Part shown: positions 1 through 64,000 of the stretch, in pieces
How positions within the stretch are numbered: the stretch's first letter is position 1
Layout: each line of letters opens with the position of its first letter
Assembly: GCA_003649205.1 (NCBI GenBank)
Contig: QMRC01000003.1
Location: forward strand, 96,001-160,000
Length of the DNA stretch: 64,000 bases
Source: Thermoprotei archaeon
Lineage (GTDB): Archaea > Thermoproteota > Thermoprotei > Thermoproteales > B15-G16
Direction: 5' to 3'
The notes under the pieces: generated by a model
Told to the model about the DNA's origin: nothing
Seen by the model: the letters and a program-made list of their open reading frames with translations, nothing else
The model's database searches: none
Made by a program: the position numbers and the translations under genes

Positions 1-135
1 TCTCTTAAGTAGGATTCCCTGTCTTTTAGCCCAAATGAGTTGCCACTTGTAGCTCCAGAGCCACCAGAGAATCCACTTCCATCTTCTTCTCCAATGTCTC
101 TTTCCTCTTCTCGTTGGATACCCTATTCTGACCAT
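1..135 (-). CDS. Possible 5' part of a hypothetical protein running off the window edge
   Basis: ATG at 135 (minus) opens a frame with no stop to position 1 (MVRIGYPTRRGKRHWREDGSGFSGG...); divergent from the next gene. Confidence 0.3.
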   Translation of the reverse strand, partial: MVRIGYPTRRGKRHWRRRWKWILWWLWSYKWQLIWAKRQGILLKR

Positions 136-157
136 AGCTATTGGACAAGGTTATTAT

Positions 158-739
158 GTGGGTGAGTTATCTCTTACTTCGTTGAGAGCCATGGATACGA
201 TACTACATAAAGTAATTGAGGAGGGAAGGAGCTTCTTCACCATTGGGTTCGCTACTGTACTTTATCGCGGTACATACGCTAAGGTACCTATGCTGTTATA
301 CTTCGACTTAACTCATGGATTTGTTCAGTCAGTCCTGAAGTTAGTGAGGAGGTATGGTGGTTGTGATTTAGAAGTTGAGCTGGGATTGTGTAATGAGGTG
401 TTGAGAGTTATCTTGAGAGCACTCAGTATTGGTGAGGAGATTCCACTAGAACTCTCGTTTAGTGGTTTAGCTAAGTACCGTGATCTAGTTAGGAGGTTGA
501 GGAATTACAGTGAAGCTGTTCTACAGGTGTATTCATTCACTAGTGATCGTACGGGGTACTATAGACTAGTTTCATCACTTTCATGTAGTTTCATCGGTGA
601 GGGCTTGATTTACTTTGGTAGAGTTGAGAAGATCTTTGAGGGTGATCTTGAGAACATGATGATTAGAGAGGTTTGGCCTAGAGAGAGCACGTGGGTTTCA
701 GTTCATGAGCTAAGTAGAAGAGCATTGAGTATACACTAG
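158..739 (+). CDS. Hypothetical protein
   Basis: 193-aa ORF, host-like codon usage, no motif recognised. Confidence 0.6.
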   Translation: MGELSLTSLRAMDTILHKVIEEGRSFFTIGFATVLYRGTYAKVPMLLYFDLTHGFVQSVLKLVRRYGGCDLEVELGLCNEVLRVILRALSIGEEIPLELSFSGLAKYRDLVRRLRNYSEAVLQVYSFTSDRTGYYRLVSSLSCSFIGEGLIYFGRVEKIFEGDLENMMIREVWPRESTWVSVHELSRRALSIH

Positions 740-1012
740 CCGCTAATTTTTCTCTCACTCCTGATACGATGTATGATACTTAGTATGCATACTAGCAACT
801 ACCTTTCTTGAAGAATTAGGTACTGTCTCCTCAGCATACCCCTCCTATGGAGATATAAGCAGTTACTAGTAGGAATGGCACTAAGCCAACTAATACCTCT
901 CAAGACATAACTCAATAATGCTTGACCCATTAACTGGATGGGTAGTGGATTTCACTTTACGCGATGAAATTAACTAGGTTACTCGAGGGAGGTCAGTAAG
1001 TTAGTTATGCTG

Positions 1013-2377
1013 CTACAGTAGCGTCACTACCATGAGCATTGTGTACAGACATGTCTGAACTACATTCCTTATCGAAACCTTTCTGTACCTTGCACAGGAA
1101 TTGAGTTCATGAAGATGCTTCTCCACCTTCTTAACCACATTACCTTTAATTGTACTCGGTACTGTTCTCCCTCTAGTAGTCTCGTACCTAATACATTGAT
1201 GTAGTAGACCATACTTAAGTGCGGTAGTGTAGAGGTAGTGAACTACGTAGCTACTGACTATATCAGCAACAGTAGCTGATTCCGTAGAGGTACCATGTGA
1301 CTTAATCCACTTATCCTGAATCTCTGTATTCACTAAATCGAGAGGTGTCATGTGGTCAAGAGCTTCGTAGTAAGGATTATCACTCGATACGTACTTTCTC
1401 AAGATCTCAAGATTCTTCCTTAAATTCCTCAATTCGAATCTTAACTTCCTGAGCGAGAGCAAGAATACCTCCCTCCTCGGAATACCAGTGGGTGCTGTAT
1501 CTGAAATCCTCTCATCAACAACGTACGGAACCTCAGCAACGACCTCAAGCACATCACCACTAAACCCCTCAATGAAGTCACCACTAGATCCACCGAACTT
1601 AAGGACATCTACAGGTACCCTACCGAGAACGCTCTCAACAACATCACAGTAATCCCTTGCACGAGGTACCCTATACACCGCAGTATCAAGCTTGATCACG
1701 TATGGTGGTCTAAATTCACTGGCGTAGAGAGGAAGCTTGAATCTCTCAGATATGGCACGTAGATACCTATACAGCTCAGGTGAGTGCCTAGATAGGTAGT
1801 ACGCAAGACCTCTAAAGAAACAGGAACGAAATTGAAAAATGAACTGTGGCTTATAGTCATTAACCAACTTCATAATTGCTTCAGTCTCTGGTAATGGCTT
1901 ACTCCATCTCAATTCCTTATACTCAATAGGGAATGTAGATTCAACACATAGCGACGGGGGAGGAACATAGTGATTAAGAATGAGCTTCTCTACGGAAGAC
2001 ACATCCCTAAACCACTCCTCATTAAACCTAGCACCTAAGGCATCAACGACCTTAACGATGATCCACGTAGTATCACTAACCATCCAAACCTCAGGTCTCT
2101 TAACCATGTACCAACTCAAGTAATCTAGAGCAAGAGCACTAGCAGGGTCATCAGGATACACCAAACCAAGAGCAAGAACAACCCTACTACCTCTACCAAT
2201 CCTAGTAGCTAAAATAGGGTCGCCAGATCTAGAGCAACTCACCTCAAAAACCTCAACCCTATCACTAAATCTCCTACCCAATTCCCTAGTACTGGAGGTA
2301 AGCTCGTCAACAAGTGGAAATCTACTGTATTCAGGAACAGCTTCTACACACTCAACAACTTCACGAACAACCATCAA
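1013..2377 (-). CDS. M14 zinc-carboxypeptidase-like protein with degenerate metal ligands
   Basis: SRSGDPILATRIGRG, PETEAIMKLVNDYKPQF and VAEVPY match the M14 pattern; HxxE position reads YPDD. Confidence 0.7.
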   Translation of the reverse strand: MMVVREVVECVEAVPEYSRFPLVDELTSSTRELGRRFSDRVEVFEVSCSRSGDPILATRIGRGSRVVLALGLVYPDDPASALALDYLSWYMVKRPEVWMVSDTTWIIVKVVDALGARFNEEWFRDVSSVEKLILNHYVPPPSLCVESTFPIEYKELRWSKPLPETEAIMKLVNDYKPQFIFQFRSCFFRGLAYYLSRHSPELYRYLRAISERFKLPLYASEFRPPYVIKLDTAVYRVPRARDYCDVVESVLGRVPVDVLKFGGSSGDFIEGFSGDVLEVVAEVPYVVDERISDTAPTGIPRREVFLLSLRKLRFELRNLRKNLEILRKYVSSDNPYYEALDHMTPLDLVNTEIQDKWIKSHGTSTESATVADIVSSYVVHYLYTTALKYGLLHQCIRYETTRGRTVPSTIKGNVVKKVEKHLHELNSCARYRKVSIRNVVQTCLYTMLMVVTLL

Positions 2378-2450
2378 GCTATGAGTACATTTGAGTACTA
2401 AATAAGGTAACTAGTAATTTAGTGAGAACTGGGCTCTTAGATGCTGTTCC

Positions 2451-3362
2451 TCAGTGAACTGAAGCTAGCTTCTTCAACACATGAATGAATGTAGTGAACA
2501 ACACCCCTACCACAAACATAGTTAGTGAAGTAGTGAGAGTATACATGAGTAAGCTCCATGGATCTAGCATCAATGCACGTACTACCTGTGGCACCGCATG
2601 AAATATTAGATTGGATGTGAGTAGTGTAAGTAGCATTAGCACTAGGTACCACTTTACTCCTCGCATCTGTGCTATAGGTCTGAGGAGGTAAGTAATGACA
2701 AGTGGAGGTAGCAGTACTGAGGTAAGTGGTACGTCATAGCGCACGGCATGATACACCACATACTCACGTTCAATTCTCCTACCCCCAATCCAGGTAACTG
2801 CATGACATAACACAGGTGCTTTATACTTAAATGAAAACTTCACAGGACTAGCTATTGGCAAGGTCATGAGGATAGTGAGGAGAACTACAGCGACTATCAC
2901 CAGAAAGTACTTCCACAATCCATGACCTAAAATCCTCTTAAGGCTACCATACTGCATTGTAGGTGATGTAGTAACCTCATAGATCGCTATACCCAGTGAA
3001 AATACCACAGTAGAGAGCAGTGTCAGAGTCAAAGCTATACTCTCGTAACCATACCTAGTACTCAACCCATATGCTGACAATAGTAGAGATAGACCAATTA
3101 CAAATATCAGTACGTACCTCATTGATACACCACCTTCATACCTAGGTACGAGGTACCTACTCAATATAGTGGTAATACTGTGGTAAGTCCTTAGATCCTG
3201 AAGAACTCTAGATAGATCAACCTTCTCAAGTGGACCTACGTAACACCATTCCCTACCATGCTTGACATATACGTAGATCTTACCCGATAACTCCTTAAGA
3301 ACAACACTACCAACTCTACCACACCTAGGACATACACCACGACCAATAACACGAGACGACAT
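2451..3362 (-). CDS. Multi-pass membrane protein with N-terminal CxxC..H..C / YVY...YVGPL domain
   Basis: Likely start ATG 3362 (MSSRVIGRGVCPRCGR...KIYVYVKHGREWCYVGPL), followed by about 6 hydrophobic segments. Confidence 0.7.
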   Translation of the reverse strand: MSSRVIGRGVCPRCGRVGSVVLKELSGKIYVYVKHGREWCYVGPLEKVDLSRVLQDLRTYHSITTILSRYLVPRYEGGVSMRYVLIFVIGLSLLLSAYGLSTRYGYESIALTLTLLSTVVFSLGIAIYEVTTSPTMQYGSLKRILGHGLWKYFLVIVAVVLLTILMTLPIASPVKFSFKYKAPVLCHAVTWIGGRRIEREYVVYHAVRYDVPLTSVLLPPLVITYLLRPIAQMRGVKWYLVLMLLTLLTSNLIFHAVPQVVRALMLDPWSLLMYTLTTSLTMFVVGVLFTTFIHVLKKLASVH

Positions 3363-3591
3363 AAGTAGCTCTGTAGAGAATGCTGAGAGCACTCCTATTA
3401 ATGGTAACACATGTGGTAAGGGTATTAGTAACTTCAGGTCCATTATTCACCCTACTACATGGGTAGTACCTCGTTTGAAGAGGTAATAGACTACCTGGTA
3501 AGCAAGTAGTTCTAGTACTGCTACTCATTGAACTCCTCCTACTACCACTTATGCACTAAGAGAATACTCATCATCTGCAGGGACCTACTCA

Positions 3592-4140
3592 GTGATACTT
3601 GAAGGACTTAGGAACGCAATGATAAATACAATGGTTGAGCTACTTTGGCTGGCATTAATTATCCACGTAGTGTCTCTCCTAGCTATCCTCCTCGTAATGT
3701 TGAGACATAAGTTAGCTACTATGTTCATCGTTCTCTGTGCCGTGCCATATCTCGTGATAGCTATTGGTCAGAGCATAGGTATTAGTGAGAGGTACGGGAT
3801 GATGATCATATGGGTAATCAGGTCTAGCTCTCTTAGTCGCTACGTCGTGGATTTGAGAGTGCATTGCTAAGAGATGACTTTACAGGGATTCTCAATCGAG
3901 GTTTACTGTGGTTAATGCCATTTACTACGCTAGCATTTTGACCACCTTCAGGACCTAGACCTGACCTCACTTACCTACTTAGACACTTGATAGCTGGTTA
4001 CTTCGGTGCAGCTTACTGCTTGTCAACACCTGTCGTATTGACCATAATGCTTCTTCACTATCCGAGGATTAATGTTCTGAGGTTAACCACCTTTCTAGGA
4101 CTTTAATTTGCTGTAATGAGTGTTCTTTCACAATTTGAGT
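3592..4140 (+). pseudogene. Disrupted membrane protein gene
   Basis: Hydrophobic 92-aa ORF continues in another frame (LLWLMPFTTLAF*PP...AYCLSTPVVLTIMLLHYPRINVLRLTTFLGL*) with stops at 3939 and 4104. Confidence 0.55.
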
Positions 4141-4227
4141 ACCCAGAGTGTTGATGTGCAGAGCCTTTTAGGGAGGAGCAGTATTACACATACCACTACT
4201 CGTAATATTTCTTTACATTTGTACTAC

Positions 4228-5094
4228 TCATTTTGAGGAGGAGGTCAATACCTTAGTACGAGGTATTGTAGCTACGATTATAGCCACGGTTAGCGAGGCT
4301 AGTAGTGACAACATACCGACAGGCATTGAGTACAGCTCATCCTCTATGTCCACTGTAAGCTTCATTAATCCAGCTAGTGCATTTATAGCTCCATGCATAG
4401 TAGCGGCTGGAAGAACGCTACCACTAACCTCTCTTAGGTACAGCATTATGTAGCTCCATACGGAGCAGATGAGTATGAACATACCTAATCCCACGATATC
4501 TCTGTGATGTGGGTAGTTGTAACCTAGGAACAGTATGAGGGGGGCGTGCCATAGTGCCCATATAGTTCCAATGATGATCGATGAGAGAGTAGTTCCGAAT
4601 TTAGGTCTGAGTAGTATGTAGAGATACCCTCTCCATCCAATTTCTTCACCAAGTGCAAAAGCTGTATTGATCGTTATGGCGGCTACATATGTTCCAACTA
4701 GTGTAGTTATGAGTACGGTGATAGGACCGAACATCTTAGCTAGAGGTAGCTCAGCTATTGGATTCACTACTCTAAATCCAAGTAGGTACGCATAGAGTGT
4801 ACCTAGTGCATATACGGCGTAAGGCACTCCAGCACCTATGAAGAAGTACTTCAGATTCTTCGTGCTTAACCGAATACCTAACTCCTTTAATTCTCTAAGG
4901 ATTGGTTTCCTAGTGAGTACGATCACTGTTATAACTGCTAGGAATGGTGCGTACATTCTAGCTGCGAGGATGAGGGGTACGTACTTCATCTCCACTATCT
5001 TGAGAATTACAGGGATGTCCATGAGGTATGCTATGGTATATGCCACGGCTATGTAGACTAGTAGGCCTTGGAGGTTTTTGATTAGGGTGCTCAC
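4228..5094 (-). CDS. CPBP (Abi/CAAX) intramembrane metalloprotease
   Basis: EEIGWRG, WALWHAP and HGAIN motifs in a polytopic membrane protein. Confidence 0.9.
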   Translation of the reverse strand: MSTLIKNLQGLLVYIAVAYTIAYLMDIPVILKIVEMKYVPLILAARMYAPFLAVITVIVLTRKPILRELKELGIRLSTKNLKYFFIGAGVPYAVYALGTLYAYLLGFRVVNPIAELPLAKMFGPITVLITTLVGTYVAAITINTAFALGEEIGWRGYLYILLRPKFGTTLSSIIIGTIWALWHAPLILFLGYNYPHHRDIVGLGMFILICSVWSYIMLYLREVSGSVLPAATMHGAINALAGLMKLTVDIEDELYSMPVGMLSLLASLTVAIIVATIPRTKVLTSSSK

Positions 5095-5179
5095 GTGGTA
5101 TCTTCCTTGGGGTAGGTATTTGTGGATTTCTCTCCAGTTATCCTCAGTAGTTATTCTTTTTAAGGAGGATTTTACTTAG

Positions 5180-6121
5180 TTGAGTTTCCTTCTATGTGAG
5201 GTGGTGTGGTTGGGAAATTTTATTGATGTGAGGAATGTGTGTAAGTCCTTCGGTTCGGTGCAAGCTCTTCGTGGTGTAACCTTTTCTGTGCCTAGGGGTG
5301 TGATCGTCGGTATTATTGGTCCTAATGGTGTTGGTAAGACTACTTTGCTGAGGATTCTCGTTGGTCAATTGAGGCCTGATTTTGGTACTGTTCGTGTTCT
5401 CGACTATGATCCTTGGGAGGAAGGATATGTGCTGAGGAGGTATCTTGGTTATCTACCTGAGGTTCCTGTTTTTCCACTTAAGGCTACTTGTTGGGAGGTA
5501 CTTAGGTTCTATGCTAGGTTGAGGGGTGTTAGGGAGGGTGAAGTTAGGAATGTTGTTCAGTTACTTGAGTTGGAGAAGTACTTAGGTGCTAGGATATCTA
5601 CTCTCTCACGTGGTGTTATTCAGAGGATTTCTCTTGCCTGTACTCTCATGGGTTCGCCACAGGTACTAATTCTCGATGAGCCTCTTACTCACGTTGATCC
5701 AGGTATGAGGATCAAGATCTTGAGGTACCTTAGGGAACTTCACGAGGATTTCGGTGTGGATGTCCTGATTGCTAGTCACATACTACCTGAACTTGAGTAC
5801 ATCTGTAACTACGTTGTTGTTCTATGTAGAGGTCTTGCTATGTGTAGCGGTAGTGTAGTGGATGTGTGTAGAAGATTGGGGTTGAGTGTTAGGGTGTGTG
5901 TAGCTGTTACACGTGATCTAGATGTGAGGAAGTTGTGTGATGAGGTAGGTAGGTTACAGGGAGTATCTGGTACGGTTGTGGATAGAGAGGGTATCACGTT
6001 CATTGTTGATCCTAGGTACTTGGATCAGGTCGTGAGTAAGCTACGTGAATTCGGTATTAGGAAGATAACGTACCTGTTCCACAACCTTAGTGAGCTATAT
6101 GTTAGAGCAGTTGGTGGTTAG
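5180..6121 (+). CDS. ABC transporter ATP-binding protein (exporter type)
   Basis: GPNGVGKT, LSRG signature, ILDEP, SH switch; true start probably about 25-30 nt downstream. Confidence 0.9.
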   Translation: MSFLLCEVVWLGNFIDVRNVCKSFGSVQALRGVTFSVPRGVIVGIIGPNGVGKTTLLRILVGQLRPDFGTVRVLDYDPWEEGYVLRRYLGYLPEVPVFPLKATCWEVLRFYARLRGVREGEVRNVVQLLELEKYLGARISTLSRGVIQRISLACTLMGSPQVLILDEPLTHVDPGMRIKILRYLRELHEDFGVDVLIASHILPELEYICNYVVVLCRGLAMCSGSVVDVCRRLGLSVRVCVAVTRDLDVRKLCDEVGRLQGVSGTVVDREGITFIVDPRYLDQVVSKLREFGIRKITYLFHNLSELYVRAVGG

Positions 6122-6995
6122 TATGTCTATGAGGACCTCACTTAGACAGTACCTGAAGCAGATGATCTACGTAGTTGTGTTCAGGAACACTGTATGTACG
6201 GGAGATCTCATAATCCTCGGTCTTGCTCTTGCTGTATTCACGGTAGCTGTCCCCCTCTACACAGTGACATCGATATTCTCAACACAGCCTGTAGTGGATG
6301 CTCTTAAGTACATACTCGTAGACGTCATGACGCCAATGCTCGTGATGGTTTACTCATGGTACATAGCTGAGACCTACGTAACAACAACAGGTGAGGTAAA
6401 TGACTTAAGAGCACTCCTACTCTCACTACCGTACACGAGAAGGTTCATTGGAGTCACAACCTATCTAGACGTACTGATTACGTACACCATAGCGTACGTG
6501 TGCGCAGTAGTGACTCCATTCTGGTTAGTGCTCGGTAACTACATGGTGATGGTACTGAACTACATAGCTATCAAGTACACAGTGATCATAGTGGAAGCAC
6601 TGCTCTACACATCGCTATCACTAATCATCATGATGTTACTGAGTGAACAACGTGAAAGTTTAAGGAAGTACACAGCCCTTGGAGTATGCCTACTTCACTA
6701 CGTAGTTTCGAGGTACGTGTGGGCTCTCTACACTACGGCATTACCTGAAGTAGATCTCAAGCTAACTATCTCGACATCAGCACTCCCCATAGATGAGGCA
6801 CTAGCTTACTACGTACTATGTAACGTACTAGGTCTGAAGTTTAGTGGTGTTAGGTGTAGAGGACTTGCATGCATATCAATACCCATGAGTACTGCAGCTA
6901 GTAACCTCTTCATCATTGTACCCATGATCTTGCTTACTTTACTTGTGCTATCTGCTCTGTACCTAGTTGCTAGGAGATTGGAGGTGGTTAAGTGA
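6090..6995 (+). CDS. Putative ABC exporter permease
   Basis: About 6 TM segments, LLLSLPYTRR motif, adjacent to the ATPase. Confidence 0.7.
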   Translation: MSYMLEQLVVSMSMRTSLRQYLKQMIYVVVFRNTVCTGDLIILGLALAVFTVAVPLYTVTSIFSTQPVVDALKYILVDVMTPMLVMVYSWYIAETYVTTTGEVNDLRALLLSLPYTRRFIGVTTYLDVLITYTIAYVCAVVTPFWLVLGNYMVMVLNYIAIKYTVIIVEALLYTSLSLIIMMLLSEQRESLRKYTALGVCLLHYVVSRYVWALYTTALPEVDLKLTISTSALPIDEALAYYVLCNVLGLKFSGVRCRGLACISIPMSTAASNLFIIVPMILLTLLVLSALYLVARRLEVVK

Positions 6996-7681
6996 TGTTG
7001 AAGGCTTTGTCCTGTATACTCTTAGTAATAACAGCGATCATAGCTATAACCTATGTTCCGCAGTACTTCGGTTACTTCATACCTCCATACCCAATGCACA
7101 TATCGACAGGAACTAGCATAAACCTGAGTAGGTACAAACTACCTCCTATTCTAGTATGTGGTGTACAATACATTGATGTACCTAAATACCTCTCACGATT
7201 GGTAGAGGTTAGAGTTGGGATTGGTGTAGGGTGTCGATCTCCTGAGGGATTTAGGTGGTGGAGACCAAATGTTAGTGGGTTCATAGCATTGCTTCCCTCA
7301 GACGTTGCGTTGAAATTCTTCAATGTAACTCAATTGAGGGAAGGGGAAGGTGTTGTGAGTGGTGAAGAAGCTAAGATCCTTTACAGAAAGCTACTTAGTT
7401 ACCTCATTGGTCGTAGTTACTTCAATGGTAATGTAGCTACCTTAAGGGTACTGATCAGCAATAGCTCATACATTGTAGTGTATATTGAGGACTTTGAGCC
7501 AAAACCTAAGGTACCTAGGGAGGTATGTGTCTTGAGTATGAACGTTGATGTGAACGTTGGTGCTACTCCACGTGACCTGGTGATGTTTGTAAGCTCACTT
7601 GCAGTTACTTCAGTAGTGGCTATAGCTCTCTTTGTAATCGACGTACTGTGGAGGCGTAGGTGCCGGTATGTCTACTCGTAG
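6992..7681 (+). CDS. Membrane-anchored hypothetical protein
   Basis: N- and C-terminal TM helices; GTGA start/stop overlap. Confidence 0.65.
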   Translation: MMLKALSCILLVITAIIAITYVPQYFGYFIPPYPMHISTGTSINLSRYKLPPILVCGVQYIDVPKYLSRLVEVRVGIGVGCRSPEGFRWWRPNVSGFIALLPSDVALKFFNVTQLREGEGVVSGEEAKILYRKLLSYLIGRSYFNGNVATLRVLISNSSYIVVYIEDFEPKPKVPREVCVLSMNVDVNVGATPRDLVMFVSSLAVTSVVAIALFVIDVLWRRRCRYVYS

Positions 7682-8435
7682 TGATGAGTATGTGAAGTTA
7701 GATGACTTAATGGATTACGTGTTCTCTGCTCTAGGTAGTTCTCAGAGGAGGAAGATACTGGAGGTTATTGCTGATGGTGGGTGCGTGTCACCAGGTGAAT
7801 TACTTAGGAGGTGTGGTATTCGTGATAGTAGTACGCTTAACTATCACCTATCTAGGATGAGGATGCTCATTGATAGGGATCCTCATAGTGGTGGTTATAG
7901 GCTTACACCGCTAGGTAGGTTAGCACTCGAGATGTTTAGGAGCTTTAGGTCTGTTCTCGCTACTACGATACCTTACCTAAGGGGTGTGGAACCTATCATA
8001 GTGATTAAGCCTAGGTGCTTACCCTACTTAGTTATTGTGCTCACGCTACTAGCTCTAGTACTCACTACCTTACTCACTGTATTCAACATCTTCCTCCTGA
8101 TGCTATTTACTGTTGGTCTCCTCTATGCGGGGTACAGGTTGGTCACTAGCTACTGTACGAGGTACGTGGTATCTAGGTACTTTGTTCTCGTGATGAGAGA
8201 TTTCACGATGTTTCGATGTAGACGTGTTCTGTGGGGTAATATTGTTGGTTTTTCTTTGAGTAATAATCCGCTAGCATCAGCTCTGAACTTGACATTCCTG
8301 AATCTACTCATTACTTCAGGTGGTAACTTCGTTAACTTACCAGTTGGTTATGTTGAGAGGTCTAGTGATGTGATTACTGAGATCAGGATGTTAGTAGGTT
8401 TCTCTCATGTCCTCAACGTTTATCTCCCTCATTGA
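7668..8435 (+). CDS. ArsR-like winged-HTH protein with TM hairpin and bPH-like C-terminal domain
   Basis: VFSALGSSQRRKIL...STLNYHLSRM...YRLTPLG, then 2 TM helices. Confidence 0.75.
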   Translation: MSTRSDEYVKLDDLMDYVFSALGSSQRRKILEVIADGGCVSPGELLRRCGIRDSSTLNYHLSRMRMLIDRDPHSGGYRLTPLGRLALEMFRSFRSVLATTIPYLRGVEPIIVIKPRCLPYLVIVLTLLALVLTTLLTVFNIFLLMLFTVGLLYAGYRLVTSYCTRYVVSRYFVLVMRDFTMFRCRRVLWGNIVGFSLSNNPLASALNLTFLNLLITSGGNFVNLPVGYVERSSDVITEIRMLVGFSHVLNVYLPH

Positions 8436-11400
8436 GCAACTTTACTGTGGTGACTACTTAGTGCATGTAGTTCGCAGTGAGGCTTTTCTCAGGGAGTTAG
8501 GGTACAGCTTCAGTACCTACGTTACTGAAGGTGAGGAACCTGAGAGAGTAGATGTTAAGTTCTGTGACTTAGTACATGAACTCAGTAGTTGTCCAGAAAC
8601 TCGTGAGCTTGCGTATGAGAGGCTGTATAGGCATCAGTGGGAGGCCTTGAACTACTTGGAGCAGGGCTACAACGTCATATTGAAATCAGGTACTGGATCT
8701 GGGAAGACTGAGGCTTGGGTCATGTACTTCCTACGTAGAGCTAAGGAGGGTGGTCTCAGAGCAATTGCTCTATACCCTACTCTAGCTCTAGCAAATGATC
8801 AGATTAGGAGAATTGAGCGTTATGCTAGAGCTGTTGGTATTAAGGTTCTCCAACTAGATGCTCCTAGAAGAGATGAATTGATCAAGAAGTTAGGTTCTCA
8901 TGGTTTGAGACGTGAAGTGAGTACAGCTAATTTGGTGATCACTAATCCTGCGTATCTTCTTCATGAGGTTAAGAAACTTGTACTCAATCCCTCAAGACCA
9001 TACCTCTACCATTTCTTCAGGAAACTAGATCTAGTAGTTATCGATGAGCTGGACTTCTACGGTCCTAGGAGCTTAGCTCTACTACTTGCTATGCTTCGTG
9101 TAATTTCAATGTTTAGTGAGGTGAAGCCACAGGTCGTTATCTTGACGGCTACTCTAGCTAATCCAGATGACATAGGACAGTACCTACGTGAAGTAACTGG
9201 AAGAGATTACAGAGTTGTTGAGGGTAAGCCGTTTCATGTCAAGAACTTCACCTACGTAGTTCTCGGTAAGAACTTAGAGGGTATTTGGAGGAAGTTAAGT
9301 GATCTGTACAGTAAGTTAGCTACGAGAGGTGACATTGATGGAGAGGTACTTGAAGCACTTAAGGACTTTGAGAAGTTCCGTAGGAATCCACATAGGGTAC
9401 TTGCTTACTTAAGTGCTCTCGGGTTTGAAGTACCTACCTTAGGTATTGACCTATGTGAGATATTGCAAAGATATGTGGAGGATGATGGTGTTACCTTAGT
9501 CTTCACTAGGAGTATTGCTAGAGCTGAGGATATTGCTAGGAAGTTAAAGAGTTCACTTGGTGATAAGGGTGAGCTGGTAGCTACTCACCATCACTTAGTT
9601 CCTAAGAAGGTTCGTGAGGAGATTGAGGAGAGAGCTAGGAAGGGCTTAGTTAAGGTAATCGTTAGTCCTCGTACACTTACTCAAGGTATTGACATAGGTA
9701 CCGTAGTTAGGGTTGTTCACGTTGGTCTTCCTGAAGATGTTAGGGAGTTCTATCAGAGGGAGGGGAGGAAGGGTCGTAGGAGAGACATTCCGTTTACTGA
9801 GACATTGATCATACCCTCATCTAGGTGGGATTGGGAGTTACTGACTAAGGGTAGTGAAGTACTTGAGAAGTGGCTTAAGCTACCACTGGAGAAGACCTTG
9901 GTGAATCCCAGTAACGACTATGTGAAGCTATTTCTAGCATTGGCTAAGTTGTTATCACCCTGGATGAGGGTTCCTCTAAGTGATGATGAGGTGAAGTTAC
10001 TCAAGGACTTAGGTGTGTTACGTGGTGAGAAGGAGATTAATGAGAGGTTGATTAAGTACATTTGGGAGAGGATTAACTTCTACGAATTTGGACCACCTTA
10101 CGGTGTTAAGAGGTATCTCAGTGATGGAACTGAGGTAAAGGTTCTAGAACCAATCGGTAGGTGTGATCTTGTTGAGAGATTTCAGGTAGGGTGTATTGAC
10201 GTTGCTAATCTAGCTATGGTGACTGATCTGAAGCTGAGTAAGAGAGGTAGGTCTGTAACTGCTGTTCTCGAGCAACCTTTGAACTGCATTAACTTCTATG
10301 AGAGTGATGTGCTAGCTGATGCCTATGAAGAGTACATTCTTGTGAAGAGGGAGTGGGGTGAGGAGCCTAATTTCCTACGTGATGTGGTTAAGGGAAAGAT
10401 AACTTCACAGGTACATTGTGTTGTGTATCCACCTAGAATGGGATTTGGATTACTGAGGAAGTTACCTAACCGTGTAGTATGGATCATCACCTCTGAGAAG
10501 CCGAAGATAATTCAGGTTCAGAATAGGCATGTAGTTACGTACTCAAGACGAGCAATCTACGTACCTTCACTCTGTGTAGGTGAGTACCGTGACTACACAT
10601 ACGGTATTCTCGTGGAGGTTGATGAGAGGGAAGATCCTGTACTACTTAGGCTAGGGCTAGCATACATAACGATTATTTTGAGGAGAGTACTCGGTATACC
10701 TCTTGAAACCATACTGTATGGAGTGGAGAAGGTTGGTGAGAAGAAGTTCATCGAGCTACATGAACCTGAAGCCTCTGGAGTACTTCAGCTACTTGACTGG
10801 TCAAGTATACGTAAACTAGTTGATAGCTATGTACCTGATGACCTGGATCTAGTACTACTTAGTCAAGTTGATGAGGTAGCTTACTCTGATTTCATATCTC
10901 TGAACTGTAGCTGGGAGGTAGTTAGGGAAGCTGCGAAGAGAGTAATAGACTATCTTGAGCTAAGGCATAGACTCAGAGCAGTACTTAGAGGAAGAGAAAT
11001 CACAATTCCAAGACCTAGCAGAGGGTTGAAGTTAGTTACCTTTGACCTACTTATTCATGAGCTACCTGAGGAGAGGGTTAGGTTCCCTAGGTACCTGGTT
11101 GCCATAGCTTACTTTGATGGTGATGAAGTGAGGACTGTAGTAGAGACGTGTTACGGCACGACCTTTGTGAAGCCACCTGAAGTGTTGAGACTACTTGAGG
11201 TAGAGCTAGAGGAGTACGTGTACTACGATGGTTATCGACTACTTGTACCAGGTAGAGATGTCGTAGCTAGAGAACTTGAGGTAGTCCAATTGAAGAGATT
11301 GGTGAAGCTAGTTAAGGAGCATGGAGTTGATGTGTATGAGCATCTGAGGAACGCAGGTATTGAACCTACTTCAGTACCTACGATAATTGAGGAGCTTAAG

Positions 11401-11601
11401 GTACCTGAGTTAGAGCTTTCACTAGAGCCAAGTATAGAGACGGTACATAGCGTACTCACGAAGCTCACACAGGAGAGGAGAAGCGAATTAACACGGAATG
11501 AACGAGAACTAGTGGAGAGATATCTTGCTAATAGGGTGAAGGCACTGTACGTACTGTACCTACTCGCTGATAGCTTACTGTCTAGCAAGCAGAGTGGTTA
11601 A
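8407..11601 (+). CDS. SF2 helicase, Hrq1/MrfA/SftH-like, with extended C-terminus
   Basis: YRHQWEA Q motif, GTGSGKT, YPTLALANDQ, DELD, TAT, TLTQGIDIG, QREGRKGR. Confidence 0.85.
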   Translation: MSSTFISLIEQLYCGDYLVHVVRSEAFLRELGYSFSTYVTEGEEPERVDVKFCDLVHELSSCPETRELAYERLYRHQWEALNYLEQGYNVILKSGTGSGKTEAWVMYFLRRAKEGGLRAIALYPTLALANDQIRRIERYARAVGIKVLQLDAPRRDELIKKLGSHGLRREVSTANLVITNPAYLLHEVKKLVLNPSRPYLYHFFRKLDLVVIDELDFYGPRSLALLLAMLRVISMFSEVKPQVVILTATLANPDDIGQYLREVTGRDYRVVEGKPFHVKNFTYVVLGKNLEGIWRKLSDLYSKLATRGDIDGEVLEALKDFEKFRRNPHRVLAYLSALGFEVPTLGIDLCEILQRYVEDDGVTLVFTRSIARAEDIARKLKSSLGDKGELVATHHHLVPKKVREEIEERARKGLVKVIVSPRTLTQGIDIGTVVRVVHVGLPEDVREFYQREGRKGRRRDIPFTETLIIPSSRWDWELLTKGSEVLEKWLKLPLEKTLVNPSNDYVKLFLALAKLLSPWMRVPLSDDEVKLLKDLGVLRGEKEINERLIKYIWERINFYEFGPPYGVKRYLSDGTEVKVLEPIGRCDLVERFQVGCIDVANLAMVTDLKLSKRGRSVTAVLEQPLNCINFYESDVLADAYEEYILVKREWGEEPNFLRDVVKGKITSQVHCVVYPPRMGFGLLRKLPNRVVWIITSEKPKIIQVQNRHVVTYSRRAIYVPSLCVGEYRDYTYGILVEVDEREDPVLLRLGLAYITIILRRVLGIPLETILYGVEKVGEKKFIELHEPEASGVLQLLDWSSIRKLVDSYVPDDLDLVLLSQVDEVAYSDFISLNCSWEVVREAAKRVIDYLELRHRLRAVLRGREITIPRPSRGLKLVTFDLLIHELPEERVRFPRYLVAIAYFDGDEVRTVVETCYGTTFVKPPEVLRLLEVELEEYVYYDGYRLLVPGRDVVARELEVVQLKRLVKLVKEHGVDVYEHLRNAGIEPTSVPTIIEELKVPELELSLEPSIETVHSVLTKLTQERRSELTRNERELVERYLANRVKALYVLYLLADSLLSSKQSG

Positions 11602-11670
11602 GTACTGCTACATCAACCTAATGTAAACACTTCAGCTACTTCACCAAATACTATACTACAAATTCACACA

Positions 11671-12618
11671 TTACATTATGTACTGCTCACCGAGGACTCT
11701 GCTCTCACCCACAAGGATTTTGTACATGTAGTTCTTGATGAGGAGTGCTTTACAGAGACTACACAGATCCATAGTCTTTGAGTCAACATCCATTACTGAA
11801 TTGACGTAAGCCATTACACAACGACTATTGGGACAATCAGGTAGTCCAAGGTGGTGGTATACTATGTGCAGAAGCTGCTTCCTTATTCTCTCCCTAGTCA
11901 CTTCCGGTACTTCCTCTGCACCGTAGAAGCTATTGTGTAGTCTAGCTGTTGAGAATACCGCTATAGATGGTTCAATGGGTTTATTCTGAAGGCTAAAGAC
12001 GAAGTTCAGGTTTCCACTGTAGATATCTGCAGAGGTGAACCCTATGAGGAAATCACAACTAATATCTCTCTTCACCTTTTCGAGAGCATCCAAGACGATC
12101 TCAGCTCTATACTGATTCCTACCTGGATCATATGCTTCACTGGGCATCTCCATAGGTTCTAACTCCTTAATTATGAATCTTGGAAATACCTCTTTCACAG
12201 CTGCCATAGCAATCTCTAGGTCTCTCATATCGAAGGGTTTTAGCGGCTTGAATGCTATGGTCCTACTCATGGTCTCTACATAATCTCTAGCTCTCTTCCA
12301 CAAATCATAGTACTTCTCAATCACGGTACTGGGAAGAGCTAGGTGTTCTAGGTATGGTCTAGGGTCTTCACACGAAGTAATATCCACGAATACTACGTTA
12401 CCTGACTCATCCTCAAAAACTATTACATAAACATGTTTAGCAGGATCTGTAAGTACTTTGTATCTGTACCTGTATGTATGAAGAGACATGTCAACTATCT
12501 TCAGTACATTATTGAGATACCAGATAATTTCACTGAACTTTAGCACCTTACTTAACTTCTTATAGATGTGGGATGGTTCAATAGCTGGTATTGACAAGGT
12601 AGATCCCTCACACATCAC
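11671..12618 (-). CDS. Archaemetzincin (M54)-like protein with N-terminal extension and degenerate active site
   Basis: RNQYRA, DIYSGNLNFVF, CPNSRCVM and LCSLC; zinc motif reads HIVYHHLGLPD. Confidence 0.75.
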   Translation of the reverse strand: MMCEGSTLSIPAIEPSHIYKKLSKVLKFSEIIWYLNNVLKIVDMSLHTYRYRYKVLTDPAKHVYVIVFEDESGNVVFVDITSCEDPRPYLEHLALPSTVIEKYYDLWKRARDYVETMSRTIAFKPLKPFDMRDLEIAMAAVKEVFPRFIIKELEPMEMPSEAYDPGRNQYRAEIVLDALEKVKRDISCDFLIGFTSADIYSGNLNFVFSLQNKPIEPSIAVFSTARLHNSFYGAEEVPEVTRERIRKQLLHIVYHHLGLPDCPNSRCVMAYVNSVMDVDSKTMDLCSLCKALLIKNYMYKILVGESRVLGEQYIM

Positions 12619-12683
12619 CAGAAGAGTTAGTGGGTTACTCTTGAACTATTCCCTCATTCACATAGTTAGCTGTAGTACATAGA

Positions 12684-12691
12684 TTTATAAA
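12684..12691 (+). promoter_or_regulatory. TATA box of the RNase P RNA gene
   Basis: TTTATAAA about 25 nt upstream of the structured RNA. Confidence 0.7.
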
Positions 12692-12712
12692 TCCTAAGTA
12701 ACTACTCAATCT

Positions 12713-13051
12713 GGGCGCCCTAGGGCCGGTAGCGGGCGTCGGGGGGCTCCGGCGACGGGCCCCCTGAGGAAGCTCCACCAGGTAGCGGGGGCCGTGGCGG
12801 CGTAAGCCGCCGGGGGAAATCTCCGGGATAGGGTACAGAAACGAGACCCCTCCCACTGGATGTGGATGAGGTGGGATGGACCGCGGTAACGCGGTCCTAA
12901 CCACTGACAATGGTGGGAGGAGGGTGAGACGACCAGCCCACGGCAAAAGGGCCAAATAGGGGCCGATGAGGTCCCCGCACGAAGGCCCGGGTGGGCCCTG
13001 AGACTAATCCCGCAAGACAGAAGGTGGGCTACTACCGGCCCTAGGGCGCTC
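12713..13051 (+). ncRNA. rnpB: RNase P RNA (archaeal)
   Basis: GC-rich island; terminal helix GGGCGCCCTAGGGCCGGTAG/CTACCGGCCCTAGGGCGCTC; GAGGAAGCTCCAC and ACAGAAGGTGGGCT P4 motifs. Confidence 0.95.
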
Positions 13052-13074
13052 AAATTAGTACTTCGTGATAACTC

Positions 13075-13626
13075 ATGATCAAGATATACGTCCTAGATTG
13101 GAGGCATTGTGATCCAGGTAAGTGCACAGGGATTAAGTTAGCGAGGAAAGGTCTAGCAGAGCGAGTATTCTCGGTACATGATTACCCTCCGAGAGCTATA
13201 GTACTCAATCCATATGCTAGGACTGTGTTGACGCCAAGTGATGTATCTATAGCTGAGAAGTACGGTATTGTTGTAGTTGATTGCTCCTGGAAAAGAGCAG
13301 AAGAGGTGTTTAAGAGAAGGTTGAGAGGTGTGCATAGGAGGTTGCCGCTCCTCTTCGCTGCTAATCCGGTGAACTACGCTAAACCGTATAGGCTCAGTAG
13401 TGTTGAGGCTATTGCAGCTGCTCTCTACATTCTTGGGTATAGAGAGCTCGCTGAGAGAGTGCTGTCGTTGTTTAAGTGGGGTCTTCACTTCATTGAGTTG
13501 AATAGGGAGTTACTAGATGAGTATGCTCGTGGTAACTTAAGTGCTGAGGATGAGATTCTGAAGAAATTGATGTCTGTAGATCGTAGTGGAGATTATGGAG
13601 AGATTGAGGATTCACATAGGTCTTGA
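13075..13626 (+). CDS. tsr3: SSU rRNA aminocarboxypropyltransferase Tsr3 (DUF367)
   Basis: HCDPGKCTG, DCSW, RRLPLLFAANPVNY, LSSVEA, FKWG. Confidence 0.93.
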   Translation: MIKIYVLDWRHCDPGKCTGIKLARKGLAERVFSVHDYPPRAIVLNPYARTVLTPSDVSIAEKYGIVVVDCSWKRAEEVFKRRLRGVHRRLPLLFAANPVNYAKPYRLSSVEAIAAALYILGYRELAERVLSLFKWGLHFIELNRELLDEYARGNLSAEDEILKKLMSVDRSGDYGEIEDSHRS

Positions 13627-14941
13627 TGATACTGATTCTCCTAGAGCTGGTTGTACGACCTATGTAGCTCTCAATTTATGTCGTAGGTTAGTGGATATTG
13701 GCGTTGTATTTGCTGAGGTTCCTAGGTTAGTTAGGTTGAATCCGAATATTCCTTGGAAGACTAGAGGTAATGGTGCTGTTGCTCTTACGGTAGAGGTTGA
13801 GCCAGGTGATCTCGATAGGGTAGTTGATGTTGTTGATGGGGCTCTTCGCGAGTTCTCGGATGTTGAACATGGTAAGTCTGCTCCTACTGCTGTTCTCATT
13901 CCCGATCCAGTTCCTGAGGATGTTAAGTGGTTATACCGTAGGGCGCTGTACACTGTTGTTCCGCTTAGTGTTGTTGAGAGGATCTTGAGTAGAGTTCCTA
14001 TACGTGTTGTATCCGTCAAGAGGGGTAAGTTGAGAGGGTTAATCGGTGCTTTAGCTGCTGTTGGTGCGTACGATATGGAGGACTTTACCTATGAGTTCCT
14101 TGTATACCGTAGTCCTGAGAATTGGGGTCTTGAGAGGAAAGTCGTGTTTGAGTCTGTTCTCGAGTTTGATGAGGTTACTAAGTTTCTGACGTTCAATAAT
14201 GTTGATGAGGAGGGTGAAAGAGTGCTGATTACTCCTCATGGTCCTGATCCTGTTCTCTATGGTGTTAGAGGTGAGGATCCTCTAGTGCTGATTCACTCCC
14301 TGAAGTACATACGTGTTGAGGAGGAGGTATATGGTTGGTGTCTCTTTAGGACTAATCAAGGTACTGATGCTCATCTCTGTAACCTAACTACCTCAGTACA
14401 TCCCTACGACTCCATTACAGTACGTGGAGTAGTAATTGATGTACCGAGGGTACTACCTGGATCTCACGTTATTCTCAAGGTAGCTGTAGATGGTCGCGTT
14501 GTTGAGTGTTCTGTATATCGGGAGACAGGTATCTTGAGGAGTATGGCGCTCAAGTTACGTCCAGGTGATGTGGTGTATGTTATGGGTGGTGTGAGACCAC
14601 TACCTGGTGGTAAGTTGACTTTAAATGTCGAGAAGATCATCGTTGAGAAGTCTACTCCTAGGGTTGTTGAGGGTAATGTACCATGTCCACGATGTGGTAA
14701 GACAATGACCTCTCTTGGTGCTAGAGGTGGTGTTAAGTGTCGTAGATGTGGCTTCAGAATCAGCAGCATCAAGATCAAGTCTCTCAATTACGTTGGTGAT
14801 GAGGTATGTGGTACGTGGGTAGCAAGTAAGAGAGCACATAGACACTTAACTAAGCCACTGGAGCGATCTGGGTTGGAGCACCCGTGGATACACCACTGTC
14901 CTGTCGTTAAGTGGTTTTGTATATTAGATAAGGTTTATTAG
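13595..14941 (+). CDS. tiaS: tRNA(Ile2) 2-agmatinylcytidine synthetase
   Basis: IGLDDTDS, CTTY, RLNPNIPWKTRGNG, PHGPDPVLYGVRG, TNQGTD, C-terminal CPRC/CRRC. Confidence 0.95.
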   Translation: MERLRIHIGLDDTDSPRAGCTTYVALNLCRRLVDIGVVFAEVPRLVRLNPNIPWKTRGNGAVALTVEVEPGDLDRVVDVVDGALREFSDVEHGKSAPTAVLIPDPVPEDVKWLYRRALYTVVPLSVVERILSRVPIRVVSVKRGKLRGLIGALAAVGAYDMEDFTYEFLVYRSPENWGLERKVVFESVLEFDEVTKFLTFNNVDEEGERVLITPHGPDPVLYGVRGEDPLVLIHSLKYIRVEEEVYGWCLFRTNQGTDAHLCNLTTSVHPYDSITVRGVVIDVPRVLPGSHVILKVAVDGRVVECSVYRETGILRSMALKLRPGDVVYVMGGVRPLPGGKLTLNVEKIIVEKSTPRVVEGNVPCPRCGKTMTSLGARGGVKCRRCGFRISSIKIKSLNYVGDEVCGTWVASKRAHRHLTKPLERSGLEHPWIHHCPVVKWFCILDKVY

Positions 14942-14985
14942 GTACTCACATTACGACATTGAGCAAGCTCTGAAGGGTAACTGCG

Positions 14986-16251
14986 ATGGTTAAGCTAAAG
15001 ATACTTGGTTCAGGTAGGGAAGTCGGTAGAACAGCTATACTACTTGAGTCACGTAGTGGTGAGAAGCTACTTCTCGACTACGGTGTTGGCTTTGACGAAA
15101 ATGATAGACCAGTATTTCCACTGCACGTAGCACCAAAAGAGCTAAAAGGTATTGTACTATCTCATGCTCACCTCGATCACTGTGGTGCAATACCACTACT
15201 CTACACAACGTACTCACTACCACTCTATACCACGAGCTTAACTGCAGAATTAAGCAATTTACTACTGAATGACATGTTGAAGATCTCTGGTTACTACCTA
15301 CCATACGAGGATGTTGAGATAAGAAAAATGATGAGGAACGTACAAGCTATTGAGTACGGCGAATCACTTGAGCTAGGTAGTTTCCGCATAACCTTCCTAA
15401 ATGCTGGTCACATACCAGGTAGCATAATGACTGTGATAGAGGTCGATGACAAGAGGATACTGTACACAGGAGACTTCAACACGGTATCGACGGAATTGCT
15501 CAGGGGTGCAGATGTGTACAGTGTAGGGAAGGTAGATGTCGTGATCATGGAGGCAACGTACGCACTCTACAATCATCCAAGGAGGGAAGATGTGAGGAGA
15601 AAGTTCGTTAGAACAGTGCTGGAGGTCCTTAATGAAGGTGGTAAGGTACTGGTACCAGCATTCTCCGTAGGTAGAGCACAAGAGATAATGTTTGTGTGTG
15701 CTGAAGAGATCCCAGAGTACCCGATATACGTCGATGGAATGGCTAGGCAAGCTGCGGAGATTCTAGCTAAGTACCCACGATATCTTAGGGACTACAGGAG
15801 ATATATGGATGTGCTTGAGAGAGTTGAGCAGGTTAACGGATGGGATATGAGGAAGAGGATACTCAAGAAACCCTGCGTAATAATATCACCAGCAGGTATG
15901 CTCAAAGGTGGTGCAGCACTATTCTACCTAAAGAAGCTGTACAGTGATCCACGTAATGCAGTAATCTTCGTTAGTTACCAATCACCTACTACACCTGGCT
16001 TCAGAATACTTGAGGAAGGTACCTTTGAGCTAGGTGCTGAGAAGCTTAGAGTAGAGGCTAGAGTGGAGTGGTTTGACTTCTCATCACATTGCGGTAGAAG
16101 GGAACTAATTAATTTCGTTAAGAGATTTAGTGATGCTAAGATCGTGCTGGTACATACAGAGCCTGAAGGTGGTGTGAAGTTTGCTGAGTACCTCAGGGAA
16201 ATGAACTTCGATGTGGAGGTACCAGAGATAGGCCACGAAGAAGATTTATAA
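14986..16251 (+). CDS. beta-CASP metallo-beta-lactamase RNase (aCPSF2-like)
   Basis: GREVGR, SHAHLDHCG, AGHIPGS, YTGD, FSSHC; no KH domains. Confidence 0.9.
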   Translation: MVKLKILGSGREVGRTAILLESRSGEKLLLDYGVGFDENDRPVFPLHVAPKELKGIVLSHAHLDHCGAIPLLYTTYSLPLYTTSLTAELSNLLLNDMLKISGYYLPYEDVEIRKMMRNVQAIEYGESLELGSFRITFLNAGHIPGSIMTVIEVDDKRILYTGDFNTVSTELLRGADVYSVGKVDVVIMEATYALYNHPRREDVRRKFVRTVLEVLNEGGKVLVPAFSVGRAQEIMFVCAEEIPEYPIYVDGMARQAAEILAKYPRYLRDYRRYMDVLERVEQVNGWDMRKRILKKPCVIISPAGMLKGGAALFYLKKLYSDPRNAVIFVSYQSPTTPGFRILEEGTFELGAEKLRVEARVEWFDFSSHCGRRELINFVKRFSDAKIVLVHTEPEGGVKFAEYLREMNFDVEVPEIGHEEDL

Positions 16252-16282
16252 TTCAGTACCCTAGAGGTCGTGGTTAGGGATT

Positions 16283-16489
16283 ATGCCGAAGGAAATATTC
16301 AATATTGATGAGTTCATTAGATTAGCTCAGTACGCAAGGGAATGCCGTGTTAAGAGACTTGAGGATGAGGGTATAGTTAAGCTTAAGCTCAGATTGAAGA
16401 GGTACCTCTATACAATTAAGCTAGACCCAAAGACTGCTGAAGAGATATTGAAGAAGATAAAGGATAAGTGCCCAGTTAGAGAAGTCTAG
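16283..16489 (+). CDS. rpl38e: Ribosomal protein eL38
   Basis: MPKEI..IDEF...VKLKLRLKRYLYT matches L38e; TTTATAA about 35 nt upstream. Confidence 0.85.
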   Translation: MPKEIFNIDEFIRLAQYARECRVKRLEDEGIVKLKLRLKRYLYTIKLDPKTAEEILKKIKDKCPVREV

Positions 16490-17217
16490 CAAGTACCGTA
16501 CCTGAGAACCAAACCCGTAAAACCTACTCTGTACGAAGGTAGTTTCTCACGGAAGTACTCAGTAGCTACATCACCGGTACAATGAATAGCGTAGACCTCA
16601 TCAATACTATACTGCTCAAACGTATTCACTACCTTTCTCAACCTATCTTCAGATGCATCGAGTAGGTGCATACCACCAATAACAACTCTAAGCCTTTTTG
16701 CAATCCCATGTGCAGTCTCAACAATACGTTCAATACCTGGATGTGAGCAACCTACAAGCAGTACACCACCGAAGTTCTTGACAGTGACTACCATAGATAG
16801 CTCATCAATGAAGTTCCCCAACAGGAATACAGTAGTACCTTGAGCAACTTCAGTACGTGAATCAACTCTGGTAACTATAAATCCATGTCTTTGCAGCCAT
16901 TCGCCTAGATCGATTGCTGATGATGGGATGAATACGTTGCACCTAGTACCGGACTCAGCTAAGTATCTTAAACCACCGACGTGATCCCAATGGTCGTGAG
17001 AGATAACTATGAAGCTTAGTGACTTAGGATCGATACCGAGGACATCCATGTTGTGCTGAAGGGTATAGGGGTCGGGACCTGTATCGAAGAGCCCTACGTA
17101 GCTATCTGTCTTCAATAGTATGGAAAGACCCCATGCAGAGCGTAATTCCTCACGTCCTGGAGTGTTATCGACTAGAACTAGTAGCTCTAGTGACTTAACA
17201 CCATTTAGCTCTCCCAT
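16486..17217 (-). CDS. MBL-fold hydrolase (COG1237 type)
   Basis: LVDN, WGLS, FDTG, SHDHWDHVGG, GCSHPG, GGMHL, HCTG. Confidence 0.85.
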   Translation of the reverse strand: MGELNGVKSLELLVLVDNTPGREELRSAWGLSILLKTDSYVGLFDTGPDPYTLQHNMDVLGIDPKSLSFIVISHDHWDHVGGLRYLAESGTRCNVFIPSSAIDLGEWLQRHGFIVTRVDSRTEVAQGTTVFLLGNFIDELSMVVTVKNFGGVLLVGCSHPGIERIVETAHGIAKRLRVVIGGMHLLDASEDRLRKVVNTFEQYSIDEVYAIHCTGDVATEYFREKLPSYRVGFTGLVLRYGTC

Positions 17218-17313
17218 AGTCTAGTGAACTGTGGCTAAGTCTAAAAACCTTAGCCTAATAGGGATTGGTAAGTTAGTACGTTTTTAAGCTGAAGTAGAGC
17301 TAATGAACGTGAA

Positions 17314-19032
17314 ATGGTTGGGAAGTTAGTTGAGAAGGTAGTTATAATCGATGGTTATGTGGATACTCCAGCAGGACTTGGTGTACCACCGTACCTAGAT
17401 GTCTTCCCAAGGTATGTAGCAGGAGCTGTATGGTCAGTAAATCCCTCTGCACAGGTACTGTACTTCACCGTTGACTACGTTAGGGCACACTTCAGTGAGG
17501 TCATGAAGATATGCAATGAATCAGATCTAGTGGTGTTCATAGCTGGTGTCATAGTTCCAGGTAAGTACTTAGGTGGCGAACCAATTAAGGAAGAGGAATT
17601 AACTCTATGGCCACAGTTAATGAGGAAGCCTATTAAGGTTCTCGGTGGTCCTGTTGCTAGGTTTGGTCTTGGTGGTGTTGGTGGTGAAATAGCTACTCCA
17701 CCAGAGTACTTCAGTAAGTACTTTGACTTAGTGGTTCCAGGTGATATCGAGGTTGTTGTGCATGACCTAGTTAGGGAGGGTCTTAGAGTTGATTACGTTG
17801 ATCCACATAGGTTGAGGGAGAGCTATCGAGAAATACGTGAATTCGCTATCAAGGGTGCGAGGATAGTTACTCAGCACCCGAACTATGGTAAGAACCTGAT
17901 TTGTGAGATCGAGACATATAGAGGGTGTCCAAGGTACATAACTGGCGGCTGTTCATTCTGTATTGAACCACTTTGGGGTTGTGTTAAGTTTAGAGATGTA
18001 GAGGATGTTGTTGAGGAAATTAGAGCACTGTACGAATGGGGTGTTAGGTGCTTTAGGATTGGTCGGCAACCAGATCTCTACGCTTACTGGGCTAAGGATA
18101 CAGGCGTTGAGGAGTTCCCTAAACCTAGACCTGAAGTTATTGAGAGATTATTTCGTGGTATAAGGAATGTTGCTCCAGAACTCGAGACTCTACACATAGA
18201 TAATGTTAATCCGGGTACAGTCTATCATCATCCAAGAGAAGCGAGAGAAATAACCAAGATAATAATCAAGTACCACACACCAGGTGATGTAGCTGCCTTC
18301 GGTATTGAGAGTGCTGACCCAAGAGTTGTTAGGTTGAATAACCTTAAGGTAATGCCCGATGAAGCTCTTGAGGCAATTAGGATAATATGTGAAGTTGGTT
18401 CTGTACGTGGTTGGAATGGGTTACCTGAACTACTACCTGGAGTAAACTTCGTCTGTGGATTAATAGGTGAAACAAAAGAAACGTACTACCTCAACTACAT
18501 ATTCCTAAAGAAGGTACTTGAGCTAGGTTACCTCATTAGGAGAGTAAACATTAGACAGGTACTCGTACTACCGTGTACTCGAATGGCTAGCGTAGGTACC
18601 TCAATAATTAGGAGACATTGGAACTACTTTCAAAGCTTCAAGAGGAAGGTACGTAAGGAAATAGACTTACCCATGCTCAGGAAAGTAGTTCCCAAGGGTA
18701 CCGTACTGAAGAGAGCATTTACAGAAGCTCACTACGGTGGTGGTACATATGCTAGACAAGTAGGCACATACCCCCTACTCATATGGTGTCCCATGAGGTT
18801 AGAGCTAGGTAAGTACATGGACTTCCTAGTGGTTGACCATGGATTTAGATCTGTAGTTGCTGTACCGTACCCCCTTGACGTGAATTCAGCTCCCCTCAAG
18901 GTACTGAAGCTGATTCCAGGTATGACTGAAGACAAGGTAAGGAAGATCATGAGGATGAGACCATTTAAATCGGTAAGTGAGCTAAGTGAAGTAGTTGGCG
19001 AATTAGCTAAGTACTTTACGGTCAAAAACTAG
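17314..19032 (+). CDS. Radical SAM protein with C-terminal helix-hairpin-helix (COG1031 type)
   Basis: DGYVDTPAGLGVPPY, CPRYITGGCSFC, RQVGTYP, DVNSA...LIPGM. Confidence 0.85.
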   Translation: MVGKLVEKVVIIDGYVDTPAGLGVPPYLDVFPRYVAGAVWSVNPSAQVLYFTVDYVRAHFSEVMKICNESDLVVFIAGVIVPGKYLGGEPIKEEELTLWPQLMRKPIKVLGGPVARFGLGGVGGEIATPPEYFSKYFDLVVPGDIEVVVHDLVREGLRVDYVDPHRLRESYREIREFAIKGARIVTQHPNYGKNLICEIETYRGCPRYITGGCSFCIEPLWGCVKFRDVEDVVEEIRALYEWGVRCFRIGRQPDLYAYWAKDTGVEEFPKPRPEVIERLFRGIRNVAPELETLHIDNVNPGTVYHHPREAREITKIIIKYHTPGDVAAFGIESADPRVVRLNNLKVMPDEALEAIRIICEVGSVRGWNGLPELLPGVNFVCGLIGETKETYYLNYIFLKKVLELGYLIRRVNIRQVLVLPCTRMASVGTSIIRRHWNYFQSFKRKVRKEIDLPMLRKVVPKGTVLKRAFTEAHYGGGTYARQVGTYPLLIWCPMRLELGKYMDFLVVDHGFRSVVAVPYPLDVNSAPLKVLKLIPGMTEDKVRKIMRMRPFKSVSELSEVVGELAKYFTVKN

Positions 19033-19316
19033 ATCCATACAAATACTTTTAGCAGAGACACCAAGAGAGCAACCACTAGAAAGGTTACTAATGACCAGAA
19101 ACCGCTCTTAGTGAAGACGTAAACTAGGAACGCAGCGAATATTGCCGGCAGCAGTATGATTATCAGCTTGCTCAGTAACAGAAATACGAGTAGAGCGAGT
19201 ACTATAGCTAGTACGAAGAGTAGTATCATCAGCACGAAATTTACTACACCCTTTTGCTCTAGCTTCCTCAGTAAGTACCTTCTGTAGTGTAGTGCTAGAA
19301 GGTATCTGGTTTGCAT
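19029..19316 (-). CDS. Small membrane protein
   Basis: Very hydrophobic; real start probably near 19247. Confidence 0.6.
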   Translation of the reverse strand: MQTRYLLALHYRRYLLRKLEQKGVVNFVLMILLFVLAIVLALLVFLLLSKLIIILLPAIFAAFLVYVFTKSGFWSLVTFLVVALLVSLLKVFVWI

Positions 19317-19888
19317 ATTATTCTCCTCACTTTTAAGTCAAAGAAGTTGCTCGTAGTAGCTGGTTTTATGTGTAGTGCTGTGTCTGCACCGTGACCTGTA
19401 CCAGCAATAGCAATAACATCTTCATCCAGTGGTATTAGACCTGCATCTGCAGCCATCAATGTTATCTCAATAGCCACCTTAACACCTTCTCCGAATAATC
19501 TCCTCAGAGCTAAAGCTATCAACTCAACGGGTAGCCAAATATTGAGAGCTTGCCTAATACCTCTCTCAACACCAGCAAAAGCATGAACACAGGTTAAGAC
19601 CTTAGCCCCCCTCCTCTCAAGCTCCCTCCTAACGTCCTCACTCATCTCTTGATAACCAGGCTTAATGAAACCAGTAGCATGAGTTACGATAACTAGGTTG
19701 AAACCTTTAAAGACCTCAGTAGCTAGTAGACCAGTCCTTCCCGTTGTCGAAGCAACAACCACATTACGAATACCGTACCTCTCTGCGTACTCCTTAGCTA
19801 CTCTAAGCGTCTTCTCTGTATTTTCAGGACCTGGCCTAGAGAAGTAGGTTGTCATAATCTCGGTAACAGTACTCACGGAGATCCCCAT
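19295..19888 (-). CDS. Stand-alone pyruvate-kinase C-terminal-like domain protein (COG1751)
   Basis: YFSRPGPENT, VVASTTG, GVKVAIEITLMAADAG, GTGHGADTA. Confidence 0.85.
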   Translation of the reverse strand: MGISVSTVTEIMTTYFSRPGPENTEKTLRVAKEYAERYGIRNVVVASTTGRTGLLATEVFKGFNLVIVTHATGFIKPGYQEMSEDVRRELERRGAKVLTCVHAFAGVERGIRQALNIWLPVELIALALRRLFGEGVKVAIEITLMAADAGLIPLDEDVIAIAGTGHGADTALHIKPATTSNFFDLKVRRIICKPDTF

Positions 19889-19938
19889 AGCTCTAACTCG
19901 GTGAGGAATAAAAACATCTAGGTAAGTATGTGGGAACG

Positions 19939-19987
19939 GTGATGAGGGGCCATCTAGCAGATTAGTGAAGAAACCAGCTATCGCTGA
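19939..19987 (+). ncRNA. Box C/D methylation guide sRNA
   Basis: C GTGATGA, 12-nt guide, D' CAGA, C' GTGAAGA, 12-nt guide AACCAGCTATCG, D CTGA; intergenic. Confidence 0.85.
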
Positions 19988-20086
19988 AGCCTATCAGAGT
20001 GTGTGACAGCAATACAGTAACAATACCTAACCGTATGAAAACGTTAACTTAATAACTCCCCAAATCTCTAGATCGGTAAGGGTTTT

Positions 20087-21589
20087 CTGAGTAAGCTACC
20101 TGAAGAAATTAGCAGAGAGAGTAGAGACACTAAAACAAAGAGATTCATAATCTATGGAATCGAAGAGAAACCACCACTCCTTACAGCACTGTTCCTAGGA
20201 TTCCAACACTACCTCACAATGTTTGGAGCTACAGTCGCAGTTCCGCTACTCCTAGCATCACTAATGGAGCTAACGCCAGAGGATACAGCAAAGCTAGTAT
20301 GTATTCAATTCTTCTGTGCAGGTATTACTACACTACTGCAAACGTGGAAAAAGGTAGGTAGTGGGTTACCTATCGTACAAGGATCCTCATTCTCCTTTCT
20401 AGGACCTCTAGTAGCTATCATAGCTACCTGTAAGAGCATGGGGATTAGAGGTAGCGAAATACTACTCTACACAACAGGAGCTATCATAGGTGCTTCATTC
20501 TTTGAGATCGTGATTGGGTACAGTGGATTAGCTGGTCTATTGAGAAGGTACATAACACCTGTATCTATCGGGCCAACGATAATAGTTATTGGGCTCTCAC
20601 TAGCTGATGTAGGAGCTTCACAGGCAAGTGGTAACTGGGGTCTTGCACTACTTACAGTGGTACTCATTGTGCTGTTTAGTCAAGTACTTGGCAGGAGGTA
20701 CAGGATATTCATGCTGTTCCCAGTAGTACTCGGTGTCATGATCAGCTACGTAGTTGCACTACTACTCTCGATAACTGGCTTCCTAAAACCTGGTGATCCA
20801 GGGTACGTGAATTTAAGGCCACTCATGGAATTACCTTGGTTAAACATACCGAAGCCATTTCCATGGGGTTTACCTAAGTTCGTACCAGCGTTCATCCTCG
20901 GTATGTTAGCTGCTTACGTAGCATCGATGGTTGAGTCTATAGGTGACTACCACACAGTATGTAGGGTGAGTGAGGCACCACCACCAGACGAAAAGACAAT
21001 ATCCAAGGGTCTCGGTGCTGAAGGCCTTGGCTGCCTAATTGGTGGTATCTTCGGTTGTGCTGGAGGGTACACGAGTTATTCAGAGAACATAGGTGTCATT
21101 GGGTTAGTTAGGGTAGCTAGTAGATACGTCATTCAGCTAGGTGCGGTATTCATGCTGCTAATGGGGTTCTTCGGTAAGTTCGGAGCACTCATGGCGACAA
21201 TTCCTAAGCCAATTATTGGAGGTCTATATCTCGTAGTATTCGGTATGATAGCTGCTGTAGGAGCTTCGCTGCTTACGCTAATAGACTTGAAATCACCTAG
21301 AAACCTACTGATCGTAGGCATGTCACTGTACCTCGGTCTAAGCGTACCTATGTGGATGAAAGGTTACAACCCATACGGTGTTAAAGGTAGAGGAGCAATC
21401 GTCGCACTGCTACCTCCACAACTAATGTGGTTAGGTGAAATAGTTGAGATTATACTCGAGACAGGTATGGCCGTTGCAGCTATAGTCGGCATCGTGCTAG
21501 ATAACCTGATACCAGGAACACCGGAAGAACGAGGATTGACACATCCTGAATGGTGTGGTAAGGTAATGAACAAGAGAGAGAACAAGTGA
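20087..21589 (+). CDS. NCS2/NAT nucleobase (uracil/xanthine) permease
   Basis: QGSSFSF, ESIGD, TSYSENIG; the TM1 motif (YGIEEKPP...FQHYLTM) lies upstream of the ORF-track ATG 20219, implying a CTG start at 20087. Confidence 0.9.
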   Translation: MSKLPEEISRESRDTKTKRFIIYGIEEKPPLLTALFLGFQHYLTMFGATVAVPLLLASLMELTPEDTAKLVCIQFFCAGITTLLQTWKKVGSGLPIVQGSSFSFLGPLVAIIATCKSMGIRGSEILLYTTGAIIGASFFEIVIGYSGLAGLLRRYITPVSIGPTIIVIGLSLADVGASQASGNWGLALLTVVLIVLFSQVLGRRYRIFMLFPVVLGVMISYVVALLLSITGFLKPGDPGYVNLRPLMELPWLNIPKPFPWGLPKFVPAFILGMLAAYVASMVESIGDYHTVCRVSEAPPPDEKTISKGLGAEGLGCLIGGIFGCAGGYTSYSENIGVIGLVRVASRYVIQLGAVFMLLMGFFGKFGALMATIPKPIIGGLYLVVFGMIAAVGASLLTLIDLKSPRNLLIVGMSLYLGLSVPMWMKGYNPYGVKGRGAIVALLPPQLMWLGEIVEIILETGMAVAAIVGIVLDNLIPGTPEERGLTHPEWCGKVMNKRENK

Positions 21590-21632
21590 GTACTTGTAAG
21601 TACTCACAAACCCGGTCTTTTTCTCCTCCTTT
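21586..21632 (+). terminator. Inverted repeat plus pyrimidine tract after the permease
   Basis: GTGAGTACTT-gt-AAGTACTCAC over the stop codon, then TCTTTTTCTCCTCCTTT. Confidence 0.45.
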
Positions 21633-21667
21633 ATCCGCTTATTACCTAGAGAGAAGTAGAGTGTGTG

Positions 21668-21716
21668 TCATCGATGGAGCTAGTCATCACTTTTCAGTGA
21701 GCCCCGAGAGCATCAT
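21668..21716 (-). ncRNA. Box C/D sRNA candidate
   Basis: Minus strand ATGATGC-TCTCGGGGCTCA-CTGA-aaa-GTGATGA-CTAGCTCCATCG-ATGA. Confidence 0.75.
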
Positions 21717-21851
21717 CCAACGTGATCAGAATACTATGTCTCTTTAAACCTTAGCTACATTCTCTACACTTCGAAGCATCTACATATACCTCACGATCTA
21801 TGTCGTCGTAAGTTAATTATGGTTCTGGTACTATCTCAAGTGTGAGTACCC

Positions 21852-23126
21852 ATGAGCTACAGTGTTATTCAGCATGTTAAGGTTTCGTGGAGAGGTAAGG
21901 AGTGTAGTAAGTGTAATGTTCCGGATAGGTGGACTGTTGAGGATGGGAATTACGTACTTGGTAATAAGTTCCATCCCGTTGCTGTAATGGTACCACTGGA
22001 TGATGAGGTAGGTAATGAATTGGTGAAGACAGCTATTGAGCTTGGTGTAGCAATAGCTGGTTTCTGTAAGACAGCTAACATAGGGATTGAGAAGGTAGTA
22101 TGTAATGTGCTAGCTAATCCAAACATTAGGTACCTAGTAGTTGTTGGTCACGATACAAGCGGTCATCGTAGTGGTGAAGCTATGATTAAGTTGTGGAGGT
22201 ATGGTGTGGATCCAGAGAGTAGGAGAGTGCTGAATTGCGATGCACCAACGGCCTACATACCAAATCTGCCGCTTGAAGCTATTGAGAGATTTCGTGATCA
22301 GGTAATTGTCATTGATATGCTAGGTGTGACGGATAGGGAGATGCTGAGAAAGGTGATTAGAGGCTGTATTCAGGAACCTTGGAATGCTGTTGAGATTGAG
22401 GTGAAGGGTATTAAGTATAGGTTATTCGATCCTGGTGCATATGACTTAGAGCCATATATAGTCAAGGTAACGAGTAAGGTGAGCGGGGGGTATGTGGAGA
22501 CTCTATCACAGAACCTTACAGTCGTTGTTGCGAGGTCAGTAGCTGATGCCTATAGGGAAGTGATTCGACTAATTGAGAGATTTGGTAGATGTGTTGAGTC
22601 TAGGTTTGGAATTACGAAGGAGTTAATGAATGTCGTGATACACGTACTTGATCCTCTCTGTGATGAAGTACCTAGAGAGTACCCACTTGGTGCTAAGAAG
22701 TATCTTGAGGAGTACTGTAGAGCTATTCTCGAGGGTAGGAGTATTGAGGGTTATGAGTATAGCTATGGTGAGAGGTTGAGGGTTAAGTTCGGTGATCAAT
22801 TGCGAGCTATCGTCGATAAGTTACGTAGTGAACCGAGTACTAGACAAGCTGTTGCTGTGTTCTGGAGTCCTTACGAGGACTTGGTCAAGACAGAGAACCC
22901 ACCTTGTTTCATACTGTGGCAATTCATGATTAGGGATGGTAAGCTACATGCTACGGTGTACATGAGGAGCCACGACTTTAGGAGTGCCTTCGTACACAAT
23001 GTATTTGCCGTTAGAGAGGTAATGAAGTACATTACGGAAGAACTTAAGAGAAGTGGTCTTGACGTTGATCTAGGTACGATAACATTCATTGCATGTAGTT
23101 GCCATGTCTATGAGAACTACAGGTAG
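21852..23126 (+). CDS. MtrA-like corrinoid-binding domain fused to archaeal ThyA-type thymidylate synthase
   Basis: N-half: GFCKTANIGIEKVVCNVLANPNIRYL..GHRSG and AYIPNL..EAIERFRDQV; C-half: YSYGERL, RQA, PPC, RSHD, HVY. Confidence 0.88.
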   Translation: MSYSVIQHVKVSWRGKECSKCNVPDRWTVEDGNYVLGNKFHPVAVMVPLDDEVGNELVKTAIELGVAIAGFCKTANIGIEKVVCNVLANPNIRYLVVVGHDTSGHRSGEAMIKLWRYGVDPESRRVLNCDAPTAYIPNLPLEAIERFRDQVIVIDMLGVTDREMLRKVIRGCIQEPWNAVEIEVKGIKYRLFDPGAYDLEPYIVKVTSKVSGGYVETLSQNLTVVVARSVADAYREVIRLIERFGRCVESRFGITKELMNVVIHVLDPLCDEVPREYPLGAKKYLEEYCRAILEGRSIEGYEYSYGERLRVKFGDQLRAIVDKLRSEPSTRQAVAVFWSPYEDLVKTENPPCFILWQFMIRDGKLHATVYMRSHDFRSAFVHNVFAVREVMKYITEELKRSGLDVDLGTITFIACSCHVYENYR

Positions 23127-25254
23127 TATTGCTGATGAGATTAAGCAATTCATCGACTATGTTAGGAGCTGTAATGCTAGAGGTCTGATAGTCCTCAGTG
23201 GTGATACAGAACAAGTAATACACGTATTAAGCACACTACTTGGGCACCTAGCTAGACCTATACTCGCATTTACTGATAGTAGGGACCTACGTAAGGTACT
23301 TGCTGTGCATGATATTGAGGTAGCTAGATTTCATGAGCTGACTAGTTACCTAGGTAGGGAGTATAGCTCTGTCATTATGGATTTTAGGTACTTCTTCAGA
23401 CCTAATGCTGTTTCTGCTGCATCAGAGATGATTAGGTGCGGTGGATTCAGTATCTGGTTAACTAAGTCACTTAGTTTGTGGAGTCCAGGTGTCGAGGGTG
23501 GTAGAGGTACCTTCCGTAGGTATTTACTTGAGTCGCTTAAGTTGTGTAGATCAATCCTTGTAGTTGATGTTGATAGCGGTGAGGTGGTATTGCGTAATCT
23601 ACCGAGTAAGTTATCTCGAAGACAGTTCACACCCGAGATCACGAATGTTGATGAGAGGTTGAGAAAGGTACTTTCGCTATGTGCTACTGAGGATCAGTAC
23701 GAGTTCGTTTTGCATAGCTTAAGACTGCTTAGTGACTTAACACTTAAGGTTTTAGTTGGTAAAGGTGATCGTGGTAGAGGGAAGAGCGCTGCTCTCGGTC
23801 TAGCAACTGCGCTGGCTATAGCACATAACTACACTGATGAGATTTTGGTAACAGCACCTTCACCACGCAGTATCACGACATTCATGAAGTTCCTCTGTCT
23901 AGGGCTAGAGAAGCTAGGTATTGATTATAAGACAATTACTGAGAAGGGAAGTGTAGTGGGTATTAGGGGTAGGGGTTTTGAAGTTAGGTATGTTGTCCCT
24001 TGGTTAGCTACTGGTGCTAGATTAACGGTGATTGATGAGGCTGCTGCTGTTGGTGCTGCTCGTGTTAGGAGGTTGTGTGCTAAGAGTAGGAAGGTCATGA
24101 TGGTGACTACAGTCCACGGTTACGAAGGTTCTGGAAGGGTAGCTTCTGAACTGCTAATTAAGCAGCTACCTAGTCCACTAGTCTACGAGTTCAAGGTACC
24201 TATTAGGTACCTATCAAATGATCCACTTGAAGAGTGGCTTTACCAAGTATTCTTTCTCCGAGTAGACCCAATAGAGATACCGAAACCAGAGAATGTGGAG
24301 TACTCTTCTGTAGATCAAGAACAGCTAGTTAAGGATAGGGATTTACTACGGAAAGTCTATGGCTTACTCGCTCTAGCGCACTACAGGAATGAACCTGATG
24401 ACTTAATGACCATGCTTGACGCCCCTCATCACCACATTCGTATACTCAACTCCGATAGAGGAGTTGTAGCTGTTGCGCAGATAGCTGAGGAAGGACCTAT
24501 TCGTGATGTTGAGAGAGCTATTACACGTGGTCTAAGAGGAGTACTGGTCTTAGATAAGTTACTGAGGTACGGTCCTAAGGAAGCTGCTAAGACAAGAGGC
24601 TGGAGAATTGTTAGGATTGCTGTAGTACCTAATCTACAGAGAAGAGGCTACGGTTCAAAACTACTAAACTTCCTCGAGGAGGAAGCACGTAGTATAAACC
24701 TTGACTGGATCGGTGCTATATTCTCTAGAAATGACATCATTGACTTTTGGTTAAAGAACGGGTACTTACCAATCTATGTATCTCCACGATTCAATAAGGT
24801 GACAGGTGAGAAGAACATAGCTGTGATAAAGCCACTGAGTACTAGGATGCGACATTACGTTGAAGAAGCATTGAGGGAATTTAAGGTTAGATTACTTACC
24901 TGCTTAATGAGTGTCTACAGGGATTTAAGTGCTGAGGTTGTTGCTAGTGTATTGAAGAGTATTAGGGTACCTGTGTCAGTGAGAATTGAGTTAACGAGAA
25001 ATCAAGAGAAGAGACTCGAGATGTACTTAAGTAGGAGGATTCTACTTGAATCAGCTATGGATGCTATTTACTTAGCAACATTGAGGAAGTTATGTGAATC
25101 CCCTTCAGTAGATCTAAGCTTCAGCGAATTAGTTGCGTTGATTGCTTATGTACTGCAGGGTAAACCTTTGGACGATGTGGCTGCTGCTCTCAGAACCGAT
25201 ATAGAGACCGCTAAAGCTACTGTAGATAAAGCTGTTAGGAAGCTACTTAGCTAG
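23110..25254 (+). CDS. tmcA: RNA cytidine acetyltransferase (TmcA/Nat10)
   Basis: GDRGRGKS, DEAA, TTVHGYEGSG, PIRY..DPLE, AHYRNEPDDL, RIVRIAV..QRRGYG. Confidence 0.93.
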   Translation: MRTTGSIADEIKQFIDYVRSCNARGLIVLSGDTEQVIHVLSTLLGHLARPILAFTDSRDLRKVLAVHDIEVARFHELTSYLGREYSSVIMDFRYFFRPNAVSAASEMIRCGGFSIWLTKSLSLWSPGVEGGRGTFRRYLLESLKLCRSILVVDVDSGEVVLRNLPSKLSRRQFTPEITNVDERLRKVLSLCATEDQYEFVLHSLRLLSDLTLKVLVGKGDRGRGKSAALGLATALAIAHNYTDEILVTAPSPRSITTFMKFLCLGLEKLGIDYKTITEKGSVVGIRGRGFEVRYVVPWLATGARLTVIDEAAAVGAARVRRLCAKSRKVMMVTTVHGYEGSGRVASELLIKQLPSPLVYEFKVPIRYLSNDPLEEWLYQVFFLRVDPIEIPKPENVEYSSVDQEQLVKDRDLLRKVYGLLALAHYRNEPDDLMTMLDAPHHHIRILNSDRGVVAVAQIAEEGPIRDVERAITRGLRGVLVLDKLLRYGPKEAAKTRGWRIVRIAVVPNLQRRGYGSKLLNFLEEEARSINLDWIGAIFSRNDIIDFWLKNGYLPIYVSPRFNKVTGEKNIAVIKPLSTRMRHYVEEALREFKVRLLTCLMSVYRDLSAEVVASVLKSIRVPVSVRIELTRNQEKRLEMYLSRRILLESAMDAIYLATLRKLCESPSVDLSFSELVALIAYVLQGKPLDDVAAALRTDIETAKATVDKAVRKLLS

Positions 25255-25261
25255 GAAGAAC

Positions 25262-25729
25262 ATGGCGATTTGGGTAATTGCAGTAAGGAGGAAGTATGCT
25301 GATGCAATTCTCGATGGTAGGAAGATAGCTGAAGTTAGGTGGGAAGGTACTGTAAACATAGATCTCGTCAGATCTGGTGATAAACTACTTCTAGCTACTG
25401 GATCCGGCATTGTTGGCATTGTTGAGGTCACTAAAGTCATCATCAAAGAGCTTAGGAGTATAAGTGATGATGAGGCTAAAGCAGCTGGCTTCAGAAGCAG
25501 AGTAGAGCTAGTTAAAGAGCTTAAGAAGATATACCCAATAACAAGCTACAGTGAGAAGTACTACATACTATACCTCAGACCTATCGCAGACTTGAGACAT
25601 AGACCAGTACCACTGAGCAATATCTACTGTTACAGCGGTAGTGGTATTAGAGAGTGTAGATTAGAGGATTTGAAGTCAAGGATAGTGCCCGTATGCAGAG
25701 TGAAGAGTAGCGACCTACCAATAACGTAG
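25262..25729 (+). CDS. ASCH-domain protein
   Basis: ILDGRKIAEVR (GxKxxExR), GD, EAKAAGF. Confidence 0.8.
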   Translation: MAIWVIAVRRKYADAILDGRKIAEVRWEGTVNIDLVRSGDKLLLATGSGIVGIVEVTKVIIKELRSISDDEAKAAGFRSRVELVKELKKIYPITSYSEKYYILYLRPIADLRHRPVPLSNIYCYSGSGIRECRLEDLKSRIVPVCRVKSSDLPIT

Positions 25730-27002
25730 CTCTATAATACAGGTCAACGTACCGCTCTGCTCTCTTAGTAGCTACATATCTAAGCACTATAGCGAGCACT
25801 GACACCACAGTTATCGCAACAATTAGGATACTAACCACCGTAAGTAACTTCTCATGAGGAAACTCAACATACACATGCGTTACAGCCGCTGTACTGTTAT
25901 TACCAACAGCATCCATAGCCCATACACGAACCACATATTTACCTGGTATCAACTTACCGCACTTAATCACTACAGACGTAGCATTGGTAAATACTAACTT
26001 AGATCGAAACTCAACATAGTAACCACCCAATGCCACGTCATCTACTGATGGAGACCACTTAACGATAACTGCGTCACCGATATACGTTGCTATTAAGTTT
26101 GCAGGGGGGGTAGGTGCTGTGTAGTCTCTAGCTACTAGGTCTACCTTCACCTTAGTCCTATTGATCGTGATTACGGTTTCAGAATCTCTACACACAAGCT
26201 TTATCACCTTACCAAATACCTTCTCACCAGGTAAAGTTAGTGAGTACCAACCACCCTGCATCGTCACAGTACTATTGACTAGTTCATTACCAACGTAAGC
26301 CCTAACCGAAAGACCAGGTAACATAGCTTGCCCCCTAGGACCCCTAACAACTACCTTACCCCACACTACAACCTTCTCCGGATACACAACTACTCTAGCA
26401 CTAGCTACGTCACTAGCTCTATTAGCAACATCAATAGCCTGCACCTCAACGAGGTAAATACCTGGAGGTACTTCACTTAAGTTAACGGAGGTCTTCTTAC
26501 TAGAGACCTCGATGGAGGATACGTACTTCTCCACATTAACTAACCTAATCGAGACAACGTACTTGGAAACAGCTACATCATCACTAGAGTGACTCCACCT
26601 AACAAACACCCACCTAATACCACTACGAACTTCAACTATTTTAGGTCTACTAGGTCTCAAAGCATCCTTAACTTTAAGAGTGCCTACACTAATCACAGCA
26701 CCAGGAGAGAACACTAACTTACGCACCTCATACTCACCAACACGTATAGAGAACTCAGTACCATTACTCAAACCCCTTACAATTAAGACGAAGGAACCAT
26801 CCATTGAGGTTAAGTTCTCAGCAATAACCTTACCACCATAAACCGCATACACCGGGATATCAGCTCTGACCGGAGGCTTACCACCTTCAACATATACAAA
26901 ACCTCTAACTACCATGACCTCAGCAGAAGCACATAAACAGTGATGACTTGGAATAAGGAAGAGAAACAGAATCAAGACAATAGGGAGAACATACCTCACC
27001 AT
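25647..27002 (-). CDS. Secreted, C-terminally anchored protein with two fibronectin type III modules
   Basis: Signal peptide; repeats WSHSSDDVAV..Y..AIDVANRAS and WSPSVDDVAL..Y..AMDAVGNNS; C-terminal TM. Confidence 0.75.
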   Translation of the reverse strand: MVRYVLPIVLILFLFLIPSHHCLCASAEVMVVRGFVYVEGGKPPVRADIPVYAVYGGKVIAENLTSMDGSFVLIVRGLSNGTEFSIRVGEYEVRKLVFSPGAVISVGTLKVKDALRPSRPKIVEVRSGIRWVFVRWSHSSDDVAVSKYVVSIRLVNVEKYVSSIEVSSKKTSVNLSEVPPGIYLVEVQAIDVANRASDVASARVVVYPEKVVVWGKVVVRGPRGQAMLPGLSVRAYVGNELVNSTVTMQGGWYSLTLPGEKVFGKVIKLVCRDSETVITINRTKVKVDLVARDYTAPTPPANLIATYIGDAVIVKWSPSVDDVALGGYYVEFRSKLVFTNATSVVIKCGKLIPGKYVVRVWAMDAVGNNSTAAVTHVYVEFPHEKLLTVVSILIVAITVVSVLAIVLRYVATKRAERYVDLYYRATLLVGRYSSLCIRALSLTSNPLIYTL

Positions 27003-27104
27003 ACTCAACCACAGTACATATCCATTGCGTAACCTAGGTGTTTTACTGAGATGCACTAGGTTATAACATCAAAGGAAACTATAAAAATTAATCACGTAAA
27101 ATAC

Positions 27105-27176
27105 GCAGTACAGCCGACCTACCAGAGACCCCACATTGGGGTCTATGAAGGTAGGGCTGGCACCTCACGGACATCC
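27105..27176 (+). ncRNA. Structured K-turn hairpin RNA candidate (H/ACA-like)
   Basis: CCTACC-AGA-GACCCC-acatt-GGGGTC-TATGAA-GGTAGG; ACA 15 nt downstream; TATAAAAA at 27080. Confidence 0.5.
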
Positions 27177-27177
27177 C

Positions 27178-28305
27178 CTACGAAACCGGTTCATACACTA
27201 TACCTAGCTCTCTAGCAATAGCGTACGCCTCCTCAATTTCACTACTCCTAAGTCTCCTACTGATATCAGGCCACTTCTCTGGGTACTTACTCACCAACCA
27301 TTCAGGTCTGTACTGCTCCATGACGTTAACAAGTACCTTATCCTTTATATTATCAGCAATCCACTTGAGTACAGGTCTTGTACAGCACTCAATGTGATTT
27401 GGTAGTACTAAGTGCCTTATTATCATGGGCGCTGACTCAGCAGCTATCTTGAGATTTCTCGTTACCACCTCCCAGTAGTTCTTAATACCTGATAATCTCT
27501 CTGCACACTTGTTGTTACCGTACTTGAAGTCAGGTAACCAAATGTCAATGACGTCCTTCAGCAACTTCATTGTCTCCACACTACAGTACATATTGCTATT
27601 CCAGAGCTGTGGGACATTCACATCGAGGTACTTCAGTGACTCAAGTATGGTGTGTAGATTTGGTGTTGGTTCACCACCTACGTGATTGATATTTCTAGCA
27701 CCTGTCTTCCTCAATTCCTTCTGCATGAGAGCCAATCTCCAAGCATCAACCTCTACACCATCTAGTGGGTGCTCCTGACTGATATCCCAGTTCTGACAGA
27801 ATACACATCTGAAGTTACAGCTACCGTAGAAAATCGTTCCACTAGGTACTAATGGCGCTTCCTCACCATAGTGGTGAAACCACGAATGTACGTATGTTCT
27901 GTAATCTAGACGACAGAAACCTCTCTCACCACTTAACCTATTGACACCACACCTATGTTCACAGAAGTGACAACTCAGTAGAATTCTCTTAGCGATTTCA
28001 ATCTTGACATCTAGGTAACTGAACTTAGGTCTAGGTAACTCATCAAGACTTAGCTCATCACTACAAATCATGGACCACACACGACCAAACTCCTTACTGA
28101 GATCATCATGGAGCTTCCAAAGCTCCTCGAGAGATAGCTTCGATGGATCACAACCAGCATCCAACCTCTTACATATCATGAACTTAGCAGGCTTTCTATC
28201 TCTCATAACATCGTAGTACCACCTCAACCTCTCAACAACAACAGGATTCTCCCAAACCTTAATAGCATCCGGCCTCAGTACATACCACAGACTCACAGTA
28301 GACAC
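27178..28305 (-). CDS. PflX-like radical SAM protein (COG1313)
   Basis: CHFCEHRCGVNR, GEEAPLVPSGTIF, CNFRCVFC, GGEPTP, IIRHLVLPNH. Confidence 0.88.
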   Translation of the reverse strand: MSTVSLWYVLRPDAIKVWENPVVVERLRWYYDVMRDRKPAKFMICKRLDAGCDPSKLSLEELWKLHDDLSKEFGRVWSMICSDELSLDELPRPKFSYLDVKIEIAKRILLSCHFCEHRCGVNRLSGERGFCRLDYRTYVHSWFHHYGEEAPLVPSGTIFYGSCNFRCVFCQNWDISQEHPLDGVEVDAWRLALMQKELRKTGARNINHVGGEPTPNLHTILESLKYLDVNVPQLWNSNMYCSVETMKLLKDVIDIWLPDFKYGNNKCAERLSGIKNYWEVVTRNLKIAAESAPMIIRHLVLPNHIECCTRPVLKWIADNIKDKVLVNVMEQYRPEWLVSKYPEKWPDISRRLRSSEIEEAYAIARELGIVYEPVS

Positions 28306-28362
28306 CTAGTAGGGGCTACACAGATCAACACATAAAAACTCTCTTCAAATCCAAGGTAATAG

Positions 28363-28413
28363 ATGATGAACAGGCTAAGTGGGGATATTCGTGACCGAAT
28401 AGCAGTCCGCTGA
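28363..28413 (+). ncRNA. Box C/D sRNA candidate
   Basis: C ATGATGA, guide, degenerate D' GGGA and C' GTGACC, guide AATAGCAGTCCG, D CTGA. Confidence 0.7.
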
Positions 28414-28579
28414 TGTAGTTAAAGCCGAGAGTAATGAGTATAAATAGGGAGCTTAATTATCTATATTCGATATCTAGTGCATTGACTAGACCACCCAAGT
28501 CTAACTACTACAATAAATACTTAAATACCTCGTTAGATACTTAATTACGTTGAGTAACATTGAGTAGGAGGTGTAGAGG

Positions 28580-29848
28580 TTGAGAGGTATCTCACGTACG
28601 GTACTCATAGCAATTGTAGTCATAGTAGTAATTGTAGCGGCCATAGTGGGGTACCTAGCTTTAACCTACTATGTAGCACCACCTAAAGCACCGAAGAAGT
28701 TAGTTATTGCAGCTAGATCAGGTACGTACGCTGAGGGTTTGAAGATAGCTGCGAGAGAGTTCTCTAAGAAGTATGGTATTGAGGTTGTTGTACAGGACTT
28801 CGGCTATGCAGCATTACACGATAAGTTAGTGACGGAGATGATGGAGAAGACAGGTGCTTTTGATGTAGTGATGCTAGATGATCCATGGTTAGCAGAGTTT
28901 GCTGACAAGGGCTTCTTAGTTGATATTGGTGAGATGCTGAAGAAGAAGGGTATTAAGGTTGAGGAGCTAGGCTTCATACCGACCTGCCTAGAGGTATGTA
29001 AGTACAAGGGAAGACTCTACGCACTACCGTACGTAGGTAATGTACAGTTATTTGCGTACAGGAAGGATCTATTTGAGAAGTATGGTCTACCAGAACCTAA
29101 GACATGGGAAGATGTGTTAAGAGCAGCTAAGATAATAATGGAGAAGGAAGGAATCTATGGTTATGTGATTAGAGGTAAGAAGGGTAATCCTGTTGTCACT
29201 AACTTCCTACCAATATTCTGGGCTTATGGTGCTAAGATACTAGATGAGAGAGGTAAGCCAGCAGTGTACTCACCTGAGGCAGTGAAAGCACTGAAGGTAT
29301 TCATTGAGTTGAAGAAGTATTGTCCACCAGGTACGGAGAACTTCGGCTCTGCAGAGGTTAGAGCATACTTGCTGGGTGGTAAGGTTGCCATAGTAGGTGA
29401 AGTGTGGCCAGCATGGGTACCTGACCTAGAGAATCCAGAGAAGTCTAAGGTAGTTGGTAAGGTCAAGATAATACCACCACCAGGAGCAAGACCTATGATA
29501 GGTGCTTGGCTACTAGGTATCCCAGTAACGTCGAAGAACAAGGACCTCGCACTCGAGTTCATACTCTTCACACTGAGTAAGGAAATGCAGAAGAAGATAG
29601 CACTAGAAGCAGGTGTACCACCAACCATAGCTGATCTCTACAAAGATCCTGACCTAGTCAAGAAGTACCCATGGTACCCAGTACAGCTCGAAGCACTGAT
29701 GACAGCAAAGATGAGACCTAGAGTACCTGTCTGGAAGAAGATAGAGGACATACTCGCAACCTACATACATGCCGCATTAATAGGTGAGTTATCACCAGAA
29801 GAGGCATTAAAGAAAGCTCAGGAAGAACTCACAAAGTTACTTGGATAG
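28580..29848 (+). CDS. Sugar ABC transporter substrate-binding protein
   Basis: N-terminal TM; DVVMLDDPW, YALPY, YRKDLF. Confidence 0.9.
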   Translation: MRGISRTVLIAIVVIVVIVAAIVGYLALTYYVAPPKAPKKLVIAARSGTYAEGLKIAAREFSKKYGIEVVVQDFGYAALHDKLVTEMMEKTGAFDVVMLDDPWLAEFADKGFLVDIGEMLKKKGIKVEELGFIPTCLEVCKYKGRLYALPYVGNVQLFAYRKDLFEKYGLPEPKTWEDVLRAAKIIMEKEGIYGYVIRGKKGNPVVTNFLPIFWAYGAKILDERGKPAVYSPEAVKALKVFIELKKYCPPGTENFGSAEVRAYLLGGKVAIVGEVWPAWVPDLENPEKSKVVGKVKIIPPPGARPMIGAWLLGIPVTSKNKDLALEFILFTLSKEMQKKIALEAGVPPTIADLYKDPDLVKKYPWYPVQLEALMTAKMRPRVPVWKKIEDILATYIHAALIGELSPEEALKKAQEELTKLLG

Positions 29849-29861
29849 GTGACTCAATACC

Positions 29862-30725
29862 ATGAAGTTAAAACAGCATCACATTGGACTTCTGCTAGCA
29901 CTACCAGCGATAATAGTAATGGCACTTCTAACCCTCTACCCAATAATCTATGTTTTTTACCTATCTCTACACAAGGTATCATTCTACCCCAAGCTCACCT
30001 TTGAGTTCGTTAATATAGCTAATTACCTATCAGCTCTCAGCAATAGGCTCTTCAGGATATCCTTCCTAAACACCTTACTCTTCGTTTTTGGAGCAACAGT
30101 AAGTGAAGTAGCTCTAGGTCTTGTGTTTGCACTTATATTTGCTTGGGAGTTCTACGGTAGGAAGTACATAGCTCCACTCGTTATACTACCGATGATGTTA
30201 CCTACGATAGTTGTGTGTAGCTTCTGGAGGATAATGCTGCATACAGAATTCGGTGTATTGAATGCAATCTTAACAGCATGTAATCTACCTAAGATCAACT
30301 GGTTAGGTGATCCAAGAGTAGCTATGTGGTCTATAGTGCTGGTGGATGTATGGCAGTACACACCATTTGTCTTTCTTATCCTCTACACAAGTATCCTCTC
30401 AATACCACGTGAAATATATGAGGCAGCTATGATAGATGGGGCAAATAGACTTCAGTTAACTAGATACCACATACTACCACTACTCAAGCCCCAGATAGTT
30501 GTTGTTGCGCTTTTGAGGATAATCGACACCTTTAGAGTCTTCGATAAGGTCTACGCACTTACAGCTGGTGGACCAGGTAATGCTACCGAGGTACTGACCT
30601 TCGTCATCTACAAGACTGCATTTAGGTACTACGACTTTGGTCTTGGTAGTGCTGAAGCTGTTATAATGCTAGCTACTGTCTTGACTATAGTCATGCTCTA
30701 CCTATACATAACGAGGAGGAGGTGA
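29862..30725 (+). CDS. Carbohydrate ABC permease (MalF-type)
   Basis: DVWQYTPF, EAAMIDGA, FRVFD..LTAGGP. Confidence 0.92.
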   Translation: MKLKQHHIGLLLALPAIIVMALLTLYPIIYVFYLSLHKVSFYPKLTFEFVNIANYLSALSNRLFRISFLNTLLFVFGATVSEVALGLVFALIFAWEFYGRKYIAPLVILPMMLPTIVVCSFWRIMLHTEFGVLNAILTACNLPKINWLGDPRVAMWSIVLVDVWQYTPFVFLILYTSILSIPREIYEAAMIDGANRLQLTRYHILPLLKPQIVVVALLRIIDTFRVFDKVYALTAGGPGNATEVLTFVIYKTAFRYYDFGLGSAEAVIMLATVLTIVMLYLYITRRR

Positions 30726-31585
30726 CGTCTTTGGTTCGTAGGTCTAGATTAATTCATCTACTAATTGGTAAGGTAATACATGGAGTTCTCATAGCTGTAG
30801 TCTTAGTATGGACCTTCTTCCCACTGTACTGGGTTATCGTAACTTCGTTTAGACCTGAATGGGAAGTGTTAATGTATCCATCACTACCCTATCCTCTTCA
30901 CCCGACACTCATGAACTACGTTAAGTTGATGGTTGAGGACAAGTTCTACATCTACATCCTCAATTCACTAGTGGTCTCACTAGGAGCTACCATCATATCG
31001 CTCCTCATTGGTTCTCTAGCAGCTTATGCTCTAGTTAGGATAGGTGTACCGCGTTTCGTAGATTCTCTATTCCTTACCTGGGTCTTAGTCGTTAGGATGT
31101 TACCACCGATAGTACTCGCAATACCTCTCTTCATGGTACTGAGGACACTGGGTTTGATAGATACGAGATTTGGACTCATGATTGCGTACCAAGTCTACAC
31201 ACTACCGTATGTAGTGTGGATTCTACTTGGATTCTTCCGTGAAATACCTAGAGAAATTGAGGAGGCTGCACTCATAGATGGTGCATCGAGGGTTAGAGTA
31301 TGGACATCGATAATACTACCACTAGCATTACCAGGTCTCATAGCTACAATGATACTATCTGTCATACTGACATGGAATGAGTTCCTGTATGCACTTGTGT
31401 TCATTAATTCACCAGAGAAGTACACAGTTACGGTGAGGGTAGCTACGTACATCTATGAATTTAAGATTGAGTGGGGTAGGTTAGCAGCTTCAGGACTGAC
31501 ATCAGCGCTACCTGTGCTCTTGCTATCACTATACGTGCAGAAGTACATGATACGCGGACTAGCATTTGGTCGTGTACTCAGGTAA
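30722..31585 (+). CDS. Carbohydrate ABC permease (MalG-type)
   Basis: EEAALIDGAS, WNEFLYA. Confidence 0.92.
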   Translation: MTSLVRRSRLIHLLIGKVIHGVLIAVVLVWTFFPLYWVIVTSFRPEWEVLMYPSLPYPLHPTLMNYVKLMVEDKFYIYILNSLVVSLGATIISLLIGSLAAYALVRIGVPRFVDSLFLTWVLVVRMLPPIVLAIPLFMVLRTLGLIDTRFGLMIAYQVYTLPYVVWILLGFFREIPREIEEAALIDGASRVRVWTSIILPLALPGLIATMILSVILTWNEFLYALVFINSPEKYTVTVRVATYIYEFKIEWGRLAASGLTSALPVLLLSLYVQKYMIRGLAFGRVLR

Positions 31586-31641
31586 TTTAAGACTCGCTGA
31601 ATTAATTAATCCTCAGAACCAGTACTAGTACGGGTGTGAGT

Positions 31642-31848
31642 ATGAAAGCTAGAGCAGGAGTGAGAGCAGCATTAGCGAGTGGGGCTAACCCAATGGCGAA
31701 AGGAGCAGTTAAGGCAGTTAAAGCACAGAAAATCACGAGTACAAAGACTAGGGTAGAGAGTACGAAAGCAGAATCAACAGGTACAACTAATATAGCTCAA
31801 ATAGTTAAGAAGTTCGGAGGAGTAGTCAAGACTAAACCAGATCAGTAA
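31642..31848 (+). CDS. Possible small basic protein
   Basis: K/A-rich ORF of about 68 aa filling an intergenic gap, with GGGTGTGA upstream. Confidence 0.35.
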   Translation: MKARAGVRAALASGANPMAKGAVKAVKAQKITSTKTRVESTKAESTGTTNIAQIVKKFGGVVKTKPDQ

Positions 31849-31859
31849 ACCAGGGCTCC

Positions 31860-31911
31860 GTGATGAGAAGGAGGTGAGGAATGAGTAGGTGATTGAAGGG
31901 GGAGCGACTGA
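31860..31911 (+). ncRNA. Box C/D sRNA candidate
   Basis: C GTGATGA, guide GAAGGAGGTGAGGA, D' ATGA, C' GTGATT, guide AAGGGGGAGCGA, D CTGA. Confidence 0.7.
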
Positions 31912-32448
31912 TTACTTCTCCCCTACCTCAAATAAGATGGCTTCGTAAGGACCGACCTTAGTACCCTTCTTAACCCTAGCAACAAGTACCCTATCCTCAA
32001 TAATCTCATAAGGAACAGCAAGCTCAGCACCTCTAACTCTCCAACCCTCAGGGAAAAACCATGTAAACTCATAATCATACTCAACAACCTCCTCCTCATA
32101 GTAATCCTCGTACTTATTCAAACCAGCCCTAATAGGACCACTAAACTCAATAATGAAGGTAATGTAAGGTCTAGTCACATCACCACGGAAACTAAGAGTG
32201 GTAGAGATGACCTTAGGGTAGGTCCGAACACCATTTATGTAGACCCTCTCCTCATCGAGAAAGTACTGCATATTTTCCTCAATTCTCGACAGTTCCTCCT
32301 CAAGAGAACCTCTCCTCAGTAGCGATAGGTAGTACTTCTCAGGATCATAGTAATCAAAGACAACAATTTGAGTTACACGGCCAAGTCTCGACATAATGAA
32401 GAAACCCTGAGCATACACAGGTACAACACTCGAAGACACAATAAACAC
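31912..32448 (-). CDS. Hypothetical protein
   Basis: 178-aa ORF with host-like codons (NMQYFLDEERVYING, GLNKYE). Confidence 0.75.
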   Translation of the reverse strand: MFIVSSSVVPVYAQGFFIMSRLGRVTQIVVFDYYDPEKYYLSLLRRGSLEEELSRIEENMQYFLDEERVYINGVRTYPKVISTTLSFRGDVTRPYITFIIEFSGPIRAGLNKYEDYYEEEVVEYDYEFTWFFPEGWRVRGAELAVPYEIIEDRVLVARVKKGTKVGPYEAILFEVGEK

Positions 32449-32667
32449 CTCATAGGTAGGATCATGAGTAAAGGATAAGAAGTCTACTCCTTAACCACAC
32501 AACATTAGCACCGCTGATAAAAACACTAGCTATACCTAGACATAACTTACGTGGTGTAACACTTATACTATAGCGATAAATCTATTGGTAGAGAAATAAA
32601 AATGTGTATAAAGGACTAAAGTCACTGTTATAACAGTAATGAATTTAAGTAGGTCAGGATATGGTCT

Positions 32668-34071
32668 TTGCTTCAGGTGCTAGATATGGTTATTCACGGA
32701 TTGAATACGAGTGTTGAGTGGACACTTCTCATGAAGTCACTCATTGCATTTGCTGTTGGTGCACTCATAGGGCTTGAGAGAGAGAAGGCTAAGCAGGAAG
32801 CTGCCGAGAGTGGCAATACGGAGGATGTCAAGGAGTTTCCAGGTGTTAGAAGCTTTGGTTTCGTGAGCTTACTCGGTGCCTTGACAATAATAGCGCCCTA
32901 CTACATGCCTAGCGACATAGCTCAGTACGTACTAATCCCACTAATACTACCACCCATCTTCACAATCCTGTTCTTTATAATCCATAGAATGCTCATTCTC
33001 AAGGAGAGTGGAATAACAACTCCACTAGCTTTAGGACTAGCCTATGTCCTTGGGGTTCTTGTTGGTTTAGGTTACGTACTTGAAGCTGTTGCTCTCTCTG
33101 TACTAATCACATTCATGCTAGCAGTTAAGCTCCATATAGTTAAAGCGATTAGAGGTGTCACGTATAGGGAACTCCTATCAGCTCTTGAGATAGGTATCAT
33201 AGTCTTCCTACTTGGTCCCTTCCTAGCTAGAGACATCTACGATCCACTACTCCACGTAGTCAATTTCAAGACACTCTACATATTCTTCGTGATAATCCTC
33301 ATCATCTCCTACATAGGCTACATGGTTGTGAAGATGTGTGGTATGAGAGCATTGACCTACTTCGCATTCTTTGGAGGTCTAGTACACAGTGAAGCAACTA
33401 CAATAAACCTAATTGTACTAGGTCAGAAATTAGGTTTCAGGAATGCAGTTAGCAACCTAGTGCTAGGTGGTATCCTCTCAGCTAATCTAGCTATGGTGAT
33501 ACGAAATCTACTCATATTCACATTCCTCAGATACACGATGGCTATAACAGCAGAGATTAGTAGGTACACAGTACTAACTATGTTAGCACTACTAGCAACA
33601 GCACTCGCACTCTACATACCAATTAAACTCAAACTAATTCAGAGCAAACCACAGGTAAGCACCAATATGAATATCCGTGGTGAAGAGGTACCATCACTAA
33701 CCTCACCAATAAACTATAGAGCAGCAATCAAGTACTGCCTACTATTCGCAGCAATTCTCGTCATGACGACTCTAGCAACAATGTACTTCAGCGATAAAGG
33801 ACTACTAACACTATCGATCCTAGGTGGATTAGTTAGCTCTGAAGCAATGATATTCTCAGCACTATCACTACTGCAGGTAGGTCTAGCAAGTGAGAAGGTC
33901 GTAAGCATAAGCGTCATGCTGACAACACTAGCAGCAATACTGAACAAGCTACTCTATGCAGTAGCTAGCAAGGTACCCAGAGCCCTGGTAGTGAGGCTAC
34001 TTATGTACCTACTCATAGCTACATCACCACTATTAATAGCAGCATTAATCCTAATATTTGGAGCTCTTTAA
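32668..34071 (+). CDS. MgtC/SapB + DUF4010 membrane protein
   Basis: GALIGLERE, FPGVRSF, GITT, GGLVHS, GGLVSS. Confidence 0.85.
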   Translation: MLQVLDMVIHGLNTSVEWTLLMKSLIAFAVGALIGLEREKAKQEAAESGNTEDVKEFPGVRSFGFVSLLGALTIIAPYYMPSDIAQYVLIPLILPPIFTILFFIIHRMLILKESGITTPLALGLAYVLGVLVGLGYVLEAVALSVLITFMLAVKLHIVKAIRGVTYRELLSALEIGIIVFLLGPFLARDIYDPLLHVVNFKTLYIFFVIILIISYIGYMVVKMCGMRALTYFAFFGGLVHSEATTINLIVLGQKLGFRNAVSNLVLGGILSANLAMVIRNLLIFTFLRYTMAITAEISRYTVLTMLALLATALALYIPIKLKLIQSKPQVSTNMNIRGEEVPSLTSPINYRAAIKYCLLFAAILVMTTLATMYFSDKGLLTLSILGGLVSSEAMIFSALSLLQVGLASEKVVSISVMLTTLAAILNKLLYAVASKVPRALVVRLLMYLLIATSPLLIAALILIFGAL

Positions 34072-35328
34072 CCTAAACCTCCACATGTGAAGTAGGAGAC
34101 ATGAGAAGAGAACTAAAGTAGATACAAAGAGAGCTAACACAAGAGTAAAAATACAGAGATCAGTAGAAGTACTAAGAAATCTAATAGATATAGTCACAAG
34201 ACCAAGAACATCGTAGAGATAACCAGCAGAAACAGCACCAAGAGCAGCACCTAAATTAGTAACAGAATTAACGAGACCAATAGCAACACCTCTAGACCTA
34301 AAGTACGTAGTAGCAAATTTCCTAGACAAAGGTGTTAGAGACCTCAAACTACTCGACAAGAGAAGGAAACCAAGGAATACAAGAGACACATTAGAGACAG
34401 CAAGAAGTAGGGAACCAGCAACTAGGAGTAGAGAACATAGGTATAGAGCAAGTAAGTCAGAAAATCTATCACCCAACCAAGCAATACCATAGCTAACAGC
34501 AAGGGAAATCAATGAAACAATAGCTAGAAACCTAGCAACAACCCCCATAGATAAACCTGTGAACTCACATAAGTACACATAACCCAGCTCACCACCAACA
34601 ATAGAGAAGTAGAGACGAACAACAAAGAGCAAAGTAAAGAGAGGAAAACCAAACCTCAAAACACGTAATACAGATGAGAGACCGCGAAGAACGTTAGCAC
34701 TGGGAATACCAGTAATCGTAGCTCTCGAAGGTAGGAGTAGAGATAAGATAGCACAAACACAGTACATGCAGAAAGCAACAAAACAAATCCATAATAGGGA
34801 AAAGCTAGAGAGCACAGAGTACAGGTAATTTCCTAAGGAAAAACCAAGAGAACCAAGCATAAAGTAGATAGCGAAAACCCTACCCCTAAACTCCTTAGGA
34901 ACAGAAAGCCCAAGAAGGAGCTGAACAGTAACCCAAGCAAAACCACTTAGGAGACCCTGCACAAACCTAAGAACAAGGACGAGATGTATGGAGCCAGCAA
35001 AGGCAAATAGCAGGGAAACTAAAGCAAATAGAGAGAAAGCAATGAACACAACTACATTCAACCTACCATAAACCTCACATAATTTACCAACCAGGACAGA
35101 GGAGATAGACCTAGCAACGAAAAAGAGAACAGTCAAGAGAGCAAGCGCAAGAGCAGAGACACCGAAGACGTACCTACACAGGTATGAGATAGCAGGAATT
35201 AGCAACCTAAAACCAGAAGTACCAATTAGAGCAAGCGCAAAACACAGAGCAACAACACTCCACCTTAAGGACAAGGCAACCCCCAAAAGCAACCACAATA
35301 CAGATATATAAGCGAAGTCCCCCGCCAA
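34051..35328 (-). CDS. MFS transporter
   Basis: About 12 TM; GKLCEVYGR, LRFVQG, RGRVFA, GDRF motifs. Confidence 0.85.
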   Translation of the reverse strand: MAGDFAYISVLWLLLGVALSLRWSVVALCFALALIGTSGFRLLIPAISYLCRYVFGVSALALALLTVLFFVARSISSVLVGKLCEVYGRLNVVVFIAFSLFALVSLLFAFAGSIHLVLVLRFVQGLLSGFAWVTVQLLLGLSVPKEFRGRVFAIYFMLGSLGFSLGNYLYSVLSSFSLLWICFVAFCMYCVCAILSLLLPSRATITGIPSANVLRGLSSVLRVLRFGFPLFTLLFVVRLYFSIVGGELGYVYLCEFTGLSMGVVARFLAIVSLISLAVSYGIAWLGDRFSDLLALYLCSLLLVAGSLLLAVSNVSLVFLGFLLLSSSLRSLTPLSRKFATTYFRSRGVAIGLVNSVTNLGAALGAVSAGYLYDVLGLVTISIRFLSTSTDLCIFTLVLALFVSTLVLFSCLLLHMWRFRLKSSKY

Positions 35329-35442
35329 AACTCTAGTAACCTACATAGACATACAAAGGATATATGTTCATGAGTTAGCAAATTAATGTGAATATATAAG
35401 GTACTAAGCCTCTTATCTTCCCTATATCGTATATTCGGGATA

Positions 35443-35457
35443 GAAAAGTTTTAAATA
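35443..35457 (+). promoter_or_regulatory. BRE/TATA promoter of the sugar-binding protein gene
   Basis: GAAAAG-TTTTAAATA upstream of ATG 35493. Confidence 0.6.
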
Positions 35458-35492
35458 GGGCTATTGTGTCTTATAGCACGAGGGTCATTAAT

Positions 35493-37010
35493 ATGGCTGA
35501 GAAGAGAGCATTAACCTTAGCGATAGTACTTCTCATAGTTGGCTTAGTAATTGGTATAGCAATTGGCTACTACGCCATACCAAGACCAGCACCACCAGCT
35601 CCACCCACACCGCCACCTCCCACTGGTATTCCACCTGAAGAGTATGAGAAATTGAAGAAGGAGTACGAGAAACTGAAGAGTGAGCTAGAGGAACTGAAGA
35701 AAGGTGTCACCATTGAGTTAAGGGTTTGGGGTGCTGGTGACCCAGCATCAGTAACTAGAGTTAATAATCCAGAGGCTGCTGCAAAGCTACTGACAGAGTT
35801 ACTGAAGACACTCGGTATTACAGCTGAAGTTAAGGTTGTTGAGAAGTACTACCACAGAGGTCCATGGGCTGAGTACGAGAAGAAGATTTACTTAGCTTAT
35901 GAGGCGGGTAAGCTACCAGACATAATTGCTGTAGGTCACGAGTGGATACCAATGCTAGCGGAGAAGGGAATTATAATACCACTGGATGAGTATGTGGAGA
36001 AGTACTGGGACCTCGCATTCTACGACATACCAAAACCACTGTGGGAAGCTGTAACCTACAAGGGACACATATGGGCAATACCACAGGATACAGAAGCTAG
36101 ACCAGTCTACGTTTGGAAGCCAGCACTTAAAGCACTTGGGTGGACAGACGAGGAGATAGCTGCACTACCAGAGAAGGTGAAGAGCGGAGAATTCACACTA
36201 GACGACATGCTAGAGCTAGCTAAGAAAGCAGTTGAGAAGGGATTGGTTAAGTACGGTATACTACATAGACCAACACCTGGTGGAGAGCTGTGGCAGATCT
36301 ACCTAGCTTACGGTGGTAAGTTATGGGATCCAGCAACAGGTAAGATGGTGCTGAAGAAGGGCGCAATGCTGAAGGCCTTGGAGTGGTTCTATAAGGGTGC
36401 ACAGGTCTACAAGGTGATACCGTCAGACATGACAACGTGGTCCTGGAGATCCATACACACAGCAGTTGTCTCAGGACAGACATTATTCTGGTTCGGTGGT
36501 ACATGGCACTGGGCTGAGTGGCAAAAAGTACCATACCACCCCAAGCTAGGTAAGGTACCTGAGTCATACCTGTGGGAGAACTTCATATTCATGCTAGTAC
36601 CAAGTGGATACAAGGGTGGAAAACCAGTAACACTATCACACCCATTCGTCTACGTCATAACTAGCCAGAGCAAGCACCCAGAAGTAGCTGCACTAATACT
36701 AGCACTAGTAACGCAACCAGAATTCGATGTAAAGCACGCTGTTGGCAGTGCACACATACCCGTTAGAAAGGCAAGCCTAGAGCACCCAGAGATGAAGAAA
36801 GCTAAGTTCCTAAGCGATGTAGCATACATGCTAGACTACACGACATTCGAGCCAATGCACCCACTATGGAGCAAGTACAAGAAGATAATCTTTGACGCTA
36901 TTGCAGCTGTTGAGATGGGTAAGATGAAGCCAGATGAGGCACTAAAGTTCATGATAGACTCAATAAAGGCAGATCCAGAGCTAGCTAAAGAAGTCGTGAT
37001 CACGGAGTAA
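35493..37010 (+). CDS. Sugar/polyol-phosphate ABC substrate-binding protein
   Basis: TM anchor, Pro-rich linker, coiled coil, PDII, WAIPQDTEAR. Confidence 0.9.
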   Translation: MAEKRALTLAIVLLIVGLVIGIAIGYYAIPRPAPPAPPTPPPPTGIPPEEYEKLKKEYEKLKSELEELKKGVTIELRVWGAGDPASVTRVNNPEAAAKLLTELLKTLGITAEVKVVEKYYHRGPWAEYEKKIYLAYEAGKLPDIIAVGHEWIPMLAEKGIIIPLDEYVEKYWDLAFYDIPKPLWEAVTYKGHIWAIPQDTEARPVYVWKPALKALGWTDEEIAALPEKVKSGEFTLDDMLELAKKAVEKGLVKYGILHRPTPGGELWQIYLAYGGKLWDPATGKMVLKKGAMLKALEWFYKGAQVYKVIPSDMTTWSWRSIHTAVVSGQTLFWFGGTWHWAEWQKVPYHPKLGKVPESYLWENFIFMLVPSGYKGGKPVTLSHPFVYVITSQSKHPEVAALILALVTQPEFDVKHAVGSAHIPVRKASLEHPEMKKAKFLSDVAYMLDYTTFEPMHPLWSKYKKIIFDAIAAVEMGKMKPDEALKFMIDSIKADPELAKEVVITE

Positions 37011-37329
37011 ACTCCCTATTTTCTCCCCCTCTACCTCCCTTAGCATCTAAATCTCTAAGTTCCTCAAGCTTTCTTTTCAGAAGAACAAAATCCTCTATAA
37101 TACTCTCAACAATACCTACAACGTAGTCGTACACGTGAACACGTACAGTACCTAGGTCTACACCCGTTCTTGTGGAAACTATTTGAGCTACCTTCTCCAC
37201 TACCGTCTTAACACCATCTATGTCCCTATTCAGGATTGCAGTGAGTAAGTAGTCGTAGGTATCGCCATTAAATACCTCGTCGATTACCTCGATTATATTG
37301 CTTAGCCTAGCTACTCGTACTTCTGTCAT
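37000..37329 (-). CDS. Hypothetical protein
   Basis: 109 aa with GGGTGA RBS; antisense within the ABC cluster. Confidence 0.6.
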   Translation of the reverse strand: MTEVRVARLSNIIEVIDEVFNGDTYDYLLTAILNRDIDGVKTVVEKVAQIVSTRTGVDLGTVRVHVYDYVVGIVESIIEDFVLLKRKLEELRDLDAKGGRGGENREFTP

Positions 37330-37487
37330 GAGAGAATCACCCGTAGTACTTAGGAGAGAAAAGTAATTTTAGGAGATCAATACTGAGACCAGATCATTCA
37401 CTGATCGTACACTTTCACCAGTTTCTTAACTAGCTAAAGTAGTAGGGATTAATGAATAGGTATAAGTAACTCGCTTTATACATCAAT

Positions 37488-38477
37488 ATGTCTAAAAGGA
37501 AATTCTTTTTTACCCTACCTGCACAATTACCCCTGATGTCCTCTAGAAGGCTACATCGTTCAAGGAGTAAACTGAGCCCTAGAGCTAGGAAGTTCCTACT
37601 ACTTACCATCTTCCTAGGCCCATGTATTGTCATGATTGCTCTCTTTTGGTTTGGTCCTGTATTCCTAACTGTCTTTCTCTCGTTTACGGACATGAGTATT
37701 AGGAGAGCTGAGTGGCATTGGGTTGGTCTTGAGAATTACTTCAACATAGGTAAGCATCCATTTACGATGAAGGTTGTTGTGAATACTGCAATCTACGTTT
37801 CCTGTACGTTGCTGTGGAATGTCTTCGTTGGTCTTCTCCTTGCTCTACTCACTTACTACATGGATGAGAGGAGTGCTCTCTTCTATAGGGCTCTCTGGCT
37901 ACTACCGCGATCCTCACCACCAGTTGTCTATGGTCTACTGTGGTTATGGGTACTTGACCCAACTGAGTATGGTTTACTCAATCAATTTGTTCTCGCTCTT
38001 GGTCTCAGCGATAAGCCAATTAACTGGTTGATGGAGTACCCCATGCTCTTCATAATACTCATCAACGGCTTCGTTGGTTGTTCATTCGGTATGATTGTGT
38101 TCTCATCAGCTCTCAAGTCAATACCTAGAGACTACATAATCGCTGCTCGTGTTGATGGTGCTTCTGAGTGGAGAATAATTAAGGACATAATCCTACCACT
38201 GCTGAAGTGGCCACTCATGTTTGTTACAGCGTGGCAGACGCTAAGTCTCCTAGCATCTTACGAGTACATCCTGATAGTGACCAATGGTGGCCCATTCTAT
38301 GCTACAGAGGTTTGGTCGCTATTTGCATACCACCAAGCATTTGAACATCTTGAGCTAGGTTTTGGCGCTGCACTAGCTATGGTGCTGGTCATTGTTTCGA
38401 TTATATGTGTTGTCGCTTACATGAAGGTGTTCAAGTTCAGGAGGATGATATCGCCTGCAAAGATTGAGATTGCTTAG
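37488..38477 (+). CDS. Carbohydrate ABC permease
   Basis: AARVDGAS, TNGGP; start may be ATG 37536. Confidence 0.9.
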   Translation: MSKRKFFFTLPAQLPLMSSRRLHRSRSKLSPRARKFLLLTIFLGPCIVMIALFWFGPVFLTVFLSFTDMSIRRAEWHWVGLENYFNIGKHPFTMKVVVNTAIYVSCTLLWNVFVGLLLALLTYYMDERSALFYRALWLLPRSSPPVVYGLLWLWVLDPTEYGLLNQFVLALGLSDKPINWLMEYPMLFIILINGFVGCSFGMIVFSSALKSIPRDYIIAARVDGASEWRIIKDIILPLLKWPLMFVTAWQTLSLLASYEYILIVTNGGPFYATEVWSLFAYHQAFEHLELGFGAALAMVLVIVSIICVVAYMKVFKFRRMISPAKIEIA

Positions 38478-38488
38478 GGGGTGATGCC

Positions 38489-39373
38489 ATGTATAGGGGT
38501 AGGAGATCGGTAGTGAATCCGTACTCGTATAGAATTAAGAGAGCATTGATGAAGGCTGTGATATATGGTGTTATGACTGCTGCTACGATACCACTCATAA
38601 TGATGTACCTATGGCTCTTCATGCAGTCAATCAGTGATAGGGTACTAGTTGGTTTCATACCGACAAACTTCTCGATCAGGGGCTGGAGATTCTTATGGCA
38701 GGAGATCAAGTTTGGTGAAGTCACTATACCGATGATATGGCCTATAGCACTGAACTCACTAATCATAGCAGGTGGTGTTACGGTCTTTGAGGTATCGATT
38801 GCTCTACTAGCTGGTTATGCTCTCTCAAGAATAGAGTTCCCACTTAGAGACAAGATGCTACTCCTCATAATAGCACTACACGCCTTCCCTGGTATCACAC
38901 TTCTCATAGCTACATTCTACCTACTCCACCTAATGGGTCTGATCAATACGCTATTTGGCGTCATAATTGCTAAGGCAGCATTCGAAATACCTATGGCGGC
39001 TTGGTTGATTAAGGGATTCTTTGACGCAATACCATGGGATGTCGAGGCATCAGCTCTCGTAGATGGATGTAGTAGGTTACAGGCCTGGAGGAAGGTAATT
39101 CTACCTCTGGTCAAGCCAGGTATAGCTGCTGTATCGATCTTTGCATTTCTAGCAGGCTGGAATGAGTTCATATTCGCATACACATTCCTCTTCGATCCCA
39201 ACCTCTTCCCACTATCAGTTCACGTACTCAACCTAATTGGTGAGTTTAGGTACGTAGACTACTCACTACTAGCAGCAACAGCACTATTCTACTGTATACC
39301 ACCCTTAGTCTTCTTCGTCTTAACTCAGAAGTATCTCATGCAGGTTCAGGTTGGTGGTGTTAAGGGTGCTTAA
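38489..39373 (+). CDS. Carbohydrate ABC permease
   Basis: EASALVDGCS, WNEF; GGGGGTGA RBS. Confidence 0.92.
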   Translation: MYRGRRSVVNPYSYRIKRALMKAVIYGVMTAATIPLIMMYLWLFMQSISDRVLVGFIPTNFSIRGWRFLWQEIKFGEVTIPMIWPIALNSLIIAGGVTVFEVSIALLAGYALSRIEFPLRDKMLLLIIALHAFPGITLLIATFYLLHLMGLINTLFGVIIAKAAFEIPMAAWLIKGFFDAIPWDVEASALVDGCSRLQAWRKVILPLVKPGIAAVSIFAFLAGWNEFIFAYTFLFDPNLFPLSVHVLNLIGEFRYVDYSLLAATALFYCIPPLVFFVLTQKYLMQVQVGGVKGA

Positions 39374-39381
39374 TCTAGGAG

Positions 39382-40488
39382 GTGAGGTATGTGGTTAGTG
39401 TGAGGTTAGTTGATCTCTGTAAGTACTTCGGTAGTGTTAAGGCTGTAGATGGTTTAAACCTAGAGATTAAGGATGGTGAATTCGTTGTATTGCTAGGTCC
39501 CTCTGGTTGTGGTAAGACAACAACTCTCTTCTGTATAGCTGGCATCTACAAACCGACTAAGGGTAGGATATACTTCGATGAGATTGATGTAACAGACTGG
39601 CCTCCTAAGGACCGGAACATAGGTATGGTCTTTCAGAGCTATGCACTGTACCCACACATGACCGTGTTTGACAACATAGCGTTTCCACTGAAGTTAAAGA
39701 AGTTACCTAAGCAGGAGATCGCTAGGAGGGTTAGGGAAGTTGCTAAGATGCTTCAGATAGATCACCTACTGGATAGGTACCCAGCACAGCTCTCTGGTGG
39801 TCAGCAGCAGAGAGTAGCACTAGCAAGAGCACTTGTGAAGCAACCTGATGTCTTCCTCCTAGACGAGCCACTTAGCAACCTAGATGCTAAGTTGAGGATA
39901 CTTATGAGAGCTGAGTTGAAGAGACTTCAGAAGGAGCTCAAGATAACTACTGTCTACGTAACGCACGACCAAGCAGAAGCTATGACCTTAGCTGACAGGA
40001 TTGCAGTCATGAATGAGGGTAAGCTACAGCAGTATGGCCCACCTGATGAGATCTACAATAGACCAGCGAATGTGTTCGTTGCTGGATTCATAGGTGCACC
40101 ACCAATGAACTTACTCGATTGCTCACTGGTGGAGAGAGATGGTAGGTATGTACTTGACTTCACGTCATTTGAGATAGAGCTACCTAGAGAGCTAGGTGAA
40201 GTCGTTAGGTCTAGAGCTAGTAGTAGCGAGGTAGTGTTCGGTGTTAGACCAGAAGACCTCAAGATAAGTAAGGGACCAGCTACATCAGCTATCAAGGGTG
40301 TAGTGTACGTTACAGAACCACTTGGTAGGGAGGTCATAGTCAACGTCAGGATTGGTGATCACATAATTAAGGTCATTGAATCCGCATCAACAGCCTCAGA
40401 AATTGCAGCAGGTCAAGAAGTATGGGTCGTACTTGACTTCAACAGGGTACACATATTCGATAGGAAAACAGGCAAACTAGTTGTATAA
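39382..40488 (+). CDS. MalK/UgpC-type ABC ATPase
   Basis: GPSGCGKTT, VFQSYALYPHM, LSGGQQQR, DEPLSNLD, TOBE tail; start probably GTG 39391. Confidence 0.95.
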   Translation: MRYVVSVRLVDLCKYFGSVKAVDGLNLEIKDGEFVVLLGPSGCGKTTTLFCIAGIYKPTKGRIYFDEIDVTDWPPKDRNIGMVFQSYALYPHMTVFDNIAFPLKLKKLPKQEIARRVREVAKMLQIDHLLDRYPAQLSGGQQQRVALARALVKQPDVFLLDEPLSNLDAKLRILMRAELKRLQKELKITTVYVTHDQAEAMTLADRIAVMNEGKLQQYGPPDEIYNRPANVFVAGFIGAPPMNLLDCSLVERDGRYVLDFTSFEIELPRELGEVVRSRASSSEVVFGVRPEDLKISKGPATSAIKGVVYVTEPLGREVIVNVRIGDHIIKVIESASTASEIAAGQEVWVVLDFNRVHIFDRKTGKLVV

Positions 40489-40490
40489 GT

Positions 40491-41147
40491 ATGTTGAAAC
40501 CACTAGTGATAGCTCATGCGTGTAACTCACTCGGTAGGGTAGCAAAGTGTATCTCACAGGGTGCTAATGTCATTGAGATTGATGTATATTCGTACGGTGG
40601 AGAGTTAATTGCGTACCACCCACCAGATCCAGTAGTTCCAGTATCTAGAGTTAAGAGGTTCATAGAGTCAATTAGGTACAGCGTAAAGCGATCTAGAGCA
40701 CCTAAGCTGAGGGACTTACTAAGTGAAGTGTTGAAGTACCCTATCGGTATCTGGCTAGACCTCAAGGTACCAAGGATAGAGGATTCAGTGTGTAAGTTAG
40801 TTATGGAGTTGGGTATCTCAGATGAGAGACTCTACTTCTCATCAGCTTACCACTACTCGCTAAGAGTAATCAAGGAGCTACTACCTAAGTCACGGACATT
40901 TATTAGTCTCAGTGAGAGACCTGTCGACCCATACTACGTAGCTAAGTGTGCTCAGGCGGATGGTGTATCTATAAGGATTGACTTTCTAGATCGAGAACTA
41001 GTTGAGCAACTACATACACACGGTATAAAGGTCGTTGTGTGGACTCTAAATGATGAGGGTCAGATCATCAATGCGGTGAAGCTAGGTGTTGACGGTATCG
41101 TTACCGACATTCCAGAGCTGGTGAAAAGGCTCTTAAGTGGGTACTGA
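40491..41147 (+). CDS. Glycerophosphodiester phosphodiesterase family protein
   Basis: VIAH, EIDV, LDLK, VVWTLND, GVDGIVTD.P. Confidence 0.85.
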   Translation: MLKPLVIAHACNSLGRVAKCISQGANVIEIDVYSYGGELIAYHPPDPVVPVSRVKRFIESIRYSVKRSRAPKLRDLLSEVLKYPIGIWLDLKVPRIEDSVCKLVMELGISDERLYFSSAYHYSLRVIKELLPKSRTFISLSERPVDPYYVAKCAQADGVSIRIDFLDRELVEQLHTHGIKVVVWTLNDEGQIINAVKLGVDGIVTDIPELVKRLLSGY

Positions 41148-41187
41148 TTTATCTTCATCAAGTACGTACTCTACTCGAGGTGGGTAC

Positions 41188-42342
41188 ATGTACTTCAGGT
41201 ACTACTGTCCAACTGAGGTAATATTCGGTAGAGGATCTATCAAGGAGGTAGGTCAAGTAGTTAGGAACTTCGGTTCAAGAGCACTCTTAGTAGTTGGTAG
41301 GAGATTCGCTAAGGAATCAGGTTACCTCGATAAGATAACCAAGCTACTTCAAGAAGCTGGAGTAGAGGTCCATGTATTCAGCGGCGTTGAACCCAATCCA
41401 TCAACTGAAACAGCACAGAGATGTAGTGAATTCGCTAGGGAGAGAGGTAGTGAGGTCATAGTTGCCTTTGGTGGTGGTAGTGTAATTGATGTGGGTAAGG
41501 CAGCTGCTGTAGTAGCTGTTCAAGGTGGTAGAGTCGAGGAGTACCTCTACCCTAAGGTAGTTACAGGTAACGCACTACCAATCGTAGCAATACCAACGAC
41601 CTGTGGTACAGGCAGTGAGGTAACGAAGAACTCAGTACTGACCATAGTTAAGGAGAAGAGGAAGGTAGTAGTTGTCGGTCCAGCGATAATACCTAAGGTA
41701 GCTATAGTGGATCCCGACGTCATTAGGTACCTACCACCTAAGCTAATTACGTGGACAGCAATGGACGCACTCTCACATGCACTAGAAGCATACGTATCCA
41801 AGAGATCAACACCAATATCCGATGTGCTAGCACTCGAAGCCATTAAACTCATCATAGAGAATGTGGAGAGAGCAGCAAAGGGTGATGAAACCGCACAAGA
41901 GAAGCTACACCTAGCAGCAACACTAGCTGGAATGGCAATAAACGTAGCAGGGACAGTACTCGTACACGCAATGGGGTACTACCTCACAACACACCACGAC
42001 GTACATCATGGACTAGCAAACGCATTAACACTACCGTACGTACTTGAGCTAGATCTACAGCACATACCCAGAGACAAAGTAGAGAAACTACTACACCTAC
42101 TAAACGTAGAAACAGTACAAGACCTCATAATCAAGCTCTGTAAACTTCTCGATAGAGTAGAGATACCAAATAGCGTAAAAGATGTAGGAGTTCAAGAAGA
42201 AGAGCTAGAAACCTACGTAAAGCACACACTAGGGTACCGAAGAAATCTAGAAAACAACCCAATAGAAGTAACCGAGGACATAGTACGAAATCTCATAAGT
42301 AAGGCACTGAGTGGTAGAAAAGGAACATATAGGTATCACTAG
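41188..42342 (+). CDS. Iron-containing alcohol dehydrogenase
   Basis: PNP, GGGSVID, IPTTCGTGSE, DALSHALE, HAMG, HGLAN; GAGGTG RBS. Confidence 0.92.
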   Translation: MYFRYYCPTEVIFGRGSIKEVGQVVRNFGSRALLVVGRRFAKESGYLDKITKLLQEAGVEVHVFSGVEPNPSTETAQRCSEFARERGSEVIVAFGGGSVIDVGKAAAVVAVQGGRVEEYLYPKVVTGNALPIVAIPTTCGTGSEVTKNSVLTIVKEKRKVVVVGPAIIPKVAIVDPDVIRYLPPKLITWTAMDALSHALEAYVSKRSTPISDVLALEAIKLIIENVERAAKGDETAQEKLHLAATLAGMAINVAGTVLVHAMGYYLTTHHDVHHGLANALTLPYVLELDLQHIPRDKVEKLLHLLNVETVQDLIIKLCKLLDRVEIPNSVKDVGVQEEELETYVKHTLGYRRNLENNPIEVTEDIVRNLISKALSGRKGTYRYH

Positions 42343-42471
42343 CGTTATACCTAGCTTCAGAAGCAATACAATTCCCACAATATATCATGAAATTAACAAA
42401 CTAGGAATATAGCTTGAGTAGTATTGCATAGCGGTGTTATACATAGAATTGTGTAAGTCAAGAGATAACGA

Positions 42472-43116
42472 ATGTATCCGGATAGGAAAACCATGAAACC
42501 TTTATATACGTTGATAATAGCTGGATGTACGTCAATAATCTCTGCATTCCTAGGATTCTTCTCAGGATACGGATTTGCTAGGTACAGAGTTGATGGTCCA
42601 CACCTACTATTCTGGATACTATCGATTAGGTTCCTACCACCGGTAGTAGCTGTCATACCTTACTACCTACTCTTCAGAGCACTAGGAATTCTCGACACGT
42701 ACCCAGCGGTCATAATACCACATCTATGTATCGGAATTCCGTTTGCTGTGTGGTTGATGAGGAGCTTCATCATGAGCATACCTGTAGAACTTGAGGAGGC
42801 AGCGTTAGTCGACGGTTGTAGTAGGTTTACCGTGCTCTTCAAGATAGTGTTTCCACTAGCTCTACCAGGGTTCCTCATTACGGTACTATTCACCTTCATC
42901 TGGTCGTGGAACGAGTTCATGTATGCACTAATACTGACAGACGTCAATGTCAGGGTAATGACTGTAACCATCGCTGGTATGAGGGAAGCTCATGGACTTA
43001 TGTGGGGTGCTGTGTCCGCAGCAGCTACGATAGCTACGTTACCGACAATAGCTCTTGCCATACTCCTTCAGAAGTACTTGGTTAGTGGTCTAGCATTCTT
43101 CACACCTAGAAGGTAG
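42472..43116 (+). pseudogene. N-terminally truncated MalG-type permease
   Basis: EEAALVDGCS and WNEF present, but it begins at the second TM and lacks about 70 aa compared with 30722..31585. Confidence 0.6.
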
Positions 43117-44073
43117 ATCCTTCTGCTTTTTCTCTACCTCCTCTATCAGCTTCCTCAAGTACTGTACTGAGACTCTATACCCTTCCTCACCGTACTTATC
43201 CGAAAGCTCGATGATTAATGCTCCGCGGTATCTCTGGAATACTCTGTTCACTACCTGTACCCACGGTATATCTCCCCACCCTAGTGGTAGGTGTAGGTCG
43301 CCAAATCCATAGGCTACATTGTGTTCTGGGAAGTATGGGTGGTAGAGTCCGTAGTTATCGCTTAGGTGCATGTGTATGGTATGTGGTAATGCTTCTTCCA
43401 TTGCTTTGAGGAAGTTGAAGTTGAGTGCTTTTGAGCATATGTAGAGGTGTCCTATGTCGAGTGTGATACCGAGGTTATCTCTCTTGGCTTTCACTACTAC
43501 GTAAAGTAGTTCACTTACTCTTCGACAGAGATGTGTTAGTCCTAGATCACCGTTCTCTAGACCTATGGTAATTCCGTAGTCTCTAGCTAGGTCACAGCAC
43601 TTAGTTAGGTTCTGTGCTAGTTGATTTAGTGCTCTGTACTTTTCCTCCTCACTTAGCTCTACGTAAGTTATGTTTCTAGGTCCTGCCCACATTACTCTCT
43701 GTAGTTCTTGCTCTGGTGGTATGATGTAGCCACTGTGAAGTACCATGATTTTAGCATCTAGTTCTTGACCTAGTTCCATACATGACTTGATTACTTCTAG
43801 TGAGTACTTTAGTAGATGTGTGTCAAGTATATTCACTTCGTCAGGTATGTGTATGGTGTACTTGAATCTGTATGGAGAGAGAAGGTCGAGTAGTTTCTGT
43901 ACGTTTTCTCTAGCTAGTTTCCTACCTATGATTAGGTTGAACTTATGTGGAGATATCTCCAGCACCTCGATATTGAGTTCGCTGAAGAAGTTAAGCCACT
44001 TAGCAATCTTCTTCATTCCTTCGGTGGTTAACCAAATTGACATTGGTAGGAAGTTCACACCTATTGGGTTCAC
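43090..44073 (-). CDS. Sugar phosphate isomerase/epimerase (xylose-isomerase-like TIM barrel)
   Basis: VLHSG, GLEN, LDIGH, HMHLSDN, DLHLPLGWG, IIE. Confidence 0.85.
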   Translation of the reverse strand: MNPIGVNFLPMSIWLTTEGMKKIAKWLNFFSELNIEVLEISPHKFNLIIGRKLARENVQKLLDLLSPYRFKYTIHIPDEVNILDTHLLKYSLEVIKSCMELGQELDAKIMVLHSGYIIPPEQELQRVMWAGPRNITYVELSEEEKYRALNQLAQNLTKCCDLARDYGITIGLENGDLGLTHLCRRVSELLYVVVKAKRDNLGITLDIGHLYICSKALNFNFLKAMEEALPHTIHMHLSDNYGLYHPYFPEHNVAYGFGDLHLPLGWGDIPWVQVVNRVFQRYRGALIIELSDKYGEEGYRVSVQYLRKLIEEVEKKQKDLPSRCEEC

Positions 44074-44125
44074 GTTTACACCTGAGTTGGTTAACGTTAA
44101 TAAGTGAATTCTCCTTGTTGTCGAT

Positions 44126-44527
44126 GTGGTGAGATATGTGAAGATTAAGGTGAGAATAACTTCTGAATCTACTGGTGTTGTTGAGGCTGAGCTATTCGAT
44201 GATCTTAGTCCAAATACCTTCAGGAAGATCGTTGAAGCTCTACCATTTGAAGGTGTAGCACGTAGGTGGGGTGATGAAGTTTACTTTGAGATCCCCGTCC
44301 ATGTTCCTGAGGAAAATGCTGTTGAAATAGTTGAGAAAGGTACAGTTGCTTACTGGCCACCAGGGCACTCGCTATGCATCTTCTGGGGACCTACACCAGC
44401 TAGTAGACACCCCGATGAGATTAGACCTGCTAGTCCTGTGAACGTGGTTGGTAGAGTCTTAGGTGATCCGACAGTGTTCTCTAGGGTTAAGTATGGTGAG
44501 AGGATTAGAGTTGAGAGAGCTGAGTAA
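44126..44527 (+). CDS. Cyclophilin-like fold protein (DUF369)
   Basis: WGDEVYF, AYWPPG..LCIFWGPTP, PASPVNVVG. Confidence 0.85.
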   Translation: MVRYVKIKVRITSESTGVVEAELFDDLSPNTFRKIVEALPFEGVARRWGDEVYFEIPVHVPEENAVEIVEKGTVAYWPPGHSLCIFWGPTPASRHPDEIRPASPVNVVGRVLGDPTVFSRVKYGERIRVERAE

Positions 44528-45682
44528 TTACTCGACCACGGCACCTGGTTCAAGTACTTTACCTGCAGGTACTCTAGCTCCTTTACCTATGTAGGAACCA
44601 AGCTTCATGATCTTTCTACCTCTTCTCACTACCTCGATTGGTCTCTCTTTCCAAATTCTTTCTTTCATGATAACCTTAGTCACTACATTTGGTTCAATAA
44701 CTGCTTCACTACCAACGACACTAAAGCCTAAGTACGTAGCTCTTCCGATAGTTGCTCTAGGTTGAATTGAAGACCACGTTACCTCAGTGAATGAGAATAT
44801 TGTTGACTCCTCTTCAACTGTTGTGTAATCTCTCACAAGTGTATGAGTAGCTACGTAGCTATTCCTACCGATGTACACCGGTCCCTTAATAACTGCATGG
44901 TGCTCTATCTCTGCTCCATCCTCAATAACTACAGGACCCTCAATAACAGCTGTCGAAGCTATCCTCGCTCTACTCGATATGAAGCTCCTCTCTAGAGAAC
45001 TCAATACGAAGTAGTTTGCTCTCAAGAGATCCCAGGGAAAACCAATATCAACCCACCAACCACTCCAAATAGATGACCTAACTCTCCTCAACTTAATTAA
45101 CTTCGACATAGCTACCTCAAAGTTCTCATACTGCTCGAGAAGTTTGAAGAACTCGGTATTGACTATCATCAAGCCACCAAATGCGTAGTAACCCTCAAGC
45201 TCTCGACTAGGTTTCTCAATGAATTCCGTAACAAAGCCTTCAGCATCTACTCTAACAGCTCCATAGAGTCTAACATCCTCTTCAGGGACCAGCATCAGGG
45301 TACTGGTGCTGTAGGCTAGGAAGGAACTGAGTATTGTCTCAACACCTTCTTTCGGTAGCAATGTATCTCCGTAGTAGATGAGTACATAACCTCTAACATA
45401 GTCCTTAACCGATAGGAGCGCAGCTTCAACACCTACACCACACTGCTCAATAACCTCAAGCTCTAGACCTAATCTCCTATACCTCTCAAGAACTGGCTCA
45501 AGGGCACCAGGTCTATCTGTAACGACAAGAACTCTCCTCATATTTAGCTCAAGCAAGTTACCCAGTACATACTCAATAACTGCTCTACCAGCTATCCTCA
45601 GCAGTACCTTAGGCTCTCCCCTAGTCAATAGCTGGAGACCAGTACCAGGACCACCCGCCAGCACGATGACAGGTAGCGACAT
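44528..45682 (-). CDS. Sugar-phosphate nucleotidyltransferase with hexapeptide repeats (GlmU-like)
   Basis: LAGGPGTGL...PK, YGD, FIEKP, WVDIG.PWD, left-handed beta-helix. Confidence 0.85.
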   Translation of the reverse strand: MSLPVIVLAGGPGTGLQLLTRGEPKVLLRIAGRAVIEYVLGNLLELNMRRVLVVTDRPGALEPVLERYRRLGLELEVIEQCGVGVEAALLSVKDYVRGYVLIYYGDTLLPKEGVETILSSFLAYSTSTLMLVPEEDVRLYGAVRVDAEGFVTEFIEKPSRELEGYYAFGGLMIVNTEFFKLLEQYENFEVAMSKLIKLRRVRSSIWSGWWVDIGFPWDLLRANYFVLSSLERSFISSRARIASTAVIEGPVVIEDGAEIEHHAVIKGPVYIGRNSYVATHTLVRDYTTVEEESTIFSFTEVTWSSIQPRATIGRATYLGFSVVGSEAVIEPNVVTKVIMKERIWKERPIEVVRRGRKIMKLGSYIGKGARVPAGKVLEPGAVVE

Positions 45683-45685
45683 TAA

Positions 45686-47551
45686 CTACATCACCGTCAC
45701 AGTCTTAGCTAGGTTCCTCGGCTTATCAGGATCAAAACCTCTCTGAGTAGCTGTGTAGTAAGCAATTAACTGGTAAGGAACTATGTAAGGTATAGTAGCT
45801 ACGTACGGGCTCAACCTAGGTAACTCAATAACGACTTCAGGTAGCCTCCTAACTCTACTACCTCTAGGACATATAGCTATTGTCCAGGCACCTCTAGCCC
45901 TCATCTCCTCGATATTACCACCAATGATCTCCTCATCATAACCACCGAGAACAGTGAAGAATACTGGGAATCCAGGCTCTACAAGAGCTATTGGACCATG
46001 CTTACTCTCACCAGCTGGATAAGCCTCAGCATGTATGTACGCTATCTCCTTTAACTTCAGTGCACCCTCCATAGAAATCGGTACGCCTAACCACCTACCT
46101 AAGAAGTAAGCACTCCGCTTACTAGCGACCTCTCTAGAGAGCTTCCTAGCGATTGGCTCGCACCTAGCGATCACGTACTCAACTACTTCAGGGACCTTCC
46201 TCAATTTAGATAGTAGGTCACGGTAATTATCCTCAGGAAGCGTACCGAGAACCTTACCCAACCTGAGAGCTAGGTACGTGAAGACTACGAGCTGTGTAGT
46301 GAAGGTCTTCGTAGCAGCAACACCGATTTCCGGACCCGCTCTCGTGTATACTTGGATATCTGATTCCCTAGGAATAGCACTATCAATGACATTGGATACA
46401 GCTACTACCTTGGCACCACACCTCTTGGCAACTCTAACAGCGACCAAAGTATCTATGGTTTCACCTGATTGACTAACAGCAATAACGACATCTCTATCAC
46501 TAACCTTCGATAGGTACCACTGAGCTTCAGAAGCTATGATAGCTTGCGAGAATACACCAGCTAGCTCGTGAAGTAGGTAGCTACCTGTGAGCGATGCGTG
46601 GTAGCTAGTACCTGCACCAATGATGAATACGTGATCAGCACGTCTAATCAACTCAACGACCCCATCGATCTCAGGACCGAGACCAGATATCGTGGAGAAT
46701 ATTGCATAGGGCTGCTCGTGAATTTCCTTAAGCATGAAGTGTGGGTAACCACCCTTCTTAGCAGCTTCGAGACTCCACTCAACAACCCTAATCCTCGGTC
46801 TAAACTCAACAACTCTAGATGGAGGAGGTACAGGATCTAGATCCTCACTCTGAGAAATCCCCTCAACAACGACACTACTCGAAGTCACGTAACCAACCTC
46901 GAGATCTCTTAACACAAGCACTCTATTCGTGTACTCGAGGAATGCAGGAATGTCACTCGAGACGAACATCGTACCCTTACCAAAGCCAATTACTAGAGGT
47001 GATGTGTACCTAGCGAAGAATATCTTGTCAGGTTCATCAACGTCGATCATAGCTATAGCGAAGGTACCTCTCAGGATAGATACTGCCTTCTTAAAAGCAT
47101 CGTAGGTAGGTAGACCCCTCCTCTTAAACTCCTCAACAAGATGAGGAATAACCTCCGTATCTGTCTCACTAATGAACCTATGCCCTCTCTCAATAAGCTC
47201 CTCACGAAGCTCAAGGTAGTTCTCGATAATACCATTGTGAACAACAGCAATACCCATATTACAGTCAGTGTGTGGATGAGCATTCACATCAGTAGGAGGA
47301 CCGTGAGTAGCCCACCTAGTGTGCCCAATACCAACAACACCACAGTACCTATCGAAACCAAGCTTCTCACGAACATCATCGATCTTACCTCTACACTTCC
47401 TAACGACCAACCTACCATCAGGAGTGATCACAGCAAAACCAACAGAGTCATAGCCTCTGTACTCAAGGTTCTTGAGACAGCAATACAACACAGTACCTAA
47501 GTTAGCACCTAGAGCGGTAAGTGTAGTCGCAATACCAATGATGCCACACAT
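45686..47551 (-). CDS. glmS: Glutamine-fructose-6-phosphate transaminase
   Basis: MCGI start, EYRGYDS, GHTRWATHG, HNGIIEN, SQSGET, KHGP, PRNLAKTVT. Confidence 0.97.
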   Translation of the reverse strand: MCGIIGIATTLTALGANLGTVLYCCLKNLEYRGYDSVGFAVITPDGRLVVRKCRGKIDDVREKLGFDRYCGVVGIGHTRWATHGPPTDVNAHPHTDCNMGIAVVHNGIIENYLELREELIERGHRFISETDTEVIPHLVEEFKRRGLPTYDAFKKAVSILRGTFAIAMIDVDEPDKIFFARYTSPLVIGFGKGTMFVSSDIPAFLEYTNRVLVLRDLEVGYVTSSSVVVEGISQSEDLDPVPPPSRVVEFRPRIRVVEWSLEAAKKGGYPHFMLKEIHEQPYAIFSTISGLGPEIDGVVELIRRADHVFIIGAGTSYHASLTGSYLLHELAGVFSQAIIASEAQWYLSKVSDRDVVIAVSQSGETIDTLVAVRVAKRCGAKVVAVSNVIDSAIPRESDIQVYTRAGPEIGVAATKTFTTQLVVFTYLALRLGKVLGTLPEDNYRDLLSKLRKVPEVVEYVIARCEPIARKLSREVASKRSAYFLGRWLGVPISMEGALKLKEIAYIHAEAYPAGESKHGPIALVEPGFPVFFTVLGGYDEEIIGGNIEEMRARGAWTIAICPRGSRVRRLPEVVIELPRLSPYVATIPYIVPYQLIAYYTATQRGFDPDKPRNLAKTVTVM

Positions 47552-47651
47552 CGTGAAACCATAGATAAACAACAGTAAATAGTAAATTATCAGTATCTCA
47601 ATCTCACTAAGCAACACAAGAGCAAGTAAGAGAGAACGCGGTGATTGATGT

Positions 47652-48950
47652 GTGCTTCACCTAAGGAATTGTAGATTCGTAGTTACTCATGACCTAGCTA
47701 CAGGTACGATCAAGGTCTTGGAGGAGGTGGACATTAAGGTACGTGAAGACGGCGTAGTGGAGAAGATTGGGAAGAACCTACGTACTGAGAGTGGTTACGA
47801 AGTAGTTGACTGTAGGAGGTACGTGGTGATACCTGGACTAGTCAATGCACACACCCACGTAGCAATGACTTTGCTTAGAGGGTTCTGTGACGATGAGGAG
47901 GTGTGCACTTGGCTACAGCACATGTGGGGGGTAGAGCGCGAGCTAACTCCGGAGGTCGTGAGGTTAGCCTCTGAGCTAGGTATCATGGAGATGCTAAGTA
48001 CAGGGACAACAGCATTCATAGACATGTACTACATGCCAGAGCAAACAGCTGAGGTAGCGGAGAGGTACGGGATAAGAGCAGCACTCGGACCAGTCTTCAT
48101 GGACGTGATGTACAGTGCGAAGAAGGTAGAGAACGACTTAAGAAACCTAGTAACGATGTGTAGAGGGATGAGGTATGTAAGACCTATAGTGAATGTACAC
48201 AGCATTTACACCTGTACGAGAGAGACCTTGGAGCGAGCAAGAGATCTAGCAAGTGAACTCAACCTAAACATACAGATACACATCTCAGAGACGAGACATG
48301 AAGTCTATAGGTGTAGGAAAGAGACAGGGAAATTCCCCATAGAGTACATAGCTGAACTAGGTCTGGTAACGGAGAGAACACAGCTAGTACACCTAGGGTG
48401 GGTAGCTAGCTGGGAGCTTGGTATCATTAGAGATCAAGGAGCAACCGTAACACATTGTCCTGTATCAAGCATGAAGTTAGCGACAGCGGGATTCCTACCA
48501 ATCAAGGAGATGATGAGCATGGGGATAAGGGTGACGATAGGTACAGACGGAGCAGCAAGCAACAACACACTAGACATGTTTAGGGAGTTGAAGGCAGCAG
48601 TACTCCTCCACAGGCACGGATACTGGAGTACAGACATAAATGCACAGCACGTATTCACAGCGGCAACAGTAAGGGGATACGAACTACTCAACATAAAGGG
48701 AGGAGTCATAGCACCTGGATACGTAGCAGACCTCGTACTCATAGACGTAGAGAAAGCACCACTACAACCACTTAGAAGAGACAACGTACTATCAACCCTC
48801 GTATACTGCGTATGTGGAAGAGATGTAGAGATGACGATGGTGAGTGGGAAAGTAGTTTACTGGAGGAAGAGAGATGAAGAGAAATGGAGAGAAAGAGCAA
48901 TGGAGATAGCGAACAAGCTCAACAAGTACATGGAGAAGTACCTGACCTAA
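47652..48950 (+). CDS. Amidohydrolase, MTA/SAH-deaminase (MtaD)-like
   Basis: PGLVNAHTH, HISET, HCP.S.MKL, GTDGAASNN. Confidence 0.85.
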   Translation: MLHLRNCRFVVTHDLATGTIKVLEEVDIKVREDGVVEKIGKNLRTESGYEVVDCRRYVVIPGLVNAHTHVAMTLLRGFCDDEEVCTWLQHMWGVERELTPEVVRLASELGIMEMLSTGTTAFIDMYYMPEQTAEVAERYGIRAALGPVFMDVMYSAKKVENDLRNLVTMCRGMRYVRPIVNVHSIYTCTRETLERARDLASELNLNIQIHISETRHEVYRCRKETGKFPIEYIAELGLVTERTQLVHLGWVASWELGIIRDQGATVTHCPVSSMKLATAGFLPIKEMMSMGIRVTIGTDGAASNNTLDMFRELKAAVLLHRHGYWSTDINAQHVFTAATVRGYELLNIKGGVIAPGYVADLVLIDVEKAPLQPLRRDNVLSTLVYCVCGRDVEMTMVSGKVVYWRKRDEEKWRERAMEIANKLNKYMEKYLT

Positions 48951-48974
48951 GGGTACAGGACCAAGGAACAGTAC

Positions 48975-49331
48975 CTACGAGAACCACCACCTCCTATGCT
49001 TAAGATCAATGACGATACCTAACAACTCAATACACTTAGCGGATAAAATAACCTCATCCTCACCAGGAGCAATAGCGACATAAGCTTCAACACACCTACA
49101 CTCATTATTCATCGAAACCACAACCTCTACCCTCTCACCGAGGTACACGATACCGTACGTAAGAGTAGGACCTCTAAACATCACTTCCCTACCATATCTC
49201 AAGCCCAATTCCGAAGCAACCTCCGGAGGAACAGCAACAACAGGTTCATCACTTTCGAAACCAGTATTCAAAAGAGCATAAGCCTCAACCTCCTTACCAC
49301 ACCTCCTCAACCTAACAGGAATCCTCAACAA
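48975..49331 (-). CDS. Retropepsin-like (clan AA) protein with NTG in place of DTG
   Basis: ALLNTGF...ILS pattern. Confidence 0.7.
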   Translation of the reverse strand: MLRIPVRLRRCGKEVEAYALLNTGFESDEPVVAVPPEVASELGLRYGREVMFRGPTLTYGIVYLGERVEVVVSMNNECRCVEAYVAIAPGEDEVILSAKCIELLGIVIDLKHRRWWFS

Positions 49332-49473
49332 CGTCCGAAACCCTCAACACAATCTTCCTCCACCTAATGAAAGGACGAGAAGGTAGAGAGGTAGAGATCT
49401 CACTTAACCCCCTTAAATGAGCTCTATGCATTTCAAAAATAACCTCTAGAGGAACAATCTTCTTCCCCACCAT
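49312..49473 (-). CDS. Small 53-aa protein upstream of and overlapping the retropepsin-like gene
   Basis: GAGGTGAGGTG RBS, ATG, MVGKKIVPLEVIFEMHRAH...VEDSC*; absent from the ORF track. Confidence 0.6.
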   Translation of the reverse strand: MVGKKIVPLEVIFEMHRAHLRGLSEISTSLPSRPFIRWRKIVLRVSDVVEDSC

Positions 49474-49644
49474 ACCTACACCTCACCTCTATTAGAAACT
49501 ACTCAACAACTCGTTAAAAACACTGTTAACGTCAAGCCCTCTCACGCGAAGTAATGTACCTAGATCACACAACCAAACCCAATACGAGGTAAGAAATAAA
49601 AACAAGACAGCAAACACAAATCACGACCCCAGAACCCAAACCGA

Positions 49645-49719
49645 GGCCGCGGTGGTGTAGCCTGGTAACATGCGGGACTGTGGATCCCGTGAGCCCGGGT
49701 TCAAATCCCGGCCGCGGCC
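49645..49719 (+). tRNA. tRNA-His(GTG), with encoded G-1 and no CCA
   Basis: Acceptor GCCGCGG/CCGCGGC, anticodon arm CGGGA-CTGTGGA-TCCCG, T arm CCGGG-TTCAAAT-CCCGG, discriminator C. Confidence 0.97.
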
Positions 49720-49784
49720 GGGATTTGAACCCGGGCTCACGGGATCCACAGTCCCGCATGTTACCAGGCTACACCACCGCGGCC
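49710..49784 (-). tRNA. tRNA-His(GTG), mirror copy sharing 10 bp
   Basis: Reverse complement of 49645-49719. Confidence 0.9.
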
Positions 49785-49955
49785 TCGGTTTGGGTTCTGG
49801 GGTCGTGATTTGTGTTTGCTGTCTTGTTTTTATTTCTTACCTCGTATTGGGTTTGGTTGTGTGATCTAGGTACATTACTTCGCGTGAGAGGGCTTGACGT
49901 TAACAGTGTTTTTAACGAGTTGTTGAGTAGTTTCTAATAGAGGTGAGGTGTAGGT

Positions 49956-50117
49956 ATGGTGGGGAAGAAGATTGTTCCTCTAGAGGTTATTTTTGAAATG
50001 CATAGAGCTCATTTAAGGGGGTTAAGTGAGATCTCTACCTCTCTACCTTCTCGTCCTTTCATTAGGTGGAGGAAGATTGTGTTGAGGGTTTCGGACGTTG
50101 TTGAGGATTCCTGTTAG
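49956..50117 (+). CDS. Small 53-aa protein (mirror copy)
   Basis: Mirror of 49312..49473. Confidence 0.55.
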   Translation: MVGKKIVPLEVIFEMHRAHLRGLSEISTSLPSRPFIRWRKIVLRVSDVVEDSC

Positions 50118-50454
50118 GTTGAGGAGGTGTGGTAAGGAGGTTGAGGCTTATGCTCTTTTGAATACTGGTTTCGAAAGTGATGAACCTGTTGTTGCTGTTC
50201 CTCCGGAGGTTGCTTCGGAATTGGGCTTGAGATATGGTAGGGAAGTGATGTTTAGAGGTCCTACTCTTACGTACGGTATCGTGTACCTCGGTGAGAGGGT
50301 AGAGGTTGTGGTTTCGATGAATAATGAGTGTAGGTGTGTTGAAGCTTATGTCGCTATTGCTCCTGGTGAGGATGAGGTTATTTTATCCGCTAAGTGTATT
50401 GAGTTGTTAGGTATCGTCATTGATCTTAAGCATAGGAGGTGGTGGTTCTCGTAG
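50098..50454 (+). CDS. Retropepsin-like protein (mirror copy)
   Basis: Same translation as 48975..49331. Confidence 0.7.
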   Translation: MLRIPVRLRRCGKEVEAYALLNTGFESDEPVVAVPPEVASELGLRYGREVMFRGPTLTYGIVYLGERVEVVVSMNNECRCVEAYVAIAPGEDEVILSAKCIELLGIVIDLKHRRWWFS

Positions 50455-50478
50455 GTACTGTTCCTTGGTCCTGTACCC

Positions 50479-51777
50479 TTAGGTCAGGTACTTCTCCATG
50501 TACTTGTTGAGCTTGTTCGCTATCTCCATTGCTCTTTCTCTCCATTTCTCTTCATCTCTCTTCCTCCAGTAAACTACTTTCCCACTCACCATCGTCATCT
50601 CTACATCTCTTCCACATACGCAGTATACGAGGGTTGATAGTACGTTGTCTCTTCTAAGTGGTTGTAGTGGTGCTTTCTCTACGTCTATGAGTACGAGGTC
50701 TGCTACGTATCCAGGTGCTATGACTCCTCCCTTTATGTTGAGTAGTTCGTATCCCCTTACTGTTGCCGCTGTGAATACGTGCTGTGCATTTATGTCTGTA
50801 CTCCAGTATCCGTGCCTGTGGAGGAGTACTGCTGCCTTCAACTCCCTAAACATGTCTAGTGTGTTGTTGCTTGCTGCTCCGTCTGTACCTATCGTCACCC
50901 TTATCCCCATGCTCATCATCTCCTTGATTGGTAGGAATCCCGCTGTCGCTAACTTCATGCTTGATACAGGACAATGTGTTACGGTTGCTCCTTGATCTCT
51001 AATGATACCAAGCTCCCAGCTAGCTACCCACCCTAGGTGTACTAGCTGTGTTCTCTCCGTTACCAGACCTAGTTCAGCTATGTACTCTATGGGGAATTTC
51101 CCTGTCTCTTTCCTACACCTATAGACTTCATGTCTCGTCTCTGAGATGTGTATCTGTATGTTTAGGTTGAGTTCACTTGCTAGATCTCTTGCTCGCTCCA
51201 AGGTCTCTCTCGTACAGGTGTAAATGCTGTGTACATTCACTATAGGTCTTACATACCTCATCCCTCTACACATCGTTACTAGGTTTCTTAAGTCGTTCTC
51301 TACCTTCTTCGCACTGTACATCACGTCCATGAAGACTGGTCCGAGTGCTGCTCTTATCCCGTACCTCTCCGCTACCTCAGCTGTTTGCTCTGGCATGTAG
51401 TACATGTCTATGAATGCTGTTGTCCCTGTACTTAGCATCTCCATGATACCTAGCTCAGAGGCTAACCTCACGACCTCCGGAGTTAGCTCGCGCTCTACCC
51501 CCCACATGTGCTGTAGCCAAGTGCACACCTCCTCATCGTCACAGAACCCTCTAAGCAAAGTCATTGCTACGTGGGTGTGTGCATTGACTAGTCCAGGTAT
51601 CACCACGTACCTCCTACAGTCAACTACTTCGTAACCACTCTCAGTACGTAGGTTCTTCCCAATCTTCTCCACTACGCCGTCTTCACGTACCTTAATGTCC
51701 ACCTCCTCCAAGACCTTGATCGTACCTGTAGCTAGGTCATGAGTAACTACGAATCTACAATTCCTTAGGTGAAGCAC
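50479..51777 (-). CDS. MtaD-like amidohydrolase (mirror copy)
   Basis: Same translation as 47652..48950. Confidence 0.85.
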   Translation of the reverse strand: MLHLRNCRFVVTHDLATGTIKVLEEVDIKVREDGVVEKIGKNLRTESGYEVVDCRRYVVIPGLVNAHTHVAMTLLRGFCDDEEVCTWLQHMWGVERELTPEVVRLASELGIMEMLSTGTTAFIDMYYMPEQTAEVAERYGIRAALGPVFMDVMYSAKKVENDLRNLVTMCRGMRYVRPIVNVHSIYTCTRETLERARDLASELNLNIQIHISETRHEVYRCRKETGKFPIEYIAELGLVTERTQLVHLGWVASWELGIIRDQGATVTHCPVSSMKLATAGFLPIKEMMSMGIRVTIGTDGAASNNTLDMFRELKAAVLLHRHGYWSTDINAQHVFTAATVRGYELLNIKGGVIAPGYVADLVLIDVEKAPLQPLRRDNVLSTLVYCVCGRDVEMTMVSGKVVYWRKRDEEKWRERAMEIANKLNKYMEKYLT

Positions 51778-51877
51778 ACATCAATCACCGCGTTCTCTCT
51801 TACTTGCTCTTGTGTTGCTTAGTGAGATTGAGATACTGATAATTTACTATTTACTGTTGTTTATCTATGGTTTCACG

Positions 51878-53743
51878 ATGTGTGGCATCATTGGTATTGC
51901 GACTACACTTACCGCTCTAGGTGCTAACTTAGGTACTGTGTTGTATTGCTGTCTCAAGAACCTTGAGTACAGAGGCTATGACTCTGTTGGTTTTGCTGTG
52001 ATCACTCCTGATGGTAGGTTGGTCGTTAGGAAGTGTAGAGGTAAGATCGATGATGTTCGTGAGAAGCTTGGTTTCGATAGGTACTGTGGTGTTGTTGGTA
52101 TTGGGCACACTAGGTGGGCTACTCACGGTCCTCCTACTGATGTGAATGCTCATCCACACACTGACTGTAATATGGGTATTGCTGTTGTTCACAATGGTAT
52201 TATCGAGAACTACCTTGAGCTTCGTGAGGAGCTTATTGAGAGAGGGCATAGGTTCATTAGTGAGACAGATACGGAGGTTATTCCTCATCTTGTTGAGGAG
52301 TTTAAGAGGAGGGGTCTACCTACCTACGATGCTTTTAAGAAGGCAGTATCTATCCTGAGAGGTACCTTCGCTATAGCTATGATCGACGTTGATGAACCTG
52401 ACAAGATATTCTTCGCTAGGTACACATCACCTCTAGTAATTGGCTTTGGTAAGGGTACGATGTTCGTCTCGAGTGACATTCCTGCATTCCTCGAGTACAC
52501 GAATAGAGTGCTTGTGTTAAGAGATCTCGAGGTTGGTTACGTGACTTCGAGTAGTGTCGTTGTTGAGGGGATTTCTCAGAGTGAGGATCTAGATCCTGTA
52601 CCTCCTCCATCTAGAGTTGTTGAGTTTAGACCGAGGATTAGGGTTGTTGAGTGGAGTCTCGAAGCTGCTAAGAAGGGTGGTTACCCACACTTCATGCTTA
52701 AGGAAATTCACGAGCAGCCCTATGCAATATTCTCCACGATATCTGGTCTCGGTCCTGAGATCGATGGGGTCGTTGAGTTGATTAGACGTGCTGATCACGT
52801 ATTCATCATTGGTGCAGGTACTAGCTACCACGCATCGCTCACAGGTAGCTACCTACTTCACGAGCTAGCTGGTGTATTCTCGCAAGCTATCATAGCTTCT
52901 GAAGCTCAGTGGTACCTATCGAAGGTTAGTGATAGAGATGTCGTTATTGCTGTTAGTCAATCAGGTGAAACCATAGATACTTTGGTCGCTGTTAGAGTTG
53001 CCAAGAGGTGTGGTGCCAAGGTAGTAGCTGTATCCAATGTCATTGATAGTGCTATTCCTAGGGAATCAGATATCCAAGTATACACGAGAGCGGGTCCGGA
53101 AATCGGTGTTGCTGCTACGAAGACCTTCACTACACAGCTCGTAGTCTTCACGTACCTAGCTCTCAGGTTGGGTAAGGTTCTCGGTACGCTTCCTGAGGAT
53201 AATTACCGTGACCTACTATCTAAATTGAGGAAGGTCCCTGAAGTAGTTGAGTACGTGATCGCTAGGTGCGAGCCAATCGCTAGGAAGCTCTCTAGAGAGG
53301 TCGCTAGTAAGCGGAGTGCTTACTTCTTAGGTAGGTGGTTAGGCGTACCGATTTCTATGGAGGGTGCACTGAAGTTAAAGGAGATAGCGTACATACATGC
53401 TGAGGCTTATCCAGCTGGTGAGAGTAAGCATGGTCCAATAGCTCTTGTAGAGCCTGGATTCCCAGTATTCTTCACTGTTCTCGGTGGTTATGATGAGGAG
53501 ATCATTGGTGGTAATATCGAGGAGATGAGGGCTAGAGGTGCCTGGACAATAGCTATATGTCCTAGAGGTAGTAGAGTTAGGAGGCTACCTGAAGTCGTTA
53601 TTGAGTTACCTAGGTTGAGCCCGTACGTAGCTACTATACCTTACATAGTTCCTTACCAGTTAATTGCTTACTACACAGCTACTCAGAGAGGTTTTGATCC
53701 TGATAAGCCGAGGAACCTAGCTAAGACTGTGACGGTGATGTAG
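51878..53743 (+). CDS. glmS: Glutamine-fructose-6-phosphate transaminase (mirror copy)
   Basis: Same translation as 45686..47551. Confidence 0.95.
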   Translation: MCGIIGIATTLTALGANLGTVLYCCLKNLEYRGYDSVGFAVITPDGRLVVRKCRGKIDDVREKLGFDRYCGVVGIGHTRWATHGPPTDVNAHPHTDCNMGIAVVHNGIIENYLELREELIERGHRFISETDTEVIPHLVEEFKRRGLPTYDAFKKAVSILRGTFAIAMIDVDEPDKIFFARYTSPLVIGFGKGTMFVSSDIPAFLEYTNRVLVLRDLEVGYVTSSSVVVEGISQSEDLDPVPPPSRVVEFRPRIRVVEWSLEAAKKGGYPHFMLKEIHEQPYAIFSTISGLGPEIDGVVELIRRADHVFIIGAGTSYHASLTGSYLLHELAGVFSQAIIASEAQWYLSKVSDRDVVIAVSQSGETIDTLVAVRVAKRCGAKVVAVSNVIDSAIPRESDIQVYTRAGPEIGVAATKTFTTQLVVFTYLALRLGKVLGTLPEDNYRDLLSKLRKVPEVVEYVIARCEPIARKLSREVASKRSAYFLGRWLGVPISMEGALKLKEIAYIHAEAYPAGESKHGPIALVEPGFPVFFTVLGGYDEEIIGGNIEEMRARGAWTIAICPRGSRVRRLPEVVIELPRLSPYVATIPYIVPYQLIAYYTATQRGFDPDKPRNLAKTVTVM

Positions 53744-53746
53744 TTA

Positions 53747-54901
53747 ATGTCGCTACCTGTCATCGTGCTGGCGGGTGGTCCTGGTACTGGTCTCCAGCTA
53801 TTGACTAGGGGAGAGCCTAAGGTACTGCTGAGGATAGCTGGTAGAGCAGTTATTGAGTATGTACTGGGTAACTTGCTTGAGCTAAATATGAGGAGAGTTC
53901 TTGTCGTTACAGATAGACCTGGTGCCCTTGAGCCAGTTCTTGAGAGGTATAGGAGATTAGGTCTAGAGCTTGAGGTTATTGAGCAGTGTGGTGTAGGTGT
54001 TGAAGCTGCGCTCCTATCGGTTAAGGACTATGTTAGAGGTTATGTACTCATCTACTACGGAGATACATTGCTACCGAAAGAAGGTGTTGAGACAATACTC
54101 AGTTCCTTCCTAGCCTACAGCACCAGTACCCTGATGCTGGTCCCTGAAGAGGATGTTAGACTCTATGGAGCTGTTAGAGTAGATGCTGAAGGCTTTGTTA
54201 CGGAATTCATTGAGAAACCTAGTCGAGAGCTTGAGGGTTACTACGCATTTGGTGGCTTGATGATAGTCAATACCGAGTTCTTCAAACTTCTCGAGCAGTA
54301 TGAGAACTTTGAGGTAGCTATGTCGAAGTTAATTAAGTTGAGGAGAGTTAGGTCATCTATTTGGAGTGGTTGGTGGGTTGATATTGGTTTTCCCTGGGAT
54401 CTCTTGAGAGCAAACTACTTCGTATTGAGTTCTCTAGAGAGGAGCTTCATATCGAGTAGAGCGAGGATAGCTTCGACAGCTGTTATTGAGGGTCCTGTAG
54501 TTATTGAGGATGGAGCAGAGATAGAGCACCATGCAGTTATTAAGGGACCGGTGTACATCGGTAGGAATAGCTACGTAGCTACTCATACACTTGTGAGAGA
54601 TTACACAACAGTTGAAGAGGAGTCAACAATATTCTCATTCACTGAGGTAACGTGGTCTTCAATTCAACCTAGAGCAACTATCGGAAGAGCTACGTACTTA
54701 GGCTTTAGTGTCGTTGGTAGTGAAGCAGTTATTGAACCAAATGTAGTGACTAAGGTTATCATGAAAGAAAGAATTTGGAAAGAGAGACCAATCGAGGTAG
54801 TGAGAAGAGGTAGAAAGATCATGAAGCTTGGTTCCTACATAGGTAAAGGAGCTAGAGTACCTGCAGGTAAAGTACTTGAACCAGGTGCCGTGGTCGAGTA
54901 A
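53747..54901 (+). CDS. Sugar-phosphate nucleotidyltransferase (mirror copy)
   Basis: Same translation as 44528..45682. Confidence 0.85.
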   Translation: MSLPVIVLAGGPGTGLQLLTRGEPKVLLRIAGRAVIEYVLGNLLELNMRRVLVVTDRPGALEPVLERYRRLGLELEVIEQCGVGVEAALLSVKDYVRGYVLIYYGDTLLPKEGVETILSSFLAYSTSTLMLVPEEDVRLYGAVRVDAEGFVTEFIEKPSRELEGYYAFGGLMIVNTEFFKLLEQYENFEVAMSKLIKLRRVRSSIWSGWWVDIGFPWDLLRANYFVLSSLERSFISSRARIASTAVIEGPVVIEDGAEIEHHAVIKGPVYIGRNSYVATHTLVRDYTTVEEESTIFSFTEVTWSSIQPRATIGRATYLGFSVVGSEAVIEPNVVTKVIMKERIWKERPIEVVRRGRKIMKLGSYIGKGARVPAGKVLEPGAVVE

Positions 54902-55303
54902 TTACTCAGCTCTCTCAACTCTAATCCTCTCACCATACTTAACCCTAGAGAACACTGTCGGATCACCTAAGACTCTACCAACCACGTTCACAGGACTAGC
55001 AGGTCTAATCTCATCGGGGTGTCTACTAGCTGGTGTAGGTCCCCAGAAGATGCATAGCGAGTGCCCTGGTGGCCAGTAAGCAACTGTACCTTTCTCAACT
55101 ATTTCAACAGCATTTTCCTCAGGAACATGGACGGGGATCTCAAAGTAAACTTCATCACCCCACCTACGTGCTACACCTTCAAATGGTAGAGCTTCAACGA
55201 TCTTCCTGAAGGTATTTGGACTAAGATCATCGAATAGCTCAGCCTCAACAACACCAGTAGATTCAGAAGTTATTCTCACCTTAATCTTCACATATCTCAC
55301 CAC
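54902..55303 (-). CDS. Cyclophilin-like fold protein (mirror copy)
   Basis: Same translation as 44126..44527. Confidence 0.85.
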   Translation of the reverse strand: MVRYVKIKVRITSESTGVVEAELFDDLSPNTFRKIVEALPFEGVARRWGDEVYFEIPVHVPEENAVEIVEKGTVAYWPPGHSLCIFWGPTPASRHPDEIRPASPVNVVGRVLGDPTVFSRVKYGERIRVERAE

Positions 55304-55355
55304 ATCGACAACAAGGAGAATTCACTTATTAACGTTAACCAACTCAGGTGTAAAC

Positions 55356-56339
55356 GTGAACCCAATAGGTGTGAACTTCCTACCAATGTCAATTTGGTTA
55401 ACCACCGAAGGAATGAAGAAGATTGCTAAGTGGCTTAACTTCTTCAGCGAACTCAATATCGAGGTGCTGGAGATATCTCCACATAAGTTCAACCTAATCA
55501 TAGGTAGGAAACTAGCTAGAGAAAACGTACAGAAACTACTCGACCTTCTCTCTCCATACAGATTCAAGTACACCATACACATACCTGACGAAGTGAATAT
55601 ACTTGACACACATCTACTAAAGTACTCACTAGAAGTAATCAAGTCATGTATGGAACTAGGTCAAGAACTAGATGCTAAAATCATGGTACTTCACAGTGGC
55701 TACATCATACCACCAGAGCAAGAACTACAGAGAGTAATGTGGGCAGGACCTAGAAACATAACTTACGTAGAGCTAAGTGAGGAGGAAAAGTACAGAGCAC
55801 TAAATCAACTAGCACAGAACCTAACTAAGTGCTGTGACCTAGCTAGAGACTACGGAATTACCATAGGTCTAGAGAACGGTGATCTAGGACTAACACATCT
55901 CTGTCGAAGAGTAAGTGAACTACTTTACGTAGTAGTGAAAGCCAAGAGAGATAACCTCGGTATCACACTCGACATAGGACACCTCTACATATGCTCAAAA
56001 GCACTCAACTTCAACTTCCTCAAAGCAATGGAAGAAGCATTACCACATACCATACACATGCACCTAAGCGATAACTACGGACTCTACCACCCATACTTCC
56101 CAGAACACAATGTAGCCTATGGATTTGGCGACCTACACCTACCACTAGGGTGGGGAGATATACCGTGGGTACAGGTAGTGAACAGAGTATTCCAGAGATA
56201 CCGCGGAGCATTAATCATCGAGCTTTCGGATAAGTACGGTGAGGAAGGGTATAGAGTCTCAGTACAGTACTTGAGGAAGCTGATAGAGGAGGTAGAGAAA
56301 AAGCAGAAGGATCTACCTTCTAGGTGTGAAGAATGCTAG
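55356..56339 (+). CDS. Sugar phosphate isomerase/epimerase (mirror copy)
   Basis: Same translation as 43090..44073. Confidence 0.85.
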   Translation: MNPIGVNFLPMSIWLTTEGMKKIAKWLNFFSELNIEVLEISPHKFNLIIGRKLARENVQKLLDLLSPYRFKYTIHIPDEVNILDTHLLKYSLEVIKSCMELGQELDAKIMVLHSGYIIPPEQELQRVMWAGPRNITYVELSEEEKYRALNQLAQNLTKCCDLARDYGITIGLENGDLGLTHLCRRVSELLYVVVKAKRDNLGITLDIGHLYICSKALNFNFLKAMEEALPHTIHMHLSDNYGLYHPYFPEHNVAYGFGDLHLPLGWGDIPWVQVVNRVFQRYRGALIIELSDKYGEEGYRVSVQYLRKLIEEVEKKQKDLPSRCEEC

Positions 56340-56957
56340 ACCACTAACCAAGTACTTCTGAAGGAGTATGGCAAGAGCTATTGTCGGTAACGTAGCTATC
56401 GTAGCTGCTGCGGACACAGCACCCCACATAAGTCCATGAGCTTCCCTCATACCAGCGATGGTTACAGTCATTACCCTGACATTGACGTCTGTCAGTATTA
56501 GTGCATACATGAACTCGTTCCACGACCAGATGAAGGTGAATAGTACCGTAATGAGGAACCCTGGTAGAGCTAGTGGAAACACTATCTTGAAGAGCACGGT
56601 AAACCTACTACAACCGTCGACTAACGCTGCCTCCTCAAGTTCTACAGGTATGCTCATGATGAAGCTCCTCATCAACCACACAGCAAACGGAATTCCGATA
56701 CATAGATGTGGTATTATGACCGCTGGGTACGTGTCGAGAATTCCTAGTGCTCTGAAGAGTAGGTAGTAAGGTATGACAGCTACTACCGGTGGTAGGAACC
56801 TAATCGATAGTATCCAGAATAGTAGGTGTGGACCATCAACTCTGTACCTAGCAAATCCGTATCCTGAGAAGAATCCTAGGAATGCAGAGATTATTGACGT
56901 ACATCCAGCTATTATCAACGTATATAAAGGTTTCATGGTTTTCCTATCCGGATACAT
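56313..56957 (-). pseudogene. Truncated ABC permease (mirror copy)
   Basis: Same translation as 42472..43116. Confidence 0.6.
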
Positions 56958-57086
56958 TCGTTATCTCTTGACTTACACAATTCTATGTATAACACCGCTA
57001 TGCAATACTACTCAAGCTATATTCCTAGTTTGTTAATTTCATGATATATTGTGGGAATTGTATTGCTTCTGAAGCTAGGTATAACG

Positions 57087-58241
57087 CTAGTGATACCTAT
57101 ATGTTCCTTTTCTACCACTCAGTGCCTTACTTATGAGATTTCGTACTATGTCCTCGGTTACTTCTATTGGGTTGTTTTCTAGATTTCTTCGGTACCCTAG
57201 TGTGTGCTTTACGTAGGTTTCTAGCTCTTCTTCTTGAACTCCTACATCTTTTACGCTATTTGGTATCTCTACTCTATCGAGAAGTTTACAGAGCTTGATT
57301 ATGAGGTCTTGTACTGTTTCTACGTTTAGTAGGTGTAGTAGTTTCTCTACTTTGTCTCTGGGTATGTGCTGTAGATCTAGCTCAAGTACGTACGGTAGTG
57401 TTAATGCGTTTGCTAGTCCATGATGTACGTCGTGGTGTGTTGTGAGGTAGTACCCCATTGCGTGTACGAGTACTGTCCCTGCTACGTTTATTGCCATTCC
57501 AGCTAGTGTTGCTGCTAGGTGTAGCTTCTCTTGTGCGGTTTCATCACCCTTTGCTGCTCTCTCCACATTCTCTATGATGAGTTTAATGGCTTCGAGTGCT
57601 AGCACATCGGATATTGGTGTTGATCTCTTGGATACGTATGCTTCTAGTGCATGTGAGAGTGCGTCCATTGCTGTCCACGTAATTAGCTTAGGTGGTAGGT
57701 ACCTAATGACGTCGGGATCCACTATAGCTACCTTAGGTATTATCGCTGGACCGACAACTACTACCTTCCTCTTCTCCTTAACTATGGTCAGTACTGAGTT
57801 CTTCGTTACCTCACTGCCTGTACCACAGGTCGTTGGTATTGCTACGATTGGTAGTGCGTTACCTGTAACTACCTTAGGGTAGAGGTACTCCTCGACTCTA
57901 CCACCTTGAACAGCTACTACAGCAGCTGCCTTACCCACATCAATTACACTACCACCACCAAAGGCAACTATGACCTCACTACCTCTCTCCCTAGCGAATT
58001 CACTACATCTCTGTGCTGTTTCAGTTGATGGATTGGGTTCAACGCCGCTGAATACATGGACCTCTACTCCAGCTTCTTGAAGTAGCTTGGTTATCTTATC
58101 GAGGTAACCTGATTCCTTAGCGAATCTCCTACCAACTACTAAGAGTGCTCTTGAACCGAAGTTCCTAACTACTTGACCTACCTCCTTGATAGATCCTCTA
58201 CCGAATATTACCTCAGTTGGACAGTAGTACCTGAAGTACAT
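57087..58241 (-). CDS. Iron-containing alcohol dehydrogenase (mirror copy)
   Basis: Same translation as 41188..42342. Confidence 0.9.
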   Translation of the reverse strand: MYFRYYCPTEVIFGRGSIKEVGQVVRNFGSRALLVVGRRFAKESGYLDKITKLLQEAGVEVHVFSGVEPNPSTETAQRCSEFARERGSEVIVAFGGGSVIDVGKAAAVVAVQGGRVEEYLYPKVVTGNALPIVAIPTTCGTGSEVTKNSVLTIVKEKRKVVVVGPAIIPKVAIVDPDVIRYLPPKLITWTAMDALSHALEAYVSKRSTPISDVLALEAIKLIIENVERAAKGDETAQEKLHLAATLAGMAINVAGTVLVHAMGYYLTTHHDVHHGLANALTLPYVLELDLQHIPRDKVEKLLHLLNVETVQDLIIKLCKLLDRVEIPNSVKDVGVQEEELETYVKHTLGYRRNLENNPIEVTEDIVRNLISKALSGRKGTYRYH

Positions 58242-58281
58242 GTACCCACCTCGAGTAGAGTACGTACTTGATGAAGATAAA

Positions 58282-58938
58282 TCAGTACCCACTTAAGAGC
58301 CTTTTCACCAGCTCTGGAATGTCGGTAACGATACCGTCAACACCTAGCTTCACCGCATTGATGATCTGACCCTCATCATTTAGAGTCCACACAACGACCT
58401 TTATACCGTGTGTATGTAGTTGCTCAACTAGTTCTCGATCTAGAAAGTCAATCCTTATAGATACACCATCCGCCTGAGCACACTTAGCTACGTAGTATGG
58501 GTCGACAGGTCTCTCACTGAGACTAATAAATGTCCGTGACTTAGGTAGTAGCTCCTTGATTACTCTTAGCGAGTAGTGGTAAGCTGATGAGAAGTAGAGT
58601 CTCTCATCTGAGATACCCAACTCCATAACTAACTTACACACTGAATCCTCTATCCTTGGTACCTTGAGGTCTAGCCAGATACCGATAGGGTACTTCAACA
58701 CTTCACTTAGTAAGTCCCTCAGCTTAGGTGCTCTAGATCGCTTTACGCTGTACCTAATTGACTCTATGAACCTCTTAACTCTAGATACTGGAACTACTGG
58801 ATCTGGTGGGTGGTACGCAATTAACTCTCCACCGTACGAATATACATCAATCTCAATGACATTAGCACCCTGTGAGATACACTTTGCTACCCTACCGAGT
58901 GAGTTACACGCATGAGCTATCACTAGTGGTTTCAACAT
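58282..58938 (-). CDS. Glycerophosphodiester phosphodiesterase (mirror copy)
   Basis: Same translation as 40491..41147. Confidence 0.85.
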   Translation of the reverse strand: MLKPLVIAHACNSLGRVAKCISQGANVIEIDVYSYGGELIAYHPPDPVVPVSRVKRFIESIRYSVKRSRAPKLRDLLSEVLKYPIGIWLDLKVPRIEDSVCKLVMELGISDERLYFSSAYHYSLRVIKELLPKSRTFISLSERPVDPYYVAKCAQADGVSIRIDFLDRELVEQLHTHGIKVVVWTLNDEGQIINAVKLGVDGIVTDIPELVKRLLSGY

Positions 58939-58940
58939 AC

Positions 58941-60047
58941 TTATACAACTAGTTTGCCTGTTTTCCTATCGAATATGTGTACCCTGTTGAAGTCAAGTAC
59001 GACCCATACTTCTTGACCTGCTGCAATTTCTGAGGCTGTTGATGCGGATTCAATGACCTTAATTATGTGATCACCAATCCTGACGTTGACTATGACCTCC
59101 CTACCAAGTGGTTCTGTAACGTACACTACACCCTTGATAGCTGATGTAGCTGGTCCCTTACTTATCTTGAGGTCTTCTGGTCTAACACCGAACACTACCT
59201 CGCTACTACTAGCTCTAGACCTAACGACTTCACCTAGCTCTCTAGGTAGCTCTATCTCAAATGACGTGAAGTCAAGTACATACCTACCATCTCTCTCCAC
59301 CAGTGAGCAATCGAGTAAGTTCATTGGTGGTGCACCTATGAATCCAGCAACGAACACATTCGCTGGTCTATTGTAGATCTCATCAGGTGGGCCATACTGC
59401 TGTAGCTTACCCTCATTCATGACTGCAATCCTGTCAGCTAAGGTCATAGCTTCTGCTTGGTCGTGCGTTACGTAGACAGTAGTTATCTTGAGCTCCTTCT
59501 GAAGTCTCTTCAACTCAGCTCTCATAAGTATCCTCAACTTAGCATCTAGGTTGCTAAGTGGCTCGTCTAGGAGGAAGACATCAGGTTGCTTCACAAGTGC
59601 TCTTGCTAGTGCTACTCTCTGCTGCTGACCACCAGAGAGCTGTGCTGGGTACCTATCCAGTAGGTGATCTATCTGAAGCATCTTAGCAACTTCCCTAACC
59701 CTCCTAGCGATCTCCTGCTTAGGTAACTTCTTTAACTTCAGTGGAAACGCTATGTTGTCAAACACGGTCATGTGTGGGTACAGTGCATAGCTCTGAAAGA
59801 CCATACCTATGTTCCGGTCCTTAGGAGGCCAGTCTGTTACATCAATCTCATCGAAGTATATCCTACCCTTAGTCGGTTTGTAGATGCCAGCTATACAGAA
59901 GAGAGTTGTTGTCTTACCACAACCAGAGGGACCTAGCAATACAACGAATTCACCATCCTTAATCTCTAGGTTTAAACCATCTACAGCCTTAACACTACCG
60001 AAGTACTTACAGAGATCAACTAACCTCACACTAACCACATACCTCAC
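58941..60047 (-). CDS. MalK/UgpC-type ABC ATPase (mirror copy)
   Basis: Same translation as 39382..40488. Confidence 0.93.
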   Translation of the reverse strand: MRYVVSVRLVDLCKYFGSVKAVDGLNLEIKDGEFVVLLGPSGCGKTTTLFCIAGIYKPTKGRIYFDEIDVTDWPPKDRNIGMVFQSYALYPHMTVFDNIAFPLKLKKLPKQEIARRVREVAKMLQIDHLLDRYPAQLSGGQQQRVALARALVKQPDVFLLDEPLSNLDAKLRILMRAELKRLQKELKITTVYVTHDQAEAMTLADRIAVMNEGKLQQYGPPDEIYNRPANVFVAGFIGAPPMNLLDCSLVERDGRYVLDFTSFEIELPRELGEVVRSRASSSEVVFGVRPEDLKISKGPATSAIKGVVYVTEPLGREVIVNVRIGDHIIKVIESASTASEIAAGQEVWVVLDFNRVHIFDRKTGKLVV

Positions 60048-60055
60048 CTCCTAGA

Positions 60056-60940
60056 TTAAGCACCCTTAACACCACCAACCTGAACCTGCATGAGATACTT
60101 CTGAGTTAAGACGAAGAAGACTAAGGGTGGTATACAGTAGAATAGTGCTGTTGCTGCTAGTAGTGAGTAGTCTACGTACCTAAACTCACCAATTAGGTTG
60201 AGTACGTGAACTGATAGTGGGAAGAGGTTGGGATCGAAGAGGAATGTGTATGCGAATATGAACTCATTCCAGCCTGCTAGAAATGCAAAGATCGATACAG
60301 CAGCTATACCTGGCTTGACCAGAGGTAGAATTACCTTCCTCCAGGCCTGTAACCTACTACATCCATCTACGAGAGCTGATGCCTCGACATCCCATGGTAT
60401 TGCGTCAAAGAATCCCTTAATCAACCAAGCCGCCATAGGTATTTCGAATGCTGCCTTAGCAATTATGACGCCAAATAGCGTATTGATCAGACCCATTAGG
60501 TGGAGTAGGTAGAATGTAGCTATGAGAAGTGTGATACCAGGGAAGGCGTGTAGTGCTATTATGAGGAGTAGCATCTTGTCTCTAAGTGGGAACTCTATTC
60601 TTGAGAGAGCATAACCAGCTAGTAGAGCAATCGATACCTCAAAGACCGTAACACCACCTGCTATGATTAGTGAGTTCAGTGCTATAGGCCATATCATCGG
60701 TATAGTGACTTCACCAAACTTGATCTCCTGCCATAAGAATCTCCAGCCCCTGATCGAGAAGTTTGTCGGTATGAAACCAACTAGTACCCTATCACTGATT
60801 GACTGCATGAAGAGCCATAGGTACATCATTATGAGTGGTATCGTAGCAGCAGTCATAACACCATATATCACAGCCTTCATCAATGCTCTCTTAATTCTAT
60901 ACGAGTACGGATTCACTACCGATCTCCTACCCCTATACAT
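60056..60940 (-). CDS. Carbohydrate ABC permease (mirror copy)
   Basis: Same translation as 38489..39373. Confidence 0.9.
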   Translation of the reverse strand: MYRGRRSVVNPYSYRIKRALMKAVIYGVMTAATIPLIMMYLWLFMQSISDRVLVGFIPTNFSIRGWRFLWQEIKFGEVTIPMIWPIALNSLIIAGGVTVFEVSIALLAGYALSRIEFPLRDKMLLLIIALHAFPGITLLIATFYLLHLMGLINTLFGVIIAKAAFEIPMAAWLIKGFFDAIPWDVEASALVDGCSRLQAWRKVILPLVKPGIAAVSIFAFLAGWNEFIFAYTFLFDPNLFPLSVHVLNLIGEFRYVDYSLLAATALFYCIPPLVFFVLTQKYLMQVQVGGVKGA

Positions 60941-60951
60941 GGCATCACCCC

Positions 60952-61941
60952 CTAAGCAATCTCAATCTTTGCAGGCGATATCATCCTCCTGAACTTGAAC
61001 ACCTTCATGTAAGCGACAACACATATAATCGAAACAATGACCAGCACCATAGCTAGTGCAGCGCCAAAACCTAGCTCAAGATGTTCAAATGCTTGGTGGT
61101 ATGCAAATAGCGACCAAACCTCTGTAGCATAGAATGGGCCACCATTGGTCACTATCAGGATGTACTCGTAAGATGCTAGGAGACTTAGCGTCTGCCACGC
61201 TGTAACAAACATGAGTGGCCACTTCAGCAGTGGTAGGATTATGTCCTTAATTATTCTCCACTCAGAAGCACCATCAACACGAGCAGCGATTATGTAGTCT
61301 CTAGGTATTGACTTGAGAGCTGATGAGAACACAATCATACCGAATGAACAACCAACGAAGCCGTTGATGAGTATTATGAAGAGCATGGGGTACTCCATCA
61401 ACCAGTTAATTGGCTTATCGCTGAGACCAAGAGCGAGAACAAATTGATTGAGTAAACCATACTCAGTTGGGTCAAGTACCCATAACCACAGTAGACCATA
61501 GACAACTGGTGGTGAGGATCGCGGTAGTAGCCAGAGAGCCCTATAGAAGAGAGCACTCCTCTCATCCATGTAGTAAGTGAGTAGAGCAAGGAGAAGACCA
61601 ACGAAGACATTCCACAGCAACGTACAGGAAACGTAGATTGCAGTATTCACAACAACCTTCATCGTAAATGGATGCTTACCTATGTTGAAGTAATTCTCAA
61701 GACCAACCCAATGCCACTCAGCTCTCCTAATACTCATGTCCGTAAACGAGAGAAAGACAGTTAGGAATACAGGACCAAACCAAAAGAGAGCAATCATGAC
61801 AATACATGGGCCTAGGAAGATGGTAAGTAGTAGGAACTTCCTAGCTCTAGGGCTCAGTTTACTCCTTGAACGATGTAGCCTTCTAGAGGACATCAGGGGT
61901 AATTGTGCAGGTAGGGTAAAAAAGAATTTCCTTTTAGACAT
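60952..61941 (-). CDS. Carbohydrate ABC permease (mirror copy)
   Basis: Same translation as 37488..38477. Confidence 0.9.
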   Translation of the reverse strand: MSKRKFFFTLPAQLPLMSSRRLHRSRSKLSPRARKFLLLTIFLGPCIVMIALFWFGPVFLTVFLSFTDMSIRRAEWHWVGLENYFNIGKHPFTMKVVVNTAIYVSCTLLWNVFVGLLLALLTYYMDERSALFYRALWLLPRSSPPVVYGLLWLWVLDPTEYGLLNQFVLALGLSDKPINWLMEYPMLFIILINGFVGCSFGMIVFSSALKSIPRDYIIAARVDGASEWRIIKDIILPLLKWPLMFVTAWQTLSLLASYEYILIVTNGGPFYATEVWSLFAYHQAFEHLELGFGAALAMVLVIVSIICVVAYMKVFKFRRMISPAKIEIA

Positions 61942-62099
61942 ATTGATGTATAAAGCGAGTTACTTATACCTATTCATTAATCCCTACTACTTTAGCTAGT
62001 TAAGAAACTGGTGAAAGTGTACGATCAGTGAATGATCTGGTCTCAGTATTGATCTCCTAAAATTACTTTTCTCTCCTAAGTACTACGGGTGATTCTCTC

Positions 62100-62429
62100 A
62101 TGACAGAAGTACGAGTAGCTAGGCTAAGCAATATAATCGAGGTAATCGACGAGGTATTTAATGGCGATACCTACGACTACTTACTCACTGCAATCCTGAA
62201 TAGGGACATAGATGGTGTTAAGACGGTAGTGGAGAAGGTAGCTCAAATAGTTTCCACAAGAACGGGTGTAGACCTAGGTACTGTACGTGTTCACGTGTAC
62301 GACTACGTTGTAGGTATTGTTGAGAGTATTATAGAGGATTTTGTTCTTCTGAAAAGAAAGCTTGAGGAACTTAGAGATTTAGATGCTAAGGGAGGTAGAG
62401 GGGGAGAAAATAGGGAGTTTACTCCGTGA
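62100..62429 (+). CDS. Hypothetical protein (mirror copy)
   Basis: Same translation as 37000..37329. Confidence 0.6.
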   Translation: MTEVRVARLSNIIEVIDEVFNGDTYDYLLTAILNRDIDGVKTVVEKVAQIVSTRTGVDLGTVRVHVYDYVVGIVESIIEDFVLLKRKLEELRDLDAKGGRGGENREFTP

Positions 62430-63936
62430 TCACGACTTCTTTAGCTAGCTCTGGATCTGCCTTTATTGAGTCTATCATGAACTTTAGTGCCTCATCTGGC
62501 TTCATCTTACCCATCTCAACAGCTGCAATAGCGTCAAAGATTATCTTCTTGTACTTGCTCCATAGTGGGTGCATTGGCTCGAATGTCGTGTAGTCTAGCA
62601 TGTATGCTACATCGCTTAGGAACTTAGCTTTCTTCATCTCTGGGTGCTCTAGGCTTGCCTTTCTAACGGGTATGTGTGCACTGCCAACAGCGTGCTTTAC
62701 ATCGAATTCTGGTTGCGTTACTAGTGCTAGTATTAGTGCAGCTACTTCTGGGTGCTTGCTCTGGCTAGTTATGACGTAGACGAATGGGTGTGATAGTGTT
62801 ACTGGTTTTCCACCCTTGTATCCACTTGGTACTAGCATGAATATGAAGTTCTCCCACAGGTATGACTCAGGTACCTTACCTAGCTTGGGGTGGTATGGTA
62901 CTTTTTGCCACTCAGCCCAGTGCCATGTACCACCGAACCAGAATAATGTCTGTCCTGAGACAACTGCTGTGTGTATGGATCTCCAGGACCACGTTGTCAT
63001 GTCTGACGGTATCACCTTGTAGACCTGTGCACCCTTATAGAACCACTCCAAGGCCTTCAGCATTGCGCCCTTCTTCAGCACCATCTTACCTGTTGCTGGA
63101 TCCCATAACTTACCACCGTAAGCTAGGTAGATCTGCCACAGCTCTCCACCAGGTGTTGGTCTATGTAGTATACCGTACTTAACCAATCCCTTCTCAACTG
63201 CTTTCTTAGCTAGCTCTAGCATGTCGTCTAGTGTGAATTCTCCGCTCTTCACCTTCTCTGGTAGTGCAGCTATCTCCTCGTCTGTCCACCCAAGTGCTTT
63301 AAGTGCTGGCTTCCAAACGTAGACTGGTCTAGCTTCTGTATCCTGTGGTATTGCCCATATGTGTCCCTTGTAGGTTACAGCTTCCCACAGTGGTTTTGGT
63401 ATGTCGTAGAATGCGAGGTCCCAGTACTTCTCCACATACTCATCCAGTGGTATTATAATTCCCTTCTCCGCTAGCATTGGTATCCACTCGTGACCTACAG
63501 CAATTATGTCTGGTAGCTTACCCGCCTCATAAGCTAAGTAAATCTTCTTCTCGTACTCAGCCCATGGACCTCTGTGGTAGTACTTCTCAACAACCTTAAC
63601 TTCAGCTGTAATACCGAGTGTCTTCAGTAACTCTGTCAGTAGCTTTGCAGCAGCCTCTGGATTATTAACTCTAGTTACTGATGCTGGGTCACCAGCACCC
63701 CAAACCCTTAACTCAATGGTGACACCTTTCTTCAGTTCCTCTAGCTCACTCTTCAGTTTCTCGTACTCCTTCTTCAATTTCTCATACTCTTCAGGTGGAA
63801 TACCAGTGGGAGGTGGCGGTGTGGGTGGAGCTGGTGGTGCTGGTCTTGGTATGGCGTAGTAGCCAATTGCTATACCAATTACTAAGCCAACTATGAGAAG
63901 TACTATCGCTAAGGTTAATGCTCTCTTCTCAGCCAT
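62419..63936 (-). CDS. Sugar ABC substrate-binding protein (mirror copy)
   Basis: Same translation as 35493..37010. Confidence 0.9.
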   Translation of the reverse strand: MAEKRALTLAIVLLIVGLVIGIAIGYYAIPRPAPPAPPTPPPPTGIPPEEYEKLKKEYEKLKSELEELKKGVTIELRVWGAGDPASVTRVNNPEAAAKLLTELLKTLGITAEVKVVEKYYHRGPWAEYEKKIYLAYEAGKLPDIIAVGHEWIPMLAEKGIIIPLDEYVEKYWDLAFYDIPKPLWEAVTYKGHIWAIPQDTEARPVYVWKPALKALGWTDEEIAALPEKVKSGEFTLDDMLELAKKAVEKGLVKYGILHRPTPGGELWQIYLAYGGKLWDPATGKMVLKKGAMLKALEWFYKGAQVYKVIPSDMTTWSWRSIHTAVVSGQTLFWFGGTWHWAEWQKVPYHPKLGKVPESYLWENFIFMLVPSGYKGGKPVTLSHPFVYVITSQSKHPEVAALILALVTQPEFDVKHAVGSAHIPVRKASLEHPEMKKAKFLSDVAYMLDYTTFEPMHPLWSKYKKIIFDAIAAVEMGKMKPDEALKFMIDSIKADPELAKEVVITE

Positions 63937-64000
63937 ATTAATGACCCTCGTGCTATAAGACACAATAGCCCTATTTAAAACTTTTCTATCCCGAATATAC

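Follow-up and report, generated by a model that had tools for sequence, protein, structure and literature searches.

Organization of the Locus and Integrity of the Fused Gene

The window analyzed in this study (the whole stretch of 64,000 nucleotides) derives from an uncultured, heat-loving, non-methanogenic member of the Thermoproteales (genome G000, 93.8% complete) and contains a single open reading frame at 21852..23126 on the forward strand that starts with ATG and encodes 424 amino acids followed by a stop codon. The ORF list of the window, Pfam and NCBIfam matches and an AlphaFold2 model of the protein (mean pLDDT 91.1, pTM 0.72) identify the whole frame as an MtrA-like domain joined to a methanogen-type thymidylate synthase (ThyA). 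A first-pass annotation of the sequence had described one gene that fuses MtrA and ThyA, and the single frame, the domain matches and the recurrence of the architecture elsewhere confirm this description. The motifs that it quoted are present as well: TANIGIEKVVCNVLANPNIRYL, GHRSG (with H105), PPC (with C352), RSHD (372–375), HN (with N383), and HVY (418–420). The protein has no membrane anchor, as had been noticed; the MtrA fold passes into the ThyA domain and the chain ends four residues past Y420.

Two genes on the same strand flank the fusion. A xanthine/uracil permease gene (20219..21589, PF00860, E = 3.9e-85) lies upstream across a gap of 262 nucleotides, and tmcA, encoding tRNA(Met) cytidine acetyltransferase (23089..25254, PF05127, PF13718, and PF08351), lies downstream. 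The tmcA frame overlaps or abuts the fusion stop codon; read from its first TTG, it starts at 23089 and the overlap amounts to 38 nucleotides. A contig of sequencing run X2 bridges 22731–23423, from the end of the fusion into tmcA. Both neighbors had been named before, and the Pfam matches agree with the earlier assignment, the overlap of tmcA depending on use of the first TTG. The adjacency of permease and fusion is not kept in genome G020. NrdD adjoins the fusion in G294, and PurP was encountered twice, as a neighbor of the divergent fusions in G326 and G303. The neighbors (the permease in the window, NrdD, and PurP) point to nucleotide metabolism.

A Pfam search of the window identified no other mtr gene, in line with the first-pass annotation. 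Within G000, matches to PF04208 are limited to the fusion gene, an artefactual mirror copy of it and a paralogue on contig C8 that is also a fusion, and mtrB–G genes were not found in this genome. The C8 paralogue sits in a probable mobile element; a viral origin is unsupported, since a scan of IMG/VR returned no relatives.

The contig that carries the gene is an assembly foldback, a perfect palindrome, and contains the mirror copy mentioned above. Of four sequencing runs examined in contig form, the probable source alone covers the whole gene in one contig; the other three yielded short pieces from related strains that provide no independent bridge across the domain junction. Both observations would be compatible with a sequencing or assembly error that joined two adjacent genes. 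However, no indels were seen in the contigs of the four runs, and the linker between the two domains is conserved (41.3% mean identity) and modeled as ordered strands. The same architecture is present at 93% identity in G001 (same genus, 71% complete), in a named Thermoproteales MAG, at 57% identity in G020, at 54% identity in G034, and in G294, the fifth genome with this fusion type. PF04208 and PF00303 occur together in at least 26 proteins among the 120 matches listed in a homologue search, and the fused frame recurs in many metagenome proteins of several sources. Because the same fusion recurs in independent genomes and metagenomes, it does not represent an assembly artefact, and we regard the chance of an erroneous join as negligible.

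The MtrA Half and Its Putative Cobamide Site

The N-terminal half consists of an MtrA-type Rossmann domain with a conserved C-terminal extension (CIQEP...Y.LFDPGA) that spans aa 20–212 (21909..22487, forward strand) and was identified by PF04208, phmmer, and Foldseek. The PF04208 match (aa 22–183, E = 3.6e-40) scores 137.9 bits and exceeds the cut-off of 25. The score against the MtrA subfamily model NF002126 (159.3 bits) is below the cut-off of 161, and TIGR01111, the equivalog model for MtrA of the Mtr complex, yields 132.2 bits against a cut-off of 249.15. A phmmer comparison with the PDB retrieved 5laa (E = 1.4e-33) and 8q3v (E = 9.6e-33), and Foldseek matched 5l8x and 5laa with TM scores (target) of 0.92–0.94. 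Among 25 fusion proteins, mean pairwise identity is 49.7% in the MtrA core (aa 26–170), 41.3% in aa 171–212 and 34.5% in the ThyA half, so that conservation is higher on the MtrA side.

The relevant passages of PMC4915002 describe His84 as the lower axial cobalt ligand of MtrA, and the side chains of Tyr18, Thr53, Asn55, and Asn64 as binding the nucleotide tail of cobalamin and a propionamide. The equivalent of His84 is His105 (codon at 22164..22166, forward strand), which aligns with the His of the QGH motif in 5laa and 8q3v; position 105 is occupied by His in 23 of the 25 fusion proteins and by Tyr in the other two. A pocket for the cobalamin tail, with contact residues assigned from the same passages, extends over T74-A75-N76-I-G78-I-E-K-V82-V-C-N85 (22071..22106, forward strand). 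The equivalents of the contact residues are retained at Tyr18 in 22/23 sequences (Y34), at Thr53 in 25/25 (T74), at Asn55 in 24/25 (N76), at Gly57 in 25/25 and at Asn64 in 25/25 (N85). Cobamide binding by the MtrA half is plausible because the His and every cobalamin-contacting side chain are conserved across the 25 fusion proteins.

One element of the canonical site is lost. In the account of MtrA given in the relevant passages of PMC4915002, Glu54 (the E of the TEN motif) hydrogen-bonds the cobalt-ligand His as part of a His84–Glu54–Ile111 linkage. Its equivalent in the fusion is Ala75; E80 was considered as a counterpart and ruled out on the basis of these passages, which place Glu54 in the TEN motif. 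None of the 25 aligned fusions carries Glu at this position, and in a wider comparison Glu is absent from all ThyA-fused domains (0/36) and present in all unfused MtrA homologues (100/100). The meander motif of MtrA, GAIPF(Y/F)xEN, is replaced by APTAYIPN. The first-pass reading of an MtrA domain with its signatures and His ligand therefore stands as far as PF04208 and H105 are concerned, but the exchange of Glu54 for Ala75 sets the domain apart from a fully canonical MtrA.

The ThyA Half

The C-terminal half (aa 213–424, 22488..23123, forward strand) was classified by TIGR03283, PF00303, Foldseek, and phmmer as a short ThyA of the archaeal (methanogen) type. PF00303 matches aa 312–422 (E = 5.7e-14) with 52.3 bits, above the cut-off of 24.3. 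TIGR03283 covers model positions 2–196 of 201 (aa 224–422) with 171.8 bits, 2.8 bits under the equivalog cut-off of 174.55, a near miss that is expected for a divergent fused member. A Foldseek search with the model (pLDDT 91) matched many solved ThyA, MilA, and AfhB chains with probability 1.00 and E-values of 1e-13 to 1e-15.

The ThyA catalytic residues align with those of solved enzymes (phmmer). They include the nucleophile Cys352 in a P-C motif (22905..22907, forward strand), which aligns with the PPC of solved thymidylate synthases and is conserved in 25/25 fusions, and R372-S373-H-D375 together with N383 (22965..23000, forward strand), which align with the R-S-x-D motif and the Asn that recognize the phosphate and base of dUMP. 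D375 is presumably the equivalent of the pterin-contacting Asp of classical ThyA, and N383 is taken to be the specificity Asn that selects dUMP rather than dCMP. Residues C352, R372, S373, D375, N383, H418, Y420, R331, and Y305 are invariant in the 25 fusion proteins (alignment A1), so that the specificity Asn and the catalytic residues proposed from the sequence are all in place. In the Arg-Arg pair that contacts the dUMP phosphate across the dimer, R331 is invariant and the second position is Gln332, with Arg or other residues in relatives. Like the TIGR03283 type, the protein stops short of the C-terminal segment with which classical enzymes close over folate; alignments end at about position 213 of the 264-residue enzymes.

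A Candidate Thymidylate Synthase

The distribution of other thymidylate genes was compared with that of the fusion. ThyX is present in 35 of 41 related genomes, and the carriers of the full-length fusion (G000, G001, G020, and G034) are all among the six genomes without it; ThyX was also not found in G294, the fifth carrier. A stand-alone PF00303 match is absent from all 41 related genomes, a search for thymidine kinase in G000, G020, G034, and G294 gave no match, and dihydrofolate reductase (DHFR, PF00186) was not found in the five genomes tested, G000 included. In a control panel PF00186 matched neither Methanocaldococcus jannaschii nor Methanosarcina acetivorans. The co-occurrence with thyX and DHFR that the first-pass annotation had suggested for inspection thus shows five fusion genomes without ThyX and five tested genomes without DHFR. 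The fusion is the only recognizable route to dTMP in G000, which has no recognizable ThyX, thymidine kinase, or DHFR. Because five carriers lack ThyX, those tested lack a stand-alone ThyA, DHFR, and thymidine kinase, and the catalytic residues are invariant, the fusion is very probably the thymidylate synthase of the cell.

Alternatively, the ThyA-like half might catalyze another Cys-dependent reaction at C5 (e.g., hydroxymethylation) or act on another substrate, with dTMP supplied by a route or salvage pathway that was not recognized. The TIGR03283 score under the cut-off and the presence of a phage dCMP hydroxylase and the CMP hydroxymethylase MilA among the best structural matches (Foldseek) would fit such an activity, as would the placement of the second paralogue of G000 in a probable mobile element. 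Furthermore, the divergent-fusion genomes G303, G326, and G350 also have a stand-alone ThyA, and a related three-domain family (see below) is mostly bacterial, in organisms that may also have an ordinary ThyA or ThyX. Against this alternative, all five genomes with this fusion type lack ThyX, no thymidine kinase was found, Asn383 and the other dUMP-binding residues are invariant, and the neighbors are nucleotide-metabolism genes. We therefore consider a function other than thymidylate synthesis very unlikely.

Stand-Alone, Truncated, and DUF4346 Relatives

A survey of proteins that combine PF04208 and PF00303, as proposed in the first-pass annotation, showed that the fusion recurs and also turned up a larger, mostly bacterial family with the order MtrA-like–ThyA–DUF4346. 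Stand-alone methanogen-type ThyA genes with frames of 225–290 aa occur in many lineages of the same phylum; in G182, G213, G207, and G175 the MtrA and stand-alone ThyA genes are not adjacent and lie far apart or on different contigs. Truncated forms of about 320 aa keep the MtrA domain and lack the catalytic ThyA half, and their genomes have ThyX. The fusions of G350, G326, and G303 are of a divergent type, and MtrA–ferredoxin fusions exist among the homologues listed.

Among 119 fused representatives, 69 combine the absence of the His with a C-terminal extension of 60 aa or more, which is DUF4346 in the sampled members. DUF4346 is found in only 1 of 43 His-bearing fusions, and a C-terminal extension in 69 of 76 His-less ones (including three with Tyr). 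Of 50 representatives without a C-terminal extension, seven lack the His (Tyr, Phe, or Trp instead) yet retain the ThyA residues. The near-exclusion of His and extension would fit two alternative modules for one-carbon donation, but it is not independent statistical evidence because the ThyA tree resolves it into what is essentially a single split. DUF4346 is absent from G000. A full-text literature search found no paper on DUF4346, and the family appears to be uncharacterized.

Possible Corrinoid Partners and Corrinoid-Dependent Mechanisms

The first-pass annotation had proposed that a tethered corrinoid supplies the one-carbon unit or reducing power, or recycles the pterin. The plausible cobamide site leaves room for such a role; the loss of Glu54, the stand-alone ThyA enzymes, the His-less DUF4346 sister family and the location of MtrH in its own operon argue that a corrinoid need not take part.

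In the first of two corrinoid-dependent schemes, the C5 of dUMP, activated by Cys352, would attack methyl-cob(III)amide bound to the MtrA domain in an SN2 reaction, yielding dTMP and cob(I)amide with no oxidation of a pterin, and a separate methyltransferase such as an MtrH homologue would re-methylate the corrinoid. The scheme draws on the fusion of a methyl-carrier corrinoid domain to an enzyme that methylates C5, on the conservation of the His and the cobalamin-contacting side chains in a half that is conserved above the ThyA half, and on the near-exclusion of the His and the DUF4346-type extension in the 119 fused representatives. TsrM provides a precedent for a carbon nucleophile that takes a methyl group from methylcobalamin. 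Serine hydroxymethyltransferase (SHMT) is the usual source of methylene-pterin, and neither G000 (93.8% complete) nor G294 (98%) was found to encode it; DHFR and DUF4346 are likewise missing from G000. Furthermore, G000 encodes CobS, a RACo-type corrinoid activase, and an MtrH homologue (PF02007, E = 1.4e-73, matched only on contig C1).

The MtrH homologue, however, does not behave as a dedicated partner. In G000 it is part of a separate and complete corrinoid methyltransferase operon with its own classical B12-binding protein, methyltransferases of the URO-D type and RACo, and in G350 it likewise lies in a self-contained operon of this composition. MtrH is present in G000, G020, G350, G326, and G303, the last three of which carry divergent fusions, and was not found in G294 (98% complete), G034 (87%), or G001 (71%). 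Of 401 genomes from the phylum, 149 encode MtrH, so its presence is not particular to fusion carriers. MtrH was rejected as a dedicated partner on these grounds, and no methyl-loading partner co-occurs consistently with the fusion. Direct methyl transfer is also opposed by the absence of Glu54 from every fused domain and its presence in every unfused one, the changed meander motif, the seven extension-less representatives that keep the ThyA residues without the His, the stand-alone relatives that need no corrinoid domain, and the invariant equivalent of the pterin-contacting Asp. We consider the scheme unlikely, though far from negligible. If correct, it would define a third mechanistic class of thymidylate synthase in which His105-ligated methyl-cob(III)amide is the direct methyl donor, using one-carbon units at the methyl level with neither pterin oxidation nor flavin, and the His-less DUF4346 relatives would have returned to a pterin donor at a later stage; such a class is a tentative proposition, which we put forward as a minority view.

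In the second scheme, the one-carbon unit would come from a methylene-pterin and the exocyclic methylene intermediate would be reduced through cob(I)/cob(II)amide of the MtrA domain, sparing the pterin much as flavin does in ThyX. The missing DHFR would be in keeping with this arrangement, as would the RACo activase of G000, the MtrA–ferredoxin fusions among the homologues listed and the conserved ferredoxin genes of G034 and G022, which adjoin the fusion or a truncated version of it. However, the ORFs and Pfam matches of the window include no ferredoxin neighbor, the protein has no Fe-S or other module for electron input, and the 25-sequence alignment shows no conserved Cys cluster. To spend cob(I)amide stoichiometrically as a reductant would demand much energy and, we infer, has no precedent in this fold. 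A missing DHFR is moreover shared by methanogens with a stand-alone ThyA, which also lack FolA (PF00186 has no match in M. jannaschii or M. acetivorans). A corrinoid reductant is highly improbable in our assessment.

Proposed Ordinary ThyA Chemistry with an Accessory MtrA Module

On balance, the somewhat favored interpretation is that the fusion acts as the thymidylate synthase of the organism by ordinary ThyA chemistry and that the MtrA domain is accessory, not an obligatory donor of carbon or electrons. Judging from the conserved residues, Cys352 would add to C6 of dUMP, a methylene-tetrahydropterin (an H4MPT- or folate-like carrier native to the archaeon) would deliver a one-carbon unit to the activated C5, and the intermediate would then be reduced to dTMP. 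The soluble MtrA-type domain probably still holds a cobamide in the His105-on state in this clade, in keeping with the conserved contact residues and the presence of CobS in G000. It has lost two elements that serve MtrA in the sodium pump, the relay of hydrogen bonds between His and Glu and the meander. The domain may be a structural element or act in sensing or handling the cofactor, and might have a separate task. The module may have been inherited from an old fusion, which other lineages would have let decay or supplemented with the pterin-binding DUF4346.

The stand-alone ThyA relatives, the His-less DUF4346 sister family, the truncated MtrA forms, and the invariant D375 count for the accessory interpretation. 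Several observations count against ordinary chemistry: the one-carbon supply for the conventional mechanism is unaccounted for in G000, where SHMT was not found, the TIGR03283 score is under the cut-off, the folate-closing segment is missing, and the second Arg position holds Gln332. In addition, a merely structural role does not easily explain why the His and the cobalamin-contacting residues are more strongly conserved than the catalytic half.

Significance and Comparison with Known Systems

Thymidylate synthesis is essential, and only two classes of enzyme are known to perform it, ThyA and ThyX. The genome's only candidate thymidylate synthase is joined to a well-conserved, predicted corrinoid-binding domain, which provides a concrete and testable handle. 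If B12 contributes to the synthesis of a DNA precursor, the chemistry would be new. Otherwise the MtrA fold would have a role other than methyl transfer, which would bear on the many MtrA homologues outside the methanogens that are unexplained (PMC9635834). The survey also uncovered the MtrA-like–ThyA–DUF4346 proteins as a large, unstudied and mostly bacterial family. A full-text search found no paper that describes an MtrA–ThyA fusion, which is consistent with the earlier suggestion of a possibly undescribed route, although such fusions might be contained in the supplementary lists of MtrA homologues in PMC4915002 or in the data behind the ThyA tree in PMC9931769.

The closest known system for the C-terminal half is the methanogen-type ThyA (TIGR03283, PF00303, EC 2.1.1.45). 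The fusion shares its fold, with a match to nearly the full 201-position model, as well as the P-C Cys, the R-S-x-D motif, the specificity Asn, and the H-x-Y and Y-x-Y-G-x-R motifs. Both are short and end without the C-terminal folate-closing segment, and the fusion, like the methanogen-type enzyme, would serve as an alternative to ThyX in its genome. It differs by the 212-aa N-terminal MtrA-type domain, the score below the cut-off, and the non-methanogenic Thermoproteales host. The biochemistry of stand-alone archaeal ThyA is itself little known, and the acquisition and reduction of the one-carbon unit by the short enzymes have hardly been studied, according to the relevant passages of PMC9931769 and PMC9012536.

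The N-terminal half resembles the MtrA subunit and its cytoplasmic homologues (PF04208; PDB 5LAA, 5L8X, and 8Q3V) in the Rossmann-type fold, the His that ligates cobalt, and the side chains contacting the nucleotide tail and a propionamide of cobalamin, and is soluble like the MtrA homologues of 170–180 aa mentioned in the relevant passages of PMC4915002. Unlike MtrA of the Mtr complex, it carries Ala in place of Glu54, has a changed meander and no transmembrane helix, and occurs in a genome without recognizable mtrB–G where mtrH lies elsewhere, in another operon. A further difference from MtrA is its covalent partner, an enzyme that is not known to use B12.

The proteins annotated as thymidylate synthase family or DUF4346 proteins (MtrA-like, ThyA, and PF14251 PterinBD-DUF4346 domains; about 460–500 aa) are homologous to the fusion over the shared length, with single phmmer stretches spanning query positions 26–421, and have the same ThyA catalytic residues. 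Unlike that of the fusion, their N-domain retains neither the His nor most residues of the MtrA motifs (SGNNNP...GSG--SG), and they add a C-terminal domain of pterin-binding type; they are mostly bacterial (Atlas clusters) and fall on the other side of the main split of the ThyA-domain tree. The bifunctional DHFR–thymidylate synthases of protozoa and plants, which Foldseek matched through their thymidylate synthase half, likewise place an accessory cofactor-handling domain N-terminal to ThyA, but the N-domain of the fusion is not a DHFR and comes from corrinoid rather than pterin chemistry.

Identity and Integrity of the Fusion Gene

The gene at window positions 21852-23126 (+) is one open reading frame of 424 codons with an ATG start, and its product combines an MtrA domain (PF04208, aa 22-183, E = 3.6e-40) with a thymidylate synthase domain (PF00303, aa 312-422, E = 5.7e-14) according to Pfam. 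Among the NCBIfam models, the methanogen-type thymidylate synthase TIGR03283 covers aa 224-422 (model positions 2-196 of 201) with a score of 171.8 bits, slightly under the required 174.55; the N-terminal half falls marginally below the cut-off of an MtrA subfamily model and far short of the MtrA equivalog (132.2 vs 249.15 needed). Alignments to solved structures pair the N-terminal half with 5LAA, a cytoplasmic MtrA homologue from Methanothermus fervidus (E = 1.4e-33), and with 8Q3V, the MtrA subunit in the Mtr complex; the C-terminal half pairs with many ThyA chains. An AlphaFold2 model with 25 fusion homologues as input was confident (mean pLDDT 91.1, pTM 0.72) and was matched by Foldseek to MtrA (TM by target 0.92-0.94) and to ThyA, the CMP hydroxymethylase MilA and a phage dCMP hydroxylase (E values of 1e-13 to 1e-15). 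Every motif quoted in the first-pass annotation was found at its place in the protein.

The source genome (G000; 2.07 Mb, 31 contigs, 93.8% complete, 4.2% contamination) carries the gene on contig C3, which is identical to its own reverse complement across all 291,428 bases and is therefore an assembly foldback artefact. The hinge of this perfect palindrome is located at window position 49714/49715, within the 3′-terminal part of a tRNA-like sequence, and window 49715-64000 mirrors 35429-49714; features in the former repeat those in the latter, and apparent "second copies" on C3 are spurious. A duplication of the fusion gene on C3 was rejected on the same grounds, as its second copy is the mirror copy. 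The fusion itself is genuine, recurrent and intact. The same fused frame is present at 93% identity in a genome of the same genus (G001), in a public uncultured Thermoproteales MAG, in two other genera (G020 and G034, 57% and 54% identity) and, truncated at the edge of a contig, in G294 from a different family of the phylum (46% identity), and both Pfam domains occur in 26 of the 120 database matches listed. The contigs of four public sequencing runs show no indels in the region, with only the probable source run covering the whole gene in one contig. The recurrence of the frame in independent genomes and the indel-free run contigs uphold the earlier call of a single gene.

The Fusion as the Probable Thymidylate Synthase

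Gene content and residue conservation make it very likely that the fusion serves as the cell's thymidylate synthase. No ThyX was found in G000, and the only other ThyA-family match in this genome is a second paralogue with the same architecture. ThyX is present in 35 out of 41 genomes of the order; the six that lack it are the four carriers of the full-length fusion (G000, G001, G020, and G034) and two genomes that are 87-89% complete. A stand-alone PF00303 match was found in none of the 41. ThyX was not found in G294 either and is thus missing from every genome with a window-type fusion. Searches for thymidine kinase were negative in G000, G020, G034, and G294, and those for DHFR in all five genomes examined.

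Across 25 aligned fusion proteins, which share 34-58% identity with the query, the invariant residues are Cys352 in the P-C motif, Arg372-Ser373-x-Asp375, Asn383, His418, Tyr420, Arg331, and Tyr303-x-Tyr305-Gly306, all of which line up with counterparts in solved ThyA enzymes. The Escherichia coli ThyA counterparts are taken to be Cys146, Arg166, Asp169, Asn177, His207, Tyr209, Arg126, and Tyr94. The residues point to the production of dTMP by the fusion.

The second paralogue of G000 (C8:66583-68166; L003:430-2013; L021:8584-10167) encodes 527 aa. Its identity to the window fusion is 37% overall and 68% in the MtrA part, and both the linker and the ThyA domain contain large inserts. The gene belongs to a same-strand ORFan block that also encodes a serine resolvase, a PIN protein and a Cas4-like PD-(D/E)xK nuclease, and the locus probably represents a mobile element or provirus that has integrated. 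A scan of IMG/VR gave no relatives.

The MtrA Domain and Its Predicted Cobamide Pocket

According to the structural description by Wagner et al. (PMC4915002), MtrA uses His84 as lower axial ligand, and this residue forms hydrogen bonds with Glu54 and Ile111; further cobalamin contacts are Asn55, Asn82-NH, Asp17-N, Lys52-N, Thr53, Gly57-O, Asn64, Tyr18, and Val61, and a conserved "meander" motif reads GAIPF(Y/F)xEN. The contacts were transferred to the fusion by alignment with solved MtrA structures. Those retained, with their conservation among the 25 fusions, are Tyr34 (22/23), Thr74 (25/25), Asn76 (24/25), Gly78 (25/25), Val82 (15/25, others Ile, Leu or Ala), Asn85 (25/25), and the histidine, His105 (23/25). 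The MtrA core is the best-conserved part of the fusions (mean pairwise identity 49.7% vs 34.5% for the ThyA half).

The Glu54 position is occupied by Ala75 and the meander reads APTAYIPN. Among 165 collected sequences with the motif T-x-N-x-G-x-E-[KR], the residue in question is Glu in 100, all without a ThyA domain, and in none of the 36 ThyA-fused sequences (31 Ala, 2 Ser, 1 Cys, 2 Pro). With contacts and His kept and Glu54 replaced, the fused domain represents a distinct MtrA subfamily in which the cobamide pocket looks intact and the His-Glu relay is gone; by its residues, the fusion is predicted to bind cobamide.

Distribution and Relatives

A search of 1.84 billion representative sequences with the fusion as query gave 5,451 matches at E ≤1e-3, of which 64 reached E ≤1e-30; the top 150 include many proteins of 460-500 aa that align over almost the entire query. 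The survey of PF04208+PF00303 architectures suggested in the first-pass annotation confirmed that the window-type fusion recurs but also uncovered a larger group of relatives without the His. Thirteen out of 25 representatives scanned consist of an MtrA-like domain, ThyA and PF14251 (PterinBD-DUF4346), and a further three contain ThyA and PF14251 with no MtrA domain detected. The three-domain proteins have lost the His and the MtrA motif residues ("SGNNNP...GSG--SG") and retain the ThyA residues. This large family (P0133-P0261), with a degenerate MtrA-like domain, complete catalytic residues in ThyA and PF14251, carries the automatic name "thymidylate synthase family protein".

The 119 fused representatives divide into 42 with His and no C-terminal extension, 69 with the extension and no His, one with both, four with neither, and three with Tyr for His and no extension. 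In a FastTree phylogeny of 126 ThyA domains the extension-less forms fall into one set of 44 rows (98% local support) that includes one row with the extension; the pattern thus amounts to essentially a single split rather than many independent events. Going by ESM Atlas clusters, which serve as leads only, the three-domain proteins seem to come mostly from bacteria (Cyanobacteriota, Thermodesulfobacteriota, Pseudomonadota, and Chloroflexota), and a 447-aa two-domain cluster falls mostly in the Nanobdellota.

At least part of the fusion profile is matched by 181 out of 401 genomes of the phylum. In this set stand-alone ThyA of the methanogen type (frames of 225-290 aa) is common, and the window-type fusion was found only in G000, G020, and G294. 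Family f4 of the same class matches in 12/12 genomes, with ThyA in 462-536-aa frames in the 11 members whose matches were listed, and the three-domain form was confirmed in its member G122. Three genomes (G303, G326, and G350) carry a divergent fusion with the His kept, an altered GIEK motif and a deletion after the His, together with a stand-alone ThyA. ThyX-containing genomes of genus g8 (G022, G028, G030, and G038; loci L012-L015 and L024) encode proteins of ~320-350 aa (P0021, P0022, P0027-P0032, and P0035) with a well-conserved, His-bearing MtrA domain (48-61% identity) followed by the first strand-helix-strand of ThyA, without the catalytic half, and an unrelated short tail. Both the truncated gene of G022 and the full-length fusion of G034 are followed by opposite-strand genes for a 280-333-aa protein and a 2x[4Fe-4S] ferredoxin.

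In family f13 of the phylum, 49 of the 56 sampled genomes (many closed, 1.4-2.2 Mb) match the profile; among the matches listed the frame is 155-160 aa (one 278 aa), MtrA-like and confined to the MtrA part of the profile. MtrH was found in 0/56 of these genomes. The f13 protein is a further soluble MtrA homologue.

Gene Neighborhood and Corrinoid Supply

The neighbors named in the first-pass annotation, a uracil/xanthine permease upstream (window 20219-21589) and tmcA downstream (23089-25254), are borne out by the ORF list and Pfam. All three genes are on one strand and may be co-transcribed. The earliest possible tmcA start (TTG, 23089) gives a 38-nt overlap with the 3′ end of the fusion gene, and Met codons at codons 6 and 8 mean that the real overlap may be shorter. 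Nucleotide-metabolism genes adjoin fusions in several lineages: the permease in the window, NrdD (anaerobic ribonucleotide reductase) in G294, and two genes for PurP at the divergent fusions of G326 and G303.

As to cobamide supply, the genomes are permissive for a corrinoid role. CobS is present in G000, G001, G020, and the g8 genome G022, and CbiB in G020, G034, and G022; in G000 a classical B12-binding protein is encoded as well, along with an activase of the RACo type. No methyl-loading partner co-occurs consistently with the fusion. MtrH is present in 149/401 genomes of the phylum, including G000 and G020, and was not found in G001, G034, or G294 (98% complete). In G000 it is the first gene of an operon (C1:284299-293555; L033:10300-19555) that continues with the classical B12-binding protein, three URO-D-type methyltransferases, an MFS transporter and RACo, and a similar operon is present in G350 (L025). 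By gene content both look like complete, self-sufficient corrinoid methyltransferase systems; that of G000 looks like a corrinoid-dependent (O-)demethylase or methyltransferase system and presumably resembles the "Mto" systems of methoxydotrophy. A type I-A-like CRISPR-Cas set (C1:274310-280358; L033:310-6358) with Cas3 helicase, DevR/Csa2, Csa5, and the Csa3 regulator is located directly upstream of this G000 operon. DUF4346 was not found in the four tested genomes with a window-type fusion; SHMT is present in G020 and G034, but searches for it were negative in G000, G294, and G122.

Comparison with Known Systems

The first-pass annotation proposed a possibly undescribed route. Full-text searches gave no paper on an MtrA-ThyA fusion, DUF4346 or a corrinoid-linked thymidylate synthase (supplementary lists might include such proteins). 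The existence of the fusion is not new, because domain databases and automatic names already show the architecture, but its function has remained unexamined. In earlier work, MtrA homologues with a mostly conserved His84 are reported from bacteria and non-methanogenic archaea (PMC4915002), the role of MtrAH outside methane metabolism is called unclear (PMC9635834), and archaeal ThyA biochemistry is called scarce or little known (PMC9931769, PMC9012536).

Two mechanisms stand in the foreground for the fusion. A direct passage of the methyl group from methyl-cob(III)amide on the MtrA domain to dUMP activated by Cys352 would account for the existence of the fusion itself, the stronger conservation of its MtrA half, the lack of DHFR, SHMT, and DUF4346 in G000, and the fact that the His and a DUF4346-type extension almost exclude each other. 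TsrM provides a precedent for a carbon nucleophile that receives a methyl group from methylcobalamin. This route, the main rival account, is rather unlikely: stand-alone relatives and relatives lacking the His show that no corrinoid is needed for the chemistry, truncated forms show that the MtrA module also exists apart from ThyA catalysis, and a consistent loader is lacking. The same observations, together with an Asp that is invariant in the fusions, somewhat favor an ordinary Cys-dependent ThyA reaction in which a methylene-pterin would be the C1 source and the MtrA domain would serve as an accessory module, probably loaded with cobamide. The Asp in question corresponds to the residue that contacts the pterin in classical ThyA.
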